Shown here one piece after another: positions 1 through 58,634 of a DNA stretch of 58,634 nucleotides. The DNA is taken from IMG/VR virus record IMGVR_UViG_3300033552_000007, positions 1 through 58,634 of that record. One strand, given 5' to 3'. The notes under the pieces are model-generated. The model did no database searches. It was not told where the DNA came from and saw only the letters and a list, made by a program, of their open reading frames with translations. A program made the position numbers and the translations under genes. Position 1 is the first letter of the stretch. Each line of letters opens with the position of its first letter. The stretch comes from a virus. Its lineage: Duplodnaviria > Caudoviricetes.

Positions 1-127
1 ATTAAAACATCGCAAACCAGAACTGCCAAAAATAGGCATTTGCTACAACTGTAACGAACCGGTTAAATCAAACGCCAATTACTGCGACAAAGATTGTAGG
101 TTAGATCATGAGCGCCGCACTGAAAAC
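1..127. repeat. Terminal direct repeat, identical to 58508-58634 (circular assembly overlap)
   Basis: attaaaacatcgc...cactgaaaac occurs at both ends; 127 nt matches a typical assembler k-mer; an ORF reads through the join. Confidence 0.95.
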
Positions 128-141
128 AAGAAAGGAAAGTA

Positions 142-624
142 ATGTACGAACCAAAATACCTAACCCTTGCACGCATGAATATTGGTTTACGTGAATTAAC
201 AGGCCGAAATGACCATCCATTAATTCTAAGTTGGTGGGCTAAGTTCAATTCAAAGTGGCTTTATAAGCAAGCATGGTGCGGCTTATTTGTTGCCCATTGT
301 TTGCATGCGTATGGCCATACTATCCCCGCAACATTTTATCGCGCTAAATCGTTTTTAGATTGGGGCGTTCCTATTGCGTTACCGTGCTTGGGTTGCATAG
401 TAATTTTTGATCGTAAAGGAGGTGGGCATGTTGGCTTTGTAGTGGGTAAAGACAATGCAGGGCGCTTGTTGGTTTTAGGCGGCAATCAAGGCAATAGAGT
501 TTCAATAGAGCCGTTTAAAAATGACCGAGTGCTAGGTTATCGCATACCGCAATACTTTACTGGGGAATTAAAGAGCTTGCCAATTATGAGCAATAGTTTA
601 GCCAGTTCAGCCACCGAGGATTAA
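142..624 (+). CDS. Endolysin, TIGR02594 / NlpC-P60 (CHAP-like) peptidoglycan hydrolase
   Basis: AWCGLFV catalytic Cys, GGGHVGFV His and VLGGNQGN motifs; followed by spanins. Confidence 0.9.
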   Translation: MYEPKYLTLARMNIGLRELTGRNDHPLILSWWAKFNSKWLYKQAWCGLFVAHCLHAYGHTIPATFYRAKSFLDWGVPIALPCLGCIVIFDRKGGGHVGFVVGKDNAGRLLVLGGNQGNRVSIEPFKNDRVLGYRIPQYFTGELKSLPIMSNSLASSATED

Positions 625-626
625 TC

Positions 627-1160
627 ATGATGATACTTTCTATTGCATGGCGCTTTCTTGCTAAATACTGGCCTATTATTTTAGCCATGGTGATACTTGG
701 GTATTGCCTGTATAAATATAACAGCGCTACGGACGAGCGCGACAAAGCAATCAATGAATTAGCGGCTTTTAAGCAAGCAATTGGCATAAAAGTACGTGAA
801 CAAGAGATTGAAAACGTCATTAAGCTGCAAATTGCCAAAACAGAAGTTGTGCAAGCAACGACTACTCACATCAAACAGATCGAGGCCATTAAAAATGATT
901 ATTCAAAACGCAACAAAGTTAATGTTGATACTATCGCTAACCTTCGTGACAGCTTGCGCGCCCAAGTTGCAAGTGATACCTACTCCATGCCCGAAGCTTA
1001 CACCGATACCAAAAGAACTACCGAAGAGTGGCGAAACGACTACGGAACCGTTGTTAAGCAATACGAAACGTTAGTTGATGCGTGTAAGATAACAACTTCT
1101 GATTTTAATCTGTTGCGTGAGTGGGCCGACATTAGCTGCGATCAAGTTGGGTGTGAGTGA
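627..1160 (+). CDS. i-spanin (Rz-like)
   Basis: N-terminal TM segment, coiled-coil body, directly after endolysin, contains an embedded lipoprotein gene. Confidence 0.8.
   Translation: MMILSIAWRFLAKYWPIILAMVILGYCLYKYNSATDERDKAINELAAFKQAIGIKVREQEIENVIKLQIAKTEVVQATTTHIKQIEAIKNDYSKRNKVNVDTIANLRDSLRAQVASDTYSMPEAYTDTKRTTEEWRNDYGTVVKQYETLVDACKITTSDFNLLREWADISCDQVGCE
922..1074 (+). CDS. o-spanin (Rz1-like lipoprotein) embedded in the +1 frame of the i-spanin
   Basis: MLILSLTFVTAC lipobox followed by Pro-rich PTPCPKLTPIP. Confidence 0.8.
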   Translation: MLILSLTFVTACAPKLQVIPTPCPKLTPIPKELPKSGETTTEPLLSNTKR

Positions 1161-2136
1161 TTTTTTGCATTTTATCCGCAAGCTCTTCTATGGTCGGATT
1201 GAAGTAAACGTTTTGCAGTATGCGTAAATCCTTGATACCAACTATTTTGGCTAACTGCATTACGTCATAACCGTTATTGCTTAATCTACTAATAGCCTCA
1301 TGCCTAGTATCGTGCCAGTGAAGATCATCAATTAACGCTTTGCTTTTTGCTTTACGAAACAAGCTATCAATTTGCGATGATCTAAGATTGAACACAAGCA
1401 CTCCATCGCGCGGCAATTCTTCTAAGATTGATTTTGCAACCTGGCTTAATGGCACATCGCGCTTGGTTCCGTTTTTACTCATGGCAATGTGTACGTGTCT
1501 ATCAAAAACGTGTTTCCATAAAAGGTTACTTACTTCACCGGCCCTCATAGCCGTTTCAATTGAGAAAATAAAGGCAGCGCCAACTCTTGAGCTTATATTA
1601 ACTGGCTTACCGTCATAGCCCAAGGCTTCTAATACCCGCTTTATTTCATCACCACTAATTCGCCTTGATCTTGCTTCTGGCGATTTTGGCCTTCTCACTT
1701 CTTTAAATGGATTGTTCTTTAGCCAGCCCCATTCTTTGATTGCTACGTTGCAGGCATGGCTTAATAAATTCCATTCTCGCAATACCGTGCCATCCGATAC
1801 TACTTTAGAGCGCGTATCGCGCCATTTAGCTGCGTCTTTAGCACTCAAGGCCCCAAGCTTTACATTGGCCAGTGGCATTTTATTAGTATTGTTTATCCTT
1901 ATTCGTTCCCACGCTTCACCACGTTTTTTTATACTCTCTTCTTCAAGGTAGCGCGTGAGTAGATCGCTAAAGGTTTTATTCGGCAACTTGCCTAGTACAC
2001 CATCTTCAATATCGGTTTCTATAATCCTCGCCCATGTAGTTGCGGCGGCTTTAGTTAAAAACACCTTGCTTTTACGCACACCTTGCTTGAAAATGAACGC
2101 CCGCCAGCCGTCTTTGTGAGGTTTAATTGAGGCCAT
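1132..2136 (-). CDS. int: Tyrosine recombinase / phage integrase
   Basis: ETAMRAGE (R), SKNG (K), WHDTRH (HxxR), late Tyr in QNVYFNP. Confidence 0.95.
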   Translation of the reverse strand: MASIKPHKDGWRAFIFKQGVRKSKVFLTKAAATTWARIIETDIEDGVLGKLPNKTFSDLLTRYLEEESIKKRGEAWERIRINNTNKMPLANVKLGALSAKDAAKWRDTRSKVVSDGTVLREWNLLSHACNVAIKEWGWLKNNPFKEVRRPKSPEARSRRISGDEIKRVLEALGYDGKPVNISSRVGAAFIFSIETAMRAGEVSNLLWKHVFDRHVHIAMSKNGTKRDVPLSQVAKSILEELPRDGVLVFNLRSSQIDSLFRKAKSKALIDDLHWHDTRHEAISRLSNNGYDVMQLAKIVGIKDLRILQNVYFNPTIEELADKMQKITHTQLDRS

Positions 2137-2137
2137 G

Positions 2138-2350
2138 GCGTGAGTGAATCCGTGTGTGAATTGTGAGTGATGAATTATGTCATCATGTGGGATAGTGTGT
2201 AAATACGTGAGTAAATATGTGTGATTTTAAATAGGTTAAATATGCTTAGAACCAAGTAAAACAAAGGGTTTAGAGGTGTTTTAGTGGTGCCCGGAAGAGG
2301 CACTCAAAACCCTTGTTTTACGCCACATTTAAAGGTGCGTGAGTGATTTT
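2138..2350. promoter_or_regulatory. attP region: core TGGTGCCCGGAAGAGG (2285-2300; reverse complement CCTCTTCCGGGCACCA resembles a tRNA 3' end, probably tRNA-Leu) with GTGAGTGA-type arm repeats
   Basis: CCA-ended tRNA-like core between int and xis; flanking imperfect inverted repeat (gtaaaacaaagggttt / aaacccttgttttac); (C/T)GTG(A/T)GT(G/A)A repeats near 2139, 2150, 2162, 2206 and 2338. Confidence 0.75.
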
Positions 2351-2356
2351 TTACTG

Positions 2357-2551
2357 TCACGCTGCAAGCTCAATATCGTAGTATTTATATATCTCATGGC
2401 GTTTAAAAAACTTTTGGCCTGTTTTACCTTCACGGCGAGGCTTTGGGTAATCTGGGTGCATAGAATCACGCTCATTAATCACCCTGGCACTACGATTGCC
2501 GCCAAATATCTCGTTTGATATATCTTCTGATGTCATAAATGCTGGTTTCAT
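2357..2551 (-). CDS. xis: Excisionase / AlpA-like winged-helix protein
   Basis: 64 aa, HPDYPKPR...KFFKRHEI pattern, adjacent to attP. Confidence 0.7.
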   Translation of the reverse strand: MKPAFMTSEDISNEIFGGNRSARVINERDSMHPDYPKPRREGKTGQKFFKRHEIYKYYDIELAA

Positions 2552-2560
2552 TTCATCCCC

Positions 2561-2896
2561 TTATTTCAAATATCTATCTGCAAGTCCAGTAGCAACTAAC
2601 ATTTCGTTTAGCGATATGCCATCTGCAATCCATATTTCAGCTAACAATCTGCCGTACTTATCGCTTTTGTAAGTGTCAATCACATACGTTTCGCCTATCT
2701 TGATCGTGTCTAGCACAAACTGCTTAGCCTGCACTGCCAGCGCGCGCTGTACTGGATCAGTTGAGTTAAGCTCTGGCGCATTGATGCCATACAAACGTAA
2801 ACGATGCTTCATGCCAACGTAGAAGCCCAAATCCACAAGCATATCAACTGTGTCAGCATCCACTACATTCAATAATTTTGCTTTGTATTGATACAT
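2561..2896 (-). CDS. Thermonuclease (SNase-like)
   Basis: VVDADTV, RLRLYGINAPE, DKYGRLLA and LNEMLVATGLA motifs. Confidence 0.9.
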   Translation of the reverse strand: MYQYKAKLLNVVDADTVDMLVDLGFYVGMKHRLRLYGINAPELNSTDPVQRALAVQAKQFVLDTIKIGETYVIDTYKSDKYGRLLAEIWIADGISLNEMLVATGLADRYLK

Positions 2897-3132
2897 TATT
2901 TTTCATCCTTAAAATCTATTGCTTTAACTGGAACAAATGTATAGTCGCCATAACCAACTTCTACCCGATGATAGATTTTCAAATCATCACCTGTAGGGCA
3001 GGTTGTATTAAGCTCGCACTTTCTGTAATACATGCCGTGATAGCCTCTTATAAAATATTCATCCGTCATTAATTCAGGTTCTTTCTCACAACCCATCAAC
3101 GATAAAGCCAGTAGTGCGATTAATGGTTTCAT
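2896..3132 (-). CDS. Small lipoprotein
   Basis: MKPLIALLALSLMGC lipobox. Confidence 0.65.
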   Translation of the reverse strand: MKPLIALLALSLMGCEKEPELMTDEYFIRGYHGMYYRKCELNTTCPTGDDLKIYHRVEVGYGDYTFVPVKAIDFKDEK

Positions 3133-3281
3133 TTACAACCTCTTTTAGGTAAATTATCCCGAACATAAATCATTGGGTTTGGCTTTTTTCTCTCAATAAA
3201 AAAAGAACAAATTAAACGCATAACTAACAAAATTAGGATTGTAGTTATTAATGCAATAAACATTGCAAATAATGGTTTCAT
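3129..3281 (-). CDS. Small membrane protein (50 aa, not in ORF track)
   Basis: MKPLFAMFIALITTILILLVMRL...; AAGGA RBS; ATGA overlap with the next gene. Confidence 0.55.
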   Translation of the reverse strand: MKPLFAMFIALITTILILLVMRLICSFFIERKKPNPMIYVRDNLPKRGCK

Positions 3282-3290
3282 TTCACATCC

Positions 3291-3533
3291 TTAAAATAAT
3301 TTTGCAAAATATTTATAAATATTACTAAAAAATGTTTTTTGTTTATTCTGCATTACTGTTTCAAAATTATTAATAGAAAAAGCCCCATCTTCCCATTCGG
3401 TATAACTTATTTTATCGTTTTGGTCAGTTCGCTTAGTCCTAAAAAGAGCAAACAAAGCATCACCACGCATTTCATATTTCTGCTGCATTTCAACATGAAT
3501 AACATTTACTACATAAGTCGTTGCTGCGTTCAT
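3291..3533 (-). CDS. Hypothetical protein flanked by 18-nt direct repeats
   Basis: ORF with RBS, coupled to neighbours. Confidence 0.6.
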   Translation of the reverse strand: MNAATTYVVNVIHVEMQQKYEMRGDALFALFRTKRTDQNDKISYTEWEDGAFSINNFETVMQNKQKTFFSNIYKYFAKLF

Positions 3534-3886
3534 TTCACATCCTTAACTTTTGCGAGGGCTTCAAGTGCAATTGCATGTGCAGACGAACCACTGCTAGATA
3601 GCGCCAAAATACCAATAAAATAATTAATGCTTTTATCAATCCTAGCCTGCATCTGCGCTATCTCTGTGCTGTTATATACGCGTTGCTTGGTGCGATACGC
3701 TTCAAGTTCGGTTTGCATCTGCGCGATTTTAGCGGTGCTTTCTGCGGTGGCGGCTTGCCAACTTAGCCAGTTATTTTCGTCAAAATGTGTTATCTCTGAT
3801 TCTGGTATTCCAGCTAATCCTACAGTTGCACATAGCCCTTCTTCAATGGCCCACGCCTCAAAATCTTCTCTCATTTTATCTGTCAT
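3530..3886 (-). CDS. Hypothetical early protein (REDFEAW...WQAA phage motif)
   Basis: Motif common in lambdoid early-left genes; internal TAxIAQMQ repeat. Confidence 0.65.
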   Translation of the reverse strand: MTDKMREDFEAWAIEEGLCATVGLAGIPESEITHFDENNWLSWQAATAESTAKIAQMQTELEAYRTKQRVYNSTEIAQMQARIDKSINYFIGILALSSSGSSAHAIALEALAKVKDVK

Positions 3887-3889
3887 TTT

Positions 3890-4036
3890 TTATCCTTTCG
3901 CCACTAAACTTAAAACTAATAATAAAATCGCTAAAATTAAATAAATCCCAGCTAAAACTGTTCTAAATTTTATGGATAAATTTGGCGCTATCATAATATT
4001 TGCCGAAATAACTAAAAAAAGTATAGCGTATGTCAT
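3890..4036 (-). CDS. Small two-TM membrane protein (48 aa, not in ORF track)
   Basis: MTYAILFLVISANIMIAP...GIYLILAILLLVLSLVAKG fills the gap exactly. Confidence 0.5.
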   Translation of the reverse strand: MTYAILFLVISANIMIAPNLSIKFRTVLAGIYLILAILLLVLSLVAKG

Positions 4037-4038
4037 AT

Positions 4039-4548
4039 TCACCCTTTCGCTGGCGGTTGTGGCTGATCTATTAGAGCGCGGATAGCATCAGCAATATCAG
4101 CAGGGTGCGTAGATTTGTCTGCGTCATCACAAATTTTAGCCGCTTTCTCTAGTGCGTCACGTACTGTTTGCGGTTGTGGTGGTGCAAGGTAGACAGGTTT
4201 CCATACTGTGTTTGGTTCTTCAATCATCCAGTTTTTAAGATTATTTTCAAAGTTACCAAATTCATCAATATATCCAACTGGCTCACTATTCTGAGGTTGT
4301 GGTGGTGCAAGGTAGACTATGCGTCTAGGGTAAATGTCTTTTCGTAGGCTGTAAAAATCTGCGTGTACTGCTTGCCAAACTTCTGCCCTGTTGTAATCTA
4401 TTTCGTATATCGGCTCACTATTCTGCCTATTCGATAAATCAATGGTTGCGGTTAGTTGGGCCTCGTTTAGCATTAATGAACCATCGTCCGCAATGTCTTT
4501 GCAGTCAGTTGCACCACATTCTTTAGCAATATCTAAAACTGTTTTCAT
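4039..4548 (-). CDS. Ead/Ea22-like modular early protein with internal duplication
   Basis: Repeated QNSEP...VYLAPPQPQ units; ALEKAAKICD...ADAIRAL C-terminus. Confidence 0.65.
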   Translation of the reverse strand: MKTVLDIAKECGATDCKDIADDGSLMLNEAQLTATIDLSNRQNSEPIYEIDYNRAEVWQAVHADFYSLRKDIYPRRIVYLAPPQPQNSEPVGYIDEFGNFENNLKNWMIEEPNTVWKPVYLAPPQPQTVRDALEKAAKICDDADKSTHPADIADAIRALIDQPQPPAKG

Positions 4549-4774
4549 ATTTAGTCCTTATTTAATACCATTTTGTTAGCTTCAACATTATGGTCTAGCT
4601 TGCGGTATTCGGTCATTGATTTCATAGCCATGGTTCTCTTTTCCGTTTAGCGCGGTCTTTTTGGGCGCGGCGCTTAGATCCCTTTGGTTGTTTAGCCATA
4701 ATTACCTCTCTTGTAATATCCAATCCAATCAGCACTATTGCTAATGCTTCATGGGTTGGGTACTTGTAAACTTC

Positions 4775-5263
4775 TTATTTATTAAAAGATTGCGATATTT
4801 TGTTGAAAAAACCTTGTTTGTCTAGCTCAATAACTTCTTTAGAAGCAACTACAAATCTTTCTAATAAAACAAGTTTTGATTCAAAATCCTTTACAAGAAC
4901 CTTATCAATTCTTGCCATAGCCTCACCAACTTGATTAGAATAATCTTTAGATTTTTGTGTCAGAATCTTTGCATTTTCTATTAATTCTGCTTGGTTATTT
5001 AGTAAATCTTTTACGGCTATCCTGTAATTTTTCGTATGGTCAAAAAGAGTTTTTGTAGATTCCTTAATCAATTTAGTTGCGTTTTCATCAGCTAAATAAC
5101 CAACTTTTGCATTTTCATGATTAGTAGAATCCTTTATGTGATTTAACGCATCATTGACTTGCTCTTGTTTTGTTATTTCAAAATCTGCATTAAATTTTGC
5201 TGATTCTTTAATTCTAGTTAAATCTTTTCCCATGATTAAGCCGCCTTTCTCTTTTGATCCCAC
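4775..5263 (-). CDS. Hypothetical coiled-coil protein (AT-rich; likely start at 5233)
   Basis: Long ORF in the early-left operon. Confidence 0.65.
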   Translation of the reverse strand: MGSKEKGGLIMGKDLTRIKESAKFNADFEITKQEQVNDALNHIKDSTNHENAKVGYLADENATKLIKESTKTLFDHTKNYRIAVKDLLNNQAELIENAKILTQKSKDYSNQVGEAMARIDKVLVKDFESKLVLLERFVVASKEVIELDKQGFFNKISQSFNK

Positions 5264-6924
5264 TTAGTAAAATCCGCGTCAATCAAATACTTGTGGGCGT
5301 GTAATTCATCTACCTTAAAAGCGATGGCCAACGCCGTTACAATCTCATTAATCGTAGGTACTGCGCCTGCAAAGTATTGCGTGGGCACAATGGCTGGGGT
5401 GAATATGTTGCCAAACTCGGCCTGCATTGTTTGTGGCAAGATAGCTGGCTTAACTTCAACCATTTTGTTGGCTTCAACAATATGGTTAGTTGTAACTGTT
5501 TCAACCGCTTGTTTAGCGAGCATGGCGGCTTCTGCATCAGCTTTAATTTTGGCTTCTTTAGCTTCAAATTCTGCCTTGCAATCGCTTATGCGGGTTTTAA
5601 CTATTAATTTAAAATCTTCATCATCTTTGTAAATAATCTGCTGCAAGTCGTTAAACAAAAATCTGTAATCCATTGAGTTTTGTTTAAACCAAAATACTTT
5701 TGCACGAATATCACGCGCCATGGCATCAGCCGCTATTTTTCCGCTTGCTAGGGCATCGTTTAAACGTGAGTGCATAGTGTCTAATGACTTCACGTTTTTA
5801 AACGATCCTGCGAAGTCTGGCATTGGTAGATTTAAACGTGTTGGCGCAATTTCAGCTTCTAAGGATTGCACATGATCCGTGTAAGCTTGGCGCGTTTTTA
5901 ATACGGCATTGGTCTTAATCGTTTCTTTCTGTTCTTTAACGGCCTTTTCTAAGCGTAAGCCAACTTTGTTAAACGCCTCTTCATAGTTGCTTAGTACGCC
6001 ATCAACCGCGTTTACATCAACCATTTGCGCAATGATGTTGGCGCGCAGTGCTTTAATACGAGTTGCCATATCACGGCAGTTTTTACTATTGGCTTCGGCA
6101 TCTGCAAATTGTTGGTCTGTTGAAAGTTCTGTATTAATCGCGCCTAGATATTCGTCAAACATAGGTGTAATTTCACCTAGATTGCTGGCGGTAATTTCAC
6201 CTTTAACAACCACGCTAGGCACTGGCAAAGCCTTAATGGTTTCAGCTTCTACCTTTTCAACGATAACGGGCGGCACGTAGGTTGCTAAGTCTTTTTCAAA
6301 CTGCGCCCAGCCATCAATAATTTGCTGGCGTAACTCTAAATCTGGCATATACCAAGCGTGCTGTTCTTCAATGAAATAGAAATAATGCTTAGTGCCGTCA
6401 TCATCGGTATAAACATGCTCGGTTTCATTCATGGTTTTTTGCCATTTAGACGCCATGAATAAACATTTTTCGGCGCCACTTACCATGATCTGATGTTCCA
6501 TTTGGGCGCGATACATCAATGGCAAGTCTTGGCCATCGCCGCCATTACCAAAATGGGCGCGCAATTTATCGTTTAATGATTTATGCTCAAAAATTACACT
6601 TTTATCAAACGTAATACCATCAAAAGAGGCGCTAAACTCGCCATCAGTGCCAACAGTAGGCGACAAGCCATCTTGTATGATGGCTTCCGCTAAAGGTCGC
6701 GCCAATGCCTCATAAATATGGCCTAAATTAAAAATATCTTGGGTTTTTTCTGATACTTCTGGTTTTAATCCAGTAGCTAATTCATGCAAAAACTGTTCAC
6801 GTTTTTTGTACTCACTTACACTAAGAACGGTGGCCGTATCGCTGGCGTTTTTGTAGTTAGCACGGTGTTCGTGCCATGCTGCGCTACCTTGTACTAAATT
6901 TACTGTTTGCATTTTATTTCTCAC
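5236..6924 (-). CDS. YqaJ-type (lambda-exonuclease family) recombination nuclease with long helical C-terminal extension
   Basis: QGSAAWHEHR, GHIYEALAR, SASFDG, FEHK and YRAQMEHQ motifs; adjacent to RecT. Confidence 0.9.
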   Translation of the reverse strand: MRNKMQTVNLVQGSAAWHEHRANYKNASDTATVLSVSEYKKREQFLHELATGLKPEVSEKTQDIFNLGHIYEALARPLAEAIIQDGLSPTVGTDGEFSASFDGITFDKSVIFEHKSLNDKLRAHFGNGGDGQDLPLMYRAQMEHQIMVSGAEKCLFMASKWQKTMNETEHVYTDDDGTKHYFYFIEEQHAWYMPDLELRQQIIDGWAQFEKDLATYVPPVIVEKVEAETIKALPVPSVVVKGEITASNLGEITPMFDEYLGAINTELSTDQQFADAEANSKNCRDMATRIKALRANIIAQMVDVNAVDGVLSNYEEAFNKVGLRLEKAVKEQKETIKTNAVLKTRQAYTDHVQSLEAEIAPTRLNLPMPDFAGSFKNVKSLDTMHSRLNDALASGKIAADAMARDIRAKVFWFKQNSMDYRFLFNDLQQIIYKDDEDFKLIVKTRISDCKAEFEAKEAKIKADAEAAMLAKQAVETVTTNHIVEANKMVEVKPAILPQTMQAEFGNIFTPAIVPTQYFAGAVPTINEIVTALAIAFKVDELHAHKYLIDADFTKWDQKRKAA

Positions 6925-7894
6925 TTTCGGCTTGGTTCATTTGAGTGACAAAATCGTCCTGCACTTTTGTTGCTTCACCTTCCACCACTACAGGCCCAGG
7001 CTCTACCCATAAAGTGATCTCTTCTTTTTGCGATGCGGTTAGTTTTTTAACGGACTTGGTATCAACCCAATTAAAAAATTCCTCTGTCTTGCTGCCAGAC
7101 TTAACGCCTTTAAAGTAGGTTTTTTTCCATCTGTCGGTGTTTTCAATAAAGTCTTGATCCGTGTAATAAACCGTTGGCGCTGGTTCAGTTTGTGTATTTC
7201 TAGGCATGGGCGTAACGTCTTTTTCTTGCGGTGAACCGTCTTGAATTTCGTCCGCCGTGTAAACGCCCAATATGACGCCTGGTGTGTATAGCCTTGCCCA
7301 GCGCTTTTGCGCAAGGTAAGCAAGCTGCTGGCGTGGATCGTCTGCCCATAACGTAGAGTTGCGAACGTTGGCTTGCGTTAATAGCAAGTCTAAGTTGCGA
7401 GGTTCATTTTCACCCCTAAGTGTGGCCCACACCTTAACGCCAAGACCCACTTCGTCTGTTGCCGGCCAGTCTGGGAATTTGTATTTTTTTGCAAAGCCTT
7501 TATCGTCTGTTTTGGTTTTGCTTTCTACTTCTTTAAACTTGCCTAGAATTTTTGGCCAATCGCCATACCATTCAAAGTGAAAATTATCTCTAGTGGCGCC
7601 AGACTGATTAATAGCGGCGGCAACTAACTGCGCCTCATAACCAATAGTGCCATTAACGAAGTGCGTTTTTTGGGCTACTGCAAACGGGTTCATTTTCCAT
7701 TGTGCGGCTTGCATTACTACCGCTAAACAGTTAGCAGGGTTTTTGCGGTATGGCTCTGGTAACGTTAATGTGCCGCCCGACATAAACGTGGCAACATTCA
7801 TCATGTGATTCATTGCTTTTTCATCTAAAACCAAATTGTCTGTATTGATAACCGACAATTCGTTGCTATGCGATTGCTCTAAAACTGCGCTCAT
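6914..7894 (-). CDS. recT: RecT-family single-strand annealing protein
   Basis: CLAVVMQAAQWKMNPFAVAQKT, GYEAQLV, WADDPRQQLAY, PGVILGVYTADE. Confidence 0.9.
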   Translation of the reverse strand: MSAVLEQSHSNELSVINTDNLVLDEKAMNHMMNVATFMSGGTLTLPEPYRKNPANCLAVVMQAAQWKMNPFAVAQKTHFVNGTIGYEAQLVAAAINQSGATRDNFHFEWYGDWPKILGKFKEVESKTKTDDKGFAKKYKFPDWPATDEVGLGVKVWATLRGENEPRNLDLLLTQANVRNSTLWADDPRQQLAYLAQKRWARLYTPGVILGVYTADEIQDGSPQEKDVTPMPRNTQTEPAPTVYYTDQDFIENTDRWKKTYFKGVKSGSKTEEFFNWVDTKSVKKLTASQKEEITLWVEPGPVVVEGEATKVQDDFVTQMNQAESEK

Positions 7895-7898
7895 GGTG

Positions 7899-8090
7899 TT
7901 ACTCCTTTTCCAGTTGAATCATTAATTTTTTATATTGAATTGCTTGGCAAGTATCGTTAATGGCTTCTGTTAAAAACTTGCTATTCTGTGTTTGCTTGTA
8001 AAAAAACAAAGCACACTTAGCGTTACTTATGCGCGTTTCGTAATTGCGCTTGGCGTTTAACAAATCCCATTTTTTGCCGATGTAGATCAT
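7899..8090 (-). CDS. Hypothetical protein
   Basis: Coupled ORF in the early-left operon. Confidence 0.55.
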   Translation of the reverse strand: MIYIGKKWDLLNAKRNYETRISNAKCALFFYKQTQNSKFLTEAINDTCQAIQYKKLMIQLEKE

Positions 8091-8332
8091 TTGTTGCGCG
8101 CTTTTAGCATTGCGTCTGCGTAGGCATAAGCACCTAGTGCAACTGCTTCGTACTCTTTCGCGTCATCATCAACATTAATAAGAAGAGCATCAGTTTTAGA
8201 TACAATTGCTTGCATCGCTTTAGCCGCAAAGTAATCGCGTAATTCCATGCCTTCACTGAAAGCATACATTCCGCAACCATCTTCGCCATCAAGCCTTAAT
8301 CTTGCGGCTGGAAATGCTGTATTATTTTTCAT
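8087..8332 (-). CDS. Conserved phage protein (GMxLRDYFAAKAMQ...AYxYADAMLKAR family)
   Basis: Strongly recognisable phage motif. Confidence 0.8.
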   Translation of the reverse strand: MKNNTAFPAARLRLDGEDGCGMYAFSEGMELRDYFAAKAMQAIVSKTDALLINVDDDAKEYEAVALGAYAYADAMLKARNK

Positions 8333-8334
8333 AA

Positions 8335-8514
8335 CTAAGCGGCCTCTGGTGATGTAAAAGAAGCCATAACACGGCGACTATCAAGCGATACCACATTGCT
8401 AACCTTAACGTCTGGCTTACACACTAAACGCAGGCCAGCCGCTTTAATGTTGGCCACGTCTGCATCGTCTAACTCACGCTTAATGTTGTTTAATTCGTTT
8501 AAGTAGTTGTTCAT
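8335..8514 (-). CDS. Hypothetical protein (59 aa, not in ORF track)
   Basis: MNNYLNELNN...PEAA with AAGGGA RBS, fills the gap. Confidence 0.55.
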   Translation of the reverse strand: MNNYLNELNNIKRELDDADVANIKAAGLRLVCKPDVKVSNVVSLDSRRVMASFTSPEAA

Positions 8515-8516
8515 GA

Positions 8517-8654
8517 TTAATTCCCTTGCAGTCTATGTTTGCCAGATGAATATAAATAAAACGTATGGCGCACCCATTGCTTCCTCATAAAATTGCATGT
8601 TGGGTAAAGCTCTTTTGAACGAGCAATCAAACCTTTTAAACTTCTGTCTTTCAT
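8517..8654 (-). CDS. Hypothetical protein (start at MKDRSL)
   Basis: AAGGG RBS before the ATG at 8654. Confidence 0.5.
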   Translation of the reverse strand: MKDRSLKGLIARSKELYPTCNFMRKQWVRHTFYLYSSGKHRLQGN

Positions 8655-8664
8655 GATTAACCCT

Positions 8665-8784
8665 TTATTGAGTTGATAAATAAATGAACATAAAAACAGC
8701 GGCGCCAATGATTGCGGCCCTTAAAACGTAAATGCCAAGGCTTTCATCAGTAAGTTCGCTTAATGGATCAAGTAAGTTTTTCAT
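8665..8784 (-). CDS. First PL-operon gene, small membrane peptide (39 aa)
   Basis: MKNLLDPL...AAIIGAAVFMFIYLSTQ directly downstream of PL. Confidence 0.45.
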   Translation of the reverse strand: MKNLLDPLSELTDESLGIYVLRAAIIGAAVFMFIYLSTQ

Positions 8785-8826
8785 CTTGTACCGTTTCGTT
8801 AATGCCGCGTTTTGCGGCGTTAAGTA

Positions 8827-8869
8827 ACGATAGGCCTAACTATCAACAATGTCAATAGGTAACTCTATC
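8827..8869 (-). promoter_or_regulatory. PL promoter (TTGACA-17-TATCGT) overlapped by two operators, (G/A)ATAG-N6-CTATC, at 8829-8844 and 8854-8869
   Basis: Read directly on the minus strand; palindromic operators match the PR operator. Confidence 0.8.
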
Positions 8870-8944
8870 ATTTTTTACGTGCAGACGAAAAAAAAGGGCT
8901 TGTTAGGCCCTTGTGGTACGTTTTGATACTTAATGAGATTGTTA

Positions 8945-9265
8945 CTAGCGCTGGATCATCGCTTTAGCCGCGATAAGAATTGCGGTTTGCGCTTCTGGTG
9001 TCATTTGATCTAATACCGCCATCATTTCGGATTTTAGATACCTAACATTATTAAGGTCTTGTTCGCCCTTACCAGTAATTAAGTATTCGGGCGTGGTGCC
9101 TAACGCTGTTGCAATCTTAATAAGAATATGCGCTCGATGCTCAGTAATCGTTTCGCTTTCGTAATCAGATATTGTTGGTTGAGATACGCCTGCTAACCTA
9201 CTTAGTCCACGTTGTGACATATTTTTATCAATTCTCAATTTTTTAATTCTTGCGCCGATAGACAT
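8945..9265 (-). CDS. cI: CI-like repressor (XRE HTH, no S24 peptidase domain)
   Basis: IGARIKKLR...SQRGLSRLAGVSQPTISDYE; divergent from cro. Confidence 0.85.
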   Translation of the reverse strand: MSIGARIKKLRIDKNMSQRGLSRLAGVSQPTISDYESETITEHRAHILIKIATALGTTPEYLITGKGEQDLNNVRYLKSEMMAVLDQMTPEAQTAILIAAKAMIQR

Positions 9266-9406
9266 ACATTAATCCTTTTTTTCTGTGCTGTACACCACTT
9301 AATATGACATAAATGTGACAAATATATTTTTATTGAATAATTCTGGATTGTTTCCCAGCTTATTATTATATAAGCCAACCAAAAAGAGTGGGCTATCAAT
9401 AAAAAC

Positions 9407-9435
9407 TTGCAAAGTGATAGAGTTGCCTATAGAAT
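9407..9435 (+). promoter_or_regulatory. PR promoter (TTGCAA-17-TAGAAT) with operator GATAG-AGTTGC-CTATA at 9416-9431
   Basis: Operator is nearly the reverse complement of the OL site at 8854-8869. Confidence 0.8.
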
Positions 9436-9443
9436 TAGACCCT

Positions 9444-9626
9444 ATGACACTAGACCAACTTATAAAACACTTCGGCTCACAGCGAAAAGCGGCTAAAGCG
9501 CTTGGTTTATCACAACCATCTATATGCGCATGGGGCCATGGCATACCTTTTGGTAGGCAATGCCAAATCCAATTGTTAACCGGCGGCGTCTTGCAAGCTA
9601 ATCCAATACAGAAAAAAGCGGCATAA
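9444..9626 (+). CDS. cro: Cro-like repressor
   Basis: LIKHFGSQRKAAKALGLSQPSICAW...IPFGRQCQIQLLTGGVL; ATG at 9444. Confidence 0.85.
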   Translation: MTLDQLIKHFGSQRKAAKALGLSQPSICAWGHGIPFGRQCQIQLLTGGVLQANPIQKKAA

Positions 9627-9628
9627 CG

Positions 9629-9853
9629 ATGGCAGAAGACCTCTACGATGCGCGAATCAAGATGACGGTACTCACTGCAAAGTGGGTGGCTGCCGAGGTC
9701 GCGGCTACCGGAACTAAACAACCAGAAATTCTTAGAGAAGCTTTGCATTTGTACGCCCAATCAAAAATTAATGAGTTCAATTTACGCCATAAATCTTATA
9801 CAGCAAAGGGATTGCTCGGGGATAACTGGGGGATTAGGGAAGGTAAAGAATGA
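9629..9853 (+). CDS. CII-position regulator (RHH-like)
   Basis: Position after cro; EILREALHLY helix. Confidence 0.5.
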   Translation: MAEDLYDARIKMTVLTAKWVAAEVAATGTKQPEILREALHLYAQSKINEFNLRHKSYTAKGLLGDNWGIREGKE

Positions 9854-9944
9854 ACTGCACTAACGAAACCTTATTGATTGTTTACCTTTTAATCGGCGTA
9901 GCAACTGGCGCTTTTCTAATGTGGGTTTGGATGAAGGACTACGA

Positions 9945-10205
9945 ATGATTAACAACAATACACAAGCAGGCCGATTGCTAGAGCATTTACAAGCTGGCGG
10001 CACAATTACCAGTTTAGAAGCTTACACAGCGCTAGGCATTACACAGCTAGCCGCACGCTTAACCGATATTGAAAACGATGGCTACAAGTTAAGCCGAGAA
10101 TGGATCACTGTTGAAAATCGCTTTAATGAAGATTGCCGCGTGATTCGCTATTCGCTTGATACAAGTGTTGCTGAAAATGCGGACTTATTGAAGGTGGCGG
10201 CTTAA
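9945..10205 (+). CDS. Winged helix-turn-helix protein
   Basis: TQAGRLLEHLQAGGTITSLEA...LAARLTDI pattern. Confidence 0.75.
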   Translation: MINNNTQAGRLLEHLQAGGTITSLEAYTALGITQLAARLTDIENDGYKLSREWITVENRFNEDCRVIRYSLDTSVAENADLLKVAA

Positions 10206-11060
10206 ATGAACTACTACGAACGGCACTTAGGCGATTATGCGCGTGATACAGGGCATTTAACTATGCTTGAGCATGGCGCTTATACATTGCTTATGGATCG
10301 TTATTACGTTAGTGAATCTGGCATACCAGAAGATCAAGCACACAGATTGGCGCATGCCCGTAGTAAAGAAGAAAAACTAGCCGTTGATGCCGTATTGAAA
10401 GAGTTTTTTAAGTTAAAAGATGGCGTTTGGATTAAAGGCCGCATTGAAGAAGAAATAACCAAAGCCCAAACCAAAATTAAAGCGGCCCAAGAAAATGGTA
10501 AGCGTGGTGGACGCCCTAAATCAAACCCAGATGAATCTAAAAATAAACCCAGTGGGTTATCGTTGGGTTCTGAAAATGAAACCCAAGGCAAAGCTCACCA
10601 ACCACCAACCACCAATCACCAATCACCAGGTATTAATAAACCCCCCCTTGTAGAAGTTTTACCAGTTGTGGAACCAACACCAATTGGGCGGGTTTGCGTT
10701 GCCATCAAACAAGTTTACGACTTGGCAAATAGGCCGATTATTGACATGAACCAAGACAACCCAACGTTTACAGCCTTGTTGGAAGCAGGCGCGACAGTTG
10801 GTGAGTTTACTGCCGCCGCAAAGCGATCAGCAGATACGGGCAAAGGGTTTGGTTATTTAATTGCAATTGTTAAGCGAGAGCGCGAAGAAGCGTTGAATCT
10901 CAAGCTTCACGTTGGCGCTTTACCAGCAACAAACAGCCGTGAAGCAGGCCGCAACATCGCAGCCAAATCATTCTTTACACCCGAATACACCCAGCACTTG
11001 CAGGGCAATCAACCAAACCTAGTGGAGTTAGAAAATGAAGTCAGAGCCATTGCAAATTGA
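10206..11060 (+). CDS. Replication initiator, DUF1376/YdaU family (O-position)
   Basis: MNYYERHLGDYARDTGHLTMLEHGAYTLLMDRYY; NGKRGGRP. Confidence 0.85.
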   Translation: MNYYERHLGDYARDTGHLTMLEHGAYTLLMDRYYVSESGIPEDQAHRLAHARSKEEKLAVDAVLKEFFKLKDGVWIKGRIEEEITKAQTKIKAAQENGKRGGRPKSNPDESKNKPSGLSLGSENETQGKAHQPPTTNHQSPGINKPPLVEVLPVVEPTPIGRVCVAIKQVYDLANRPIIDMNQDNPTFTALLEAGATVGEFTAAAKRSADTGKGFGYLIAIVKREREEALNLKLHVGALPATNSREAGRNIAAKSFFTPEYTQHLQGNQPNLVELENEVRAIAN

Positions 11061-11508
11061 GTGGGTTACTAAGATTTTCATGCGCTTGCATGGCCGTTTT
11101 GGTAACGCGTTTTTTGATAAATTCCGCATTGGCGAATTGAATCAAACAGGCCAAGACCTTGGTGTTGAAAACGCAAAGCAAGTCTGGTCGCAAGAATTAA
11201 CAGGCATCAGCGCAGAGCGAATCAAGGCCGCCCTAGATTCAAATTACGAGTACCCGCCAAGTTGTGACGAGTTCAAAGCAAATTGCAAGGTTAAAGCCCA
11301 GCAGCAGGATTACAAAGCTTTGCCAGCTCCGAACAACAAAGAAGCGAACAAAGAATACGCCGATAACGTGGTGCAATTCATCTCGCAAAACGATAAGCCA
11401 AAACAGGATTATCGCGCATGGATTAAAAGGGTAATGGCTAACCCTAGCGCATGGCCAGAAATAACGATCCAGAAAGCCAAAGAAGTGTTGGCAGAGCAGG
11501 CGGCGTGA
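11035..11508 (+). CDS. Replication protein P-like helicase loader
   Basis: KIFMRLHGRFG...W...YPPSCDEF pattern; follows the O-like gene. Confidence 0.65.
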   Translation: MKSEPLQIEWVTKIFMRLHGRFGNAFFDKFRIGELNQTGQDLGVENAKQVWSQELTGISAERIKAALDSNYEYPPSCDEFKANCKVKAQQQDYKALPAPNNKEANKEYADNVVQFISQNDKPKQDYRAWIKRVMANPSAWPEITIQKAKEVLAEQAA

Positions 11509-11698
11509 AATGCGCCCACTGCGAAACCAACAGCCCACTTTACAACATGACGCAAATTTGTTGTTTAGCGCGCCATGTTGTAAACGGCTTTTACCCAAGC
11601 ATTGAAGCCAGAAAGAGTTACCCGCAACAGTTGGCCAGTAGATACAAAGTTGATTTAAAAGATTTGATTAATGCAGTTAACGAAACGAAAGGTACGAA

Positions 11699-11914
11699 AT
11701 GTTAAGCAATGATTTAAGAGCAGAACTAATAGCAGCGTCCAGGATTGAATCATTAATATCGCGTGGTAATTGCTGGGCCAGAAATGATGCGATAAATGAA
11801 ATTACAGAACGCGCAATAGCCAGCCAACCATCTGCTTTTCAAGACATTGTTTTGCGCGATAGAAAAAAGAAGTTGAAAGAAAAAACTGCGTTAGTTAATT
11901 CTTTGATCGCATAA
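11699..11914 (+). CDS. Hypothetical protein
   Basis: AAAGGT RBS, coupled. Confidence 0.5.
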   Translation: MLSNDLRAELIAASRIESLISRGNCWARNDAINEITERAIASQPSAFQDIVLRDRKKKLKEKTALVNSLIA

Positions 11915-11916
11915 AA

Positions 11917-12105
11917 ATGATAACGATTAAATCGAATATTGAGTTTTTGACTAATTACGTTAATACACGAAGAGGCGTAGAAGGTAGCGATAAGTACATC
12001 AGTGGGATTGAAACTAATCGGCACCTTGACTACGCCATTGAATCATTAATACAAATGCAATCCATCATTGACGATGCCAATACAAGCGAGGTGCAACGTG
12101 GCTAA
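11917..12105 (+). CDS. Hypothetical protein
   Basis: ORF in the nin-like region. Confidence 0.5.
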   Translation: MITIKSNIEFLTNYVNTRRGVEGSDKYISGIETNRHLDYAIESLIQMQSIIDDANTSEVQRG

Positions 12106-12475
12106 ATCATATAAAACATCACTAATTTTAACTATTGCCAGCATAGCAATAGCCTTTAACGCCCACGCAGACGATGGCGCACACGATGAGCCTGTCGTAA
12201 CACAAAACCCGTTAATCGGCACTACTAGCAATCCTAGCCCTATACGCAATGTACCGACTGCCATAGCGCCAAGTGTGAATAATTCGCAAATTTGCCCGAT
12301 GGTGATGCAAGGCAGTAAAGCTGGCAGTGTTTTCTTTTTCAGCGCCAGCGGCACGCATAACCCAGACATAGTGGCTTTGTGTGTGGCTTGGCACTTAGAC
12401 CAGCTGGACGTAGTGGAGCGCATAACTTGTGAGGCTAGCCCTGCGTACAGGCGCGCTAATCCTAATTGTAAATAA
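12098..12475 (+). CDS. Secreted Cys-containing protein (GTG start)
   Basis: GAGG RBS; signal peptide ending AHA; four Cys. Confidence 0.65.
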   Translation: MAKSYKTSLILTIASIAIAFNAHADDGAHDEPVVTQNPLIGTTSNPSPIRNVPTAIAPSVNNSQICPMVMQGSKAGSVFFFSASGTHNPDIVALCVAWHLDQLDVVERITCEASPAYRRANPNCK

Positions 12476-12506
12476 ATTAATTAACGCATTGGAATAAGGC
12501 TAAAAA

Positions 12507-12683
12507 ATGATAACGATTGAGTTGTGCAAAATCTGCGGTAAAGAGCTTGCGAAAGTGACTGAATGTGCTTGGACTAGCTGCCCTAAGTGGTTAGTGGACT
12601 GGGATGAAGAGCGCATGGATCGCATCGGCCAAAACGGTAATGATGCGGCAGTTTACGATGAAGTGAAAGCAAAAAATGATTAA
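12507..12683 (+). CDS. Small C4 Zn-binding protein with DEERMDRIGQNGND motif (not in ORF track)
   Basis: CKIC...C...C; AAGG RBS. Confidence 0.55.
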   Translation: MITIELCKICGKELAKVTECAWTSCPKWLVDWDEERMDRIGQNGNDAAVYDEVKAKND

Positions 12684-12813
12684 CAAAGTCCTTTGCAAAA
12701 CCTGTATGCGCTTTAAAGATCCTGCAACTACTGTCACTCGCTTTGATGCCTCCGGCCGTAAGAAAGTACGTTGTGCGGAGTGTGTGGCTAATATTAAGGC
12801 GGCTAAAAAGTGA
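12676..12813 (+). CDS. Small Zn-ribbon protein (not in ORF track)
   Basis: CKTC...CAEC; overlaps both neighbours. Confidence 0.5.
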   Translation: MINKVLCKTCMRFKDPATTVTRFDASGRKKVRCAECVANIKAAKK

Positions 12814-13259
12814 ACCAGATTGTTTTGCATAACGCTACTCAAGGCCACCAAGCTATTACCAAGCTTTGGCCCACGATCAAAATTGACTTAATTGCCGGAC
12901 ATAAAAAGTTAATTGAGGTGCGCGACATTGAGGACAAGTTAAGCGATCAACAAAGACGTTATTACCATGGCTACATTTTAAATGAGGTAGCCAAGCAGGT
13001 AAAAGTTGATGGTAATCAGTACAGCCTAGCAACATGGAAAGAGCATTTTAGAAAAACGTATTTAGGCAGTAAGCGCATTAAAACGGTGAACCCGATTACA
13101 GGTAAGAAAAGCCATTACATGAAACGAGTAAGCAGCGAGGATTTAGGCGTGCGCGGCTACACCAGGCTTATTGATTTAGTAACCAATGTGGCCACGGCAG
13201 ATTTAGGCGTGAATTTTTACATTGATTTTGATACATGGATTGCAGAAAACGAGATATGA
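12810..13259 (+). CDS. NinB-like protein
   Basis: SDQQRRYYHG...WKEHFRKTYLG...SSEDL. Confidence 0.7.
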   Translation: MNQIVLHNATQGHQAITKLWPTIKIDLIAGHKKLIEVRDIEDKLSDQQRRYYHGYILNEVAKQVKVDGNQYSLATWKEHFRKTYLGSKRIKTVNPITGKKSHYMKRVSSEDLGVRGYTRLIDLVTNVATADLGVNFYIDFDTWIAENEI

Positions 13260-13747
13260 AAAAACAATCAAAGCGCACCGCGCGCCCTGTAAACAAACAC
13301 GCGTTTTTAATCGTGATTCAAGGTGTTAAGCCTTTAACAGAAGAGCAGAAATTGCTGCTGTTTAAACGCACGATTAAAGCTCTTAATTCCATGCAGTTCG
13401 GCGTGAATCTTACTAAGTACGATTTTACATCGCTATGCGACATGCTCAATGTATCACTATTGCTGGCCGAGAAAGGCAATGGCCGCGATTCACTGCCAGA
13501 GCTTTACGAAGCGCGCGAGGCCCTTCAAGACGCAACGCAGCGCTTTATCAATACAGAGAAGCTGGGATTTTACGGCCCCGAATTGAAAGCCGTAAAGGTG
13601 GCGCTAACCATTCATCAAGCACAGCTTGAGCTTTGCACATTTGGTGAATTGAATGAGGCTTTAAACGAGCAAGAGAGGCGTATTGCAAAGGGTAAGACTT
13701 ATAACCGTGATGGTGATTTAACAATACAACAGAGGATAGCAGCATGA
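13256..13747 (+). CDS. Conserved phage nin-region protein
   Basis: Long ORF with ATGA coupling. Confidence 0.65.
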   Translation: MKKQSKRTARPVNKHAFLIVIQGVKPLTEEQKLLLFKRTIKALNSMQFGVNLTKYDFTSLCDMLNVSLLLAEKGNGRDSLPELYEAREALQDATQRFINTEKLGFYGPELKAVKVALTIHQAQLELCTFGELNEALNEQERRIAKGKTYNRDGDLTIQQRIAA

Positions 13748-13986
13748 AAAATATTGAAGTAGCAATTTATGAACAAAATAACGAAGAAATAAAAGACATA
13801 GTTACTTTTGTTTTAGAGAAAAAAGGCATTACGTTAAAGGATTACGATATGGAAATTCTTAGTAAAAAACAGCGCCATCGCTTATTTTTAGCGGCAAAGT
13901 TGATGATGATTACTTTTGGCACGCCAGAAGAATTGGAAGAAGAATATCACCCATCGCCATTGTGTGATGGCTGCGGTCTTTTATAG
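13744..13986 (+). CDS. Hypothetical protein
   Basis: GAGGA RBS, ATGA overlap. Confidence 0.55.
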   Translation: MKNIEVAIYEQNNEEIKDIVTFVLEKKGITLKDYDMEILSKKQRHRLFLAAKLMMITFGTPEELEEEYHPSPLCDGCGLL

Positions 13987-14013
13987 CAATGTTGATAACG
14001 AGAGTAAAGCGGC

Positions 14014-14280
14014 ATGAAAGTATCTGAACGCTTGCACCTTGCCAAAGTGGCCGCGCTTGGTTGCATTATTTGCCAACGCCAAGCAGAAATCCATCATATC
14101 CGCCATGGCGTAGGTATGGGCCAGCGCAGTAAGCACGATAAAGCAATCCCACTATGCCCAGACCATCATCGTACAGGTGGCCACGGCGTAGCTTTGCATG
14201 CAGGGCAAAAAACGTTTGAGGCTAATTTTGGTACTGAATTACAACTTTTAGAAAAAACGATTGGATTAATTAATGTGTAG
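14014..14280 (+). CDS. Ref-like / HNH-type recombination-enhancement nuclease
   Basis: LGCIIC...EIHHIRHG...IPLCPDHHR...FEANFGTE. Confidence 0.8.
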   Translation: MKVSERLHLAKVAALGCIICQRQAEIHHIRHGVGMGQRSKHDKAIPLCPDHHRTGGHGVALHAGQKTFEANFGTELQLLEKTIGLINV

Positions 14281-14659
14281 AGTAAACGACACCTCGCAAG
14301 ATTCAATCCCGATTCGCCGCGCTATTCTTGCGTTGCTAGACGGTAAGAAGTTAATCGGCAAAGACATTCACAAACAACTCAACACGCAAGACAGTTACAA
14401 CAGGTTTTCTTATCACATGGAAGTATTAGTAACAGCCGGCAACATTAAAAAAGACGGCAAACAGGGCAATAACTTTTTATATAAAGTGATAAACCCAGAT
14501 TATCAGCCTACTTTTTACGAAAAGGGCGATGAAGAGGAAAGTAGTGAGCCGTTAAGGATTGTTGGCAATAGAACAATTGTGTCATGTGACTACAAAGACA
14601 ATTCAATCACCAGGCAAAAGCATAGCCCGTGGATTGGTTCAAGTTTGGGGGGGTTATGA
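14273..14659 (+). CDS. Winged-helix protein
   Basis: RRAILALLDGKKL...YHMEVLVTAGNI. Confidence 0.55.
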   Translation: MCRVNDTSQDSIPIRRAILALLDGKKLIGKDIHKQLNTQDSYNRFSYHMEVLVTAGNIKKDGKQGNNFLYKVINPDYQPTFYEKGDEEESSEPLRIVGNRTIVSCDYKDNSITRQKHSPWIGSSLGGL

Positions 14660-15069
14660 TTATAGGAATTGATGCCGATTTTGTAGCAAGCGGCGTAGCT
14701 ACTCTTAACCAAGAATCTAAGCGCATTGAAATGACAAATTTAACGTTTGTTGAATTACTTTTGTACGTGAGAAAGCACAAGGACGATATTGCGTGCGTTT
14801 ACCTTGAGGCTGGCTGGCTGAACTTAAAGGCAAGCTGGCACGCGGCAAGCAATATGAGCGTGGCGGCAAAAATAGGCCGTAGCGTTGGACTTAATCACGC
14901 CACTGGCATTTTATTGCAACAGTGTATTGAGGCCGAGCAAATCAAGGTTGTATTGGTAAAACCCACAAAATCAAAGTTGGACGCTGGACAGTTTGCAAAA
15001 TTGACAGGCATTAAGACGCGCACTAATTCAGAAACGCGCGATGCCGCAATGCTTGTTTTCGGTAGATAA
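14656..15069 (+). CDS. RuvC-like (RNase H fold) Holliday junction resolvase
   Basis: IIGIDAD, VYLE and ETRDAAML acidic motifs. Confidence 0.75.
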   Translation: MIIGIDADFVASGVATLNQESKRIEMTNLTFVELLLYVRKHKDDIACVYLEAGWLNLKASWHAASNMSVAAKIGRSVGLNHATGILLQQCIEAEQIKVVLVKPTKSKLDAGQFAKLTGIKTRTNSETRDAAMLVFGR

Positions 15070-15085
15070 ATTACAGGGCCTATAA

Positions 15086-15526
15086 ATGAGTGAATATAAC
15101 AAAAAAGATATGCAGGATTTAATCAAGCGCCATTTAGATTGGCTTTACACGCGCCGATTTTACGCACCGCCGCAACAGGTTAATATCCTGGCAAGGCTTC
15201 AAGTAGACAGGCGCAGAAGCACTGAACCACCAGACGCGCGTAATGATTCAATGTGTGCGGCCTATAATTTAATAATTGAAGATGCAGCAAAATGTGACAC
15301 GGCTTACTTTAAAGCCTTTTTCTTTGTGTATTACAAAGATTTTCGCATTGATCCGCAAACAGGAAAGCCAACGCTTTTAAAGACGCTGGCTGATGAACTT
15401 GGAATTGATGCAAGCAGTGTGTACGACAGAGCAAAGATTGCAGCGACTTACTACTACAACCTTACAATTAAGCTGAATGACTTAAACGCTAAGTTGCAAA
15501 GAGAAGTAGAGGAATTTATTGACTAG
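15086..15526 (+). CDS. Q-like late antiterminator
   Basis: Last early-right gene; C-terminal HTH (KTLADELGIDASSVYDR). Confidence 0.6.
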   Translation: MSEYNKKDMQDLIKRHLDWLYTRRFYAPPQQVNILARLQVDRRRSTEPPDARNDSMCAAYNLIIEDAAKCDTAYFKAFFFVYYKDFRIDPQTGKPTLLKTLADELGIDASSVYDRAKIAATYYYNLTIKLNDLNAKLQREVEEFID

Positions 15527-15686
15527 GATTAGTATCTTCAAGCGTATTGCGCAACCAGCGCACGCCTAGCGCCTTTAGCTTTGCCCAATGAGCATCGCTA
15601 AGGCGTATGGTACGGTTAAGCGCTTTATCTTCTTTAATCGGTGCGCCAGCGTTAGGGCGTGCGCCGCCGCGTGGTTTAGTTGGCAT
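15516..15686 (-). CDS. AT-hook-like + ribbon-helix-helix protein (56 aa, not in ORF track)
   Basis: MPTKPRGGARPNAGAP...NRTIRLSDAHWAKLKALGVRWLRNTLE; AAGGA RBS. Confidence 0.7.
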   Translation of the reverse strand: MPTKPRGGARPNAGAPIKEDKALNRTIRLSDAHWAKLKALGVRWLRNTLEDTNPSQ

Positions 15687-15975
15687 TTTTAATTTCTTTC
15701 AGAATCAATCTGCCTATGTTATCCCTAAATTTGTAAAAAGCGTTTTTATGTTCGTAAGCTTGAAGCATTAGCAATGTTGTTTTTTTACTTAACTCATTGC
15801 TTTCATGATCGAAATAAATCCTAAAATCATCTTGTATATCGAATACACCAAGAACCGAGCATACCGCCATGTAGTTGATAGATAAGTAATGCTTTTCGTT
15901 AGCCTCGCACCAATCCCAAACCTTACTCAAGCTTTTGTTTGAAAGCGCCACAAAGCGCTTTTCTTTATTGTCCAT
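15676..15975 (-). CDS. Hypothetical protein, leftward accessory operon
   Basis: AAGGA RBS. Confidence 0.6.
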   Translation of the reverse strand: MDNKEKRFVALSNKSLSKVWDWCEANEKHYLSINYMAVCSVLGVFDIQDDFRIYFDHESNELSKKTTLLMLQAYEHKNAFYKFRDNIGRLILKEIKNAN

Positions 15976-15984
15976 GATAATTCC

Positions 15985-16188
15985 TTATAAATTTAAGTCT
16001 GGTAAGATTTTAGCTAATGCTTGCAAGCCTTTTGACGCCTCGCATTGCGCCTCGTAGTTATCCATAAAGCCAGGATCAGTTGCATAGCGCAGTAGATTAG
16101 CAAGCGAAGTCATCGCAATTGAAACGGCCAGTAGCGTTTGGTCTGGTTCTGGCAATGCGTTTAAAGTTGGTTTTTGATTATCAGTCAT
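15985..16188 (-). CDS. Hypothetical protein, leftward accessory operon
   Basis: AGGAG RBS before MTDNQK. Confidence 0.6.
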   Translation of the reverse strand: MTDNQKPTLNALPEPDQTLLAVSIAMTSLANLLRYATDPGFMDNYEAQCEASKGLQALAKILPDLNL

Positions 16189-16189
16189 G

Positions 16190-16414
16190 TTAATAAACTC
16201 CTGCTTCTGCATCTCTTATTAACTGCAAGCCACCTAAACCAAAGACATTTTCTAAAATATCCACATCATCATCTAAATCATGATTTCTAAGAATAGCTAA
16301 TATCCTTTCATTGCTTGGTTCTTCACTCATTAACGCGCTAGAATTGGCGTTGCTTTCTTTGATTTCGTTGATAATCTGTGTAAGTATTTTGTTCATTGCT
16401 TCTGTGTGTGTCAT
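16190..16414 (-). CDS. Hypothetical protein, leftward accessory operon
   Basis: AAGGGA RBS before MTHTEA. Confidence 0.6.
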   Translation of the reverse strand: MTHTEAMNKILTQIINEIKESNANSSALMSEEPSNERILAILRNHDLDDDVDILENVFGLGGLQLIRDAEAGVY

Positions 16415-16441
16415 GATGTTCCCTTCTTTTGTGTTAATCAT

Positions 16442-16639
16442 TTAGGCAGCTCTGAAATAACGGCCACATTCAGTACCAAGAACGCCATTCATATCAAGTT
16501 CACCATAAATCATAGGCAGTTCGTTAATATTAATTTCAATTGCATCAAATGGCTTAAATTCTTCACGTTGAGTAAATACTGATTTGTTTGAAATAATGTA
16601 GTTATCAGTACCGTTCCAAACAATTTTAGTGTTAGTCAT
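16442..16639 (-). CDS. Hypothetical protein, first gene of the leftward accessory operon
   Basis: GGGAG RBS; TTGCAT...TATTAT promoter-like sequence upstream (~16686-16713). Confidence 0.6.
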   Translation of the reverse strand: MTNTKIVWNGTDNYIISNKSVFTQREEFKPFDAIEININELPMIYGELDMNGVLGTECGRYFRAA

Positions 16640-16874
16640 TTTAGTATCTCCATTTTGGCTTGCGTGATTGCTTACCTGATGTAGCTATAATATACCTACT
16701 ATTGAATAATGCAATGTCAATTATCAATATAAGTTGAATAAATTAGTCATTGTTGTTTTTTAGGATAAAAACCCAATAAAAAGGCTTCCTAAAATTCAGA
16801 AATATTTGATATGATGTTGAAAACGTGGGATCTAAGACTACGTTTTTTGTGTTAATCCTTCCCAGAGCTAATTT

Positions 16875-16899
16875 GCCCCGATGTTTGGGGCGTTTTTTT
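16875..16899 (+). terminator. tR'-like intrinsic terminator
   Basis: gccccg-atgtt-tggggc plus T7; downstream of a TGaTATGAT extended -10 near 16807. Confidence 0.7.
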
Positions 16900-16902
16900 G
16901 GG

Positions 16903-16982
16903 GATTGCGCTAAGAAGTAAGATTATTAGGCATTATTGGCAAGACACGCCGGAATTTCGGTAATAATCTTACTTATTAGTGT
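16903..16982 (+). ncRNA. Structured RNA element A (22-bp closing stem)
   Basis: gcgctaagaagtaagattatta pairs with taataatcttacttattagtgt. Confidence 0.5.
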
Positions 16983-17008
16983 TTTTGTTATTTCATTTGA
17001 TTAAACTT

Positions 17009-17104
17009 TGGTATAATATTTAACAGTGTTATTCCGTCTAGTCTGAAATATGACTTGGCAACAAGCCCTCATACGAGTCCAATCGTATTTGGGCTTTTTC
17101 TTTT
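17009..17104 (+). ncRNA. Candidate ~80-nt sRNA with its own extended -10 promoter and terminator
   Basis: TGgTATAAT at 17009-17017; aagccc...gggctttttc terminator at 17063-17104. Confidence 0.45.
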
Positions 17105-17106
17105 GA

Positions 17107-17234
17107 GATTGCATTAAGAAGTATGGTCGTTGAATGGTATAGAGTGCTGGAGTAATTCAGTTCTGCGCTAATCAATCTGTTCGCTACTGGAAACCGAGAG
17201 CCAGTCAAAACAATGGCCATACTTGTTAGTGTAG
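17107..17234 (+). ncRNA. Structured RNA element B (paralog of A, GNRA-capped internal hairpins)
   Basis: gcattaagaagtatggtcgttg pairs with caatggccatacttgttagtgt; ctgga-GTAA-ttcag hairpin. Confidence 0.5.
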
Positions 17235-17249
17235 CGATATAAATTAAGT

Positions 17250-17330
17250 GGCGAGTTAGTTCAAAGCTTAGAATAACAATCTTAATGATTGTGGGTTGGG
17301 GGCGCAGTTCCGAACTCCCTACATGCCACC
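17250..17330 (+). tRNA. Degenerate tRNA-like element, anticodon TAA (Leu) at 17283-17285
   Basis: Acceptor GGCGAGT/ACATGCC, D arm GTTC/GAAT, anticodon stem ACAAT/ATTGT; T-loop expanded and non-canonical, U at position 37, ends ACC(G). Confidence 0.5.
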
Positions 17331-17374
17331 GTTAAACGCGGATAGATTTATAAACAGGAACACACTAACAAAAG

Positions 17375-17404
17375 AAGCTCATTCTTAACGGAATGGGCTT
17401 TTTG
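17375..17404 (+). terminator. Intrinsic terminator
   Basis: aagctcattc-ttaacg-gaatgggctt plus T-run. Confidence 0.65.
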
Positions 17405-17651
17405 CATTTTCACGCATACAGATTGCACCCAAAGAAGCTCGCGCAAGCGGATAAGAGTAAGGGGTAAACAATTATGTCTGATACACAAAGACAGTCTGTA
17501 GCCGTGAGAGTGACACCCGCTATTCACACCATTGATGATTGAGCCGCGCCCAAAAAGCAGGGGAGTAATCACGGTCGTATATTTACGACACACAAGAATA
17601 GCCACGCTTAACCGCTTCTCTCTTCAACAAATTTAATAAGAAAGGCAACAC

Positions 17652-18041
17652 ATGGCTTCACCAGTAGAAAGCGGCGAAGCCGTGACAACATTAGCAGTAG
17701 CAGTAGCCGCGCCTAGCCTGGCTTTGCTATTCACGGCTTGGCCTTTCGGTATTGCCTTTATCGCAAGCTGTGTAGCACTGATCTATGTAGTGCGCATGGA
17801 CTTAGATATTGCGGTAAAGAATATTATCGGCAGCACGCTAATTGGCGGCGCCATTTCACAATTAACCGCTATACCGGTATTGGCGATCATTAAACAAACG
17901 CGCCCAGAGCTTTTAAATTGGGCCGAAAACGCACAAATGCCGATGACAGCGATACTTGCCATCATTATTGGCTTATTGGCGCAACAGCTAATGCCTAAAA
18001 TATTAAACCGCTTAGGTAAAGTGGTGGACGGGGATAAGTGA
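17652..18041 (+). CDS. Putative holin (about 3 TM)
   Basis: Multiple hydrophobic helices, charged C-terminus, first late gene. Confidence 0.6.
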   Translation: MASPVESGEAVTTLAVAVAAPSLALLFTAWPFGIAFIASCVALIYVVRMDLDIAVKNIIGSTLIGGAISQLTAIPVLAIIKQTRPELLNWAENAQMPMTAILAIIIGLLAQQLMPKILNRLGKVVDGDK

Positions 18042-18042
18042 A

Positions 18043-18375
18043 ATGTTACTTACGTTATCAAAGCTTCTAATTTATGCGTCTTTACTCTTGCTTGCTTTTG
18101 GTTGCATCCAGACAGCCAATAAAATGAATAAAAGCTCTTGTGCATGCGAACGCCACGGAATGGCTGCAGTGATTGTTGGTTGTACCACTTTCTACCTCGC
18201 TTTATTTTACAACTTAACGCGAGAATATCTCATTCTTTCTTTAGTGCCGCTAATATCTGGCATTGCGCTTTGGTTGATTGTCAGCGATCCAAGTTCGCAT
18301 CATAAGTTCGATAAGATCGCTACTGACCTAAAAATGCGCGCAATCATGGCGCTAGAACTGATTAAAAAACTATGA
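18043..18375 (+). CDS. Membrane protein, holin/antiholin candidate
   Basis: Three hydrophobic segments; adjacent to the putative holin. Confidence 0.5.
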   Translation: MLLTLSKLLIYASLLLLAFGCIQTANKMNKSSCACERHGMAAVIVGCTTFYLALFYNLTREYLILSLVPLISGIALWLIVSDPSSHHKFDKIATDLKMRAIMALELIKKL

Positions 18376-18971
18376 CTGATACTAGGGTATTGGCTAAATC
18401 AAAAGAAATGGCTGAAAAAGTAAAGAAATTGAAAGTGGCGCCAAAGCAGAACAATAAAGGCGAATTACAACTTACTGGTAGAGCAAGTTCTTACACTCTT
18501 GAAATTGGTAATGCTATCTGTGAACAAATTGCAAACGGCGTAAGTTTACGCAAAATTTGCATGGCAGAAACAATGCCTGGAGCTTCAAGTGTATTCAGAT
18601 GGTTGAATGAGAATGTTAGCTTTCGGGAGCAATACGCGCGCGCCAAGGAAGAACAAGCTGAAACGCTGGCAGAAGAGATTATCGAGATTGCAGACGATTC
18701 AGCAAATGACACTTACATTGACGATAACGGAAATGTAAGAACAGACAATGAAGTTGTTGCACGTTCCCGCTTAAAAGTTGAAGCGCGTAAATGGGTAGCA
18801 TCAAAATTAAAACCGCATAAATACGGGGATTCAATCAATTTAAACCATTCTGGCAAGGTAGACCTAACTAATGAACAACTTGAATCTAAGCTTGCTCAGT
18901 TATTCAGAAAAGCAGGAATTACTGGCGCTGATGGAGTTGAAGAAATACCGGGCGGATCGACTAAAGATTAA
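18372..18971 (+). CDS. terS: Terminase small subunit (Sf6-like)
   Basis: ICEQIANGVSLRKIC...FREQYARAKE...EIIEIADD...RKWVASKLKPHKYGD. Confidence 0.9.
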   Translation: MTDTRVLAKSKEMAEKVKKLKVAPKQNNKGELQLTGRASSYTLEIGNAICEQIANGVSLRKICMAETMPGASSVFRWLNENVSFREQYARAKEEQAETLAEEIIEIADDSANDTYIDDNGNVRTDNEVVARSRLKVEARKWVASKLKPHKYGDSINLNHSGKVDLTNEQLESKLAQLFRKAGITGADGVEEIPGGSTKD

Positions 18972-19605
18972 AACCTTCTTTCAAGATGAAGGTGATTTTG
19001 GCCGTGCTAACTATCCAAAGCAGATGGAGTTCTTTGAAGCTGGCGATAAATATCGTGAGCGTTGTTTCATGGCTGGCAATCGAGTTGGTAAAACAATCGC
19101 AGGCGCTTTTGAGGTTACATCGCATTTAACAGGCGATTATCCGCATTGGTGGCTTGGTTATTACTTTGATCGTCCGATTAGAGCATGGGCCGCAGGCAAG
19201 ACGAACGAAACCACACGCGATATTGTGCAAGAAAAACTACTGGGCCAAGTGATTGGTTCTGGCCCAACAAAAGGCGTAAGCGGCACTGGCATGATACCAG
19301 GTGACTTAATCGGTGATATTAACTGGAAGCAGGGCGTACCTGATTTAGTTGATAACGTGATGATTAAGCATGTAAGCGGCGAATGGTCTATGTTGGGTTT
19401 TAAGAGTTATCAGCAAGGCCGTGGTTCATTTGAAGGCACCGAGCAAGATTTTATCTGGCTGGATGAAGAGCCGCCAATGGACGTTTACGGCGAATGTTTA
19501 ATAAGAACTGCCACTACAAACGGCAGGATTGTACTGACATTTACTCCGCTTGAAGGCATGAGCGAAACCGTGATGCAGTTTATACCGCAAGGCGTAGCTA
19601 CTTAA
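18871..19605 (+). CDS. terL: Terminase large subunit, N-terminal ATPase part (P22-like)
   Basis: Walker A AGNRVGKT, Walker B IWLDEE, coupling motif TFTP. Confidence 0.9.
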   Translation: MNNLNLSLLSYSEKQELLALMELKKYRADRLKIKTFFQDEGDFGRANYPKQMEFFEAGDKYRERCFMAGNRVGKTIAGAFEVTSHLTGDYPHWWLGYYFDRPIRAWAAGKTNETTRDIVQEKLLGQVIGSGPTKGVSGTGMIPGDLIGDINWKQGVPDLVDNVMIKHVSGEWSMLGFKSYQQGRGSFEGTEQDFIWLDEEPPMDVYGECLIRTATTNGRIVLTFTPLEGMSETVMQFIPQGVAT

Positions 19606-20393
19606 TGCCACACGTTACGAGTTCCCGCTATTTAGTAATGGCGGGTTGGGATGATATTCCCCATTTAGACGCAACGGTTAAGCGTGAGCTGCTAGATTCA
19701 ACCCCCGCTTATTTGCGCGATGCCCGTTCAAAAGGCGTCCCGACTTTAGGTAGTGGGCGCATTTTTACCGTTTCAGAAGAATTAATTAGCGTACTAGCGT
19801 TTGCAATCCCTAAGCACTGGCTTAGGATAAATGCGATTGACTTTGGTTGGGATCACCCATTCGGTTCTGTATGGATGGCCTATGATCGCGACACAGACAC
19901 GATGTATGTAACGGATACTTACCGTATGCGTGAATCAACCCCTGTTATCCATGCGGCCGCGATTAAGCCGCGTGGTGAGTGGATTCCAGTTGCTTGGCCG
20001 CATGATGGATTACAAAGCGAAAAAGGCAGTGGAATAGTATTGCAAAGGCAATATCGTGAACAAGGCTTGAATATGCTGGCCAATCATGCGCAATTTGTAC
20101 CAGAAGGCGCAGACGGTGAAACAAGAACTAGCCGCACATCGGTTGAGGCTGGATTGATTGGCATGCTGGATATGATGCAAACAGGCCGCTTTAAAGTGTT
20201 TAGCCATTTGAATGACTGGTTTGAAGAGTATCGCATTTACCACCGCAAAGACGGCAAGGTTGTTAAGTTGATGGATGACTTACTTTCTGCCACTCGATAC
20301 GGCTACATGACGATCAAGCAACACGGCGAAATTGAGCCGAAAGAAAAATTTAAAGCAATACCCCGAAGATTCTCATGGAAAGCAGGCGGTTAA
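19605..20393 (+). CDS. terL: Terminase large subunit, lid + C-terminal nuclease part
   Basis: GWDDIPHL, IDFGWDHP, AWPHDG, DDLLSATRY. Confidence 0.9.
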   Translation: MPHVTSSRYLVMAGWDDIPHLDATVKRELLDSTPAYLRDARSKGVPTLGSGRIFTVSEELISVLAFAIPKHWLRINAIDFGWDHPFGSVWMAYDRDTDTMYVTDTYRMRESTPVIHAAAIKPRGEWIPVAWPHDGLQSEKGSGIVLQRQYREQGLNMLANHAQFVPEGADGETRTSRTSVEAGLIGMLDMMQTGRFKVFSHLNDWFEEYRIYHRKDGKVVKLMDDLLSATRYGYMTIKQHGEIEPKEKFKAIPRRFSWKAGG

Positions 20394-22618
20394 TGGATAG
20401 TTTAGATGAAAGCAAGCAAGGCGGAACCGTAGAAACGGACGATAACGCCCTGAGCTTTCAAGAGTACGAAGACATCCTTGACGAGATTAAACAGCAACCT
20501 AACTTTCGTATTGAATCAGACAAGTGCGCGGACTATTACGATGGCAATCAATTAGATTCTGAAACATTAAAAAGAATGGGCGAGCTTGGCATTGCACCCA
20601 TCATTGAAAACTTATTTTCACCTACGATTAACGCCATTTGTGGCTTAGAAGCTAAGACACGCAAAGACATTCGCGTGACTACGGCCAACGATGAAGAGTT
20701 CGCGGACCTAGCGGATGCTATTAGCCAGAAGCTTTTTGAAGCGCAGAAAGAAGCGCAATCAGACCGTGCTAACTCACAAGTATTTAAGTCTGCCGTTGTT
20801 GCAGGCATTGGCTGGATTGAAGTAGGGCGCAACACAGACCCATTTAAACCGCCATACCGTTATGAGTACGTGCATAGAAACGAGATTTTCTATGATATGA
20901 AATTTAAGAATCTGGATTACAGCGATGGATCGTACTTAGTTAATGCGCGCTGGTATCACGTTAAGCATTTGCAACAAGTATTTCCGCAGCATAAAGAAAT
21001 GCTGGAGCATATTGGTAGCGGCTGGATTGACCATGAATCAATCCTTTCTACCCAAAATACAGGCTTATCCAACGCTTTTGAGCAAGAGCGCAAGCTAACA
21101 CTCGATGAAAACACATGGCGCAAGACAAACAGCAAGCGGCTACGTTTAAACGCTGTCTGGTATAAGCGCTGGGTGAATGGCTACATCATTGAATTAAATG
21201 GTGGCTTGGTTGAAGTGTTTGACGAGAATAAACCAATGCACATGCAATCGGCTTATTCCGGTTCAATCGTTCGTAAGGCTAATTACACCACATGGCGCTT
21301 ATCCTGGTGGGTAGGTGCGCATAAGTTAGATGACATTGCGAACCCGTTTAAAAATGGCAAGCTGCCGTTCATTCCATTCTGGGGCCATTTAGAAGATTTA
21401 ACCAATGTGCCGTATGGCGCAGGCCGTGGCATGATTACCATGCAAGACGAGATCAACGCGCGTAACAGTGCGCAGATTTACTTGCTGGCATCAAAACGTA
21501 TCATCATGACCGAAGGCGCAACCATTGATGACATTGAACTGGTCCGCCAGGAAGCAGGCAGGCCAGATGCCTTGATATTGCTTAATCCAAGTGCTATGCA
21601 ACAAGGCGGACGCTTTGATATTACAACCGATGCAGGCTTAAACGCCCAGCAATATCAAGCGCTATTGGATAAACGCCAAGCAATTAAGAACGTTGCCGGC
21701 GTGTATGCGGCCTTTGAGGGTTCAAGCAACAATCAATCGGGCGTGGCTTTAAATGCGGCAACAGAGCAAAGCTCACAAACACTCGCGACTTTATACGATA
21801 GCTACGAAACGTCTAAGGCATTGGCTAATGAATTTCTAATGTCACTCATTATTGAGGATATTGGCGATAAGCCTACGACTGTCACCGTAACCAGTGATTA
21901 CAAACCCGCTAAACAAGTGGGCTTAAACATGGTGGCCGCAGACGGCACGATCAGCAACCAGGTACAAATGGTGCGCTTAAAAGTGGCCTTATCAGACGTG
22001 CCGAACTCTACAAGCCATCGCGTACAGACCTTGCAGTATTACACCCAGTTTATGCAATTTGTACCGGACATTTATAAACCGGTGTTCTTAAAACATATGA
22101 CCAAGCTCATGGACGTTGGCAGTGCGGATAAGAAAGACATTTTAGAAGCGATTGCTAAGATCAATGGTGAAGAGATGCCGATGCAAGCTAAAACGCCAGA
22201 AGAGGCCCAGCAAATTGCCGCGATGAAAGAACAGGCGATGAAGCAGGCTGAAATGGCGATGCAAGATGCTGAACTTAACCTGGCACTAAAAAGCGCACAA
22301 GTTGAGAAGTTGAAAGCCGAAGCACAGCGCTTATTGACTGAAAACAATGGCACGGACGCTGAAAAAGAAGCCTTGCAAGATAAAGTTGAAGAGTATGAGA
22401 ACGACTTGATGCAGGCGGCCAATGAATTTGATACCAAGCGCTTAGAGATTGAAGAGCGTAAGAACACGGCGTTAGAAGTGGCCAAGATTCAAGCCAATGC
22501 ACAGATTCAAATTGCGCAGATGACTAGCCAAGACAAAATTTTGATTGCACAGCTACAGTCCGAGCAAGACGAGATTGAGAAAATACTAGGCATGAATCAA
22601 CAAGCCGCAACACTTTAA
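20393..22618 (+). CDS. Portal protein (P22/933W/Bcep22-type)
   Basis: DYYDGNQL, GIGWIEV, PFIPFWG, PYG...QDEINAR, C-terminal coiled barrel; TAATG start at 20393. Confidence 0.9.
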   Translation: MDSLDESKQGGTVETDDNALSFQEYEDILDEIKQQPNFRIESDKCADYYDGNQLDSETLKRMGELGIAPIIENLFSPTINAICGLEAKTRKDIRVTTANDEEFADLADAISQKLFEAQKEAQSDRANSQVFKSAVVAGIGWIEVGRNTDPFKPPYRYEYVHRNEIFYDMKFKNLDYSDGSYLVNARWYHVKHLQQVFPQHKEMLEHIGSGWIDHESILSTQNTGLSNAFEQERKLTLDENTWRKTNSKRLRLNAVWYKRWVNGYIIELNGGLVEVFDENKPMHMQSAYSGSIVRKANYTTWRLSWWVGAHKLDDIANPFKNGKLPFIPFWGHLEDLTNVPYGAGRGMITMQDEINARNSAQIYLLASKRIIMTEGATIDDIELVRQEAGRPDALILLNPSAMQQGGRFDITTDAGLNAQQYQALLDKRQAIKNVAGVYAAFEGSSNNQSGVALNAATEQSSQTLATLYDSYETSKALANEFLMSLIIEDIGDKPTTVTVTSDYKPAKQVGLNMVAADGTISNQVQMVRLKVALSDVPNSTSHRVQTLQYYTQFMQFVPDIYKPVFLKHMTKLMDVGSADKKDILEAIAKINGEEMPMQAKTPEEAQQIAAMKEQAMKQAEMAMQDAELNLALKSAQVEKLKAEAQRLLTENNGTDAEKEALQDKVEEYENDLMQAANEFDTKRLEIEERKNTALEVAKIQANAQIQIAQMTSQDKILIAQLQSEQDEIEKILGMNQQAATL

Positions 22619-22629
22619 ACAGTTTTATT

Positions 22630-22744
22630 CGCAGCCCAGCGCACGGGCAACCAAGAACGCCAGCCTAGTGCTGGTTTTTTTACACCTAACCACCGCTGAA
22701 TAAGCGGCTTTTTTTAATATCCTTACCGCAACCCAGCGCACGGG
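22630..22744 (+). repeat. Two copies of cgcaRcccagcgcacggg flanking two tandem terminator hairpins
   Basis: Copies at 22630-22647 and 22727-22744; hairpins ccagc-ctagt-gctgg+T and ccgct-gaata-agcgg+T between them. Confidence 0.75.
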
Positions 22745-22766
22745 ATGGCTTAGGCCATAGGAGCAA

Positions 22767-23738
22767 ATGATGACAACAGCAACGTATGACGATTTATTAA
22801 ACAACCCTGACAAGTTAGCCAGCATGAGTATGGAAGAGATTGAGGCGTTTACCGCTTCATTGGACGACAGCCAGACAGGTGAACTAAAAGACGGTGAACC
22901 AGTGGAATCGCCTGCCACACCAGAGGTAGTTAATAAGCCAGACGTAGATAATCCAAAAGGCGTACAAGACAAATCGGGCAGTAGCATTATTCCCTATGAA
23001 GTTTTAGTAAGTGAGCGCAACAAGTCAAAAGAACTAGCCGAAAGACAAGCAGAAGCCATTGCGCGGATTGCTGAACTAGAAGCTCAAGTTGCTAATGGCA
23101 AGGCGGCCACAACCAATGCCGAACTGGACGAATCGTTATTTTTAAGTGAAGAAGAACTTGAAGCTTTAGCGGACGAAATGCCAGCAGAGGCAGAACGTAC
23201 GCGCAAGATGCAAGACTTCGCTAGACGCCAGGCCAACGCTTTGCAACAAAAAGAAGCGGACACCCAGCGTTTGCAACAATCTTTGGTGGTGAACACGACC
23301 CAGATTGCCATTGATTCAGTACCTAAGCTTGCTTTTATTCAAGCAACTAAGCCAGCGTTATTCAGCTTGGCCGTAAGTATTGACAATCAATTGCAACAGG
23401 AAGCAGAAACCAATCCAGAAATTGCGGCCATGAGTTTAACCGAGCGCTTTGCTTTAGCGGTAACAAGGCTAGAGGAAGAAATCGGCACTGAAATTGACGT
23501 TAAAAAATCATCTAAGCCAACATCAGAACAATTAAAACAAGCAGCTACACAAGCGAAAACGGCGGCTGACACTAAAGCCAGTACAACCCCATTATCCATG
23601 GCGGACATTCAAGGCGGCGCAATTCCTGCCGCTGATGAATATGCCAACTTCTTTGAGAAGTCGCCACAAGATATGGAAGTTGCATTAAGCAAGATGACAG
23701 AAAGCCAAAAGAACGCGCTCTATGCGCGAATACGCTAA
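22767..23738 (+). CDS. Scaffolding protein
   Basis: Acidic coiled-coil protein with IIPYEVL motif, between portal and capsid. Confidence 0.8.
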   Translation: MMTTATYDDLLNNPDKLASMSMEEIEAFTASLDDSQTGELKDGEPVESPATPEVVNKPDVDNPKGVQDKSGSSIIPYEVLVSERNKSKELAERQAEAIARIAELEAQVANGKAATTNAELDESLFLSEEELEALADEMPAEAERTRKMQDFARRQANALQQKEADTQRLQQSLVVNTTQIAIDSVPKLAFIQATKPALFSLAVSIDNQLQQEAETNPEIAAMSLTERFALAVTRLEEEIGTEIDVKKSSKPTSEQLKQAATQAKTAADTKASTTPLSMADIQGGAIPAADEYANFFEKSPQDMEVALSKMTESQKNALYARIR

Positions 23739-23754
23739 TTAAATATACCGAAAC

Positions 23755-23778
23755 GACCCGCCTAGTGCGGGTTTTTTC
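23755..23778 (+). terminator. Intrinsic terminator
   Basis: acccgc-ctagt-gcgggt plus T-run. Confidence 0.7.
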
Positions 23779-23796
23779 ATATTAGGAGTTATACAA

Positions 23797-25086
23797 ATGC
23801 AAACTACAGTACCAGCAAATAGCCCACAGGCCGCCCGTTTAATCGGCGTTGCACTGTTCTCAGAAACCCAACAACAAAATACCAAGCTTCGTATGATGGC
23901 TGGCCCAAAGCCAACTATGGCCGAAGTAGGTAATAAAATTGAGAAACAACAATCATCACCAGATATGCCGTTGATTGAGATCTACGATCTTGCCAACACA
24001 GCCGGCCAATCAGTAACCGTTGATTGCTTTAATATCTTAACGGCACAACCGATCATGGGTAGTAAAAATGCCGAAGGTTTAGGCACACCACTTTCATTTT
24101 CAAACATGGAATTGGGCTTAAACCAATGGACATTCCCTGTATCTGGCGGCGATAACTTAGCGCAACAACGTACTAGCATTCAATTGCGTGAGTTAGCCCG
24201 TAAATCGGCACCTGGTTTAGTATCCCGCTATTGGGAGCAACGCCACTTTGTTCATGCAGCAGGCGCGCGCGGTTCACAAATCAATCGTGACTGGACTATC
24301 CCGTTAGAAACAGATCCTAACTACGGCGCTGTAATGATTAACCCAGTTAAGGCCCCAACATTTAACCGTCACTACGTTGTATCTGGTACGGACTTGATTC
24401 AAGGCGGCCAACAATTAGGTTCAATCTCAAGCACTGATACGTTGAAATTGATTCACTTAGATGGTCTACGCAACATCATTGATACTTTACCGTTCACATT
24501 GCAATCTGTGAAATATCAAAGCGATTATGCGTCTACTGATAGCGCGATGTGGGTGTACTTTGCGCCACCAGGCCAATATTCATCTTTATTGCAAGAAGGC
24601 GCCTTACGTTCATTCCAAGCAAATGCTAAAGAACGTGCGACATACTTCAAAGATGCGCGCCATCCATTGTTTGCCGGTGAGTGCGGTATGTGGAATGGTA
24701 TTTTAGTGATTAAACAAACGCGTGCAGTGATTCGCTTCTTAAAAGGTGATTCAACCAACATCATTACTGGTGCCAACAAAGCAACAGGCGTGGAATCAGC
24801 ACAAGTAGTTAATGCGGCTTTGACAAACGGTTTTGAAGTGCAGCGCGGTATCTTAATGGGCGCACAGGCTTTGGCTTGCGTGTACGGTAAAGATTCACGT
24901 TCTGGTACGCATTACTCATGGAGCGAGGTTGATTTAAACCATGGCCGTGATAAAGAGTTCGCTGTGTACGGCATTGAAGGTTCTGCCAAAATTCGTTTTG
25001 ATGTACCTGACGAGTTCGGCGTAAAAATCCCAACAGACAACGGCATTATCGTAGTGGATTGCGCCGCTAAGATCGTAAACGTTTAA
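23797..25086 (+). CDS. Major capsid protein (N4-gp56 / DUF4043 type)
   Basis: 429 aa; HPLFAGECGMWNGIL and RGILMGAQALA motifs; strong RBS. Confidence 0.9.
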   Translation: MQTTVPANSPQAARLIGVALFSETQQQNTKLRMMAGPKPTMAEVGNKIEKQQSSPDMPLIEIYDLANTAGQSVTVDCFNILTAQPIMGSKNAEGLGTPLSFSNMELGLNQWTFPVSGGDNLAQQRTSIQLRELARKSAPGLVSRYWEQRHFVHAAGARGSQINRDWTIPLETDPNYGAVMINPVKAPTFNRHYVVSGTDLIQGGQQLGSISSTDTLKLIHLDGLRNIIDTLPFTLQSVKYQSDYASTDSAMWVYFAPPGQYSSLLQEGALRSFQANAKERATYFKDARHPLFAGECGMWNGILVIKQTRAVIRFLKGDSTNIITGANKATGVESAQVVNAALTNGFEVQRGILMGAQALACVYGKDSRSGTHYSWSEVDLNHGRDKEFAVYGIEGSAKIRFDVPDEFGVKIPTDNGIIVVDCAAKIVNV

Positions 25087-25134
25087 TCAACAGCCCCCTT
25101 AATTGGGGGTTAATCATTTTAAAAAGGAATCAAC

Positions 25135-25548
25135 ATGCCACGTATCAATTTAAACGATGCTGCATTAAAACGTTATACCTCGCCTTTATTGGGCAATTCA
25201 TGGGTAGAAACGTACAAATGCGCACAAGCCGCCGCTATTGGCGACACCATCAATTTCGGTATTATCCCAGCAGGTATTGATGTAAACACAGTCGTTATTG
25301 TGACTGATGCCGTTGCGCTAGGTACTTTGTCGCTAGGTTTTGAGCCTGTAGGCGTAGCGCCAACAGCAAACTCAACCCAGTGGTTCAGCGCGCAATCAAT
25401 CGCAACAGCAGGCCGCTTTGTATCAGTATCACAACCATTGCTTTTTGAAGGTGATGTTCGCATTATCGGCACATTAGGTGGCGCGGCTTTAGTAGCGGCA
25501 AACAAAGTCACTGTATTAGTCAATGGTGAATCAGTAGGTTCATTGTAA
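25135..25548 (+). CDS. Capsid decoration / virion protein
   Basis: Beta-rich protein immediately after the capsid gene. Confidence 0.6.
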   Translation: MPRINLNDAALKRYTSPLLGNSWVETYKCAQAAAIGDTINFGIIPAGIDVNTVVIVTDAVALGTLSLGFEPVGVAPTANSTQWFSAQSIATAGRFVSVSQPLLFEGDVRIIGTLGGAALVAANKVTVLVNGESVGSL

Positions 25549-25629
25549 TTAGAACTTAGATAATCTTAATTAAGATTTAAACCAAAAGGGCGGGTGTAAT
25601 AACCTGCCCTTTTTTATAAAGGATTCAAG

Positions 25630-26388
25630 ATGTATATCGGCGTTAAGTATATTGGCAAGAATGAAAGCAAAGAAGATACGATTTGCAACACGGGTGCAGT
25701 CTGGACTAATGGCGAAGTATTTAACTTTGAAGAAGAATCTGCCAAAAAGCTAGCCGTGCATACTGATAGTTTTCAATTGGTGGATATGTCACCAGACGTT
25801 AAAACCTATTCCAACAAGCAGGTGAACACGGTAGATAGTTATGAGCCGTTCCCTAGCCTTGCCACCATGGATAAAGAACAAATTGCGGCATTAGCCAGTG
25901 TTCGCTATGGCATTAAGATTGATATTGAAGGCCGCGAAAAGGACGAGGTAATGTTTGATGCGTTAAATCGCATTAAAGCCGCCAGCTTACGCGCAGACGC
26001 GACAGCACTAGGCACTTCTATCTTGCCGGTTGTTTCATTAACGGTAACGGAAGATGAATACAAAGCTTATATCGCAGGCAAGCTTGAGTTGAAATTGTTG
26101 CCAGTAGGTGCAAAAGCGCCGCAAATGTTAAGCGAAGTTGATCAAGCCGAAGCGGTAGAGGCATTAAAAGATGCAGCCCCAGACCTTAGCATTGGTGATT
26201 TGCCAGAAGAAACGCCATTGGCAGAACAAACGGCAGAGAAAGCCGAGCCAACATTACCAGAGCTATTAGCAAGCCTTAGTTCTAAAAAAGACTTGCAAGA
26301 CTTAGCCAAAGAAAACGGCGTGTCATACGCCAACAGCATGACCGAAGCGCAACTACGCGCCAAGTTATTACGTGAATTGACTAAATAA
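25630..26388 (+). CDS. Head-completion-region protein with C-terminal HeH/Rho-N-like motif
   Basis: VKYIGK...D N-terminus; SKKDLQDLAKENGV...EAQLRAKL. Confidence 0.6.
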   Translation: MYIGVKYIGKNESKEDTICNTGAVWTNGEVFNFEEESAKKLAVHTDSFQLVDMSPDVKTYSNKQVNTVDSYEPFPSLATMDKEQIAALASVRYGIKIDIEGREKDEVMFDALNRIKAASLRADATALGTSILPVVSLTVTEDEYKAYIAGKLELKLLPVGAKAPQMLSEVDQAEAVEALKDAAPDLSIGDLPEETPLAEQTAEKAEPTLPELLASLSSKKDLQDLAKENGVSYANSMTEAQLRAKLLRELTK

Positions 26389-26717
26389 TGTCAATGCAAG
26401 CAGTCGTTAATTTAGCGCGCCTTGATCTGAATGATGATGACAAGGTGCGTTATCCCGATTCTAAGCTACTGCCTTTTGTGAATAACTTTATCCAAGAGGC
26501 CGTAAAGAATCGGCCCGACTTGTTTTTGGGTAGTTTTTTAAGCTTGCCAGACGATAATTTAAAATTGGTTGATACATTCCCCTTGCCTAACAAATATAAA
26601 CGCGCCTGCGCGGACTTTGTTATAGCCCGTTCTAACTTATTGAACACAGAGGACGGCAAAATACCGCTTGCTTCGGCTTATATGGGTATGTCGGCTAAAC
26701 AAGGCGGTGTTGCATGA
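26388..26717 (+). CDS. Head-tail adaptor-like protein
   Basis: ARLDLND...RYPDSKLL...RPDLF pattern. Confidence 0.65.
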   Translation: MSMQAVVNLARLDLNDDDKVRYPDSKLLPFVNNFIQEAVKNRPDLFLGSFLSLPDDNLKLVDTFPLPNKYKRACADFVIARSNLLNTEDGKIPLASAYMGMSAKQGGVA

Positions 26718-27352
26718 GCCAGATTAACTTTGATTACTTTCTGGATGACGTGGTGCCTAGTGTTATTGGTGCCGAAATTCCATTGATCTTGCTGCACATT
26801 CGCAATGCGGCTATCCGCTTTTGTGAAAAGTCATGGGCGTGGCAATTGGATGGCTTGCCAATTGATGTAATCGGTTCAGAGCCTACCTATCCATTGGTTT
26901 CACCCAGCGATCAAGCTGAAATTGTGAAGATTATGAGCGTTAAATTAAACGGCAAGTTGCTAGACGTTAGTTCACTGCCTGCAATTGAAGCGGTTTATCA
27001 CGATTCATCCTACAGAAAAGGCAATCCGCACAGTTATTGGCAAGATTATGTCGAGCAGTTGAATTTATTCCCCATGCCAGACTTCTCAAAAGAGGCGGGC
27101 TTAACGTATCGCATGGCCTTACGCCCTAGCCGTACAGCGGAAGGCATGGATGGATCAGTGGCTAAACGTTACTTTGATGCAATCAGTGACGGTGCCAAAG
27201 CCAGTTTATTTGAGATTCCAAACAAGCCATGGAGTGATGGCCAAGCGTCTAGCTTTCATTCACAACGATTTAACGTGATGGCCACGCACGCACAGACCGA
27301 AGTTATGCGCGGCTTAGGACGTGGACCTATCCGAGTTGTAGGGCATACATAA
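26714..27352 (+). CDS. Podovirus adaptor / tail tubular protein A-like
   Basis: IRNAAIRFCEKS...LRPSR...IPNKPWSD. Confidence 0.7.
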   Translation: MSQINFDYFLDDVVPSVIGAEIPLILLHIRNAAIRFCEKSWAWQLDGLPIDVIGSEPTYPLVSPSDQAEIVKIMSVKLNGKLLDVSSLPAIEAVYHDSSYRKGNPHSYWQDYVEQLNLFPMPDFSKEAGLTYRMALRPSRTAEGMDGSVAKRYFDAISDGAKASLFEIPNKPWSDGQASSFHSQRFNVMATHAQTEVMRGLGRGPIRVVGHT

Positions 27353-27660
27353 TGATTAATCATATTATCGGTTCAACATTCAATAAGATTTGCGTCTACA
27401 AAAACGATTTAGGTGTGCCGCAAGACATTACCAATATTGACATTAAAGCGCAGATTTACACGCTTGATCGCGTACTGATTGCAACGCTTTTGATGACAAA
27501 AATATCCCCGTTACAAGGCGTATTTAGATTGCGCACGGAATCTGTTGGATGGCCAGACGGCCAAGCGATCTTTGATATTCGCTTTGTGATTGCTGGCGAT
27601 GTGGCGTTTACAGACAGCACTAAGCTTAATTTGATTAGTAGCTTTACCCAGCCTCTATGA
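27352..27660 (+). CDS. BppU-N-like virion protein
   Basis: GSTF...PQDITNIDIKAQI...FDIRF. Confidence 0.5.
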   Translation: MINHIIGSTFNKICVYKNDLGVPQDITNIDIKAQIYTLDRVLIATLLMTKISPLQGVFRLRTESVGWPDGQAIFDIRFVIAGDVAFTDSTKLNLISSFTQPL

Positions 27661-28145
27661 TTACCAGTATTCAAGACGCGCAACCACGGTACTTGGTAGA
27701 CATTACCGATGCAGTAGACGGCAGCACGATCACGCTGGATAGCACAGTTACGAAAGTGGTTGAGGTGAATAGCCAGGCCACAATCTCAATTACCGAAGCA
27801 ATACCGATTAACTTTATTGCGGCCAGTAGCATTATTGCGTTTAAGTTAATCACCACAGACGAAACAGGCAAAGCAGTTTATGCAGATGCGAACAATTTAT
27901 CGCATGTGCATAGTGTGTTTGGCGTAGCCGCCACATCAGCGGCCACAGGTAACAATATTATCGTGAAGCGTAGCGGCATTATTACCAATACCGGTTGGAC
28001 TTGGACGGCTAAACAATTTTTATACCTTGGTTTAAACGGGGATATTACCCCAAGCCAAGTCGGACTTATTTGTGTGTCTATTGGCTACGCAATTAACGCA
28101 ACAGAAATACTATTAAACATTCAAACAGGAACCATAAGGGGTTAG
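27657..28145 (+). CDS. Virion fibre / cement-like protein
   Basis: VYADA...GVAATSAATG...WTW...LYLGLNG domain. Confidence 0.6.
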   Translation: MITSIQDAQPRYLVDITDAVDGSTITLDSTVTKVVEVNSQATISITEAIPINFIAASSIIAFKLITTDETGKAVYADANNLSHVHSVFGVAATSAATGNNIIVKRSGIITNTGWTWTAKQFLYLGLNGDITPSQVGLICVSIGYAINATEILLNIQTGTIRG

Positions 28146-28148
28146 ATC

Positions 28149-28652
28149 ATGCCAGCAAAAAGCTTTTTACGATTAGTCAGCGGAGTTATTACTGCAATTA
28201 CAGGAACAGTGACAAGTGCAGGCGCCGCCAATGATGGTGATTTCCCTGTTTTAGACGGCACGGGCCGATTAGATTCAAGCGTTATGCCCGTTGGTATTGC
28301 CGCCGACACTTACACATCAACGGCAGGCGAAATTCTAGCGGCAGGCGCTTTTGTGTACATTACCAGTACAGGCACGATTTCCAATGCAAACGCCGCATCA
28401 GGCGGTAACGCGGCGCGCGGCTTTGTACTAGCGGCTTCGGCGGCAGCGGCGGCGGCCACCATCTTTTTTGAAGGCCGCAATACGGCTTTAGCAACACTTA
28501 CCATTGGCGCACGTTATTACTTATCAGACGCAACAGCCGGCGGCGTGACTGCAACGCCTGTATCTGGTGCCGGTAAAAAACATCAGTTCTTAGGTTATGC
28601 GGTAACAGCTTCTTCGCTTGACGCTGAAATTGACGACTTCGTAACGATCTAA
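28149..28652 (+). CDS. Virion fibre / cement-like protein
   Basis: SAGAANDGDFPVLDGTGRLD N-module plus cement-like domain. Confidence 0.6.
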   Translation: MPAKSFLRLVSGVITAITGTVTSAGAANDGDFPVLDGTGRLDSSVMPVGIAADTYTSTAGEILAAGAFVYITSTGTISNANAASGGNAARGFVLAASAAAAAATIFFEGRNTALATLTIGARYYLSDATAGGVTATPVSGAGKKHQFLGYAVTASSLDAEIDDFVTI

Positions 28653-29101
28653 TGGCCACGTTTGTTAGCATCATCAATGGTATTGCAACACTGTTAAGCG
28701 GTATTGCGTCCAGCGCTGGTGCAACAAATGCGGGTGCATTGGCGCAATTGGGCGCAGACGGACGGCTAGATCAAAGCTTAACGCAAGGTGCTGTAACCAA
28801 TACACCTGCCGCCGCAGGAACAGCCACACTGGATTTAGCTGTTTCAAATGAACAACGCATTACCATGCCAGCAGGCAATATCACCATTGCGCTATCTAAC
28901 GACACTAATACTAAGCGCTTCATTATCTCGATTACACAAGATGCGACGGGCGGTAGAACGGTAACTTGGTTCGCTGGTATTAGTTGGGCGGGTGGCGCAG
29001 TGCCAACGCTTACAACAGCGGCAAGCAAGCGCGATGTGTTTGGATTTATCCGCACAGGCGCAGGCACTTACGATGGTTTTATTGTAGGCAATAATATTTA
29101 A
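28652..29101 (+). CDS. Short fibre protein
   Basis: Paralogous N-module; QDATGGRTVTW...W.GG..PTLT...D.F fibre-tip domain. Confidence 0.65.
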   Translation: MATFVSIINGIATLLSGIASSAGATNAGALAQLGADGRLDQSLTQGAVTNTPAAAGTATLDLAVSNEQRITMPAGNITIALSNDTNTKRFIISITQDATGGRTVTWFAGISWAGGAVPTLTTAASKRDVFGFIRTGAGTYDGFIVGNNI

Positions 29102-29109
29102 GGGCAATA

Positions 29110-31023
29110 ATGGCTGACAATACTCTACAGAATGGAACGGCGTTAATCGCGACTGATGAAATAACTCAGCTTAACGGAGTAACAGTTCCAGCAGTGCAAG
29201 CGCAACGCGTTAAGGTAATTTTTGGTTCAGACGGTATAGGGCGTGATATAGATCCATCAAACCCATTGCCCGTTTCATTTCCGTCAGGTAAGAACACTGT
29301 CACGATTGCAGATACGCAGGCGGATATTCATGGCCAATTAGTTGAAGTGACGCGAATTTCGCAAATTTCCACTAAGTTTTTTCAGCAAGCCCCATCCAGC
29401 TTTTTAACCGTCACTGTTTCGGGTGGTGCGACAGCAACAGGGCCAACAGCGGGCGCAGGCGTATTCTCTACTAGCACAGCGGTAACGGCGGCATTACTAG
29501 CTCAAACGCCTGTTGGTATTTTATACGCGGCACAGTATGAAGCATGGGCAGTGTTATCAGGTGCGTACACGACACCAACATCGGCCGCCAGCTTTCAACG
29601 GCTTGGCATTTACGATGCAACCAATGGTTACAGTGTTGGTTATAACGGTTTAACTTTCGGTTTATGGGTTCGTGTTAATAGCGTAGATACTTTTATCGCA
29701 CAGACAGCATGGAACAAGGATGTTTTAAACGGCGCGGCTACTAGCCTATTTACAAGTAATAACGCACCAGTGGCATTGGTACCTACGAACATGAATATGT
29801 TTCGCATTAGGTTCGGTTGGTACGGCGGCGTTTCAGCTTTTTTCGAGGTCTACGCACCTGACGGTCATTGGATAATAGTACATCAAGTACGTACAGCCAA
29901 CTCGCAAATCGGTGTGAATATCACAATGCCCGATTTACCCATGACGGTTGAAGTGAATAAAACCGCATCGGACGCAACGAATTTAAGTATCACATGCGGG
30001 GGGTGGGCAGCTGGCATCACTGCCCCTTCTTCTGGCGCAAACTTAGGCGGCCAAAAGTCTATCGCGGCTTTAAATGCGGCGGTTAATATTCCCGTGTCTG
30101 GTATTGGGGAGCTTTCTTTTGCTATTTCAGGCACATGGGTGGCAACACTTTCATTTCAAAGCAGTTTAGACGGATTAACTTGGATTGCTGATTCTGCTTT
30201 AAATAGCATCACTAAAACGTTTGCAACTTCAACCACAATCAATGGCACGTTTAAAGCAGCGGTTTCTTCAAATCGTTTTTACCGATTAATTGCTACAGCT
30301 TTTACGTCAGGTAGCACAAATATTTCATATAGTGGTTCAAATACAAATAATTTTGTCATATCACAATCGCTCATTACAGATAGCAACAATGGCCCAGTAA
30401 CGGTCAAACCAGCGTCAACAGCGGCAGTAGCGGCTGATATGGCTTTAGTAGTAGCATTACATCCTACAACACCTTTACCAGCAGGAACGGCCAGTATAGG
30501 CACAGTCCAGCCGCCAGCGATTACAAAAGGTACTCAAGGCACTGTTGGTATTACTACGCAGGATTTAAAAGATGCAGGCCGCAATCTTACAACCTATTTT
30601 ATGGCACTGCCTATTGTTACAACCGCTGCTGATGCATTAGTTTCTTTAACAAGTTACAAAAATGGTGCGGCTGTTACCGCCGCGACTACGCCAGCCGTAG
30701 TAACTACAGGTAAAACGTTAAACATCACTAGCGTACATATTAACTATCTTTCGGTTGCAACAGGCGGCGGCGTTCGTATTAGTTTACGTGCCAATACTGC
30801 TGGATTAGCGGCTTTAGCTTCACCTGTTGTACAAAGTTGGTTTGTGGGTGGCCCAACTTCCGCAACCGCTGGCTTGTGGGCTAACGTAAGTATTCCCCTG
30901 CCTGATGGTTTAGAGTTTGCGGCAGGAACAGGATTAGCGGTGTCTATTGTGGGCATCAGTGCAACTGGTGTTGCCGCCGCTGCTGGTTACGCTACAGCAT
31001 CAATCACAGGTTACGAATACTAA
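29110..31023 (+). CDS. Virion fibre / receptor-binding protein with lectin-like beta domains
   Basis: Ala/Thr/Gly-rich; QRVKV...NPLPV and PASTAAVAADMALVVAL motifs. Confidence 0.6.
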   Translation: MADNTLQNGTALIATDEITQLNGVTVPAVQAQRVKVIFGSDGIGRDIDPSNPLPVSFPSGKNTVTIADTQADIHGQLVEVTRISQISTKFFQQAPSSFLTVTVSGGATATGPTAGAGVFSTSTAVTAALLAQTPVGILYAAQYEAWAVLSGAYTTPTSAASFQRLGIYDATNGYSVGYNGLTFGLWVRVNSVDTFIAQTAWNKDVLNGAATSLFTSNNAPVALVPTNMNMFRIRFGWYGGVSAFFEVYAPDGHWIIVHQVRTANSQIGVNITMPDLPMTVEVNKTASDATNLSITCGGWAAGITAPSSGANLGGQKSIAALNAAVNIPVSGIGELSFAISGTWVATLSFQSSLDGLTWIADSALNSITKTFATSTTINGTFKAAVSSNRFYRLIATAFTSGSTNISYSGSNTNNFVISQSLITDSNNGPVTVKPASTAAVAADMALVVALHPTTPLPAGTASIGTVQPPAITKGTQGTVGITTQDLKDAGRNLTTYFMALPIVTTAADALVSLTSYKNGAAVTAATTPAVVTTGKTLNITSVHINYLSVATGGGVRISLRANTAGLAALASPVVQSWFVGGPTSATAGLWANVSIPLPDGLEFAAGTGLAVSIVGISATGVAAAAGYATASITGYEY

Positions 31024-31033
31024 GGCGGGATAA

Positions 31034-31105
31034 ATGCTACTACTACTTAGACCGAAACCACTTGTTGCACCAACTAATCCAGCCTTCTTGTTGATGATGC
31101 TGTAA
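31034..31105 (+). CDS. 23-aa hydrophobic peptide (not in ORF track)
   Basis: MLLLLRPKPLVAPTNPAFLLMML; RBS-like aaggcggga; followed by terminator at ~31134-31158. Confidence 0.35.
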   Translation: MLLLLRPKPLVAPTNPAFLLMML

Positions 31106-31172
31106 GCCGTTAAACATTTTTTAGATTTAAAACAAAGCTCACTTATGTGGGCTTTTTTATTGGGGATTCACT

Positions 31173-32222
31173 ATGCAACTACGATTTGTTACTTCGTTAA
31201 GTAACGCGGCACAAGGCAGGGATATAACGGGTAATTTTGTGCGCATGCTTAACGGCACTTCGCACATTATTAGCACGGTTGACTTGGATTACTTTGTTTC
31301 GCGGCCTAACCATTTTGCCGTATCAGCCATTAATGTTGATATAGGGGCTTTTCAATTAGATGCAAACGGTATTCCTAATGGCTTCTTACAACCAGGCGGC
31401 GCCGTTAAGTTGTTCTCCGCGTTGGTAAATGAAAACATTGATTACGCGACTTTTAACTCACAAATTGCGGCAGTTCAAGCAATTAATGCAACTCAAGCAA
31501 GCAGCATTACAAGTAATGCGAGCAGTATTGCAGCAGTTAATACGCTAGTTGCAACGGCATTGGCCAACAACGCATCGCAAAATACTGCCATAACGGCGAT
31601 TCAGACTGTTAATGCAGCGCAAGCAAACAGTATCGCAACGCTTAACACGATAGTTGCAGAAGGGCCATCTACCGCACTTCAAGGAGATATTACTGCGATT
31701 AAGGCGCTTAATTTAAGCCAAACCTCACTTATCACGACCTTGCAAGCATCCGTTGCATCGCTACAAGCGGCAATCATTCCCGCGATCGTTCAGGCAATTA
31801 CAAGCCCGATTGTATTAGAAGGCGCAAACATTGTCTTTACTGTGACATTAAGTAAAGTTTCAACTGGACAACCCTTTGAGTTTGCCCTAACTGGCACGGC
31901 CATTGGAGGCACAGATTACGGGCTGCCACTTGTACTCAATAGTGGAGTGCTTATTAATGGGACTAGCTTCTTTGTGCCAAGCGGAGTGACAATTTTTACG
32001 GCCACTACCATGACTTCACCAGACGTGGTTGCAGAAGCCCCTGAAACCGTGATATTTACTGTTGGCGGCCTGTCAGGCACAGCAACCATTACAGATACAA
32101 CTCCTGCTGTCCAGACCATCGCAGGCACAACAAGCGGCGATACAACCGTGTACACAATCACTTTAGATAAGCCTTCTGTCGCAGGCCAGTTATTCACACC
32201 AGTTTTGTCAGGAGCACTATAA
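31173..32222 (+). CDS. Coiled-coil fibre with Calx-beta-like domain
   Basis: Heptad stalk then VLEG.NIVFTVTLS...TA.GGTDY...VPSGVT.F...E.PET...TATITD. Confidence 0.65.
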   Translation: MQLRFVTSLSNAAQGRDITGNFVRMLNGTSHIISTVDLDYFVSRPNHFAVSAINVDIGAFQLDANGIPNGFLQPGGAVKLFSALVNENIDYATFNSQIAAVQAINATQASSITSNASSIAAVNTLVATALANNASQNTAITAIQTVNAAQANSIATLNTIVAEGPSTALQGDITAIKALNLSQTSLITTLQASVASLQAAIIPAIVQAITSPIVLEGANIVFTVTLSKVSTGQPFEFALTGTAIGGTDYGLPLVLNSGVLINGTSFFVPSGVTIFTATTMTSPDVVAEAPETVIFTVGGLSGTATITDTTPAVQTIAGTTSGDTTVYTITLDKPSVAGQLFTPVLSGAL

Positions 32223-35200
32223 ATGAGTTTAATTTTTATAGCAGAGGCTATTCCAACCAAATCAGCAAACATTATTACTGCCACGGCAGCTAATATTGGT
32301 ACTGCTGCTGCTAGTAGGCGAGTAGTTGTTTCGTTGATTGGCGAATCTACAAGTAGAATTGCAAGTGCCACAATTGGCGGAGTTGCAGTAATTATTCACA
32401 CAACGGAGGAATTTAGCAGTGGTGGTGCATCTGTATTTTCTGCAATAGTACCTACAGGAACTACTGGGGATATTGTCGCAACTATGGCTGGAACAGTTTT
32501 TGGCGCTCCTATTTTTGTAGTTTATACAATTGATAACGCAGCAGTATTAAATGGTGATGCGCCTAACGTTTCAACAAATGTTTTTAAAGACGCATTATCC
32601 GTTACGATTGATTATGCAAGTTACGCAACCGCATCAAGTCTTTTATCTGTTGGCTTTTTAAGTGGTAATAGAACACCATATACAAACAATAAAAGTTTTG
32701 TACAAAATTCCGCGCTTGATAAACGTTTTGTTGGTAGTTTAAATGGCGATATAGCAGGCAATACTTCAATTACGTTAAGCTGGGCAACTGCATCTCAAGG
32801 TGCAGCAGCAGTTGTTACATGGCCGCCTTCAACCGCAACCGCTGTTCTTAATCCACCTGTTAATACTGTACCAGTTGGGCAAACTGGAGTTGTTAACACG
32901 TCTAAAGCGATTACTGGTGTTCGTGTAAACGACCCCAACAACAACTTATCAAAAACGCAAGTGACAGCTTCATCAGGTAATGTAAGCGTTTCTTTAAATG
33001 GCGCTACAGTTTCAGCTGGTGTAAATAATAGTTCTACCTTTACTATAAGTGGTACTCAAGCACAGATTAATGCGGCACTAGCTACATTAACGTATATTCA
33101 TGCTACAGCAGGTACTTATACTATTACGGTTCTTTCTACCGATAGTAGTGCTACTCCATTAACCGATACAGACACAATAGCTGTTACGGTAAATGCTGCA
33201 AGCCCTCCTGTAAATACAGTACCTGCCGCACAAACAGTTTTAAATAATACGGATCTAGCAATTACAGGGGTTAGCGTTAATGATGCTGATGGTAATTTGG
33301 CATCGACTAAATTGACGGTTTTAAACGGAACAATAACGGTTAGTTTAGCTGGCGGCGCAACAATAAATTTAGGTGCAAATGGTTCAGCAACTCTTACGTT
33401 AATCGGTACGCAAACTCAAATTAATGCAGCGTTAGGCACAATAAGTTATAAAAGTAATTTAACTTTTTCTGGCGCAGACACTTTAACTGTACTTTCAACA
33501 GACAGCTCTGCTACACCATTAACAGATTCAGACAATATTACAATTACAGTAACGCCACAAACAGCACCCGTTAATACTGTTCCTGCAACACAAAATGCGG
33601 GTGTTAATGTGGCTAAATCAATTACTGGCATTAGCGTTACAGACGCAGAAAATAATTTAGCCACCACAAGATTAACAGCGACAGGCGGAACGGTATCAGT
33701 AAGCCTTATAGGAGGCGCAATCATTAGTTTGGGAACTAACAATTCAGCCGCGCTTACAATAAGTGGTACTCAGACACAAATCAATGCGGCTTTAGCTACT
33801 GTCAGTTACACAGGCACGGCTGTTGGTAATCAGACTATTACTGTTTTATCTACCGATACTACAGGCACACCATTAACCGATTCTGATGTGATTAATATCA
33901 CAGTGAAAGACGCTTATTCCATTGCTAACACTGCGTTAAAAGTTACAGGTGAGTTATCAAATGGTGTTGTTTTAGATGCAAATAAAAAATGGGCCGTTCC
34001 CTCCGGAACTACATCATGGACATTCACCGTTCAAAAATTAGCGGCAGAACATACCGCAGAAATCACATTAAGCCTTGAAGGCGTTGCAAGCACAGGCGGC
34101 ACGTCTAACGGTTCTGTTAATCCAGCCACTAATGTATTTATTACCGAGGCGGCCTATCCATTATTAACTCCACAACAACGCACGAATGTAGAAACAACTG
34201 GTGGCGGTCATCCGCTGTTCATTGTTTCTAAAAATGCAGGCGATACAGCTGATGCGTTTGATGTATTAAGTGCGGCAACAAAAGATGGCACTTATAGTAC
34301 CTATTTAATAGACCAATTATTTTCTCCATCAGCTAACGTTATGGGAGAAGTTGGCAGGAATCATTCAGCGTTTTCAATTATTAACGAATCCAACATGCCA
34401 GCCACTATAACTGCTGGTACAAAAGGCTTGTTATATGACACCGCAGGACAGAGTGAATGGCTGGAATTAAGCGACCTTTCAACTAAAACAGATGGGCTTG
34501 GCGTAACTAGTATTCGATTATTAAACGCATCAAAAATGGCTATTTGGGATTCTCCTATGCCTATTAAAGTCGACTTTCAAGATGTGGCGCGTGTTGCCCT
34601 ATTAACTAATCCAGTTGTAGGAGCTGCGGTTATAGCAGACGGGGTGCAACGTTTCTTTAAAATTATTCCTAAAGTAATTGGTGGCGCTAGTGTAAACCCA
34701 GCGTTAGTCACACCAATACCATTAACGATTACTAGCAGAAGCCGTAAACCGTGGCCAGTGCGTGACGTAAGATTTACTCGTAACAATACTGTAGATAAAG
34801 GGTCTTTCCCAGAGGAGGATTTAGACCAAGGGGGTACAGAAATTTTCATTTATCCATCTTCTCGTACTGAAACAGTAACGTCTGGTTTCTACCAACCGGC
34901 GGCAGCATTTGAAACAGGAGTTACTATTCATGTGGACGTTAAAACGGTAGGCGGTGAAACTTTACTGAGAACGCTTACTGCTACAAATGGCACAAATGCC
35001 TCTTACAGTGAAACAAACCGCACTACTGATATTCAGCGATATTCAACACAGTACGAAGTCTACACCAAGAAAAATGGCATTGAATCAGTGCGTTTTATTC
35101 ACGTTGTAAATCAACGCATTACTTACAATAACGCCGTAACAGCTGTAAACGCAACAATTGTGGCAAGCAATATCAGAGGCGCAATTACATTGAAAGCAGC

Positions 35201-35501
35201 TGAAGGCGGTACAGCAGGTACAGGCCAAGAAACTGGTACTTATTTAGTGAAACTATCAGGAACATTATTTCCAACGGTCAACATGGACACAATGACAATT
35301 GAAAATGACGCGGCAACTATATCGTCTTATGACAATAGCACTGGTGAATTAATTGTATTAGCACCACGCGCATTAATTGGTTTTGTAGTAATAGTTCCTT
35401 TCACTGGCACAGGCACAATTACCGTGTTTGCGGGTTCTATATCCAATGACGCTACTTTCAACAGTGATGCAGGTATAACAAGTTCACCAGCAACAATTTA
35501 A
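32223..35501 (+). CDS. Large adhesin-like / tail-associated protein with three cadherin-like repeats
   Basis: Three PVNTVP...SVxD...GTQxQINAAL...DxDxIxITV repeats (~32850-33910); tail-tip-like C-terminal half. Confidence 0.65.
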   Translation: MSLIFIAEAIPTKSANIITATAANIGTAAASRRVVVSLIGESTSRIASATIGGVAVIIHTTEEFSSGGASVFSAIVPTGTTGDIVATMAGTVFGAPIFVVYTIDNAAVLNGDAPNVSTNVFKDALSVTIDYASYATASSLLSVGFLSGNRTPYTNNKSFVQNSALDKRFVGSLNGDIAGNTSITLSWATASQGAAAVVTWPPSTATAVLNPPVNTVPVGQTGVVNTSKAITGVRVNDPNNNLSKTQVTASSGNVSVSLNGATVSAGVNNSSTFTISGTQAQINAALATLTYIHATAGTYTITVLSTDSSATPLTDTDTIAVTVNAASPPVNTVPAAQTVLNNTDLAITGVSVNDADGNLASTKLTVLNGTITVSLAGGATINLGANGSATLTLIGTQTQINAALGTISYKSNLTFSGADTLTVLSTDSSATPLTDSDNITITVTPQTAPVNTVPATQNAGVNVAKSITGISVTDAENNLATTRLTATGGTVSVSLIGGAIISLGTNNSAALTISGTQTQINAALATVSYTGTAVGNQTITVLSTDTTGTPLTDSDVINITVKDAYSIANTALKVTGELSNGVVLDANKKWAVPSGTTSWTFTVQKLAAEHTAEITLSLEGVASTGGTSNGSVNPATNVFITEAAYPLLTPQQRTNVETTGGGHPLFIVSKNAGDTADAFDVLSAATKDGTYSTYLIDQLFSPSANVMGEVGRNHSAFSIINESNMPATITAGTKGLLYDTAGQSEWLELSDLSTKTDGLGVTSIRLLNASKMAIWDSPMPIKVDFQDVARVALLTNPVVGAAVIADGVQRFFKIIPKVIGGASVNPALVTPIPLTITSRSRKPWPVRDVRFTRNNTVDKGSFPEEDLDQGGTEIFIYPSSRTETVTSGFYQPAAAFETGVTIHVDVKTVGGETLLRTLTATNGTNASYSETNRTTDIQRYSTQYEVYTKKNGIESVRFIHVVNQRITYNNAVTAVNATIVASNIRGAITLKAAEGGTAGTGQETGTYLVKLSGTLFPTVNMDTMTIENDAATISSYDNSTGELIVLAPRALIGFVVIVPFTGTGTITVFAGSISNDATFNSDAGITSSPATI

Positions 35502-35514
35502 TAAAGGCAAACAA

Positions 35515-37599
35515 ATGAAAAAATATCTATTCGGCTTATTGATGGCAATTGGTATTACCGCGCAAGCGGCTGTACCAACTATTAAAATTACAGCCGCCAA
35601 CACAGTATTAAAAAAAGACCAAACGACATTGGTCACCATTGTAGTAAGTGAAGCATTAAGCGGATTTACTTTATCTGATTTAATTTTATCGGCTGGCGGC
35701 GCGCTTACTACCGATGCGGGTGGCGCAACCGCCGCTACTAATTTAACAGTGGCTAATCCAACTACTTATACCGTTTACTATAAAAAAACAGCAGATACGA
35801 TGCCATCAACTATTATCGTTGATGCTAAATCATACACAGCGGTATCAGACGGCGCGCTAGGTACATACGCGCAATTTGGCTTTAATCCTCAAATTACCTA
35901 TTACGAAGAAGGCGCAGGTGGCTTTTTAGTCAACAAAGTTCGCGCTAATCCTCAGCCAATCCGTTTAAGGGTAGGCGAACAATTAGTTAATTCTGCTGAT
36001 AACAGCCCAACTACAAAAACGTTTGAACGCTTTTACGTTATAAATAAAAATTCGTTTATGTCTGTGAATGATAAAACGTTATTTAGAGTGCAAACAGGCC
36101 AGCGCGTTATCGCTAAATTAAATCCTAGCCCAGCAGAGGCTTTAAATCATCAAGGCGTTCATCAACACTCTTCACTACAACCTAAAGGGGCTTATATCGA
36201 AATACGCACCCCTATTGGACATAATAGAATAAGGCTACAGCCGAGTAATGGCAACTGCAATTCTGATGCTAACGGTTTTTATAACACTGCCACTCTAAAC
36301 GGCAATATAAACTGTTTAAGTCAATTTGCATCACAACACCAAGGCGGCGGTGGCGAGTTTAGACTTAGTATTTCACCATCACATATTAACGCTGACGATC
36401 CTATTGTCTTTCCGAACCAACAAGGCAAAGCTCATACGCATTGTTACTTTGCCAATAAATCTGTTAATTACCAAACAACCAATGCGTCATTATTGCATGG
36501 AAGTGTTACGTCAGCGGCAGGGGGTATTATTAACCGTAGTGCATATTGGGCCCCCTGCGTAATTGATACGGCGATAGATACTATTTTGTACCCTACTGGC
36601 GGTAATTTCTATTACAAATCAAGTACAACAATTGACATGACAAAGCCTATTCCTCAAGGATTGATTGGCATTGCTGGTAATCCAGCAGGAACTAGTCTTG
36701 CAACTCGATTAGACGACACGCGTTATAATTGCGCCCCACGTCCGGGTAGTTCAGCGCCATACCTTACGTCTTATGGGGTAATGCCTAGTTGTTCTGGTAA
36801 AGATTATAATGACTTAAATTTGTTTGTAGGTTTCACTTCTTGTTTAGCCGCTGATGAAGCAGACCCAAGCAAAATTAAATTAGATTCCCCAAATCATCGT
36901 TCACATTGGCGGCCATTTAATGATCCACAAGCAAGTAATTTGCCTAATGGCTGTACGACTGCTTACCCACATAAGATAGCTAATTTAGTTCAAAACGTTC
37001 ATTACTACATTCCAAGAGCCGCCAATACTAGAACATGGCGATTAACCAGTGATAACTATAGCGCGTCTTTACCGAGCGGGGCTAGTTTGCACGCCGACTA
37101 TTGGGCTATGTGGAGTAAAACGCCTATTGACTGGATGGCCCGTTTAACGGAACAGTGCAACAACTCTGGCGCAGACTGCCATCAAGACTATTTCGGTCTT
37201 CACGCGGGTATCACCATTGCAAGCATTTCTGTGAGCGGCCAGACAGCAACAATTAATACTGTCAACCCTCACAAATTAACAATCAACAGTTCATTAAGGG
37301 TGCGCGTATCTGGAATCAGCGGCGTTGACGCGGCGCTTTATAATGTTGATAGGTCAAAAATTGAAAATCCACACTCATTAACCACGCCTAAAAAATTATT
37401 ACCTTACGGCTCACAGCCAGCAACTATAACTGGGTTAAATACTTTAACTTACACATTGCCGTCCGTACCTACAGACCTTTTGAAAGATGGTGCTGAGGTA
37501 ACAGGATCTTTATTGCAGTGGGGGGAACGCATGTTACCAACAGCCGACGTGTTTCCTGGTGAAGTTGAATATAACTCATTTTATTACGGCGGTAACTAA
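35515..37599 (+). CDS. Signal-peptide protein: Ig-like domain + DUF1996 + beta-barrel C-domain
   Basis: MKKYLFGLLMAIGITAQA; DDPIVFPNQQGKAHTHCYF, NRSAYWAP, IAGNP and SLHADYW DUF1996 motifs. Confidence 0.75.
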   Translation: MKKYLFGLLMAIGITAQAAVPTIKITAANTVLKKDQTTLVTIVVSEALSGFTLSDLILSAGGALTTDAGGATAATNLTVANPTTYTVYYKKTADTMPSTIIVDAKSYTAVSDGALGTYAQFGFNPQITYYEEGAGGFLVNKVRANPQPIRLRVGEQLVNSADNSPTTKTFERFYVINKNSFMSVNDKTLFRVQTGQRVIAKLNPSPAEALNHQGVHQHSSLQPKGAYIEIRTPIGHNRIRLQPSNGNCNSDANGFYNTATLNGNINCLSQFASQHQGGGGEFRLSISPSHINADDPIVFPNQQGKAHTHCYFANKSVNYQTTNASLLHGSVTSAAGGIINRSAYWAPCVIDTAIDTILYPTGGNFYYKSSTTIDMTKPIPQGLIGIAGNPAGTSLATRLDDTRYNCAPRPGSSAPYLTSYGVMPSCSGKDYNDLNLFVGFTSCLAADEADPSKIKLDSPNHRSHWRPFNDPQASNLPNGCTTAYPHKIANLVQNVHYYIPRAANTRTWRLTSDNYSASLPSGASLHADYWAMWSKTPIDWMARLTEQCNNSGADCHQDYFGLHAGITIASISVSGQTATINTVNPHKLTINSSLRVRVSGISGVDAALYNVDRSKIENPHSLTTPKKLLPYGSQPATITGLNTLTYTLPSVPTDLLKDGAEVTGSLLQWGERMLPTADVFPGEVEYNSFYYGGN

Positions 37600-37667
37600 T
37601 GAAAAAACCACATATCTGCCAGCATCGTATTGAACAAATCTTTGCGTTTTACAAAAAAAGTACATGA
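37599..37667 (+). CDS. 22-aa bridging mini-ORF (not in ORF track)
   Basis: TAATG overlap at its start and ATGA overlap at its end. Confidence 0.4.
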   Translation: MKKPHICQHRIEQIFAFYKKST

Positions 37668-39505
37668 CAACCTATGTGATTAATGCCTTCGGTGGAATGG
37701 TGCCGATGGCTTCACCACGTCTGTTAGATACGCGATATGCGACAAAAGCTGTCAATATCAATCTAACGTCTGGTGAGGCCAAGCCTTTACGCGCGCCATT
37801 GCAAATTGGTAACAATATTTTAAGCAAGGTGGGCGTTAAGAAAAGCATTTACCGCTTCGGCCAAGATAGAACCGAGCTTGATTATTGGTTTCACTGGCTA
37901 ACTGATGTGGACGTGGTGCGCGGTAGTATTGCAGACGATACGACAGAGCGCACCTATTTCACGGGTGACGGTGTACCAAAATACACCTATTCACCAATAG
38001 CGGTTCAAGGTGGAACGACCAATTACCCGTTTGCTTCATTTACGCTTGGTGTGATTAAGCCAGACTTGCAAACACTCAATTTAAGTGTGGCAAATCGTGT
38101 CGTTAATTCAATCTCTTTTTCTGGCACTACGGCAACGGCTTTAACGGCATTAGCGCATAAATTAATTACAGGTAGCAAAGCCAACACGTTTGGCGCGACT
38201 GATCCACTTTATAACGGCACGTTTACTGTCACGGTTATTTCGCCTACGCAATACAGCTACACCATGACGGCGGCACCTACAGCCAACGCCAATGGAATAT
38301 TGCGCATGAACTATGGCGGACTACCAGAAAGCCGCGTTTATGCGGTTTCGTATGTGTCTGCTTTAGGTGAAGAGGGCGCGCCAGCCATTACAAGCGGTTT
38401 TATTGAAGTGATCGGGGGCCAGATAGTCACGTTAAACAATATACCGACAGCACCAACAGGCAATTATAACTACGCTAAGAAACGTATTTATCGTACTGCT
38501 ACAGGTTCAGTGCAAACAACCTTGCAATTTGTGGGGGAGGTGGCGCTTGCTATCACTACATTTGTTGATGATAAAAACGGTACAGAGTTAGGCGAAGTTA
38601 TCCCTTCATTAGCTTATGAACAGCCGCCAGCTAATTTAACAAACTTAATCCAGTTCAGTAACGGCATGATGGCAGGCTTATCCGGCAATCAATGTTGTAT
38701 CTGTGTGCCGTATCAGCCGCACGCATGGCCGATTGCTGGGCGTTATTCATTCAACGTTAAGCCCGTGGCATTGGGTTCGTTCGGTAATTCGGTTGTAGTC
38801 TTAACCGAAGGCGTGCCAATTGTCTTAACCGGTTCAAGCTTTGATGCGATGTCAGAAGATAAGGTTAAGGTAGGCCAGCCGTGCGTATCATCGCGCAGCG
38901 TGGTTGAATTAGCCAATGGCGTGATGTGGGCCAGTAACGAGGGCCTAGCGTTTATGAGCAACAGCGGCTTTGAATTAGCCACTAAAACACGCTTTACTAA
39001 TCGTGAGTGGGCGCAATACAAGCCAACTACTATCCGTGCTTATCGCTGGGTGAATCGTTATGTGGGCTTCTACGATACAGGCTTAAAGCAAGGCGGCTTT
39101 GTATTTGATGCTTTTACCCTAGACTTCTTTGAGTTGGATTTTTACGCTACAGCAGGTTATACAGACCCACGAAACGGCGAGCTATACCTAGCCATTGGTA
39201 ACAATGTGCTAAAAATGGACGCCGGCGCTAACTTAAAAATGGAGTGGATCAGCAAAGAATTTGAATCAAGCAAGCCGATTAACTTAGCTTATGCCAAAGT
39301 AGTGGCCAGTGATTATCCTGCAACCTTTAATTTATACGCCGATAAAGCGCTTAAATTTACCAAGCAAGTGGCTAACGATCTGCCTTTTGCATTGCCAAGC
39401 GGCTATAAAACGTCTAACTATAAAATTGGCGTAGTCAGTCAATTTGAAGTTAAAGGCTTTGGCGCTGCTGAAAGTATGGAAGAAATCAAGCAGGCGGTTG
39501 AATAA
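37664..39505 (+). CDS. Tail nozzle / tubular protein B (Bcep22-type)
   Basis: FGGMVP...PRLL; ESRVYAVSYVS..GEE; PYQPHAWP; CVSSRS beta-propeller-like features. Confidence 0.8.
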   Translation: MTTYVINAFGGMVPMASPRLLDTRYATKAVNINLTSGEAKPLRAPLQIGNNILSKVGVKKSIYRFGQDRTELDYWFHWLTDVDVVRGSIADDTTERTYFTGDGVPKYTYSPIAVQGGTTNYPFASFTLGVIKPDLQTLNLSVANRVVNSISFSGTTATALTALAHKLITGSKANTFGATDPLYNGTFTVTVISPTQYSYTMTAAPTANANGILRMNYGGLPESRVYAVSYVSALGEEGAPAITSGFIEVIGGQIVTLNNIPTAPTGNYNYAKKRIYRTATGSVQTTLQFVGEVALAITTFVDDKNGTELGEVIPSLAYEQPPANLTNLIQFSNGMMAGLSGNQCCICVPYQPHAWPIAGRYSFNVKPVALGSFGNSVVVLTEGVPIVLTGSSFDAMSEDKVKVGQPCVSSRSVVELANGVMWASNEGLAFMSNSGFELATKTRFTNREWAQYKPTTIRAYRWVNRYVGFYDTGLKQGGFVFDAFTLDFFELDFYATAGYTDPRNGELYLAIGNNVLKMDAGANLKMEWISKEFESSKPINLAYAKVVASDYPATFNLYADKALKFTKQVANDLPFALPSGYKTSNYKIGVVSQFEVKGFGAAESMEEIKQAVE

Positions 39506-41163
39506 TGGATGATCTAAACAGCCCAGAACCATTACTGCCAAGCATTACATCGCTAGACGGTATTACTGATCCGGTAGTTAAGAAAGCATTACAGGCGATT
39601 AAAGAAGCGCTTGAAGTACGACTAGGCCAACGTCCGCGCGCGAGCGTGTACGATAAAGCCTTAACGTTGCGCGACATGTACAGGTACAACCTTGCCAGCT
39701 TCACCGTAAATGGCCAGCAAATCATTAACCCGCAGCCCGATAACAGTATGGTTTCGCCCGTGGGAGGTAGTGGTGGCGAATCCGACACAGAACCGGTAGG
39801 GATTGACACATCAATACCAAGCGCGCTGGTGGGCCTAGTTGCCACAGGCACTAAATTGGCCGTGTTGCTTGAATGGACTAAGGGTACATCAAAAGGTTAT
39901 ACCGAAATTCACCGTTCTGGCGTGAATGACATTGGCACAGCCGTTTTAATTGGTACCAGTGATGCCACGCTATACGGTGACATTATTGGGCAAACGGGCG
40001 TTACGTTCTTTTACTGGATTCGCTTTGTATCAACAGCCAACATTGTAGGGCCGTTCAACTCATTAAGCGGCACTACAGCGACAACAGGGCAGATCGGCAG
40101 CAACGATTTAATTAGCGTAGATGGCGCCAAGATTATTGATGCCACCATTTTAAACGCCAAGATATTAACCGTTGATGCCAGCAAGATACGTACAGGCCAG
40201 CTTCTAGCCACTGAATCCATACAGGTAGGTGAATCACTCACCCGTTTATTTATTCAAGGCACAGGCATTATCCGTAGCGCTGGCATGCTGGATTATCTAA
40301 ATGGTAGTGGCTTTTATTTGCGCGCGCTGTCTGGTACGGCGCAGTTTAGTGTTGGTAACGGAACCAATTATATTGGCTTTGATGGTAATAACATTGTTAT
40401 ACAAACGCCGAACTTTCAATTAACCAATAGTAGCCTCACTTTTAACGGTAGCGGTACGTTTGCAGGCAACTTATCGGCGGTGAATGGTACGTTAGCTAAC
40501 TTGCGCATTAATGCAGGAGGCGCGATTAACAGCGGCGCTTTCACTGGCTACGCATGGCCGCCAGCAGGCGGAGTAGGTTTTCATTTAGGCACAGAAGGTT
40601 TGTTGCTAGGCAATGTAAACAACAATCGCTATATCCAATTCACAAAAAACGGTGAATTTTACATGGGGAATGGCACGACTAACCTTGTGTCAGACGCTAA
40701 CGGACTGGTTGTTAATGGCCCGTTGATTGCTACTAACAATGTGTTGAATGATGCGATTACCAGAACAACAGCGGTTGAAACAGCAGCAAGCGTTACCTTA
40801 ACGACAGCCGCTTCTCAAGTGCAGGCGTTAGGCATTACCACTACAGGACTAAAAGTGTTAATTCTATGTAGCGTAAATTGCGAAACAGCAATGAGCAGCA
40901 ATCACTTTGGCCATATATTATTTGATTTATTAATGGATGGTGGCGTGATTACATCAACAACAGGGGGCCGATTAAAAGGTTCGCCAACAGGAACAACAGG
41001 CATTTTTGAAGGTTCAGCAGGTGGCGCCGTATCTTTTGTATTCTCACATGCTCCGCCTGCGGGCGGACATACCTATTCAGTCAATGCCAGAAAAACAGCC
41101 GATGGATCACTTGTTGCAACGGTTTCACACCGCAACCTGTTCGCCATGGAAATTAAACGATGA
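39505..41163 (+). CDS. Tail tip / host-specificity fibre (FN3 + J-like segments)
   Basis: YTEIHRS..ND...A.LIG...YWIRFV...GPFN; IIDATILNAKI. Confidence 0.75.
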   Translation: MDDLNSPEPLLPSITSLDGITDPVVKKALQAIKEALEVRLGQRPRASVYDKALTLRDMYRYNLASFTVNGQQIINPQPDNSMVSPVGGSGGESDTEPVGIDTSIPSALVGLVATGTKLAVLLEWTKGTSKGYTEIHRSGVNDIGTAVLIGTSDATLYGDIIGQTGVTFFYWIRFVSTANIVGPFNSLSGTTATTGQIGSNDLISVDGAKIIDATILNAKILTVDASKIRTGQLLATESIQVGESLTRLFIQGTGIIRSAGMLDYLNGSGFYLRALSGTAQFSVGNGTNYIGFDGNNIVIQTPNFQLTNSSLTFNGSGTFAGNLSAVNGTLANLRINAGGAINSGAFTGYAWPPAGGVGFHLGTEGLLLGNVNNNRYIQFTKNGEFYMGNGTTNLVSDANGLVVNGPLIATNNVLNDAITRTTAVETAASVTLTTAASQVQALGITTTGLKVLILCSVNCETAMSSNHFGHILFDLLMDGGVITSTTGGRLKGSPTGTTGIFEGSAGGAVSFVFSHAPPAGGHTYSVNARKTADGSLVATVSHRNLFAMEIKR

Positions 41164-41720
41164 AAAACTTTATTGTCTATTCGGTTACAGGTGAAATTAT
41201 TAGGACGGGCAGTTGTTCGGACGATGACCTTGAATTGCAAGCAGGCGTAAATCAGCTTGTGATTGAAGGCGAAGCCAACGATTCTAAACAAATGATCGCC
41301 AACGGTTTTGTTGTGAATAAGCCGCCAGTTAAGCCGCTGCCATTTAACATTGAAGCCGCGCGCGCCATTAAAACCATTGAGATAGTGCAAGCATGTGAAG
41401 TGCATATTGTTTCTGGGTTCTCAAGTAACGCACTAGGCCTGGTTCATTTCTACCCCAGCAACCGTGACGATCAATTAAATTTAAGCGGCACAGTACAACG
41501 CAGCATGTTAGCAGGCGTATTGCCAGCAGACGTATTTTTATTCTTGTGCATGAACGTGGTTAGCGAATGGAATTACAGGCCACACGACATTAGCCAGATT
41601 CAACAAGTAGGCAAAGACGCGTATAGCCATATTCTCAATTCGCGGATTAAGAACGCCACGTTGCAAGCACAGGCTAGCGCGGCAATCAATCAAGCGGCAT
41701 TGGACTTAATCAAATGGTAA
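41160..41720 (+). CDS. Tail fibre assembly / DUF4376-like protein
   Basis: TGEIIRTG N-terminus; GFSSNALG..HFYPS...DQLNL; ends IKW. Confidence 0.7.
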   Translation: MKNFIVYSVTGEIIRTGSCSDDDLELQAGVNQLVIEGEANDSKQMIANGFVVNKPPVKPLPFNIEAARAIKTIEIVQACEVHIVSGFSSNALGLVHFYPSNRDDQLNLSGTVQRSMLAGVLPADVFLFLCMNVVSEWNYRPHDISQIQQVGKDAYSHILNSRIKNATLQAQASAAINQAALDLIKW

Positions 41721-41796
41721 TCAAGCAGCTTCGTAAAGAATACCAAGTCCGCATTTACGCGGATTTTTTTTTGAATATAGAACGTAAAATTAACCC

Positions 41797-42225
41797 GTGA
41801 TTACAGGCAACCAAAAACAAGAGTATTTGGATATGTTTAACGCGGTATTGGGCCTTAATTTAGATCTGGCCGATTTAAAAATGCTGACTGATATTGACGC
41901 ACACGGCAAGCCATTAGCCGTAGTTGGGTTTTTTAACAGCAGTCAATACAACCTTGAAATGTCTATAGCCAGCGTTACCGGCTGGACGGGTACACGATTT
42001 TTTGCCAAAGCCTGTTTTGATTACGCCTTTAACCGTTGTGGCGCTATGCGTATTACTTGTTACGCGCGCGAAAGCAACGTGAAGTCTATCTACTTTCAAA
42101 CAAGATTAGGATTTAAACGTGAGTTTAGTGGAGTGCTAAAGCACTGGTTTGGTAAAGAAGATGGAGTTCAATTTTTCATGTTGAAAAAAAATTGTAAATG
42201 GTTAAAGGAAACTAAAAAATGTTAA
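41797..42225 (+). CDS. GNAT-fold protein (T7 gp13 / P22 gp14 position)
   Basis: FDYAFNRCGAMRIT...N.KS...RLGFKRE. Confidence 0.75.
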   Translation: MITGNQKQEYLDMFNAVLGLNLDLADLKMLTDIDAHGKPLAVVGFFNSSQYNLEMSIASVTGWTGTRFFAKACFDYAFNRCGAMRITCYARESNVKSIYFQTRLGFKREFSGVLKHWFGKEDGVQFFMLKKNCKWLKETKKC

Positions 42226-43391
42226 GAAATTGGGTATTAGAGATTGCGTTTTCATGGCTAACCAACTACATGGGCGAGTGTGGATTCATTTTATACAAAG
42301 GCCCAAAAGCGCCTAGGACTGATCCAAACGTTGGATTAGCCGCTTTAGAAAACGCCAAGCTAGGTAAAGAGTATTTAGACTTTACCAAGCAAAGCTATAA
42401 AGAGGACGCGCCTAACCGTGACCGTATTAACGCCCTTGCCATTGAAGTGCAAGAAGGCTTTATCAAAGACAGCAATCTTAATCGCACGGATGCCGAAGAT
42501 TACCGCAACTACAATCAAACAGTATTTAGGCCGCTTGAAAAAGACATTGTTAATAATGCCAATGAGTATGACACCGCAGGCAGGCGCGAAGCCGAAGCGG
42601 CCAAAGGATTATCCGATGTAAGGCAGTCGTTTGACAATCAGCGTGATATGACCATGCGCAATAACGAGCGCGCCGGTATTAATCCAAACAGCGGCAATGC
42701 CATGGCTTTGACACAGCAAATGGACGTGCAAGAAGCAATTGCTGGCGCGGACGCGATGAACAAAGGCCGCACCCGTGCCGAAATGACAGGCAACGCCATG
42801 AAAATGGACGCCGCTAGTTTAGGCCGCAATCTACCAAGCAACCAAGCACAGAGTATGCAAATGGCAGGGCAGGCAGCAACAGGCGCAGTCAATACCGAGT
42901 TTTCTAATTCAGCTAACAATCGTGCAGGTTTAAGCATTATTGGATCAGGTTATAACCGTGCCATGGAAGGCTACAGCCAACAAGCCAATATTTTACAGAA
43001 TCAATACAACGGCAAGGTGAGCGCTTACAACGCGCAACAATCGGGTGGCGGTTTAAGTGGCATTGGTTCAATCATTGGTGCAGGCGCCAGCCTTTATACA
43101 GCACTTAAAGACGGTGGCGAAGTTGAGCCGCAACCAGAAGGATTGGCCTTAGTTGGGCCTAACGAACCTATAGCGCATGAAGGTACGGGCGAAGTTGAAG
43201 GCGCCGGCACGCACACCAGCGATTCTATTCTAGCCAAGTTGAGCAATGAGGAATTTGTACTTAACGCTGGCACGCAAAAATTAAGCAAGGAACAGATTAT
43301 TGCAGCCGCTAAGAAAACAAAGTCAAGCGCTGGATTAAAGGTGCTTGAATCAATAAACAATGCAGGCTTAAAGTTCAGAGAGGCTAATTAA
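42219..43391 (+). CDS. Ejection / pilot protein
   Basis: KGPKAP.TDP N-terminus, Gly-rich hydrophobic segment, TSDSI.AKLSNEEFVL motif. Confidence 0.7.
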   Translation: MLRNWVLEIAFSWLTNYMGECGFILYKGPKAPRTDPNVGLAALENAKLGKEYLDFTKQSYKEDAPNRDRINALAIEVQEGFIKDSNLNRTDAEDYRNYNQTVFRPLEKDIVNNANEYDTAGRREAEAAKGLSDVRQSFDNQRDMTMRNNERAGINPNSGNAMALTQQMDVQEAIAGADAMNKGRTRAEMTGNAMKMDAASLGRNLPSNQAQSMQMAGQAATGAVNTEFSNSANNRAGLSIIGSGYNRAMEGYSQQANILQNQYNGKVSAYNAQQSGGGLSGIGSIIGAGASLYTALKDGGEVEPQPEGLALVGPNEPIAHEGTGEVEGAGTHTSDSILAKLSNEEFVLNAGTQKLSKEQIIAAAKKTKSSAGLKVLESINNAGLKFREAN

Positions 43392-43392
43392 T

Positions 43393-45258
43393 ATGGGCGG
43401 TTTTCTACAAGGATTAGGGCAGATTGCAGAAGGTGCAATGAAAGGTTTTGAATTTGCCGAGAACATGAAAGAAAAAGTATCAACACGTAGAGAAAAGGCC
43501 AGGCGTGCAGACGTTGAAAAGCAATCTAGGGAAGCCGCTAAAAATGGCGAGATCATTTACGAAGATTACGGCCAAAATATTCAATCAGCCGGCACACAGT
43601 TTGCCGCGCCTGCCGCAAAGCCTTCTGCTAATAGCGACTATTCAAGCAGCATGGGCGGCCTTGATTTTATGGACGGTGCCAACAGTGCGGACGTGCAAGT
43701 AACTGCCTTAAAAAATGGTGGCATGGTGCGGAAGTATGCCGAGGGTGGCTTAGTCAGTATGGCCGCAGACCCAGAAGGCGTTTCGTATAAAACGAATATG
43801 GCCGCAGGTTTAAGCGCTGTTCAACCGACTGAACCCGTACAGCAAGCCCAGCCGGCAGAACAAGCCGCCACTCAAGCCCCAGAAGGCCAAGGCGCGCAAC
43901 GTAAAATTGATTTTGGCCGCACGCAATCTAACAAGCTTAACGCCGCACGCGATAAAGCGCTTGAACTAGGCGACTTTGAATTAGCGTCTGAATATCAGCA
44001 AGCGGGTTTCACAGTGCGCGATAACTTGTTTAAAAAAGGCTTGCCCATGGCGCAGCAAGTATTTGCCAAAACGGGTGATGTAACTGGCTACATTAAGCTT
44101 TATAACGACACGCACGATGATGGTTATAACGTGCAAGGCCACACCCAAAACGCCGATGGTAGTTATGCCTTAAAAATGCGCCAACCAAACGGCAGTGTGC
44201 AAGATATGAATATGACATCAGAGGAAATGAATCAGATGGTGTATCAGTTAAGCAACCCAGCCGCGCGCCATGCCGGTGAAATGGAAGTGTTGCAACTCAA
44301 GGCCAAATTAAAAATAGAAACAGACGCAAAAGTTGATCAGAAAAATCGTGAAAATGTCACGCTTGGTAAAGACCAGAAATTAGTTAGTGGTGAAGGTAAA
44401 GAAATTGCAAGCAACATGGTATCTGGCAGCATGGAGGACGTAAAAACCGTTACAGGCGGCTACTTGAAAAAAGGCCCGAACGGACAGCCAGAATTTGTGC
44501 GCACGGATAACAAAGCGCCAACCGATTATGAGCTGTATCAACAAGACCCAGTTAAATACAAGGATTTTAAAAACTCGGGCAATAAAGGTGATGGCGGCAA
44601 ACAGCGAATGGATAATTACAAGTATCTAAACGAGTTGGCGGTAAATGAATTTGGTCAAACAAATGAATTAACTGGCAAGAAAGAAACCACGGAAGAAGTG
44701 CGAAAAATTACCCGTACAGCCCAACGATTGATTGACGCCAACCCTGACCTGCCGCCACAAACTATTCTTACTATCGCTAAAGACGGTAAAGATATTTTTG
44801 AGAAACGAAGGATGCCAAACGGCGAAATAGTAAAAGTGCAAGTGATTCAACATAATGGCGTCACTTACCCATACTCAAATGCAGTAGCCGAGCCGGTTAA
44901 GAAAACCGAAGCCAGCAAACCTAGCCAGCCAGCAACTAAAAGCGAAGCGCCTACTAAAGCGCTACCACCCGCACAGTTACGCCAAACCAAACCCGCCGGT
45001 TTAAGCGTAATGAGCGAAGCGCAAGCCGATGAAGTGATGACGCCAACAGCCAGCGCCCCAGACTTGCAAGCTAATGGTGATGAAACCAGAAAGGCGATGG
45101 ATGAATTGCGCCAAATGGGTACCGTGGATTTAATGAATCGTCAAAGAGATTTGCAAGGTTTAATCAAGTCTGGCCGAGCTAGTAAAGATGCCAAGATGAT
45201 GCTAGATAACGTTACCAAAATGCTAGAAATCAAACGATCAAAAGCGGCACTTAAATAA
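43393..45258 (+). CDS. Ejection / internal virion protein
   Basis: MGGFLQGLG N-terminus; position before the giant gene. Confidence 0.65.
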   Translation: MGGFLQGLGQIAEGAMKGFEFAENMKEKVSTRREKARRADVEKQSREAAKNGEIIYEDYGQNIQSAGTQFAAPAAKPSANSDYSSSMGGLDFMDGANSADVQVTALKNGGMVRKYAEGGLVSMAADPEGVSYKTNMAAGLSAVQPTEPVQQAQPAEQAATQAPEGQGAQRKIDFGRTQSNKLNAARDKALELGDFELASEYQQAGFTVRDNLFKKGLPMAQQVFAKTGDVTGYIKLYNDTHDDGYNVQGHTQNADGSYALKMRQPNGSVQDMNMTSEEMNQMVYQLSNPAARHAGEMEVLQLKAKLKIETDAKVDQKNRENVTLGKDQKLVSGEGKEIASNMVSGSMEDVKTVTGGYLKKGPNGQPEFVRTDNKAPTDYELYQQDPVKYKDFKNSGNKGDGGKQRMDNYKYLNELAVNEFGQTNELTGKKETTEEVRKITRTAQRLIDANPDLPPQTILTIAKDGKDIFEKRRMPNGEIVKVQVIQHNGVTYPYSNAVAEPVKKTEASKPSQPATKSEAPTKALPPAQLRQTKPAGLSVMSEAQADEVMTPTASAPDLQANGDETRKAMDELRQMGTVDLMNRQRDLQGLIKSGRASKDAKMMLDNVTKMLEIKRSKAALK

Positions 45259-45270
45259 ATAAGGATAGCA

Positions 45271-48200
45271 ATGGCTGAAACCAACCAACAGAAAGTTAGC
45301 AGGATTGCGGTTCAAGAAGGTGTTGATCCAGACTTAGCTTTACGAGTGGCAAGCACGGAATCAGGATTTAATAGCAATGCCGTTAGTCCAAAAGGTGCGC
45401 GCGGCTTGATGCAAGTTATGCCAGCTACTTATCAAGAAGTCATGGGGCCAGATTCAGACCCTAATAATGTTGATAACAATGTGACGGCTGGCCTACGTTA
45501 TTTAGCCAAGCAACTAAAAACATTCAAAGGTGATGAAAGATTGAGTTTGGCCGCTTACAATGCAGGCGCCGGTGCGGTTAAGAAATACGGCGGCATACCA
45601 CCATACAAAGAAACTCAAGATTATGTCGCCAAGATCACCGGCGGCAAAGCACGCGCTACACCCGCAAAGCAAGGATATGAAGTAATTGGCTATAGTGATA
45701 TTGATGGCAACGACATACCACTAGAAAATCCCGTCAAAAAATCCGCGCCAGTAGCCGCAAAGAAAGCCGCGCCTTATGAAGTTATCGGCTATGAAGAAAT
45801 TGAAGCGCCAGCGCCAGCCGTTGCGCCGGTTGCGGAATCAGCCAATGCGACTTATGGCGACCGTGCAAAAGACTTGGGCATATCTACCGTTCAAGGCGTG
45901 GTTGATGTTGGACAAGCCGCTGTAGGTTTAGGTGATATTGTCAGTGGTGGACGAATTGGTAAACTGGCAGAGCAAGCCGGCGTAAAGTTTGAAGAAACCG
46001 ATCAAATACTTGAAGGCTTAAAATCAACCGCAGGCCAAGCCGACAAAGCCGCTTTAGATAATGCGCAAGGCTTTACTGATACCGCAAAAACTATTGTACA
46101 AAATCCAAACATTATCCCAAACGCGATTACGCGCACCATCCCTAGTATTTTAGGCGGTAGCGGAATTGCAAATGCTTTAGTTAAGCTAATGCCAAAAATC
46201 GGCGCAATCGCCGCAGGGGCAATCGGTGAAGGCGTTATTGGCGCAGGTAGTCAAGCAGAAGGCATCCGTTCGCAAACAGACGATGGATTAATCACGCCTA
46301 CGCAATCCGCATTATCGGCAGCAACAGGATTATCAACAGCCGTTATTTCAAGATTTAGCGGAAACTTTGCACAAAAGCTTGGCATTAAAGACATTGATAA
46401 TGTTTTAGTGAATGGTAGCGCCGAGCAAGTAGACGAAATAGTTAAAAAGTCACTAGGTCGCAAGTTGGTAGAAGGTGGTTTTACTGAATCTGTATTAGAA
46501 GAAATGCCGCAATCTGGCATTGAACAAATGCTATCTAACGTAGCGCTTGATAAACCAATTATGGAAGGTGTTGCAAAATCCGCCGCAATCGGTGGATTAA
46601 CAGCCGCCCCAATGGGTGCTGGTGCGCAATTAATTCCACAAGCACCAGCAATCCCCCAAACACGCGGCCAACGCATTATTGCTGAACTTAAAGCCCGTCA
46701 ATCTGGCCAGCCAGCAAGCACTGTTATTGCTGATGAAGTAATACCAGCCAGCCCAGCCAACCCTAGCGAATCAATTAACGCAGCCGATTTATTAGAGGAT
46801 GATAATGTCAGCAACACTGAACAAGGAGCCGCTAGTATTTTGGATAGCGGAATCGCTGGAAATGGGCGTGATAACCCAAGCGGAAGCGCAGTTAATGCAG
46901 TTAATGACGTTAATGGAATACGATCACCCGATATTGGACAGACCGTATCAAGCAATCTGCCTACTGGAAATGCCAACAGTGCAAATAGTCCACTAGACAA
47001 TCCAACGCCAGAGCCAAAAGCAACACTGGACGCACAAACTACCGCCTTTATCGAAGGCACTAAGCCAGCTTTACTAATTACCGAAGGCGAGGCATTACCG
47101 CAGAATCTACCAAATGACATTAAAACGGCTGTTATCCCTAATCGTGGCACACTTATTTATCGTGATGATATTAGCTTACAACAAGCGCTTAACGGCAATA
47201 TGGGCGAAGCTTTAGGTTATGGCATTAACGAGAAGCCAGCACAGCCCACAAGCGTTGTAACAGCGCGTGACGCTAACGGCACAGTCATTCAAGACGTTGC
47301 AACCGATGGCCGCCAAAGTGTGATTGATGCGGCAACGAAAGTAGCGGGCAATGGTACGGTTGAAGTTAGGCCGATTGAAGCGGCACTGGCAGAGCGTGAA
47401 GCAGGAGTTAAGGCCGCAGAAACGCCCGTTGGCAATATTGAAACGCCCGTTGGCATTGAAAATATGCCTAATGTGCCTAACATAACTAATAACCCAATAG
47501 TATCAAATACTTATTTAGGAAGTTCTGGCCGCCTAAAAACGCCTAAAATTGCCCAATCTGATTTAACACAACCAGCAACACCTGTTAAACCCAAAAAGCC
47601 AGCCAAGAAAGCAGGCACACTCTTAGCTACATTACGCGATATTGGCGGCATTGCACTTACTGATAAGCGCGATGTTACCGGCGAAGATAAGCGCTTTATT
47701 GGTGGTGGTTACAATCAAATATTCAAGGGCAGCGCCAAACAAACCTTGCGCGGCGCCATTGAAAGCGGCTTGCTTGATGAATTTTTACCTTACAGCATGC
47801 GCTTGTCTGCACAAACCGCAGATAGTGAAGCGTATGATTCAACAGAAGCGTATGATTACTTAGCGGATAAAATTCGCAACGGTACTCGCACGTTATCTTA
47901 TGAAGCCGAGCAAGAGCTTGAGCAAAAACGTTACGATGAAAAAACCGACACACAAGCCGCCGTTGATTTAATTGCCGAAGAATTTAATGAGGATGAAATA
48001 AATGCAGAACTCCAAATCGCAGGGTACAACGAAAGAGAAGCTCAAAGCCTGGCTACAGACTTTGACGCCAGCAACGAGGATTCAAGTGTTGAAAGCGGCA
48101 CTGGAAGCCAAGCAAGCGAAAAAACCGAAAGCTTAACCAAAGATCAGGCAGATGGCTTTGTAAAAGTAGCCGCAGATTCAATTAAAACATTACGCAAGCA

Positions 48201-51200
48201 AGATGTTGAGCGCGTATTGGACGAAACGCCATCTAAGTACAGAAAAGAATTAGCAGCCTACATTACAAAAAACCGTAGTGATTTAGCCGAAGAAGTAGCC
48301 GATATTGAGGCAGAAGCCCCCGCTTTAGAACTTCAAGGCCAAACTAACGCCGAAATTGAAGCCGACATAAAAGCTACACGCGACCGTGAAGTCAAAGCCG
48401 CAGCCGATGAAGCCAAAGCCAAATCCGCAAAAGACGCGGAAGATTTAAAAACCCAGCAAAAGAAAAATGCCAACGAACGCCCGTTTGAGTTTGGCGAAAA
48501 CATCAAAGACGTTAAGCAAGCGGTTAAAGCTGGCAGTGAGGATATGTTCACGCTGGATGAAAAGAAAAAGGATGAACCAGCCGCACCAGTTGATGCCAAA
48601 GTAAAACAGGCGCAAGATGATTTAGACGGAGCATTAAGTGACTTAGGCAGTATTTTTGGCAAGTCTTTACGCAACAATATCACCCCAGAACAAGAGCAAA
48701 AGTTAATACCAGTATTAACACGCGTATTTGATGCCGCCTTTAGACTTGGTTACTATGAATTTAAAGCGGCGGCTAAATTTGTACTTGATACAATTAGGAG
48801 TAAGATAAGTGAAGAGGTTGCGGATATTGTCACGATTGACCAGTTGCAAGGTGCGTATATCAGCATGGCTGGCAAGTACGGCGACCAAGCAACTAAAAAA
48901 CGTGATGTAGTTAATATTGAAAGTATTGAAGAGTTACAGGAGAGCGATAATGTCAATGACAAGCGTAGCAGCGCCAATTTGGAATCAGATAGCGGACAGC
49001 CAGAGCCTACAAACGGCATGGGCGCGCAGAATGTTCAAGATGGACGGAATGAAAATAGCGGAAGCGGAAAACAAAGAGTATCAAACGCTGAAAACGAAAG
49101 TGATGCCCAAGGTAGCAACAGCTTATTTGACAGTCAAACCATTGTTACTGGAGAACGTGGCAATAGCGAAATTTACACAGGAAAATCCCCAACACAAAGC
49201 GGCCTTGCTAGAGATAGTGACAATCGCGGAAGCGGTGACGGTAGCTTCACAGGAACACCGATTGAACCGCCAGCAACAGAAGGACTTAACGGAACTACTC
49301 AAAGCGGATTATTCGCGCTAAGTGCCAAGCCATTACAGGCCGAAGCTGACCGCGTAGAGCAAAATACAACGCTTGATAATATACGTGAAACGTTGCCACT
49401 ACTGCAAGCTGGCCAACAAGAGGACGTATTTAAAGCCGAAACGCGCTTTGCTGAACCTAAAGGGTTCGGCATGTTATTTACCAACGGAACGGGTACAGGT
49501 AAAACCTTTACAGGGTTGGGCGTAGTAAAACGCTTTGTAAATTCTGGTAAGAAAAATGTATTAATCATTGCCCCCAATGACAAAATTATTGAAGATTGGC
49601 AAAACACAGCCAAACTATTCAATATCACGGCTAATCGCTTAGAAACCACAAATGATGCTGGACGCGGTGTAGTCATCACCACTTATTCAAACATGGGTAA
49701 CAACCTAACGCTTGCTGATCGCAATTGGGATTTAATCGTCCATGATGAAGCGCACTACTTGGCGATGGATAAAGACGGTACAAATACTAACGCACTTAAA
49801 ACGTTGCGCGCCATTACCCAGCACCCGCAAGGCGTTTTTACAAGAACAGAAATGCTACACCGAGATTTGCGCGCAAAAATAACCGCGCTGTATGAAGAGA
49901 AAAAAACGCTTACGATTGCCGCCGCAAGTGATGAACGCAATTATCCAAAACTTGAAAAAGTAGAAGCAGAGATTGAAGCGGCCAACCTTAAATGGAGTGC
50001 GGTGAGTGAGGCCGTTAAAGAAAAAGTAAAAGCCAACCAAGGCGAAGGCCGACCACGCGCATTATTCTTATCGGCCACACCGTTCGCGTATGAAAAAACA
50101 GTGGATTGGGCAAACGGCTATTTGTTTGATTATGACGCTGGCAAAGAACAGGATGGAGCAAGCGGTACGGGCAATAGGTCTTATAACACTGGCAGCAACC
50201 GCGATCAGTTTATGATGCAGAACTTCGGTTATCGCATGCGTTACAACAAGCTAACCGAGCCAGACGCCAAAGTAAACCGTGGTTTAATGCAACGCCAATT
50301 TAATACTTCGCTTAAAAAAGCAGGTACTTTATCGGGCCGCATGCTGGACGTTGAAGCCGATTATGACCGTAAATTTGTATTGATTGATTCTGCTATTGGC
50401 CGCCGCATTGATGAAGCTCTTGGATGGTTTAGAGAAAAGCGAGATTCACTAAAAACTAGTGGCTTAGTAAACCCGCGCGCCAACGCTTATAGCGATGTAG
50501 AAAAAATCATTTCTGACCAGTTTGATTACTTGTCACGCCGTTATTTGTTGGAAGCTATTAAAGCCAAAGAAGTGGTTGTGCATGTTAAAGAACACATGGC
50601 GCTTGGCCGCAAAGTGGTTGTATTCCATGACTACAAGAAAGGCGGCGGCTTTAACCCGTTTAATATTTCAGCGCGCTCTATGGGCCAAGATTGGACAACA
50701 AGCGGCGACACCCAAGCCATTAACGAAATAATTGAAGAGTTTAAATCCGAGTTTAAAGATTTAATCAATGCGCCAGATTTTAAATCATCTTCACCTATTG
50801 ACACGTTTAAACAAGCGTTCCCCGGTGTATTGCTATTTAACGGCGATGTACCAACAAAAGTACGCCGCGCCAATGTCGCTAAATTCCAAGACGATGCCAG
50901 CGGCCCACAAGTAATTTTAGTGCAATCAGCCGCAGGCAAAGAAGGCATTAGCTTACACGATACAACGGGCAAGCATGCGCGCGTATTGTTTAACTTAGGC
51001 CAACCAACGCAGCCGACAACTTCTATTCAGCAAGAGGGCCGCATTTATCGTACAGGGCAAGTAACAGACGCCATGTTCAGATACTTAAACACAGGTACAA
51101 ATTGGGAGCGCTGGGCGTTTGCCACAACGATTGCACAACGCGCCAGCGCCGCCGAGAACTTAGCGCTTGGCGAACAAGCGCGCGCATTAAAAGACGCCTT

Positions 51201-54200
51201 TATTAGCGGCTTTGAAGAATCAGACAGTTATCGTGCTGGTATGGAAAACGAAGGCAAGGGCGGTAAAGAACGTGACAAAGCCGCCAATGAAGCCTTAACC
51301 GAGTATGACCGTGCAAAAGCTTTTTACTACGGCACGCAAAAGAAAAACAGCAAGACCAAAGCCCAAGAGGGCGCTGATTACTTTGCCACACCAGAGCCAG
51401 TAGGCTTGAAAATGGTTGAGCTTGCCGACATTCGCCCAGGCGAAAAAGTGTTAGAGCCAAGCGCAGGACACGGCGCAATTGCAAGATGGTTCCCAGAAGG
51501 CGCAGACAAAACCGCGATTGAGCCTAGCAGCTTCTTACGCCCACGTTTGGCTATGGTATTTGATGGCGCTATCAATAGCGGTGATTTTGAAGATTTAAAC
51601 ACAATCAATAAATACGATGCCATTGTTATGAACCCGCCGTTTGGTACGGCTGGCAAGACAGCAATTGACCACATGGCTAAAGCCTCCAAGCACTTGAATG
51701 ACGGTGGCCGCATTGTGGCGCTTATTCCAGTAGGTTCAACCGATAAGAAATTTGATAAATGGTTTTATGAAACTGAAACTCGCCCGTTAAAACCTATTTT
51801 TGAAAAAGACGGCATGCAAGTGTTTGCCGGTGACACTGTAAAAATGGCTGGCTTTGGTAAAGACTATGAAATTAAAGACGTAGTTATTGACGATATTAGA
51901 GGCACGCAATTTTTTAGAACCAAAGGACAGTCAAAAGATAACGGTATAAATGCAGTAGCGCTTAAATCTGTTGATAAAATTGGTAAACGTACCGAAGAGT
52001 TTAGCCCCACAAAAGGCTTTACATTGGTTGCTGATATAAAGTTACCAAGCGTTACATTTGAGCGCGCTGGCACTGCCGTTAATACGCGCATTGTGGTAAT
52101 TGAAAAGTCAGAGAGCGCGCCGCAAATATCAAACCGTGATTACACGGACGTTACTGATATTAACGAATTGTTTGATCGTATGGAAACACTTGAAATTCCA
52201 GCGCGCGCGAAAGCCAAAGAAGCTGATAACGAAACTGACGCGGCCCCAGCACGCACAACCGGAAGCGAGGCTACACGCCAGAACGATCAAGCCGCGCGCG
52301 AACGTGATGCAAAGGCACTAGAAAGCGGTGCGATTGCGCAAGGGGGCGAGGCAGTTACATTTAAAATTGAAGGTGATAAGTTAATAACAAATGCGCCAGC
52401 CCAAACGATAACAACGTCCAAAGGCAAAGAGCTTGAAGGCGTATTTATTACTGATTCAAGTATTGGTTTATCTGCAATTAAAGAGGTAGATAGATTCACA
52501 TACTATGCAAAAGGCAAAGGCGCTGGCTACTTTGTGCGCTTACGCCATGTAGTGCGCCCAACGAGTGATGATGTTTCATTCAGCAACGCCGGCGCCCCCA
52601 CTTTCTACAGCGCATTAACGCGCGCCATTGATGCCATTCAAACGAAGAAAGCCGACCCTGTTATGTGGAAAGGTTTAATTAAAAACCTTGCACAAAAAGG
52701 CGTTAAGCCTGATGAAATTGAATGGACGGGGGTAACTGATTGGCTGGACTTGCAAACAGGCGCCGTGACTAAAGAGCAAGTGTTGGATTACTTGAATAGT
52801 AATGGCGTTGAAGTTAGCGAAACGATGCTTGGGAAAGATACAGGCACGACAGACCAAGACGTTATTGATTTTCAAGGGATTGAATCTACTGAATGGGCAG
52901 ATGCTAGTAATTCACAGCGCGATGAATGGCGTGAAGAGTTCTACAGTCAATCATCAATGTACGCGCCTGCAACCAAATACAGCCAATACACCGTACCAGG
53001 CGGCACGAACTACAAAGAGTTGTTGTTGACGTTGCCAGAAAAAGCGCCACCAAAATCTATTGTTGAATGGACTGAAAGAATTGCTGGTGAATGGAACGCT
53101 GATGCAGATGGTAGACAGTTTGGCATACTTGAAGAAGATAATAATTCTTTCTACGTGTATGAAAAAGATGGTGCATTAGGTAAAAAAGTAAAGAGCCTTG
53201 ATGACGCTAAATTGCAAGTTGAAAGCGCACTTGTAAAAAATAAAACTACCAAATATAAATCATCCCACTTCGATCAAGCCAACATACTAGCCCACGTCCG
53301 TTTTGACGAAAGATTAGATGCAGACGGTAACAAGGTTTTGTTTATTCACGAACTGCAATCGGATTGGTCTAGTGATGGGCGAAAAAAAGGATTTGTACGC
53401 ACATTATCTAATGTTGAAAAGGCGCGTAGTAAAGAGTTATCTAAAAAAATGGATGACTACATTACTGAAAATGGATCGCTTAAAGCCCAGCGCAATCGTT
53501 ATGGATTAAGTGAAACTGAATTATCTGAATGGTCTTTATTAGATATTCAAGACAAAGGAGAAGGCGTACCACGCGCACCATTCGTTGAAAAAACTGACGC
53601 ATACCTAGCTTTAGCCCTTAAACGCATGATGCGCTACGCAGCCGAAAACGGCTTTAATAAGGTGGCTATTATTAACGGGCAACAGGCCGCCGACCTTTAT
53701 GACCTTAGTAAACAGGTTGATAAAATTCGTGCTTTCAAAAGACCAGAAGGCACATACTTTATTACAGCAGATGGCAGAACACTATCTGATGAAATGAAGG
53801 AATCAGAACTTGAAGGCGCTGTTGGTAAAGATTTAGCAACAAAGATTATCAATGGTGATAATAAAAAATCTGACGGCTTTCAAGAATTTAAAGGTGTTGA
53901 CCTAAAAGTAGGCGGAGAGGGCATGCGGTTTTTTTACGATACTCTTGTGCCAAAAGTAGCCAAAGACGTACTCAAGAAAGTGGGCGGTAGTGTTGAAACT
54001 ATTAGCTTGTCTTCTGGAAAAGAAATCTATGCAATTATAAACAAAGTTACTGGTAATGAAATAGGTGGTGGTTACACCTTAAAGCAAGCTCAAGATAAAG
54101 TTAATAACGACCCAGACAATAAGTATGAATATTACAAAGTATCTGGCGGTGAAAACGCACAAACAGGCTTCACCATAACCCCCGATATGCGCAACAAAGT

Positions 54201-57200
54201 AATGCAAGGATTGCCGCTATTCAGCCAAGGCACCGGCACAGGCGGCCTTTTAATAGACGACATAAAAGCCGCCATCGCTAACGACATTTACGGCCAAGAG
54301 GTAGACATTTACCCAACTATGATGGACGCGCCAATATACGTGCAAACGCAGGCATTAAGCGAACGTAAGTTTGGTATTGAGGGCTTCTATGATAAACGTA
54401 CTAACCGAGTTGCATTAATCGCCAGCAATCTAAGCAGCATTAAACGTGCTAAAGAAGTGGCGCGCCATGAGCTAATCGGACATTACGGCATGGAAAACAT
54501 GCTTAACGATGCAGACCCTAAACTATTATCAAAACTGTTAAACCGTGTTTTATTTGCAGAAAAAAGCGGCAATAAACAAATTATTGAGATCGCTCAATAC
54601 GTAGATGAAACACAGCCTAATTTAAGCGAACAACGCCGCGCCAAAGAGATTATCGCGGTAATGGCCGAGCGCAATATTCAAAACAGTATTACTAAGCGCG
54701 TGATTGATGCAGTGCGTTTATTCTTGAAGAAAATAGGCTTTATTAAAAGCGATGTAACAGACGCTAAGATTGCAGGCTTATTGCGTGATGCGCAGGTTTA
54801 CTTGAAAGGCAAAGGTAGAAGCTTAGTTGAACCTACTATGCAGGCCAGTTTTAGCAATAACGCCACCAAAGACATACCAGATGCCATTATCTTAAATCCA
54901 CTTGGCACAGCAAAAAACGATACCGATTATGAGGCTGCAAAAGCAGGGGATGTAGTGGCCGCAACGCGACTTGCTAAAAAATTAATTACTAATGATGTAA
55001 TTAAACAATTGAAAGAGCAGATTAAAAATGCTGATTTAGTTGTTGGCGTTACTTCTATTGAACAAAGCGGAAAAAATGCGTTGCCAGAAGCGGCGGCTAT
55101 TTTAATTGCAGACAAACTGTCTCTAAAATACGATGAAAACTTATTGCAATTAGTGTCGCCCAAACGTACTGGCATGAGTGGGATGGACAGAATATTTAAT
55201 CGCCCTGTATTTGAAGGTGATGTACAACCTAACGCAAGTTATATTTTAGTAGACGATACCATTACACAAGGCGGCACATTTGCTGCGATGACTAATCGTA
55301 TTAATGAAGGCGGAGCAAATGTCATTGCTAATATTGCATTGACAGGCAAAGATTATAGTAGCAAGATTGCAATATCAGACAGCATGCTAGAAAAAGTACG
55401 TAGTCAATTTGGTGATTTAGAAAATGAATTTAGAGCGATTACAAAATACGGATTTGAAGGCCTTACTCATAGCGAAGCACGGTTCGTTACGCTTGGAAAC
55501 GCTCCTGACAAATTCCGAGATAGAATCATTGCTGAAACTAAAAAGGCGGCGAGCAATACAAATACGTCTACTGCTAAAGCAGGACAAGACGTAAGTTTTA
55601 GTAACAATCCAACGCCGCCTACGGGTGGCGTTTTCACGTCACAACAGCCCTTAAATCCTAACTTTGAAATCCCGCAAACAAGCAAGCTAGATAACGTACT
55701 GCGCAGCGTGCAAGACAAGAACATTGACTTGAAGCGCGTGACAGCTAACATCAAGAAAAGCATTGGCGATATTTCAGATAACATCAATGCCTACTTGCAA
55801 GAAGAGCTTTATCACGGACGCGCGGCCAAACGTACACAAGACTTTCTCAATAATGAATTGAACCCATTAATTACAGCCATGCAAACGCGTGGTGTGACCA
55901 TGGCGGACTTTGAGGAATACTTATGGGCCAGACACGCCGAAGAACGCAATATTCAGATCGCTAAAGTCAATCCAAAAATGCCAGACCGCGGCAGTGGTTT
56001 AACGACTAAAGAGGCTAACGACTACCTTAACAGTTTAAGCGCTGGCCAAAAACGCAACTTTGAAGCATTGGCCGCCAGAGTGGACGCCATTACCAAAGGT
56101 TCGCGCCAAGTGTTAGTTGATTACAATTTAGAATCAGCCGGCACAGTGTTATCCATGGAAGGCGCTTATAAAAACTACGTGCCGTTAATGCGTGAAGATA
56201 TGGATATGGGTTTCGGCCAAGGTACTGGCCAAGGCGTTAGCGTTAAAGGTAATAGCAGCAAGCGTGCAACCGGTTCTAATCGTGCCGTGGTGGATATTCT
56301 GGCCAACATCGCCCAGCAACGTGAGCGCAACATTATTCGTGGTGAGAAAAATCGCGTGGCTACGGCCCTTGTTGGCCTTGCCAAAACGAATCCTAATAAA
56401 GACTTCTGGCAAGTTGATGTGCCGCCAACCATTACCGATATTAACAAAGCCACTGGCATGGTTGAGGTGCGCATTGACCCTAATTACAAAAATCGTAATA
56501 ACGTGGTTGTGGCCCGTATTGCCGATAAGAAAGGCAACATTCAAGAACGCGCCGTGGTATTTAGCGAGCGCAACGAGCGCGCCGTTAAGATGGCATTGAA
56601 TCTTAAAAACTTGGATCAAGACCAATTGGGTGTCGTGTTAAGCAATGCCGCGGTAATAACGCGCTGGTTCTCTAGTATTAACACGCAATACAACCCGATG
56701 TTCGGCGTAGTCAATATTATGCGTGATGTACAAGGCGCGCTGCTTAACTTGAGTTCAACGCCATTGAAAGGCATGCAAACTAAGGTATTGGCTGAAACGG
56801 CTAAAACCATTGGGCCGTTGTATGCTGAAATTCGCGCCATTCAGAAAAACGGCAAGTCTACTAATACGGACGTGGCCAGGCTGTATGAGGACTTTCAGCG
56901 CGAAGGCGGCAAAACAGGTTACCAAGATATGTTCCGCAACGCCGAAGAGCGTGGCAAAGCCATATCAAAAACGCTTGATCCTAATTGGTGGCAAACAACC
57001 AAGCTAGGTAAAGTGGTTTCGTTAAACGGCTTATTAGCTACGCCAGAACAATGGTTAATGCAAAAGCCAGTTAAGTTAATCTTTGATTGGCTGTCTGACT
57101 ACAACGAGGCGTTAGAAAACACAGTGCGCCTAGCGACTTACAAAGTTGGTTTGGATAAAGGATTAAGTAAACAACAAGCCGCCAGCGTTGCTAAAAACAT

Positions 57201-58329
57201 CAGTGTAAACTTTAACCGTAAAGGTACAGTTGGCGCGCAAGTAGGTTCGCTATATGCCTTCTTTAATGCGTCCGTGCAAGGTTCGGCCCGTATTGCTGAA
57301 ACGTTGATGGTAAACGATAACGGCAAGCTATCATTAAGCAAAACTGGTAAGAAAATTATTAGCGGTGGCTTATTGCTAGGCGCTATGCAAGCAATCGCCA
57401 TGGCAATGGCTGGCTTTGATGATGACGAACCGCCAGAGTTTGTGCGCGATAGAAACATCATTATCCCGTTATCCGGTGGCAAGTACGTGGCTATTCCTAT
57501 GCCATTAGGTTTCAATGCGATCCCGTCTATTGGACGCATCATGACTGAATGGGTGTTAAGTGGCGGCGAAGATACAGGCGGACGCGTAGTTCACATTCTG
57601 GACGTATTGTTAAACGTGACTAACCCGATTGGTAACGCTGGGCTTTCTATTCAAACGGTTGCACCTACTTTGATTGATCCATTGGTGGCTTTATCAGAAA
57701 ACAAAGACTTCACCGGCAGAAAGATTGCCAAAGAGGACTTTAACTCTAAGAATCCAACACCAGGCTATAGCCGTGCTAAAGATACGGCCAGCCGATTCTC
57801 TACAGGTATTGCGTACTTTATCAATAGCGCAACGGGTGGCAATAAGTACCGTGAAGGCGCCATTAGCCCAACACCAGACCAGATTGATTATTTATTTGGC
57901 CAAGTGACCGGCGGCGTAGGCCGTGAAGGTAGCAAGATAATTGGTGCGTTAGATTCTCTTGCTATTGGCGAAGATATACCCAACTACAAAAAACCGTTAA
58001 TAGGTAAATTTTACGGCAACGCAAAGAATAACGATGCAGAGCGCACCACTTACTATGACAACGTAGTGGAGTTAAATAAACTTGAGCTTGAATATAAAGG
58101 ACGCTTAGAAAGCAAAGACGAGCTAGACGAATTTAAGACGGACAATCCAAAGGTTAAAGCGATTATGCTGGGTAACAATACCGATAAGATTGTGACTAAA
58201 TTAGTCAAGCAACGTAAACAGTTGCAAGCCAGCGGCGCATCATCAGATCGTATCAAACAAATTAATGAATTGATTGCGTTGAAAATGAAGCGATTAAACG
58301 AGGCCGTTAGAAAAATAGAAGCCGAATAA
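45271..58329 (+). CDS. 4352-aa polyvalent (DarB-like) injected protein: SLT transglycosylase, SF2 helicase, N6-adenine MTase, HELQSDW domain, zincin-like peptidase, PRTase, LPD38-like C-terminus
   Basis: ESGF..AVSPKGARGLMQ/AYNAG; GTGTGKT, DEAH, SAT, QQEGRIYR; LEPSAGHG, MNPPF; HELIGH (54466-54483); LVDDTITQGGT. Confidence 0.9.
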   Translation: MAETNQQKVSRIAVQEGVDPDLALRVASTESGFNSNAVSPKGARGLMQVMPATYQEVMGPDSDPNNVDNNVTAGLRYLAKQLKTFKGDERLSLAAYNAGAGAVKKYGGIPPYKETQDYVAKITGGKARATPAKQGYEVIGYSDIDGNDIPLENPVKKSAPVAAKKAAPYEVIGYEEIEAPAPAVAPVAESANATYGDRAKDLGISTVQGVVDVGQAAVGLGDIVSGGRIGKLAEQAGVKFEETDQILEGLKSTAGQADKAALDNAQGFTDTAKTIVQNPNIIPNAITRTIPSILGGSGIANALVKLMPKIGAIAAGAIGEGVIGAGSQAEGIRSQTDDGLITPTQSALSAATGLSTAVISRFSGNFAQKLGIKDIDNVLVNGSAEQVDEIVKKSLGRKLVEGGFTESVLEEMPQSGIEQMLSNVALDKPIMEGVAKSAAIGGLTAAPMGAGAQLIPQAPAIPQTRGQRIIAELKARQSGQPASTVIADEVIPASPANPSESINAADLLEDDNVSNTEQGAASILDSGIAGNGRDNPSGSAVNAVNDVNGIRSPDIGQTVSSNLPTGNANSANSPLDNPTPEPKATLDAQTTAFIEGTKPALLITEGEALPQNLPNDIKTAVIPNRGTLIYRDDISLQQALNGNMGEALGYGINEKPAQPTSVVTARDANGTVIQDVATDGRQSVIDAATKVAGNGTVEVRPIEAALAEREAGVKAAETPVGNIETPVGIENMPNVPNITNNPIVSNTYLGSSGRLKTPKIAQSDLTQPATPVKPKKPAKKAGTLLATLRDIGGIALTDKRDVTGEDKRFIGGGYNQIFKGSAKQTLRGAIESGLLDEFLPYSMRLSAQTADSEAYDSTEAYDYLADKIRNGTRTLSYEAEQELEQKRYDEKTDTQAAVDLIAEEFNEDEINAELQIAGYNEREAQSLATDFDASNEDSSVESGTGSQASEKTESLTKDQADGFVKVAADSIKTLRKQDVERVLDETPSKYRKELAAYITKNRSDLAEEVADIEAEAPALELQGQTNAEIEADIKATRDREVKAAADEAKAKSAKDAEDLKTQQKKNANERPFEFGENIKDVKQAVKAGSEDMFTLDEKKKDEPAAPVDAKVKQAQDDLDGALSDLGSIFGKSLRNNITPEQEQKLIPVLTRVFDAAFRLGYYEFKAAAKFVLDTIRSKISEEVADIVTIDQLQGAYISMAGKYGDQATKKRDVVNIESIEELQESDNVNDKRSSANLESDSGQPEPTNGMGAQNVQDGRNENSGSGKQRVSNAENESDAQGSNSLFDSQTIVTGERGNSEIYTGKSPTQSGLARDSDNRGSGDGSFTGTPIEPPATEGLNGTTQSGLFALSAKPLQAEADRVEQNTTLDNIRETLPLLQAGQQEDVFKAETRFAEPKGFGMLFTNGTGTGKTFTGLGVVKRFVNSGKKNVLIIAPNDKIIEDWQNTAKLFNITANRLETTNDAGRGVVITTYSNMGNNLTLADRNWDLIVHDEAHYLAMDKDGTNTNALKTLRAITQHPQGVFTRTEMLHRDLRAKITALYEEKKTLTIAAASDERNYPKLEKVEAEIEAANLKWSAVSEAVKEKVKANQGEGRPRALFLSATPFAYEKTVDWANGYLFDYDAGKEQDGASGTGNRSYNTGSNRDQFMMQNFGYRMRYNKLTEPDAKVNRGLMQRQFNTSLKKAGTLSGRMLDVEADYDRKFVLIDSAIGRRIDEALGWFREKRDSLKTSGLVNPRANAYSDVEKIISDQFDYLSRRYLLEAIKAKEVVVHVKEHMALGRKVVVFHDYKKGGGFNPFNISARSMGQDWTTSGDTQAINEIIEEFKSEFKDLINAPDFKSSSPIDTFKQAFPGVLLFNGDVPTKVRRANVAKFQDDASGPQVILVQSAAGKEGISLHDTTGKHARVLFNLGQPTQPTTSIQQEGRIYRTGQVTDAMFRYLNTGTNWERWAFATTIAQRASAAENLALGEQARALKDAFISGFEESDSYRAGMENEGKGGKERDKAANEALTEYDRAKAFYYGTQKKNSKTKAQEGADYFATPEPVGLKMVELADIRPGEKVLEPSAGHGAIARWFPEGADKTAIEPSSFLRPRLAMVFDGAINSGDFEDLNTINKYDAIVMNPPFGTAGKTAIDHMAKASKHLNDGGRIVALIPVGSTDKKFDKWFYETETRPLKPIFEKDGMQVFAGDTVKMAGFGKDYEIKDVVIDDIRGTQFFRTKGQSKDNGINAVALKSVDKIGKRTEEFSPTKGFTLVADIKLPSVTFERAGTAVNTRIVVIEKSESAPQISNRDYTDVTDINELFDRMETLEIPARAKAKEADNETDAAPARTTGSEATRQNDQAARERDAKALESGAIAQGGEAVTFKIEGDKLITNAPAQTITTSKGKELEGVFITDSSIGLSAIKEVDRFTYYAKGKGAGYFVRLRHVVRPTSDDVSFSNAGAPTFYSALTRAIDAIQTKKADPVMWKGLIKNLAQKGVKPDEIEWTGVTDWLDLQTGAVTKEQVLDYLNSNGVEVSETMLGKDTGTTDQDVIDFQGIESTEWADASNSQRDEWREEFYSQSSMYAPATKYSQYTVPGGTNYKELLLTLPEKAPPKSIVEWTERIAGEWNADADGRQFGILEEDNNSFYVYEKDGALGKKVKSLDDAKLQVESALVKNKTTKYKSSHFDQANILAHVRFDERLDADGNKVLFIHELQSDWSSDGRKKGFVRTLSNVEKARSKELSKKMDDYITENGSLKAQRNRYGLSETELSEWSLLDIQDKGEGVPRAPFVEKTDAYLALALKRMMRYAAENGFNKVAIINGQQAADLYDLSKQVDKIRAFKRPEGTYFITADGRTLSDEMKESELEGAVGKDLATKIINGDNKKSDGFQEFKGVDLKVGGEGMRFFYDTLVPKVAKDVLKKVGGSVETISLSSGKEIYAIINKVTGNEIGGGYTLKQAQDKVNNDPDNKYEYYKVSGGENAQTGFTITPDMRNKVMQGLPLFSQGTGTGGLLIDDIKAAIANDIYGQEVDIYPTMMDAPIYVQTQALSERKFGIEGFYDKRTNRVALIASNLSSIKRAKEVARHELIGHYGMENMLNDADPKLLSKLLNRVLFAEKSGNKQIIEIAQYVDETQPNLSEQRRAKEIIAVMAERNIQNSITKRVIDAVRLFLKKIGFIKSDVTDAKIAGLLRDAQVYLKGKGRSLVEPTMQASFSNNATKDIPDAIILNPLGTAKNDTDYEAAKAGDVVAATRLAKKLITNDVIKQLKEQIKNADLVVGVTSIEQSGKNALPEAAAILIADKLSLKYDENLLQLVSPKRTGMSGMDRIFNRPVFEGDVQPNASYILVDDTITQGGTFAAMTNRINEGGANVIANIALTGKDYSSKIAISDSMLEKVRSQFGDLENEFRAITKYGFEGLTHSEARFVTLGNAPDKFRDRIIAETKKAASNTNTSTAKAGQDVSFSNNPTPPTGGVFTSQQPLNPNFEIPQTSKLDNVLRSVQDKNIDLKRVTANIKKSIGDISDNINAYLQEELYHGRAAKRTQDFLNNELNPLITAMQTRGVTMADFEEYLWARHAEERNIQIAKVNPKMPDRGSGLTTKEANDYLNSLSAGQKRNFEALAARVDAITKGSRQVLVDYNLESAGTVLSMEGAYKNYVPLMREDMDMGFGQGTGQGVSVKGNSSKRATGSNRAVVDILANIAQQRERNIIRGEKNRVATALVGLAKTNPNKDFWQVDVPPTITDINKATGMVEVRIDPNYKNRNNVVVARIADKKGNIQERAVVFSERNERAVKMALNLKNLDQDQLGVVLSNAAVITRWFSSINTQYNPMFGVVNIMRDVQGALLNLSSTPLKGMQTKVLAETAKTIGPLYAEIRAIQKNGKSTNTDVARLYEDFQREGGKTGYQDMFRNAEERGKAISKTLDPNWWQTTKLGKVVSLNGLLATPEQWLMQKPVKLIFDWLSDYNEALENTVRLATYKVGLDKGLSKQQAASVAKNISVNFNRKGTVGAQVGSLYAFFNASVQGSARIAETLMVNDNGKLSLSKTGKKIISGGLLLGAMQAIAMAMAGFDDDEPPEFVRDRNIIIPLSGGKYVAIPMPLGFNAIPSIGRIMTEWVLSGGEDTGGRVVHILDVLLNVTNPIGNAGLSIQTVAPTLIDPLVALSENKDFTGRKIAKEDFNSKNPTPGYSRAKDTASRFSTGIAYFINSATGGNKYREGAISPTPDQIDYLFGQVTGGVGREGSKIIGALDSLAIGEDIPNYKKPLIGKFYGNAKNNDAERTTYYDNVVELNKLELEYKGRLESKDELDEFKTDNPKVKAIMLGNNTDKIVTKLVKQRKQLQASGASSDRIKQINELIALKMKRLNEAVRKIEAE
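46805..46996 (+). CDS. Nested +1-frame ORF 1 inside the giant gene (63 aa)
   Basis: GAGG 6 nt before the ATG; coincides with an S/G/N-rich linker of the host frame. Confidence 0.5.
   Translation: MSATLNKEPLVFWIAESLEMGVITQAEAQLMQLMTLMEYDHPILDRPYQAICLLEMPTVQIVH
48002..48136 (+). CDS. Nested +1-frame ORF 2 inside the giant gene (44 aa)
   Basis: GAGGAT 7 nt before the ATG; amphipathic KEKLKAWLQTLTPATRIQVLKAALEAK. Confidence 0.5.
   Translation: MQNSKSQGTTKEKLKAWLQTLTPATRIQVLKAALEAKQAKKPKA
48950..49321 (+). CDS. Nested +1-frame ORF 3 inside the giant gene (123 aa)
   Basis: AGGAG 7 nt before the ATG; globular-looking helical sequence; spans the linker before the helicase. Confidence 0.65.
   Translation: MSMTSVAAPIWNQIADSQSLQTAWARRMFKMDGMKIAEAENKEYQTLKTKVMPKVATAYLTVKPLLLENVAIAKFTQENPQHKAALLEIVTIAEAVTVASQEHRLNRQQQKDLTELLKADYSR
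55424..55594 (+). CDS. Nested +1-frame ORF 4 inside the giant gene (56 aa)
   Basis: MNLERLQNTDLKALLIAKHGSLRLETLLTNSEIESLLKLKRRRAIQIRLLLKQDKT; TTGACA upstream, terminator downstream. Confidence 0.5.
   Translation: MNLERLQNTDLKALLIAKHGSLRLETLLTNSEIESLLKLKRRRAIQIRLLLKQDKT
55611..55634 (+). terminator. Intragenic intrinsic-terminator-like hairpin
   Basis: acgccgcc-TACG-ggtggcgt plus ttt (cUACGg tetraloop). Confidence 0.55.
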
Positions 58330-58390
58330 GAGCTTCAACAATAGCAACAACAATAATCGCCCACAGTACAAACAGTAATAATTGACCCAT
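58307..58390 (-). CDS. 27-aa single-TM peptide convergent with the giant gene
   Basis: MGQLLLFVLWAIIVVAIVEALIRLLFF; TATTAT 6 nt upstream of the ATG. Confidence 0.35.
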   Translation of the reverse strand: MGQLLLFVLWAIIVVAIVEALIRLLFF

Positions 58391-58409
58391 TCCGAAATAA
58401 TACTTTAAC

Positions 58410-58433
58410 AAGCCGCCATTGTGCGGCTTTTTT
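58410..58433 (+). terminator. Intrinsic terminator preceded by boxA-like actttaacaa
   Basis: aagccgc-cattgt-gcggctt plus T-run. Confidence 0.7.
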
Positions 58434-58454
58434 ATGGCCAAAAGAAAGGTAAAA

Positions 58455-58634
58455 ATGAACGTAGACGATAGCGCAACCCAACAAGAGGAATTTGCGCGCG
58501 AAGCAGCATTAAAACATCGCAAACCAGAACTGCCAAAAATAGGCATTTGCTACAACTGTAACGAACCGGTTAAATCAAACGCCAATTACTGCGACAAAGA
58601 TTGTAGGTTAGATCATGAGCGCCGCACTGAAAAC
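58455..58634 (+). CDS. TraR/DksA-like C4 zinc-finger protein, continues across the circular join to 142
   Basis: MNVDDSATQQEE...CYNC...YCDKDC...; AAAGGT RBS; TAATG coupling to the endolysin. Confidence 0.75.
   Translation, partial: MNVDDSATQQEEFAREAALKHRKPELPKIGICYNCNEPVKSNANYCDKDCRLDHERRTEN
58508..58634. repeat. Terminal direct repeat copy 2
   Basis: Identical to 1-127. Confidence 0.95.

Follow-up and report, generated by a model that had tools for sequence, protein, structure and literature searches.

Sequence evidence for a widely conserved gene nested in the +1 frame of a giant polyvalent phage gene

We find that a 13-kb late gene of a Caudoviricetes phage very probably encodes more than its polyvalent virion protein: its +1 frame, read on the same strand, holds one or more independent genes. 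By comparison with its homologs this nested frame, ORF3, qualifies as a genuine gene that is widely conserved and so far unannotated. The window, meaning the whole stretch of DNA analyzed (58,634 nt; IMG/VR record IMGVR_UViG_3300033552_000007), is a complete phage genome of 58.6 kb with a late module comprising terminase, portal, major head, tail-fibre, and virion proteins, of which the giant gene is the last.

The giant protein combines several unrelated effector domains on one polypeptide in a phage late/virion context, as polyvalent proteins do (Table 1). Its helicase is clear in Pfam, its methylase match (MTS) reaches 18.8 bits against a 23-bit cut-off, and its relatives found by tblastn are annotated as DarB-like or as N-6 adenine methylase. 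A conserved domain without a Pfam family (the pre-ORF3 domain) always lies immediately 5' of ORF3; in two database proteins, P0018 and P0144, it is fused in frame behind an ORF3 domain, and a search for the locus of P0018 found none. A megablast search of positions 46000-56000 against phages gave no match. Contigs of four sequencing runs contain 716 variant places; the first 40 listed all lie 5' of ORF1, and 30 of these 40 fall at codon position 3 of the giant gene. Elsewhere in the same phage, 18372-18971 and 18871-19605 overlap by 101 nt.

Table 1. Features of the giant gene and its nested reading frames (window coordinates)
Feature	Position	Strand	Remarks
Giant polyvalent virion gene	45271-58329	+	4352 aa, 13-kb ORF
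SLT domain	45307-45618	+	Pfam, above cut-off
ORF1	46805-46996	+	63 aa, +1 frame; second in-frame ATG at 46799; GAGGA at 46795-46799
ORF2	48002-48136	+	44 aa, pI 10.5, +1 frame; GAGGA at 47989-47993
Pre-ORF3 domain	48568-48948	+	Giant-protein aa 1100-1226; conserved, without Pfam family
SD-like core of ORF3 (AGGAG)	48938-48942	+	7-nt spacer to the ORF3 ATG
ORF3	48950-49321	+	123 aa, 13.9 kDa, pI 9.2, +1 frame; predicted seven-helix protein; judged a real gene
ResIII/SNF2 domain	49447-49809	+	Pfam, above cut-off
Helicase_C domain	50824-51213	+	Pfam, above cut-off
Methylase-like stretch	51592-51720	+	Pfam MTS, below cut-off
ORF4	55424-55594	+	56 aa, +1 frame; overlaps the end of a conserved giant-protein domain
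LPD38 domain	57424-57996	+	Pfam, above cut-off

A preliminary description of this DNA had listed four ATG-initiated ORFs in the +1 frame of the giant gene, and all four are present in the sequence. Its further observations also hold: Shine-Dalgarno (SD)-like cores precede ORF1, ORF2, and ORF3, the start context GATAATGTCA is common to ORF1 and ORF3, and the giant protein is enriched in S, G, N, and D over both of these, with a combined share of 0.52 across ORF1 and 0.46 across ORF3 against 0.22-0.25 in the flanks (60 residues on each side). The share is 0.38 across ORF2 and 0.25 across ORF4, and no SD-like core was found 5' of ORF4. A search for sigma-70-like promoters near the nested starts found none beyond expectation (2 sites vs 4.3 expected).

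Conservation and selection at ORF3

ORF3 is matched by tblastn in 18 of the first 19 loci and in 71 of 80 loci overall. All 52 viral loci fetched with an ORF3 profile place it in the +1 frame of a long ORF without stops over the nested stretch; this host ORF has at least 1000 codons in 51 of the 52, and the third frame contains 4-25 stops. Over the last 120 ORF3 codons of 58 non-redundant loci, the giant frame has 0 stops and the third frame a mean of 9.8; when the ORF3 sequences are shuffled synonymously, the median probability of 0 giant-frame stops is 0.19 per locus, and the log10 values summed over the 58 loci reach -50. Copies range from 121 to 143 aa in length. We found no ORF3-like ORF in P1 darB or Bcep22 gp75, so the nested gene is not universal among DarB-like genes. 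The cultured RefSeq phages Parlo and Skulduggery carry an ORF3 homolog that is absent from their annotation, in agreement with the earlier suspicion that standard annotation misses nested genes.

The comparison of frames points to selection on ORF3. Thirteen homologs share an amino acid identity of 0.51 when read in the ORF3 frame, compared with 0.33 for the giant and 0.34 for the third frame, and nucleotide diversity at ORF3 codon positions 1, 2, and 3 is 0.38, 0.32, and 0.51. When the nucleotide sequences are aligned with frame ignored, variation peaks at giant position 3 up to 48964, at giant position 1 (that is, ORF3 position 3) over 48920-49369, and once more at giant position 3 from 49325; at the borders of ORF3 the peak thus passes between the third codon position of the giant frame and that of ORF3. 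An unbiased scan across 76 giant genes grouped 1149 nested ORFs into 125 similarity clusters; in only 6 of these is the nested frame better conserved than the giant one, and the largest of the 6 is the ORF3 family (61 ORFs, 58 loci). Distances between ORF3 copies correlate with distances between the corresponding helicases (rho 0.57), a value reached by 0 of 999 permutations. These comparisons indicate that purifying selection over the stretch acts on the ORF3 frame, the giant frame being simply kept free of stops. The expectation of the preliminary description that aligned homologs would conserve the +1 frame and its SD site under purifying selection is borne out for ORF3.

AlphaFold2 predicts a compact fold of seven helices for the ORF3 product, whose family is undescribed (model from 13 sequences; pLDDT 88.5, pTM 0.81). 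A profile search recovers 539 cluster representatives at E<=1e-3, 385 of which pass E<=1e-10, mostly of 118-130 aa and aligned from residue 1, and the family is recovered at the protein level to about 30% identity. HMM and structure searches, proposed earlier as a check, placed none of the four peptides in a known family and gave no fold relative for ORF3: Pfam, PHROGs, and NCBIfam returned nothing significant for any of the four, an ESM Atlas search with ORF3 gave no usable match, Foldseek searches of PDB and BFVD with the ORF3 model each had 0 matches at E<=0.001, and the best match in a PDB sequence-profile search had an E of 0.71.

Alternative explanations for the open +1 frames

ORF3 could in principle be reached by a programmed +1 frameshift, giving an isoform made of the N-terminal 1226 aa and the ORF3 domain, as in G/GT-type recoding of tail chaperones. 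ORF3 does lie on the same strand in the +1 frame with a stop position conserved across the family, and its domain is fused to other parts in some database proteins. The starts of the copies speak for an initiation site of its own: the aligned first residue is ATG in 55 of 55 distinct copies, an SD-like core lies 5' of it in 46 of 55, a stop in the ORF3 frame directly abuts the ATG in 10 of 55, the frame upstream is open for a median of 13 codons only, and conservation begins at ORF3 residue 1. We therefore regard frameshifting as improbable.

A broader alternative is that all four are chance ORFs. Stops in the +1 frame need T at codon position 2, as in codons for hydrophobic residues, so hydrophobic-poor linkers leave this frame open, and their Glu, Asp, and Gly codons can imitate SD sites; T at position 2 is indeed low across the four regions (0.13-0.19 of codons vs 0.25 gene-wide). 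By length alone the four ORFs are unremarkable, as the +1 frame of the giant gene contains 17 ATG-ORFs of at least 40 aa (e.g., 63, 75, 63, 61, and 60 aa), and its antisense ORFs reach 141 aa. In 2000 synonymous shuffles of the giant gene that preserve codon-junction context, a +1 ATG-ORF of at least 123 aa arises somewhere in 16%, and the region stays open with a probability of 0.03 for ORF1, 0.53 for ORF2, 0.06 for ORF3, and 0.20 for ORF4; the values for ORF2 and ORF4 fit chance, and ORF4 has neither an SD site nor the composition signature. The SD sites of ORF1-3 are unusual, making up 3 of the 5 SD-like cores found before the 151 +1-frame ATGs of the giant gene. By codon usage, ORF3 ranks 1st, ORF2 2nd, ORF1 4th, and ORF4 10th among the 17 +1 ORFs, the ORF3 score (+0.01) lying far under that of ordinary genes (0.61 +/- 0.16).

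Similarity alone is no proof of a nested gene, since alternative frames of conserved regions can give strong tblastn matches: an antisense frame of the helicase region also scores, to 9e-53. The case stands on the frame-specific tests. For ORF3, chance is excluded because conservation is specific to its frame, the most variable codon position changes phase, and ATG, SD site, and stop are conserved in 55-58 diverged loci; for the core set of the ORF1-like family described below, nested-frame identity and wobble exclude it. Chance as the explanation of all four is very unlikely. Least credible of all is a conserved RNA or DNA element in the connector (a structure or regulatory site) with no second protein: overall diversity in the stretch is below that of flanking wobble positions, but over 370 nt diversity follows a clean period of three bases in phase with ORF3, homologs retain the start and the stop, the protein fold is predicted with confidence, and the family can be recovered as protein despite deep divergence.

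ORF1, ORF2, and ORF4

Sequence searches point to a real second nested family of about 62 aa. An ORF1-type profile of 5 sequences recovers 34 proteins of 58-70 aa (E 1e-11 to 1e-25), and nine further viral loci have this family nested in the +1 frame. These loci come from a scan with an alignment headed by a core member; a viral-locus scan with the alignment headed by the window ORF1 confirmed none. Members of the core set are more alike in the nested frame (identity 0.48) than in the giant frame (0.31), and the wobble follows the nested frame. One family member (L078) carries TAG at a conserved W codon. ORF1 itself is probably a diverged member: it shares 38% identity and an identical stop position with the member in one locus (L009), fails against the core-family HMM (E 2.3 among 13824 ORFs), and matches the family by hhalign with a probability of 32%. 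No relative turned up when viral contigs were scanned with the ORF1 flanks (aa 300-800). As a separate matter, ORF1 as a paralog of ORF3 was ruled out (hhalign probability 0.1%).

For ORF2, the odds are roughly even that it belongs to a third nested family with one syntenic homolog. Its counterpart in locus L033 is a 41-aa ATG ORF in the +1 frame, about 900 nt 5' of the ORF3 of that locus, as in the window. In a gapless block the two agree at 14/23 positions in the nested frame vs 4/24 in the giant frame, this being one match (E 0.001) found by searching that frame and so subject to ascertainment bias. An ORF2 profile recovers 3 proteins only, of 68-70 aa, probably kin of the form in locus L002. 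Searches by tblastn against phages gave no match for ORF2 or for ORF4. No homolog of ORF4 was found among the loci searched, and in L084, a relative with 29% identity, the corresponding +1 frame contains no Met; ORF4 most probably arose by chance. Of the second layer of small genes in the linkers envisaged in the preliminary description, then, ORF3 is upheld by frame-specific conservation, ORF1 probably belongs to it (a real family that the window copy matches weakly), ORF2 possibly does, and ORF4 drops out.

Proposed role and origin, and relation to known systems

ORF3 spans an S/G/N/D-rich connector, with the conserved pre-ORF3 domain (about 125 aa) on one side and the DarB-like SNF2-helicase/methylase module on the other. 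We propose that it would be translated by internal initiation on the late mRNA of the giant gene. Its product may act with the adjacent helicase-methylase module as a cis-encoded partner, perhaps as an assembly or packaging helper or as a regulatory subunit, resembling Ulx of phage P1 in role and not in sequence. The ORF3 frame carries the amino acid constraint and the giant frame is only open, so it is the connector that looks secondary rather than the small gene. ORF3 had been called overprinted; its nested nature stands, but the direction implied by that term may be wrong, and the connector may have formed when neighbouring genes fused across a small gene.

Embedded same-strand genes are already known, Rz1 in Rz among them. 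Rz1 lies in the +1 frame of Rz. The Rz1 spanin gene of lambda-like phages is described as embedded inside Rz (PMC9144972, PMC5295617), and ORF3 resembles it in being a whole gene within another, on the same strand, in a different frame and with its own start; we take as shared, too, that the two products belong to one function. The differences from Rz/Rz1 are that ORF3 sits in a polyvalent virion gene of 13 kb, that its product is predicted to be soluble and helical and not a lipoprotein, that the host frame over ORF3 is a low-complexity connector without amino acid constraint, and that up to three different nested families may occupy one giant gene. For small viruses, gene overlaps are described that pair a structured with a disordered product (PMC9119678, PMC8227390), and here constraint is likewise divided between a folded protein in one frame and a disordered stretch in the other; the differences are that genome compression is not pressing in a large dsDNA phage and that the disordered stretch here belongs to a giant multidomain protein, in which it is a connector.

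The host gene belongs to a late virion module and encodes several domains (SLT, LPD38, and an SNF2-type helicase with a methylase-like stretch), and in this it agrees with the polyvalent proteins of phages and conjugative elements as outlined by Iyer et al. 2017 (PMC5512222). The main text of that paper describes no second coding layer: overlap, frameshift, and linker have 0 occurrences each, and "nested" is used only for a hairpin fold. In phage P1, Ulx is characterized as a 17-kDa head protein that "aids DarB localization" (PMC9024508; also described in PMC12810830). Like Ulx, ORF3 is a small protein encoded alongside a DarB-type helicase-methylase gene and by analogy may be needed with the DarB-type protein, but P1 ulx is a separate gene directly 3' of darB. 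Membership of ORF3 in the Ulx family was ruled out (hhalign comparison of Ulx with the ORF3 profile, probability 0.4%, E 0.15).

DarB-like giant proteins occupy a fifth of these phage genomes, and the P1 helpers Ulx, DdrA/B, and Hdf have no homologs in such phages according to the authors of PMC9144972; a conserved 14-kDa protein hidden in the giant gene would by analogy be a concrete candidate for the missing helper. Among same-strand overlaps in large dsDNA phages, that of ORF3 is one of the more deeply conserved (385 cluster representatives at E<=1e-10), and its locus is a clean case of a predicted folded protein and a disordered connector on shared DNA. Gene callers discard ORFs of this kind, and deleting or engineering the "linkers" of such giant genes would unknowingly hit a second gene. 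More tentatively, giant polyvalent virion proteins might systematically carry a second coding layer, with the +1 frame of disordered connectors encoding several unrelated small families (including ones of about 125, 62, and 45 aa), each serving the adjoining module as a packaging helper, inhibitor, or subunit, and with connectors born by fusing neighbours across pre-existing small genes read in another frame. We consider this generalization possible though doubtful; if it is true, fusion across small genes would be a general route to polyvalent proteins without loss of the small genes.

Giant gene and chance expectation for its nested ORFs

The virus record is complete (58,634 bp, with direct terminal repeats), and its giant gene lies downstream of terminase, portal, major head, tail-fibre, and virion-protein genes. 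Judged by this late-gene neighborhood and the Pfam domains listed in the table, the giant gene is built like a polyvalent virion protein that contains a DarB-like helicase module; its tblastn relatives in cultured phages bear the annotations DarB-like antirestriction protein, PLxRFG protein, or N-6 adenine methylase. In the terminase region, matches to the large subunit (TerL) are divided between two ORFs abutting at 19605, the first of which overlaps an upstream 199-aa ORF by 101 nt, and TerL could be split, frameshifted, or intron-bearing.

Features of the window and candidate nested pairs in related loci
Feature	Position	Remark
Giant gene	45271-58329 (+)	4352 aa
SLT	aa 13-116 of giant protein	Pfam
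Pre-ORF3 domain	aa 1100-1226 of giant protein	
ResIII/SNF2	aa 1393-1513 of giant protein	Pfam
Helicase_C	aa 1852-1981 of giant protein	Pfam
Methylase match	aa 2108-2150 of giant protein	Pfam, sub-threshold
LPD38	aa 4052-4242 of giant protein	Pfam
ORF1	46805-46996	+1 frame of giant gene
ORF2	48002-48136	+1 frame of giant gene
ORF3	48950-49321	+1 frame of giant gene
ORF4	55424-55594	+1 frame of giant gene
Open +1 frame	56189-56599	136 codons; first ATG 56417
ORF upstream of TerL	18372-18971	199 aa
TerL match, N part	18871-19605	
TerL match, C part	19605-20393	
Nested +1 pair	L067 4507-4824 / L072 4129-4359	identity 0.89 nested, 0.68 giant
Nested +1 pair	L081 5502-5831 / L083 5913-6242	identity 0.93 nested, 0.83 giant
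Nested +1 pair	L035 4786-5166 / L037 5224-5412	identity 0.50 nested, 0.40 giant

The preliminary description had placed four ATG-initiated ORFs in the +1 frame of the giant gene, and the sequence confirms all four. The Shine-Dalgarno (SD)-like cores it noted before ORF1 to ORF3 and the start context common to ORF1 and ORF3 are real, as is the S/G/N/D enrichment of the giant protein (0.52 over ORF1 and 0.46 over ORF3 vs. 0.22-0.25 in the flanks). A trivial explanation is that hydrophobic-poor linkers simply leave the +1 frame open and so produce chance ORFs. T at codon position 2, needed for +1 stops, is depleted in all four regions (0.13-0.19 vs. 0.25), and ORF length alone is unexceptional: 17 ATG-ORFs of at least 40 aa fall in the +1 frame of the giant gene, and a +1 ORF of at least 123 aa arises somewhere in 16% of 2000 context-preserving synonymous shuffles. 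The probability of staying open in these shuffles is 0.03 for ORF1, 0.53 for ORF2, 0.06 for ORF3, and 0.20 for ORF4. The SD sites do stand out, since a core precedes only 5 of 151 +1-frame ATGs, three of them those of ORF1 to ORF3. Given the length and T-depletion results, comparative evidence is therefore needed to beat the linker explanation.

Frame-specific conservation of ORF3

We fetched 19 loci with related giant genes (35-65% protein identity). The ORF3 peptide matches 18 of them (E 1e-10 to 2e-46), and every match is in frame +1 relative to the local giant ORF. All begin with an ATG aligned to the first ORF3 residue and reach a stop ~122 codons on. Similarity alone is worthless here, because alternative frames of conserved regions also match strongly (an antisense frame of the helicase region down to 9e-53), and we therefore used frame-discriminating tests. 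Such antisense "conservation" is an expected by-product of sense-strand conservation and a caution for overlapping-gene searches. On the minus strand of the giant gene, this same antisense frame holds ATG-ORFs of 141, 140, 134, and 125 aa.

Across 13 nonredundant ORF3 homologs, amino acid identity is highest in the ORF3 frame (0.51), ahead of the giant (0.33) and third (0.34) frames, and diversity at ORF3 codon positions 1, 2, and 3 is 0.38, 0.32, and 0.51. A phase test on a nucleotide alignment built blind to frame, in 90-nt windows, gives the same partition along the gene: giant position 3 is the most variable base in every window up to 48875-48964, gives way to giant position 1 (ORF3 position 3) in every window within 48920-49369, and is the most variable again from 49325 onward. 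The giant frame has no stop over ORF3 in any of the 13 homologs (ORF3-synonymous shuffles leave it open with P 0.005-0.69), and 7-17 stops fall in the third frame. When viral contigs were scanned with a profile, 52 of 52 loci showed the nested arrangement; over 58 nonredundant loci, giant-frame stops number zero, third-frame stops average 9.8, and the summed log10 P of zero stops is -50. The comparison shows that, across ORF3, two frames are kept, the ORF3 frame for its amino acid sequence and the giant frame merely for openness.

ORF3 could alternatively be a frameshift isoform, made by ribosomes leaving the giant frame. Against this, all 55 distinct copies (121-143 aa) start with ATG, 46 are preceded by an SD-like core, and 10 have a stop immediately 5' of the ATG, which together argue for independent initiation. 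We conclude from these comparisons that ORF3 is a genuine nested gene; the check for nested-frame selection on aligned homologous giant genes, suggested in the preliminary description, found its frame better conserved, its ATG always kept, and its SD-like core usually kept.

The AlphaFold2 model of ORF3 (13-sequence alignment) has seven helices, with pLDDT 88.5 and pTM 0.81. Neither PDB nor BFVD yields a fold match at E<=0.001; Pfam, PHROG, NCBIfam, and Atlas contain no relative. A profile search of 1.84 billion representatives returns 539 proteins at E<=1e-3 and 385 at E<=1e-10, most of them 118-130 aa and aligned from their own first residue, so gene callers have occasionally called ORF3, mostly on short contigs, and the family was never named. 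Two RefSeq genomes, Serratia phage Parlo (E 3e-36) and Pseudomonas phage Skulduggery (E 2e-33), have the giant CDS as the sole annotation over the ORF3 homolog, which in Skulduggery, grown on P. fluorescens SBW25, lies at L074 1649-2101. The giant gene alone is likewise annotated beneath further matches in Ruegeria phage 45A6, Klebsiella phage ZX1, two Vibrio phages, and a Comamonas plasmid. We found no ORF3-like ORF in P1 darB or Bcep22 gp75.

Other nested ORFs and families

Similar +1-frame ORFs of about the same length as window ORF1 are present in Parlo and two fetched loci, L007 and L009 (the latter with 38% identity and the same stop position). A five-sequence ORF1 profile retrieves 34 proteins of 58-70 aa (E 1e-11 to 1e-25) from a 5.8-billion collection, and in nine more viral loci an ORF1-like family is nested in the +1 frame of the giant ORF. 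By sequence comparison this second nested family is real, because its core set is better conserved in the nested frame (0.48 vs. 0.31 in the giant frame and 0.36) and wobbles at the nested third position, whichever frame guides the alignment. One member (L078 5001-5189) has TAG in place of a conserved W codon, with an ATG directly after, and may be broken or have a shifted start. Window ORF1 itself is a weak member (E 2.3 against the core-family HMM; hhalign P 4.8e-4, probability 32%), and position is uninformative because the flanking giant-protein domains vary between loci; in a four-sequence set that includes it, the nested frame is still best conserved (0.34 vs. 0.25 and 0.23). We consider it probable that window ORF1 belongs to a nested gene family.

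ORF2 has one match among 80 loci (L033, E 0.001), a 41-aa ATG ORF in the +1 frame ~900 nt upstream of the local ORF3, the same placement as in the window. Gapless-block identity is 14/23 in the nested, 4/24 in the giant, and 7/23 in the third frame, with 9, 7, and 14 differences at nested positions 1, 2, and 3. A comparable helical motif that includes Pro is seen in weaker ORFs of L002/L003, L005, L032, and L040, and an ORF2 profile search recovers three proteins in all. In a contig from sequencing run X2, a 33-nt segment stands in for the 189 nt at 48121-48309, which begin in the final codons of ORF2. The giant gene thereby loses 52 codons without a shift of frame, and in the ORF2 frame the new segment again leads to a stop after six codons. 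The chances that ORF2 is a nested gene seem about even. Length variants are also present at 47417-47590 in three runs, and the connectors of the giant gene differ in length between close relatives.

ORF4 is probably a chance ORF. It ranks 10th of the 17 +1 ORFs by codon score, has neither an SD nor a composition signature, shares half its length with a conserved part of the giant protein, and gives no match in the 80 loci, in phages, or in 11 further loci fetched via its flanks; the relative L084 has an open +1 frame at this position but no Met. The proposed second layer of small genes thus narrows, on comparative evidence, to one certain nested gene (ORF3), one probable (ORF1), and one possible (ORF2), with ORF4 probably spurious.

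We also conducted an unbiased scan of 1149 nested ATG-ORFs from 76 nonredundant giant genes, which form 125 similarity clusters. In 119, the nested frame is not better conserved than the giant frame by a margin of 0.05, and these were marked as by-products. In the remaining six, the nested frame has the higher conservation; the largest of these clusters is the ORF3 family, and the L002/L003 and L035/L037 pairs are also among them. The three pairs in the table are candidate additional nested families. In the window's giant gene, the +1 frame is also open in a conserved, non-linker part (56189-56599) and stays so in 0 of 2000 context-preserving shuffles; the weak +1-frame matches that L025 and L050 show there may stem from conservation of the giant frame.

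Proposed role and origin of ORF3

Translation of ORF3 would begin at its own SD and ATG within the late transcript; nothing resembling a promoter was found near the nested starts. The product would act with the adjoining DarB-like module. ORF3 lies invariably between the pre-ORF3 domain and the helicase, and the ORF3 and helicase distances co-vary (rho 0.57, matched in 0 of 999 permutations). Three database proteins begin with an ORF3 domain; an in-frame fusion joins it to the pre-ORF3 domain in P0018 (321 aa) and P0144 (232 aa), and in P0071 (557 aa) it is fused to an acidic repeated region. The first two hint, as Rosetta-stone fusions, at contact between ORF3 and the pre-ORF3 domain. We found no free-standing copy of ORF3. 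Functional precedent comes from Ulx of P1, described as a small head protein that aids DarB localization (PMC9024508, PMC12810830); sequence-profile comparison rejected ORF3 as a Ulx homolog. Packaging helper, inhibitor, and subunit are candidate roles. We think that the connector, the S/G/N/D-rich giant-frame stretch over ORF3, is the younger reading, because the nested frame holds both the constraint and a confident predicted fold.

Embedded genes such as Rz1 are already known (PMC9144972), and the authors of that paper, on phage JC1, report there no known homologs of the P1 helpers in their phages. Full-text literature searches, with passages from Iyer et al. 2017 (PMC5512222) and the JC1 paper, yielded no account of any nested gene within a DarB-like or polyvalent gene. 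Published virion proteomes might already contain peptides of the nested ORFs. What is new is a deeply conserved, unannotated gene family that overlaps the connector in giant antirestriction proteins, perhaps with others like it.

Follow-up and report, generated by a model that had tools for sequence, protein, structure and literature searches.

A small reading frame overprinted on the PRTase-like domain of a giant phage protein is probably a conserved gene

Can a short open reading frame, lying in the second frame of a very long phage gene, be a gene in its own right, and if so, what would it do for the domain on which it is written? The question arises from one locus of the window, the whole 58,634-nucleotide stretch of DNA analysed here, which is a complete phage record with direct terminal repeats. 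A predicted integrase gene shows this phage to be temperate, which makes a lysogenic state plausible. The locus lies in a gene of 4352 codons, and the features referred to below are the following (the integrase serves as genomic context only):

1132..2136, minus strand: integrase gene (PHROG phrog_1 integrase, E = 7.7e-54)
45271..58329, plus strand: 4352-codon gene for a polyvalent virion protein (open reading frame list, translation, Pfam)
52567..52587, plus strand: first copy of the junction motif, DDVSFSN, residues 2433-2439 of the giant protein (regular expression search)
54841..55608, plus strand: PRTase-like domain cassette, residues 3191-3446 of the giant protein, with PRPP-loop motif YILVDDTITQGGT
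54841..54861, plus strand: left junction, QASFSNN (direct reading, regular expression search of the translation)
55339..55367, plus strand: promoter-like site TTGACA-17 nt-CAAGAT, on the Leu167-Thr168 codons (direct reading)
55411..55416, plus strand: GGTGAT, candidate ribosome-binding site of ORF4, 7 nt before its ATG (direct reading)
55424..55594, plus strand: ORF4, 56 codons, +1 frame of the 3′ part of the PRTase-like domain (open reading frame list, comparison)
55588..55608, plus strand: right junction, DVSFSNN, containing the ORF4 stop codon TAA at 55592-55594 (direct reading)
55611..55634, plus strand: GC-rich hairpin of 9 pairs with a UACG loop, ending in UUUU; terminator-like, with a short T-run (fold)

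The giant gene and its PRTase-like cassette

Pfam searches with the giant protein detected an SLT domain (residues 13-116, E = 1.9e-25), a ResIII/SNF2 helicase (residues 1393-1981, ResIII E = 7.1e-13), a weak MTase match (residues 2108-2150) and LPD38 (residues 4052-4242, E = 1e-39). The combination of SLT, helicase and LPD38 in one 4352-residue reading frame places it among the polyvalent proteins. A zincin peptidase considered beside the cassette was rejected, its motif being HExxxH and not HExxH.

The PRPP loop of type I PRTases is made of four hydrophobic residues, two acidic ones and a loop of small residues with T/S-G-x-T, a pattern found in the cassette as the motif listed above. Profile A1 of the domain family matched the adenine PRTases 6fsp and 5zgo on this loop (E = 5e-5). 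NCBIfam APRT and OPRT models scored the cassette at 1.5e-4 to 5e-4 (APRT 1.5e-4), far below their cut-offs; the window's copy did not reach E <= 1 with Pfam Pribosyltran, a model that two homologues (P0002 and P0003) matched at about 1e-5, just under its cut-off. At a threshold of E <= 1e-3, 1663 representative proteins contain the PRTase-like domain, mostly within proteins of 2 to 6 thousand residues, and only 3 isolated phage records carry it. A blastn search of phages gave no match to the window's stretch, and no close relative emerged when viral, genome and metagenome contigs were scanned for exact peptides. Among sequencing runs containing positions 53500-57000, nine were DNA runs, one of them possibly the source, and none was an RNA run.

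The original prediction described this domain as a cassette bracketed by matching junctions, and the homologues bear this out. Their domain match spans approximately residues 7-245 of the 256-residue cassette and is flanked on either side by a short motif of the [FY]S type; 17 of 123 proteins share 4-mers between their own two flanks, versus 6.5 +/- 2.5 with permuted partners. In general the junction has [FY]S with R, P, Q or N as the next residue. Exact SFSN was rejected as a general junction, [ST]F[ST]N being present in only 6 of 153 stored proteins, including the window's own. The giant protein itself has a third SFSN, at residue 2436 (nt 52576). Across the left junction a related metagenome contig has E-P-D-I-Q-M-S-F-S-N-N (loose end at 54830), and at the other border the similarity of related contigs stops at 55601/55602, in the right junction.

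The positions predicted for the junctions, the promoter-like site, the small reading frame and the hairpin were all correct on direct reading, and all of these features are, as had been proposed, overprinted on coding sequence, inside the giant reading frame. ORF4 begins with the ATG at 55424 and stops at the second junction as predicted, its TAA overlapping the V-S codons of DVSFSNN; its conserved core L-T-N-S-E-I-E-S-L (55505-55531) is followed by a basic amphipathic helix. Judged from the window alone, ORF4 is unremarkable: the giant gene has 11 +1-frame reading frames of at least 56 codons, 8 of them with an ATG start. Two other long ones (56192-56599 and 48917-49321) were rejected as candidates, their translations resembling out-of-frame junk. 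Only the stability of the hairpin and the triple SFSN motif exceed expectation in the window; the significance of ORF4, of the promoter-like site and of the hairpin comes from the comparison with homologues. ORF4 peptides found nothing significant in Pfam, PHROGs, NCBIfam or PADLOC (best match UVR, E = 0.1), and scored 0.78 or lower in the ESM Atlas.

Comparative evidence for a probable gene in the second frame

The comparison set consisted of 66 non-window clusters (70% amino acid identity) comprising 153 loci, taken from viral contigs and GTDB genomes. An overprinted gene is recognised by an alternative frame open beyond expectation, by reduced synonymous variation in the host frame, and by substitutions that follow the phase of the second frame; all three were found. 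Over cassette residues 194-246, the +1 frame of these 66 clusters contained 0 stops in 3545 codons, compared to 583 in 12768 codons over residues 1-193.

Main-frame wobble bases are fixed in such a way that the +1 frame spells L-T-x-S-E-I-E-S-L. Leu208 is encoded by CTY in 65/65 clusters (20.1 expected); CTG or TTG at this position would create a +1 TGA, so that the CTY usage serves the +1 frame. Arg226 and Arg228 are CGA or AGA in 61/63 and 49/60 clusters respectively (13.0 and 12.9 expected), whereas the control arginines R109 and R117 use these codons in 8/66 and 12/66 clusters (14.0 expected for each). Codons 225 and 229 end in C in 61/63 and 58/66 clusters, and over residues 223-232 wobble entropy is down to 0.68 bit. 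Column 230 has a variable main-frame residue (L, A, I, S, V, P or T) but always Leu in the +1 frame, and the +1 motif is itself encoded by differing codons, for example TCN for Ser and TTG or CTG for Leu. Because the clusters are related by descent, shuffle statistics overstate their independence; despite this common descent, synonymous sites should be saturated at less than 70% amino acid identity.

Base composition changes phase at the same place. In 19 high-GC representatives, the GC fraction at main-frame codon positions 1/2/3 is.74/.47/.76 in the domain body,.83/.61/.45 between the motif and the +1 stop, and.67/.56/.75 past that stop; position 1 exceeds position 3 in the motif-to-stop stretch of all 19. 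Substitutions behave likewise: among 12 independent within-cluster pairs, differences in the body fall on main-frame positions 1/2/3 at 21/14/65%, to be compared with 55/24/22% at residues 222-232 and 45/31/24% at residues 233-246.

Contigs from three other metagenome studies (X2, X3 and X4) match the window over 55470-55601 with 14 to 15 differences, of which 11 are listed. Seven of these 11 are at third positions of ORF4, and 6 of the 7 are synonymous there. Read in the giant frame, two of them create stop codons (CGA>TGA at R226 and GAA>TAA at E232) and seven of the listed differences are missense. Upstream of 55470, in the loose end of these contigs, the ORF4 frame still reads T-x-L-K-A-L-L. 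Coverage by related contigs is interrupted within 54862-55450, the region of the TTGACA site and of the ORF4 ATG.

The remainder of the peptide is less strictly kept. In the tail, the helical hydrophobic moment is 0.443 in the +1 frame versus 0.324 in the main frame (+1 higher in 52/67 clusters), and Gly content is 1.7% versus 12.6%. Pairwise BLOSUM scores over the 22 codons past the motif gave no preference for the +1 frame (20.2 versus 20.8, main frame higher in 224/378 pairs), meaning that what the tail conserves is its helical character and not its sequence. High-GC lineages have an S/T/P-rich N-terminal half that resembles a by-product of the PRTase frame. A family HMM recovered 161 of 165 six-frame hits, a figure that is not independent evidence because the HMM partly mirrors the +1 reading of conserved PRTase codons.

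The small gene lies directly behind, or overlaps, the coding end of the PRTase-like domain in 67/67 clusters. In 52 of these it is fully nested, because the PRTase frame is fused to further domains, and in 13 it overlaps partly and runs downstream, because the PRTase frame ends there; wherever that frame ends within 30 codons, the +1 reading frame outruns its stop (13/13 clusters). In the Moraxella phage Mcat8, where the domain is fused to MuF and lies after the portal gene, the tail of the small reading frame is the annotated CDS AKI27356.1. Standard pipelines discard nested reading frames; annotations include the small gene only at places where the PRTase frame comes to an end or the contig is broken. 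The family profile nevertheless matches 187 database proteins of 29 to 137 aa, all hypothetical and without Pfam domains. Some of the proteins found (P0167 and P0276) have two copies of the motif and no PRTase-derived part, one locus (L058) has three copies in the small-gene frame, and two larger proteins (P0245 and P0277) have the same motif at their C-terminal end. No viral locus was found for P0167, and the sole relative of P0245 (L164) lies among unrelated genes and is without the motif.

Taken together, the open +1 frame, the synonymous constraint, the frame-specific substitutions and the relatives that keep only the ORF4 frame uphold the nested gene of the original prediction. We conclude that ORF4 is very probably a real, translated gene. 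The broader statement, that it is a conserved, translated and overprinted gene tied to the PRTase-like domain, is likely on the same comparisons. To judge from its distribution over dozens of distant phages and prophages, this putative small gene is one that belongs to the domain and not to one phage, being present wherever the domain is.

Start codon, promoter-like site and hairpin

Translation of ORF4 would most likely begin at a start codon of its own. Most lineages retain the ATG that the His/Tyr190-Gly191 codons form. Of 78 clusters, 39 have an ATG precisely at column 190 and 10 have TTG or GTG there; 8 more have an ATG within −2 to +3 codons, 6 have another start codon, and 15 have none nearby. 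The His/Tyr190 codon ends in T, which creates the ATG with Gly191, in 39 of 49 clusters (23.3 expected), and wobble A/T is enriched 1.44 fold in the 11 codons before this start, compared to 1.02 to 1.18 fold elsewhere. In the window the ancestral position is closed by a TAG, and a replacement ATG, that of 55424, lies behind it, five codons downstream of the ancestral start. The candidate ribosome-binding site GGTGAT is complementary to the 3′ end of 16S RNA (anti-SD). Across homologues, the conserved start is not preceded by any enrichment of Shine-Dalgarno-like sequence; longest matches average 2.76 versus 2.86 expected, and matches of 4 nt or more occur in 15% versus 21% expected.

The lack of such enrichment and the 15 clusters without a nearby start codon could also be read as signs of a programmed +1 frameshift near the end of the PRTase domain, which would yield a shorter polyprotein with an alternative C-terminal helix, ORF4 being its recoded C-terminus. 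Constraint on the +1 frame beginning only at about residue 222, the position of the +1 stop at or near the domain junction, and the C-terminal motif of the two larger proteins would agree with this. However, in every cluster the +1 frame is free of stops from residue 194 on, 28 codons ahead of the stretch under constraint, and a shift near 215-222 would not need such openness. The enrichment of T-ending codons at column 190 and of A/T-rich wobble bases before it also argues against recoding, nor do codon alignments reveal any slippery or hungry-codon site that is conserved. Two stops interrupt the giant frame of the near relatives, in which ORF4 remains whole and is still conserved farther upstream. 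Finally, two-motif proteins without a PRTase part exist on their own, and none of 7999 longer candidates scored was an in-frame fusion of PRTase and motif, weak evidence by the tool's own rating. We consider frameshifting unlikely, and initiation at ORF4's own start codon the probable route on these comparisons.

The original prediction had ORF4 transcribed from an internal promoter. The −35 box at 55339-55344 matches TTGACA at 6/6 positions; the −10 box, CAAGAT at 55362-55367, matches at only 3/6, and at 2 to 5 of 6 in homologues. A consensus promoter scan of the window did not list the site; it returned 21 promoter-like sites versus 23.6 +/- 4.7 in shuffles, and the pattern TTGACA-N16-18-nAnnnT occurs 5 times versus 7.3 +/- 2.7 expected. 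Across clusters, the TTG of TTGAC is used at Leu167 in 56/65 (9.8 expected), and the excess of TATAAT matches over synonymous recoding peaks at the 17-nt spacer (z = 8.8), other offsets being in excess as well. The TTG of the −35 box is under strong synonymous constraint; the −10 box is weak, and its conserved A2 and T6 are explained by amino acid conservation. The case for an internal promoter at TTGACA appears evenly balanced.

Downstream, the hairpin AACGCCGCC-UACG-GGUGGCGUU (55611-55632, then UU and CACG) folds with −17.4 kcal/mol (z = −3.81; 1 of 200 shuffles folds as well) and encodes P-T-P-P-T-G-G-V-F in the giant frame. It had been taken for a terminator. An intrinsic terminator has a GC-rich stem-loop followed by a run of about 5 U or more; the window's copy falls short with only four T, and two of the four U in its UUUU-CACG tail are paired. 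The terminator scan of the window did not list it, and returned 24 terminator-like sites versus 20.5 +/- 4.9 in shuffles. At the same place the near relatives have AAACCACC-TTCG-GGTGGTTTTTT, a canonical terminator after the small reading frame, and Mcat8 has a scan-positive one. A canonical hairpin with T-run follows the small reading frame in 8/67 clusters versus about 0.6 expected, and these equivalent hairpins encode different amino acids. The predicted terminator is canonical in these relatives and has a short T-run in the window; that the hairpin acts as one in the window's phage seems somewhat doubtful on its sequence.

These observations suggest that a two-gene unit with its terminator was swallowed by read-through, the inner gene surviving as an overprint. 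One version of this history would make ORF4 a relic: from an ancestral unit of PRTase gene, overlapping small gene and final terminator, fusion of the PRTase frame to downstream domains would have left the small reading frame, a former promoter and the hairpin as linker sequence, unexpressed in the window's phage. It accords with the unfused arrangement that Mcat8, the window's near relatives and 13/67 clusters display, as well as with the window's weakened T-run, which fails the terminator scan, its 3/6 match at −10 and the TAG that closes its ancestral start. A relic would decay, however, given a +1 stop density elsewhere of 0.046 per codon, and the 52/67 fully nested clusters have no +1 stop in the span, their wobble bases still being fixed. 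Moreover, a replacement ATG lies directly behind the TAG in the window and in two other loci (L036 and L118). A relic is, if anything, even more improbable than a frameshift.

Constraint on the nucleic acid itself, as an RNA structure or as a protein-binding or recombination site at the cassette border, would make the open +1 frame a side effect. The stable hairpin just downstream, the junction nucleotides that are alike in relatives where the giant frame leaves them untranslated, and the TTG kept at Leu167 for no +1 coding reason are in line with this. Such a site would not explain that variation sits on +1 wobble positions (55% at main-frame position 1), that the GC1/GC2/GC3 profile is of coding type in 19/19 high-GC representatives, that the amino acid motif is kept through different codons, or that it is repeated in frame in L058, P0167 and P0276; this makes the explanation very improbable. 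A chance coincidence of reading frame, TTGACA and hairpin in a long AT-rich gene, compatible with the window's features except for hairpin stability and the triple SFSN, is contradicted by the open frame, the wobble constraint, the substitutions and the relatives, and is hardly credible.

Possible function and known systems

We return to ORF4 as a gene of its own, one that overprints, in the +1 frame, the final 50-odd codons of the PRTase-like effector domain, itself a module of a 4352-residue virion protein. Its product would be a small protein of about 55 to 75 residues across lineages. The constrained part would be the C-terminal half, L-[TS]-x-S-E-[IL]-E-S-L-[RK] followed by the amphipathic helix, and the first 30 or so codons would mainly need to stay open across conserved PRTase sequence. 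The small protein may bind, restrain or otherwise regulate the PRTase-like domain in the producing cell, and the domain delivered by the virion would then act without it in the newly infected cell; the logic would be that of a toxin domain with a small immunity gene behind it. The MuF fusion in Mcat8, a weak resemblance to PRTase toxins and the integrase are the context for this idea. By analogy with such pairs, a role as antidote, immunity protein or regulator of the PRTase domain can be proposed tentatively.

A more elaborate reading takes the whole as an effector-antidote cassette: enzyme domain, internal promoter, nested antidote and internal terminator within about 770 nt, which could be inserted, with the frame preserved, into any polyvalent virion protein by way of short junction motifs. 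In the lysogen, the promoter would make only the small protein, protecting the host from the domain injected by superinfecting relatives; in the lytic phase, the small protein would keep the new giant protein harmless until packaging. Late transcription would have to pass through the internal terminator. We regard this reading as rather unlikely in its entirety. If promoter and terminator were functional, the locus would be a rare complete transcription unit within coding sequence, and a built-in mechanism of immunity against injected phage effectors.

Polyvalent virion proteins are usually read as single-frame strings of domains, and here one common domain appears to carry a second conserved gene. 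For functional work this offers a way in: the PRTase-like domain can be produced alone or together with the putative partner encoded within it.

Known systems offer partial parallels. The defence systems ShosTA and PsyrTA consist of PRTase proteins paired with a neutralising partner, the partners being large DprA-like proteins. The cassette weakly resembles ShosT (3.7e-5) and PsyrT (7.9e-5) around the PRPP loop (PADLOC), in matches of low score that cover only about 40 to 140 residues. Those are host systems, whereas here a phage module would be paired with a 56-residue helical peptide. In phage lambda, Rz1 is a small +1-frame gene embedded inside Rz, and both products work together. ORF4 too is fully contained in a longer gene and read in its +1 frame, but it has no lipobox or signal sequence, and it moves with a mobile domain among many host proteins.

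The closest description of the domain is that of the PRTase domain of phage and plasmid polyvalent proteins, whose role was called “enigmatic” (Iyer, Burroughs, Anand, de Souza and Aravind 2017, PMC5512222). The window's domain likewise has the DD PRPP motif and is accompanied by SLT, an SNF2-type helicase, an MTase and LPD38; as in that description, the domain is further found in MuF fusions and as solo proteins. The main text of that paper does not contain the words “frameshift”, “overlapping” or “linker”, and the second frame lies outside its description, although its supplementary alignments may bear on the point. A full-text literature search combining “polyvalent protein” with overlapping-gene terms returned no paper that contains the former phrase.

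A parallel in logic is that of MuF toxin genes, which are reported to have small ORFs behind them, put forward as immunity genes (Jamet et al. 2017, PMC5576092). The order is the same, a virion-associated carrier (MuF in Mcat8, the polyvalent protein here), then a C-terminal or internal enzyme domain, then at once a small ORF; the text of that paper, however, contains neither “phosphoribosyl” nor “PRTase”. The small ORF here differs in overlapping the coding sequence of the domain by more than 30 codons, and mostly in lying wholly inside a gene that runs about 900 codons further. Immunity proteins are usually diverse, whereas the candidate partner described here has one conserved motif in all lineages.

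The giant gene and the window taken alone

The virus record is complete (58,634 bp, with direct terminal repeats), and the window is a temperate tailed phage, since it encodes an integrase, RecE- and RecT-like proteins, a portal protein and a major head protein. The features that matter here are the following.

1132-2136, minus strand: integrase gene
45271-58329, plus strand: giant gene of 4352 codons, the last and largest in the window
52567-52587, 54841-54861 and 55588-55608: SFSN-type motif copies

Pfam matches on the giant protein are SLT, a ResIII/SNF2-type helicase, a methyltransferase (weak match) and LPD38, the "large polyvalent protein associated domain 38" (E = 1e-39); in the terms of the main text of Iyer et al. 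2017 (PMC5512222), it counts as a polyvalent virion protein. A scan-positive terminator at 58410-58429 (AAGCCGC-CATTGT-GCGGCTT, then TTTTAT), 81 nt 3′ of the giant gene, marks the end of the late operon.

Within the giant protein lies a PRTase-like cassette of 256 residues (54841-55608; residues are numbered from its start). It is the PRTase domain of polyvalent proteins described in the main text of Iyer et al. (PMC5512222), where its role is termed enigmatic. At a cut-off of E <= 1e-3, 1663 representative proteins have a match to the cassette, and 217 reach E <= 1e-30. Most of these matches sit within larger proteins of 2000-6000 residues, at varying positions, and some of the matched proteins are solo forms 234-300 residues long. 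Moraxella phage Mcat8 carries the domain joined to MuF, in the gene directly after the portal gene. A 20-member profile matched adenine phosphoribosyltransferase structures over the PRPP loop only (E = 5e-5), and the PRTase-type matches in NCBIfam and PADLOC were weak, all far below family thresholds (APRT 1.5e-4, XopC 2e-6, ShosT 3.7e-5, PsyrT 7.9e-5).

In homologues a short motif, mainly of the type [FY]-S-R, flanks the domain on both sides, most commonly as x-F-S-R, with variants L-L-S-Q, F-S-P, Y-S-P-T-R and S-V-S-G, and SFSN in the window. It tends to match at both ends of the domain within one protein and to differ between proteins (P0004-P0051): 4-mers common to both flanks were found in 17 of 123 proteins, against 6.5 +/- 2.5 with permuted partners. 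The similarity of related contigs to the window ends at these junctions, and one such contig has F-S-N-N joined to 55657, without the 33 nt coding the hairpin described below. The junction motif could be a protease site, perhaps cut by a co-evolving protease, the joint of a recombination event, or what is left of a terminator.

The original prediction had placed a complete transcription unit in and just after the 3′ part of the cassette: a promoter (TTGACA-17 nt-CAAGAT, 55339-55367), a 56-codon ORF in the +1 frame (ORF4, 55424-55594) and a hairpin (55611-55634). Direct reading found all its coordinates correct, and the observation as a whole was confirmed. Taken on the window sequence alone, the features are ordinary, except for the stability of the hairpin (-17.4 kcal/mol, z = -3.81) and the three SFSN copies of the giant protein, each at a plausible domain border. 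A consensus scan listed neither the promoter nor the hairpin, and its counts of promoter-like and terminator-like sites in the giant gene equalled those of shuffled sequence. The pattern TTGACA-N16-18-nAnnnT occurs 5 times in the window (7.3 +/- 2.7 expected), and 11 +1-frame ORFs in the giant gene are at least as long as ORF4. Those at 56192-56599 and 48917-49321, of 135 and 134 codons, are long given 0.054 stops per codon, and their translations resemble out-of-frame sequence. Two minus-strand ORFs, 55417-55587 (56 codons) and 55467-55787 (106 codons), also overlap the ORF4 stretch; in homologues, CTC-ACC at Leu208-Thr209 creates a stop in the phase-matched antisense frame.

Conservation and selection in the +1 frame

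Homologous loci, 80 from viral contigs and 80 from GTDB genomes (hosts in Beta-, Gamma- and Alphaproteobacteria, Verrucomicrobiota and one planctomycete), were picked by the DDT[LIV]TQG motif, far from the ORF4 region. Among the GTDB loci, L092, L111, L091 and L134 come from Delftia, Azotobacter, Comamonas and Stenotrophomonas. The resulting 154 sequences, window included, formed 67 clusters at 70% amino-acid identity. In the 66 clusters other than that of the window, the +1 frame has 583 stops among the 12,768 codons of cassette residues 1-193, and none among the 3545 codons of residues 194-246. This stop-free span is found in lineages of 39-48% GC and of 60-70% GC alike.

Codon choice in the main frame, that of the giant gene, is constrained at the same place. 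Leu208 is CTC or CTT in 65/65 clusters, when the codon usage of the individual genes predicts 20.1; before the invariant Thr, CTG or TTG would give TGA in the +1 frame. CGA or AGA encodes Arg226 in 61/63 clusters (13.0 expected) and Arg228 in 49/60 (12.9 expected), and hydrophobic residues 225 and 229 have C-ending codons in 61/63 and 58/66. Control arginines elsewhere in the domain are at or below expectation (CGA/AGA in 8/66 and 12/66, against 14.0). Together, the fixed main-frame wobble bases encode a motif, L-[TS]-x-S-E-[IL]-E-S-L, in the +1 frame; at column 230 the +1 residue is a constant leucine and the main-frame residue is L, A, I, S, V, P or T.

Three independent read-outs (wobble entropy, GC by codon position and substitutions) concur in placing a switch of selection to the +1 frame near residue 222. 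At residues 223-232, main-frame wobble entropy is down to 0.68 bit, under that of position 1. Across 19 high-GC representatives, the domain body has GC of.74/.47/.76 at main-frame positions 1/2/3; the stretch between the motif and the +1 stop has.83/.61/.45, and the sequence beyond that stop.67/.56/.75. The middle segment is a normal GC1/GC2/GC3 profile shifted by one base, in 19/19. Among 12 independent, moderately diverged pairs (12-29% nt), differences fell on positions 1/2/3 at 21/14/65% in the body and 28/12/60% at residues 194-221, then at 55/24/22% over residues 222-232 and 45/31/24% over 233-246.

Beyond the motif, the +1 translation looks helix-like, with a hydrophobic moment of 0.443 where the main frame gives 0.324 (the +1 value is greater in 52/67 clusters) and 1.7% Gly against 12.6%; the same bases read in the main frame give a G/A/R/D-rich linker. 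Pairwise BLOSUM scores over the 22 codons 3′ of the motif were alike in both frames, with no advantage for +1; the tail of the ORF4 family is therefore conserved in kind, not in sequence. Judged from these comparisons, the central and least likely point of the original interpretation, a real gene inside a gene, was right: the absence of stops, the fixed wobble bases and the frame-specific substitutions bear it out.

Arrangements and possible expression of the small gene

Three arrangements were seen among the 67 clusters.

13 of 67: a stop in the PRTase frame 10-26 codons after R226, with the +1 ORF extending past it in every case
52 of 67: PRTase frame runs on for at least 100 codons, with the small ORF fully nested
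2 of 67: intermediate

Mcat8 has the first arrangement, and the tail of its small ORF is annotated as a CDS in GenBank. A canonical, scan-positive terminator (6848-6865 of its locus) stands 52 nt 3′ of the small ORF, midway through the head-gene block, where it separates the MuF-PRTase/small-ORF pair from the structural gene that follows; late-transcription read-through or antitermination is therefore implied.

Contigs of three further metagenome studies (X2, X3 and X4; depth 3-5) match the window at 55470-55601/55602 only, with 14-15 differences per ~110-130 nt, and identical differences recur in the three runs. In a comparison made without a possible source run, 11 differences were listed. 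Seven are at third positions of the ORF4 frame, six of these synonymous; in the giant frame they amount to two stop codons (R226 CGA>TGA, E232 GAA>TAA), seven missense and two synonymous changes. Nucleotide similarity is below 80% 5′ of 55470, where 30 loosely similar letters read T-x-L-K-A-L-L in the ORF4 frame, with synonymous changes, and lose the otherwise invariant L-T in the giant frame. On the 3′ side follows AAACCACC-TTCG-GGTGGTTTTTT, a textbook terminator. As the giant frame has two stops while ORF4 changes are mostly synonymous, ORF4 reads in these contigs as the sole intact frame and the final gene before the terminator.

A profile of 58 small-ORF peptides retrieved 187 database proteins of 29-137 residues, all "hypothetical" and none with a Pfam domain. 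Some of them (P0167, P0276) contain the motif twice and lack any PRTase-derived part. At locus L058 (3542-3943), the small ORF has 134 codons with three copies of L-T-P-x-E-I-E-x-L, and the main frame a matching triplicated P-D-x-[LV]-R-D-R-I-L; the overprinted segment was therefore tandemly duplicated. Second profile matches away from the PRTase 3′ end, at 1726-1857 in locus L163 and 302-457 (minus strand) in L100, could represent additional copies or another PRTase module. In the likely ancestor, a small gene would have overlapped a PRTase gene and a terminator would have followed; repeated read-through then probably fused the PRTase gene to downstream modules, the small gene persisting as an overprint.

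How the small gene starts is suggested by the codons for His/Tyr190-Gly191. An ATG lies exactly there in 39/78 clusters and TTG or GTG in 10; 14 have another start within -2 to +3 codons of column 190, and 15 have none. His/Tyr190 is T-ending in 39/49 clusters (23.3 expected). In the window and two other loci (L036, L118), a stop follows the column-190 position and a new ATG stands right behind it. Wobble A/T is enriched 1.44-fold in the 11 codons 5′ of the start, compared to 1.02-1.18-fold elsewhere, which fits an unstructured initiation region; no Shine-Dalgarno enrichment was seen before the start across homologues. We favour independent initiation over a +1 frameshift on three grounds: every cluster keeps the frame open from residue 194 on, ATG codons are in excess at the start, and there are free-standing forms.

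The predicted promoter is plausible. Leu167 is TTG in 56/65 clusters (9.8 expected) and TTR in 61/65 (16.6 expected), and TTGAC is kept even in phages of 60-70% GC. The T of this codon (55339-55341) affects stops in no overlapping frame, and no +1-frame or antisense coding reason for it was found. A -35 element is the sole explanation found for this rare codon, and we take it as suggestive; alternatively the codon, ~70 nt 5′ of the internal start, could impose a programmed translational pause. At 17 nt, 2-5 of the 6 positions of the -10 match, of which A2 and T6 follow from conserved residues. The best -10 match nevertheless scores 213 against 175.3 +/- 4.3 upon synonymous recoding, and the TATAAT excess peaks exactly at spacer 17 (z = 8.8), with z = 4-6 at several other offsets, again suggestive of a promoter. 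The conserved TTGAC and this peak thus speak for the site, the weak -10 and its absence from the scan against it.

The predicted terminator fares similarly. A strict hairpin with a T-run starts within 100 nt of the +1 stop in 8/67 clusters (~0.6 expected), 19-29 nt after it in 7 of the 8, and in 6 it lies within the continuing giant ORF. These homologue hairpins encode differing amino acids (APPSAGL, ASENGGF, TRPQTGF), with compensatory changes in 4 of 9 stem pairs, and in several lineages the T-rich codons of the junction motif (F-S-V-S) are the T-run of the hairpin. Canonical hairpins in these clusters, the metagenome relatives and Mcat8 make the claim plausible, but the window copy has a short T-run and fails the terminator scan.

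Separately, a linker motif, P-P-[ST]-G-G-[VL]-[SF], recurs 3′ of the PRTase domain in unrelated giant proteins (window 55609-55641; L036 3734-3757; P0014, P0018, P0041, P0046). Its DNA forms a GC hairpin (CCNCCN...GGNGG) with T-rich codons after it, a structure kept even where the amino acids differ.

Possible role and comparison with known systems

The small gene sits at the coding end of the PRTase-like domain in 67/67 clusters, and this domain is predicted to be virion-delivered and enzyme-like. Some defence systems use PRTase-type proteins as toxins. From this precedent and the position at the domain end, our leading but tentative proposal is that the small product keeps the PRTase-like domain in check, or regulates it, in producer cells or lysogens. 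Alternatively it could be a packaging or assembly helper, or an unrelated regulator, both of which we leave open.

A full-text literature search did not turn up a gene overprinted on a PRTase domain, nor did the main texts of PMC5512222 and PMC5576092. Overlapping genes are a known kind, and so are toxin-immunity pairs; the variation on them seen here, apparently new within that literature, is a conserved overprinted gene that rides on a mobile effector domain into many giant proteins. According to the main text of Jamet et al. (PMC5576092), small ORFs follow MuF toxin genes more often than short MuF genes. With the ShosT and PsyrT PRTase-type toxins of defence systems, the cassette shares weak PADLOC matches. 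With the immunity genes of polymorphic toxin systems, the small gene shares its position.
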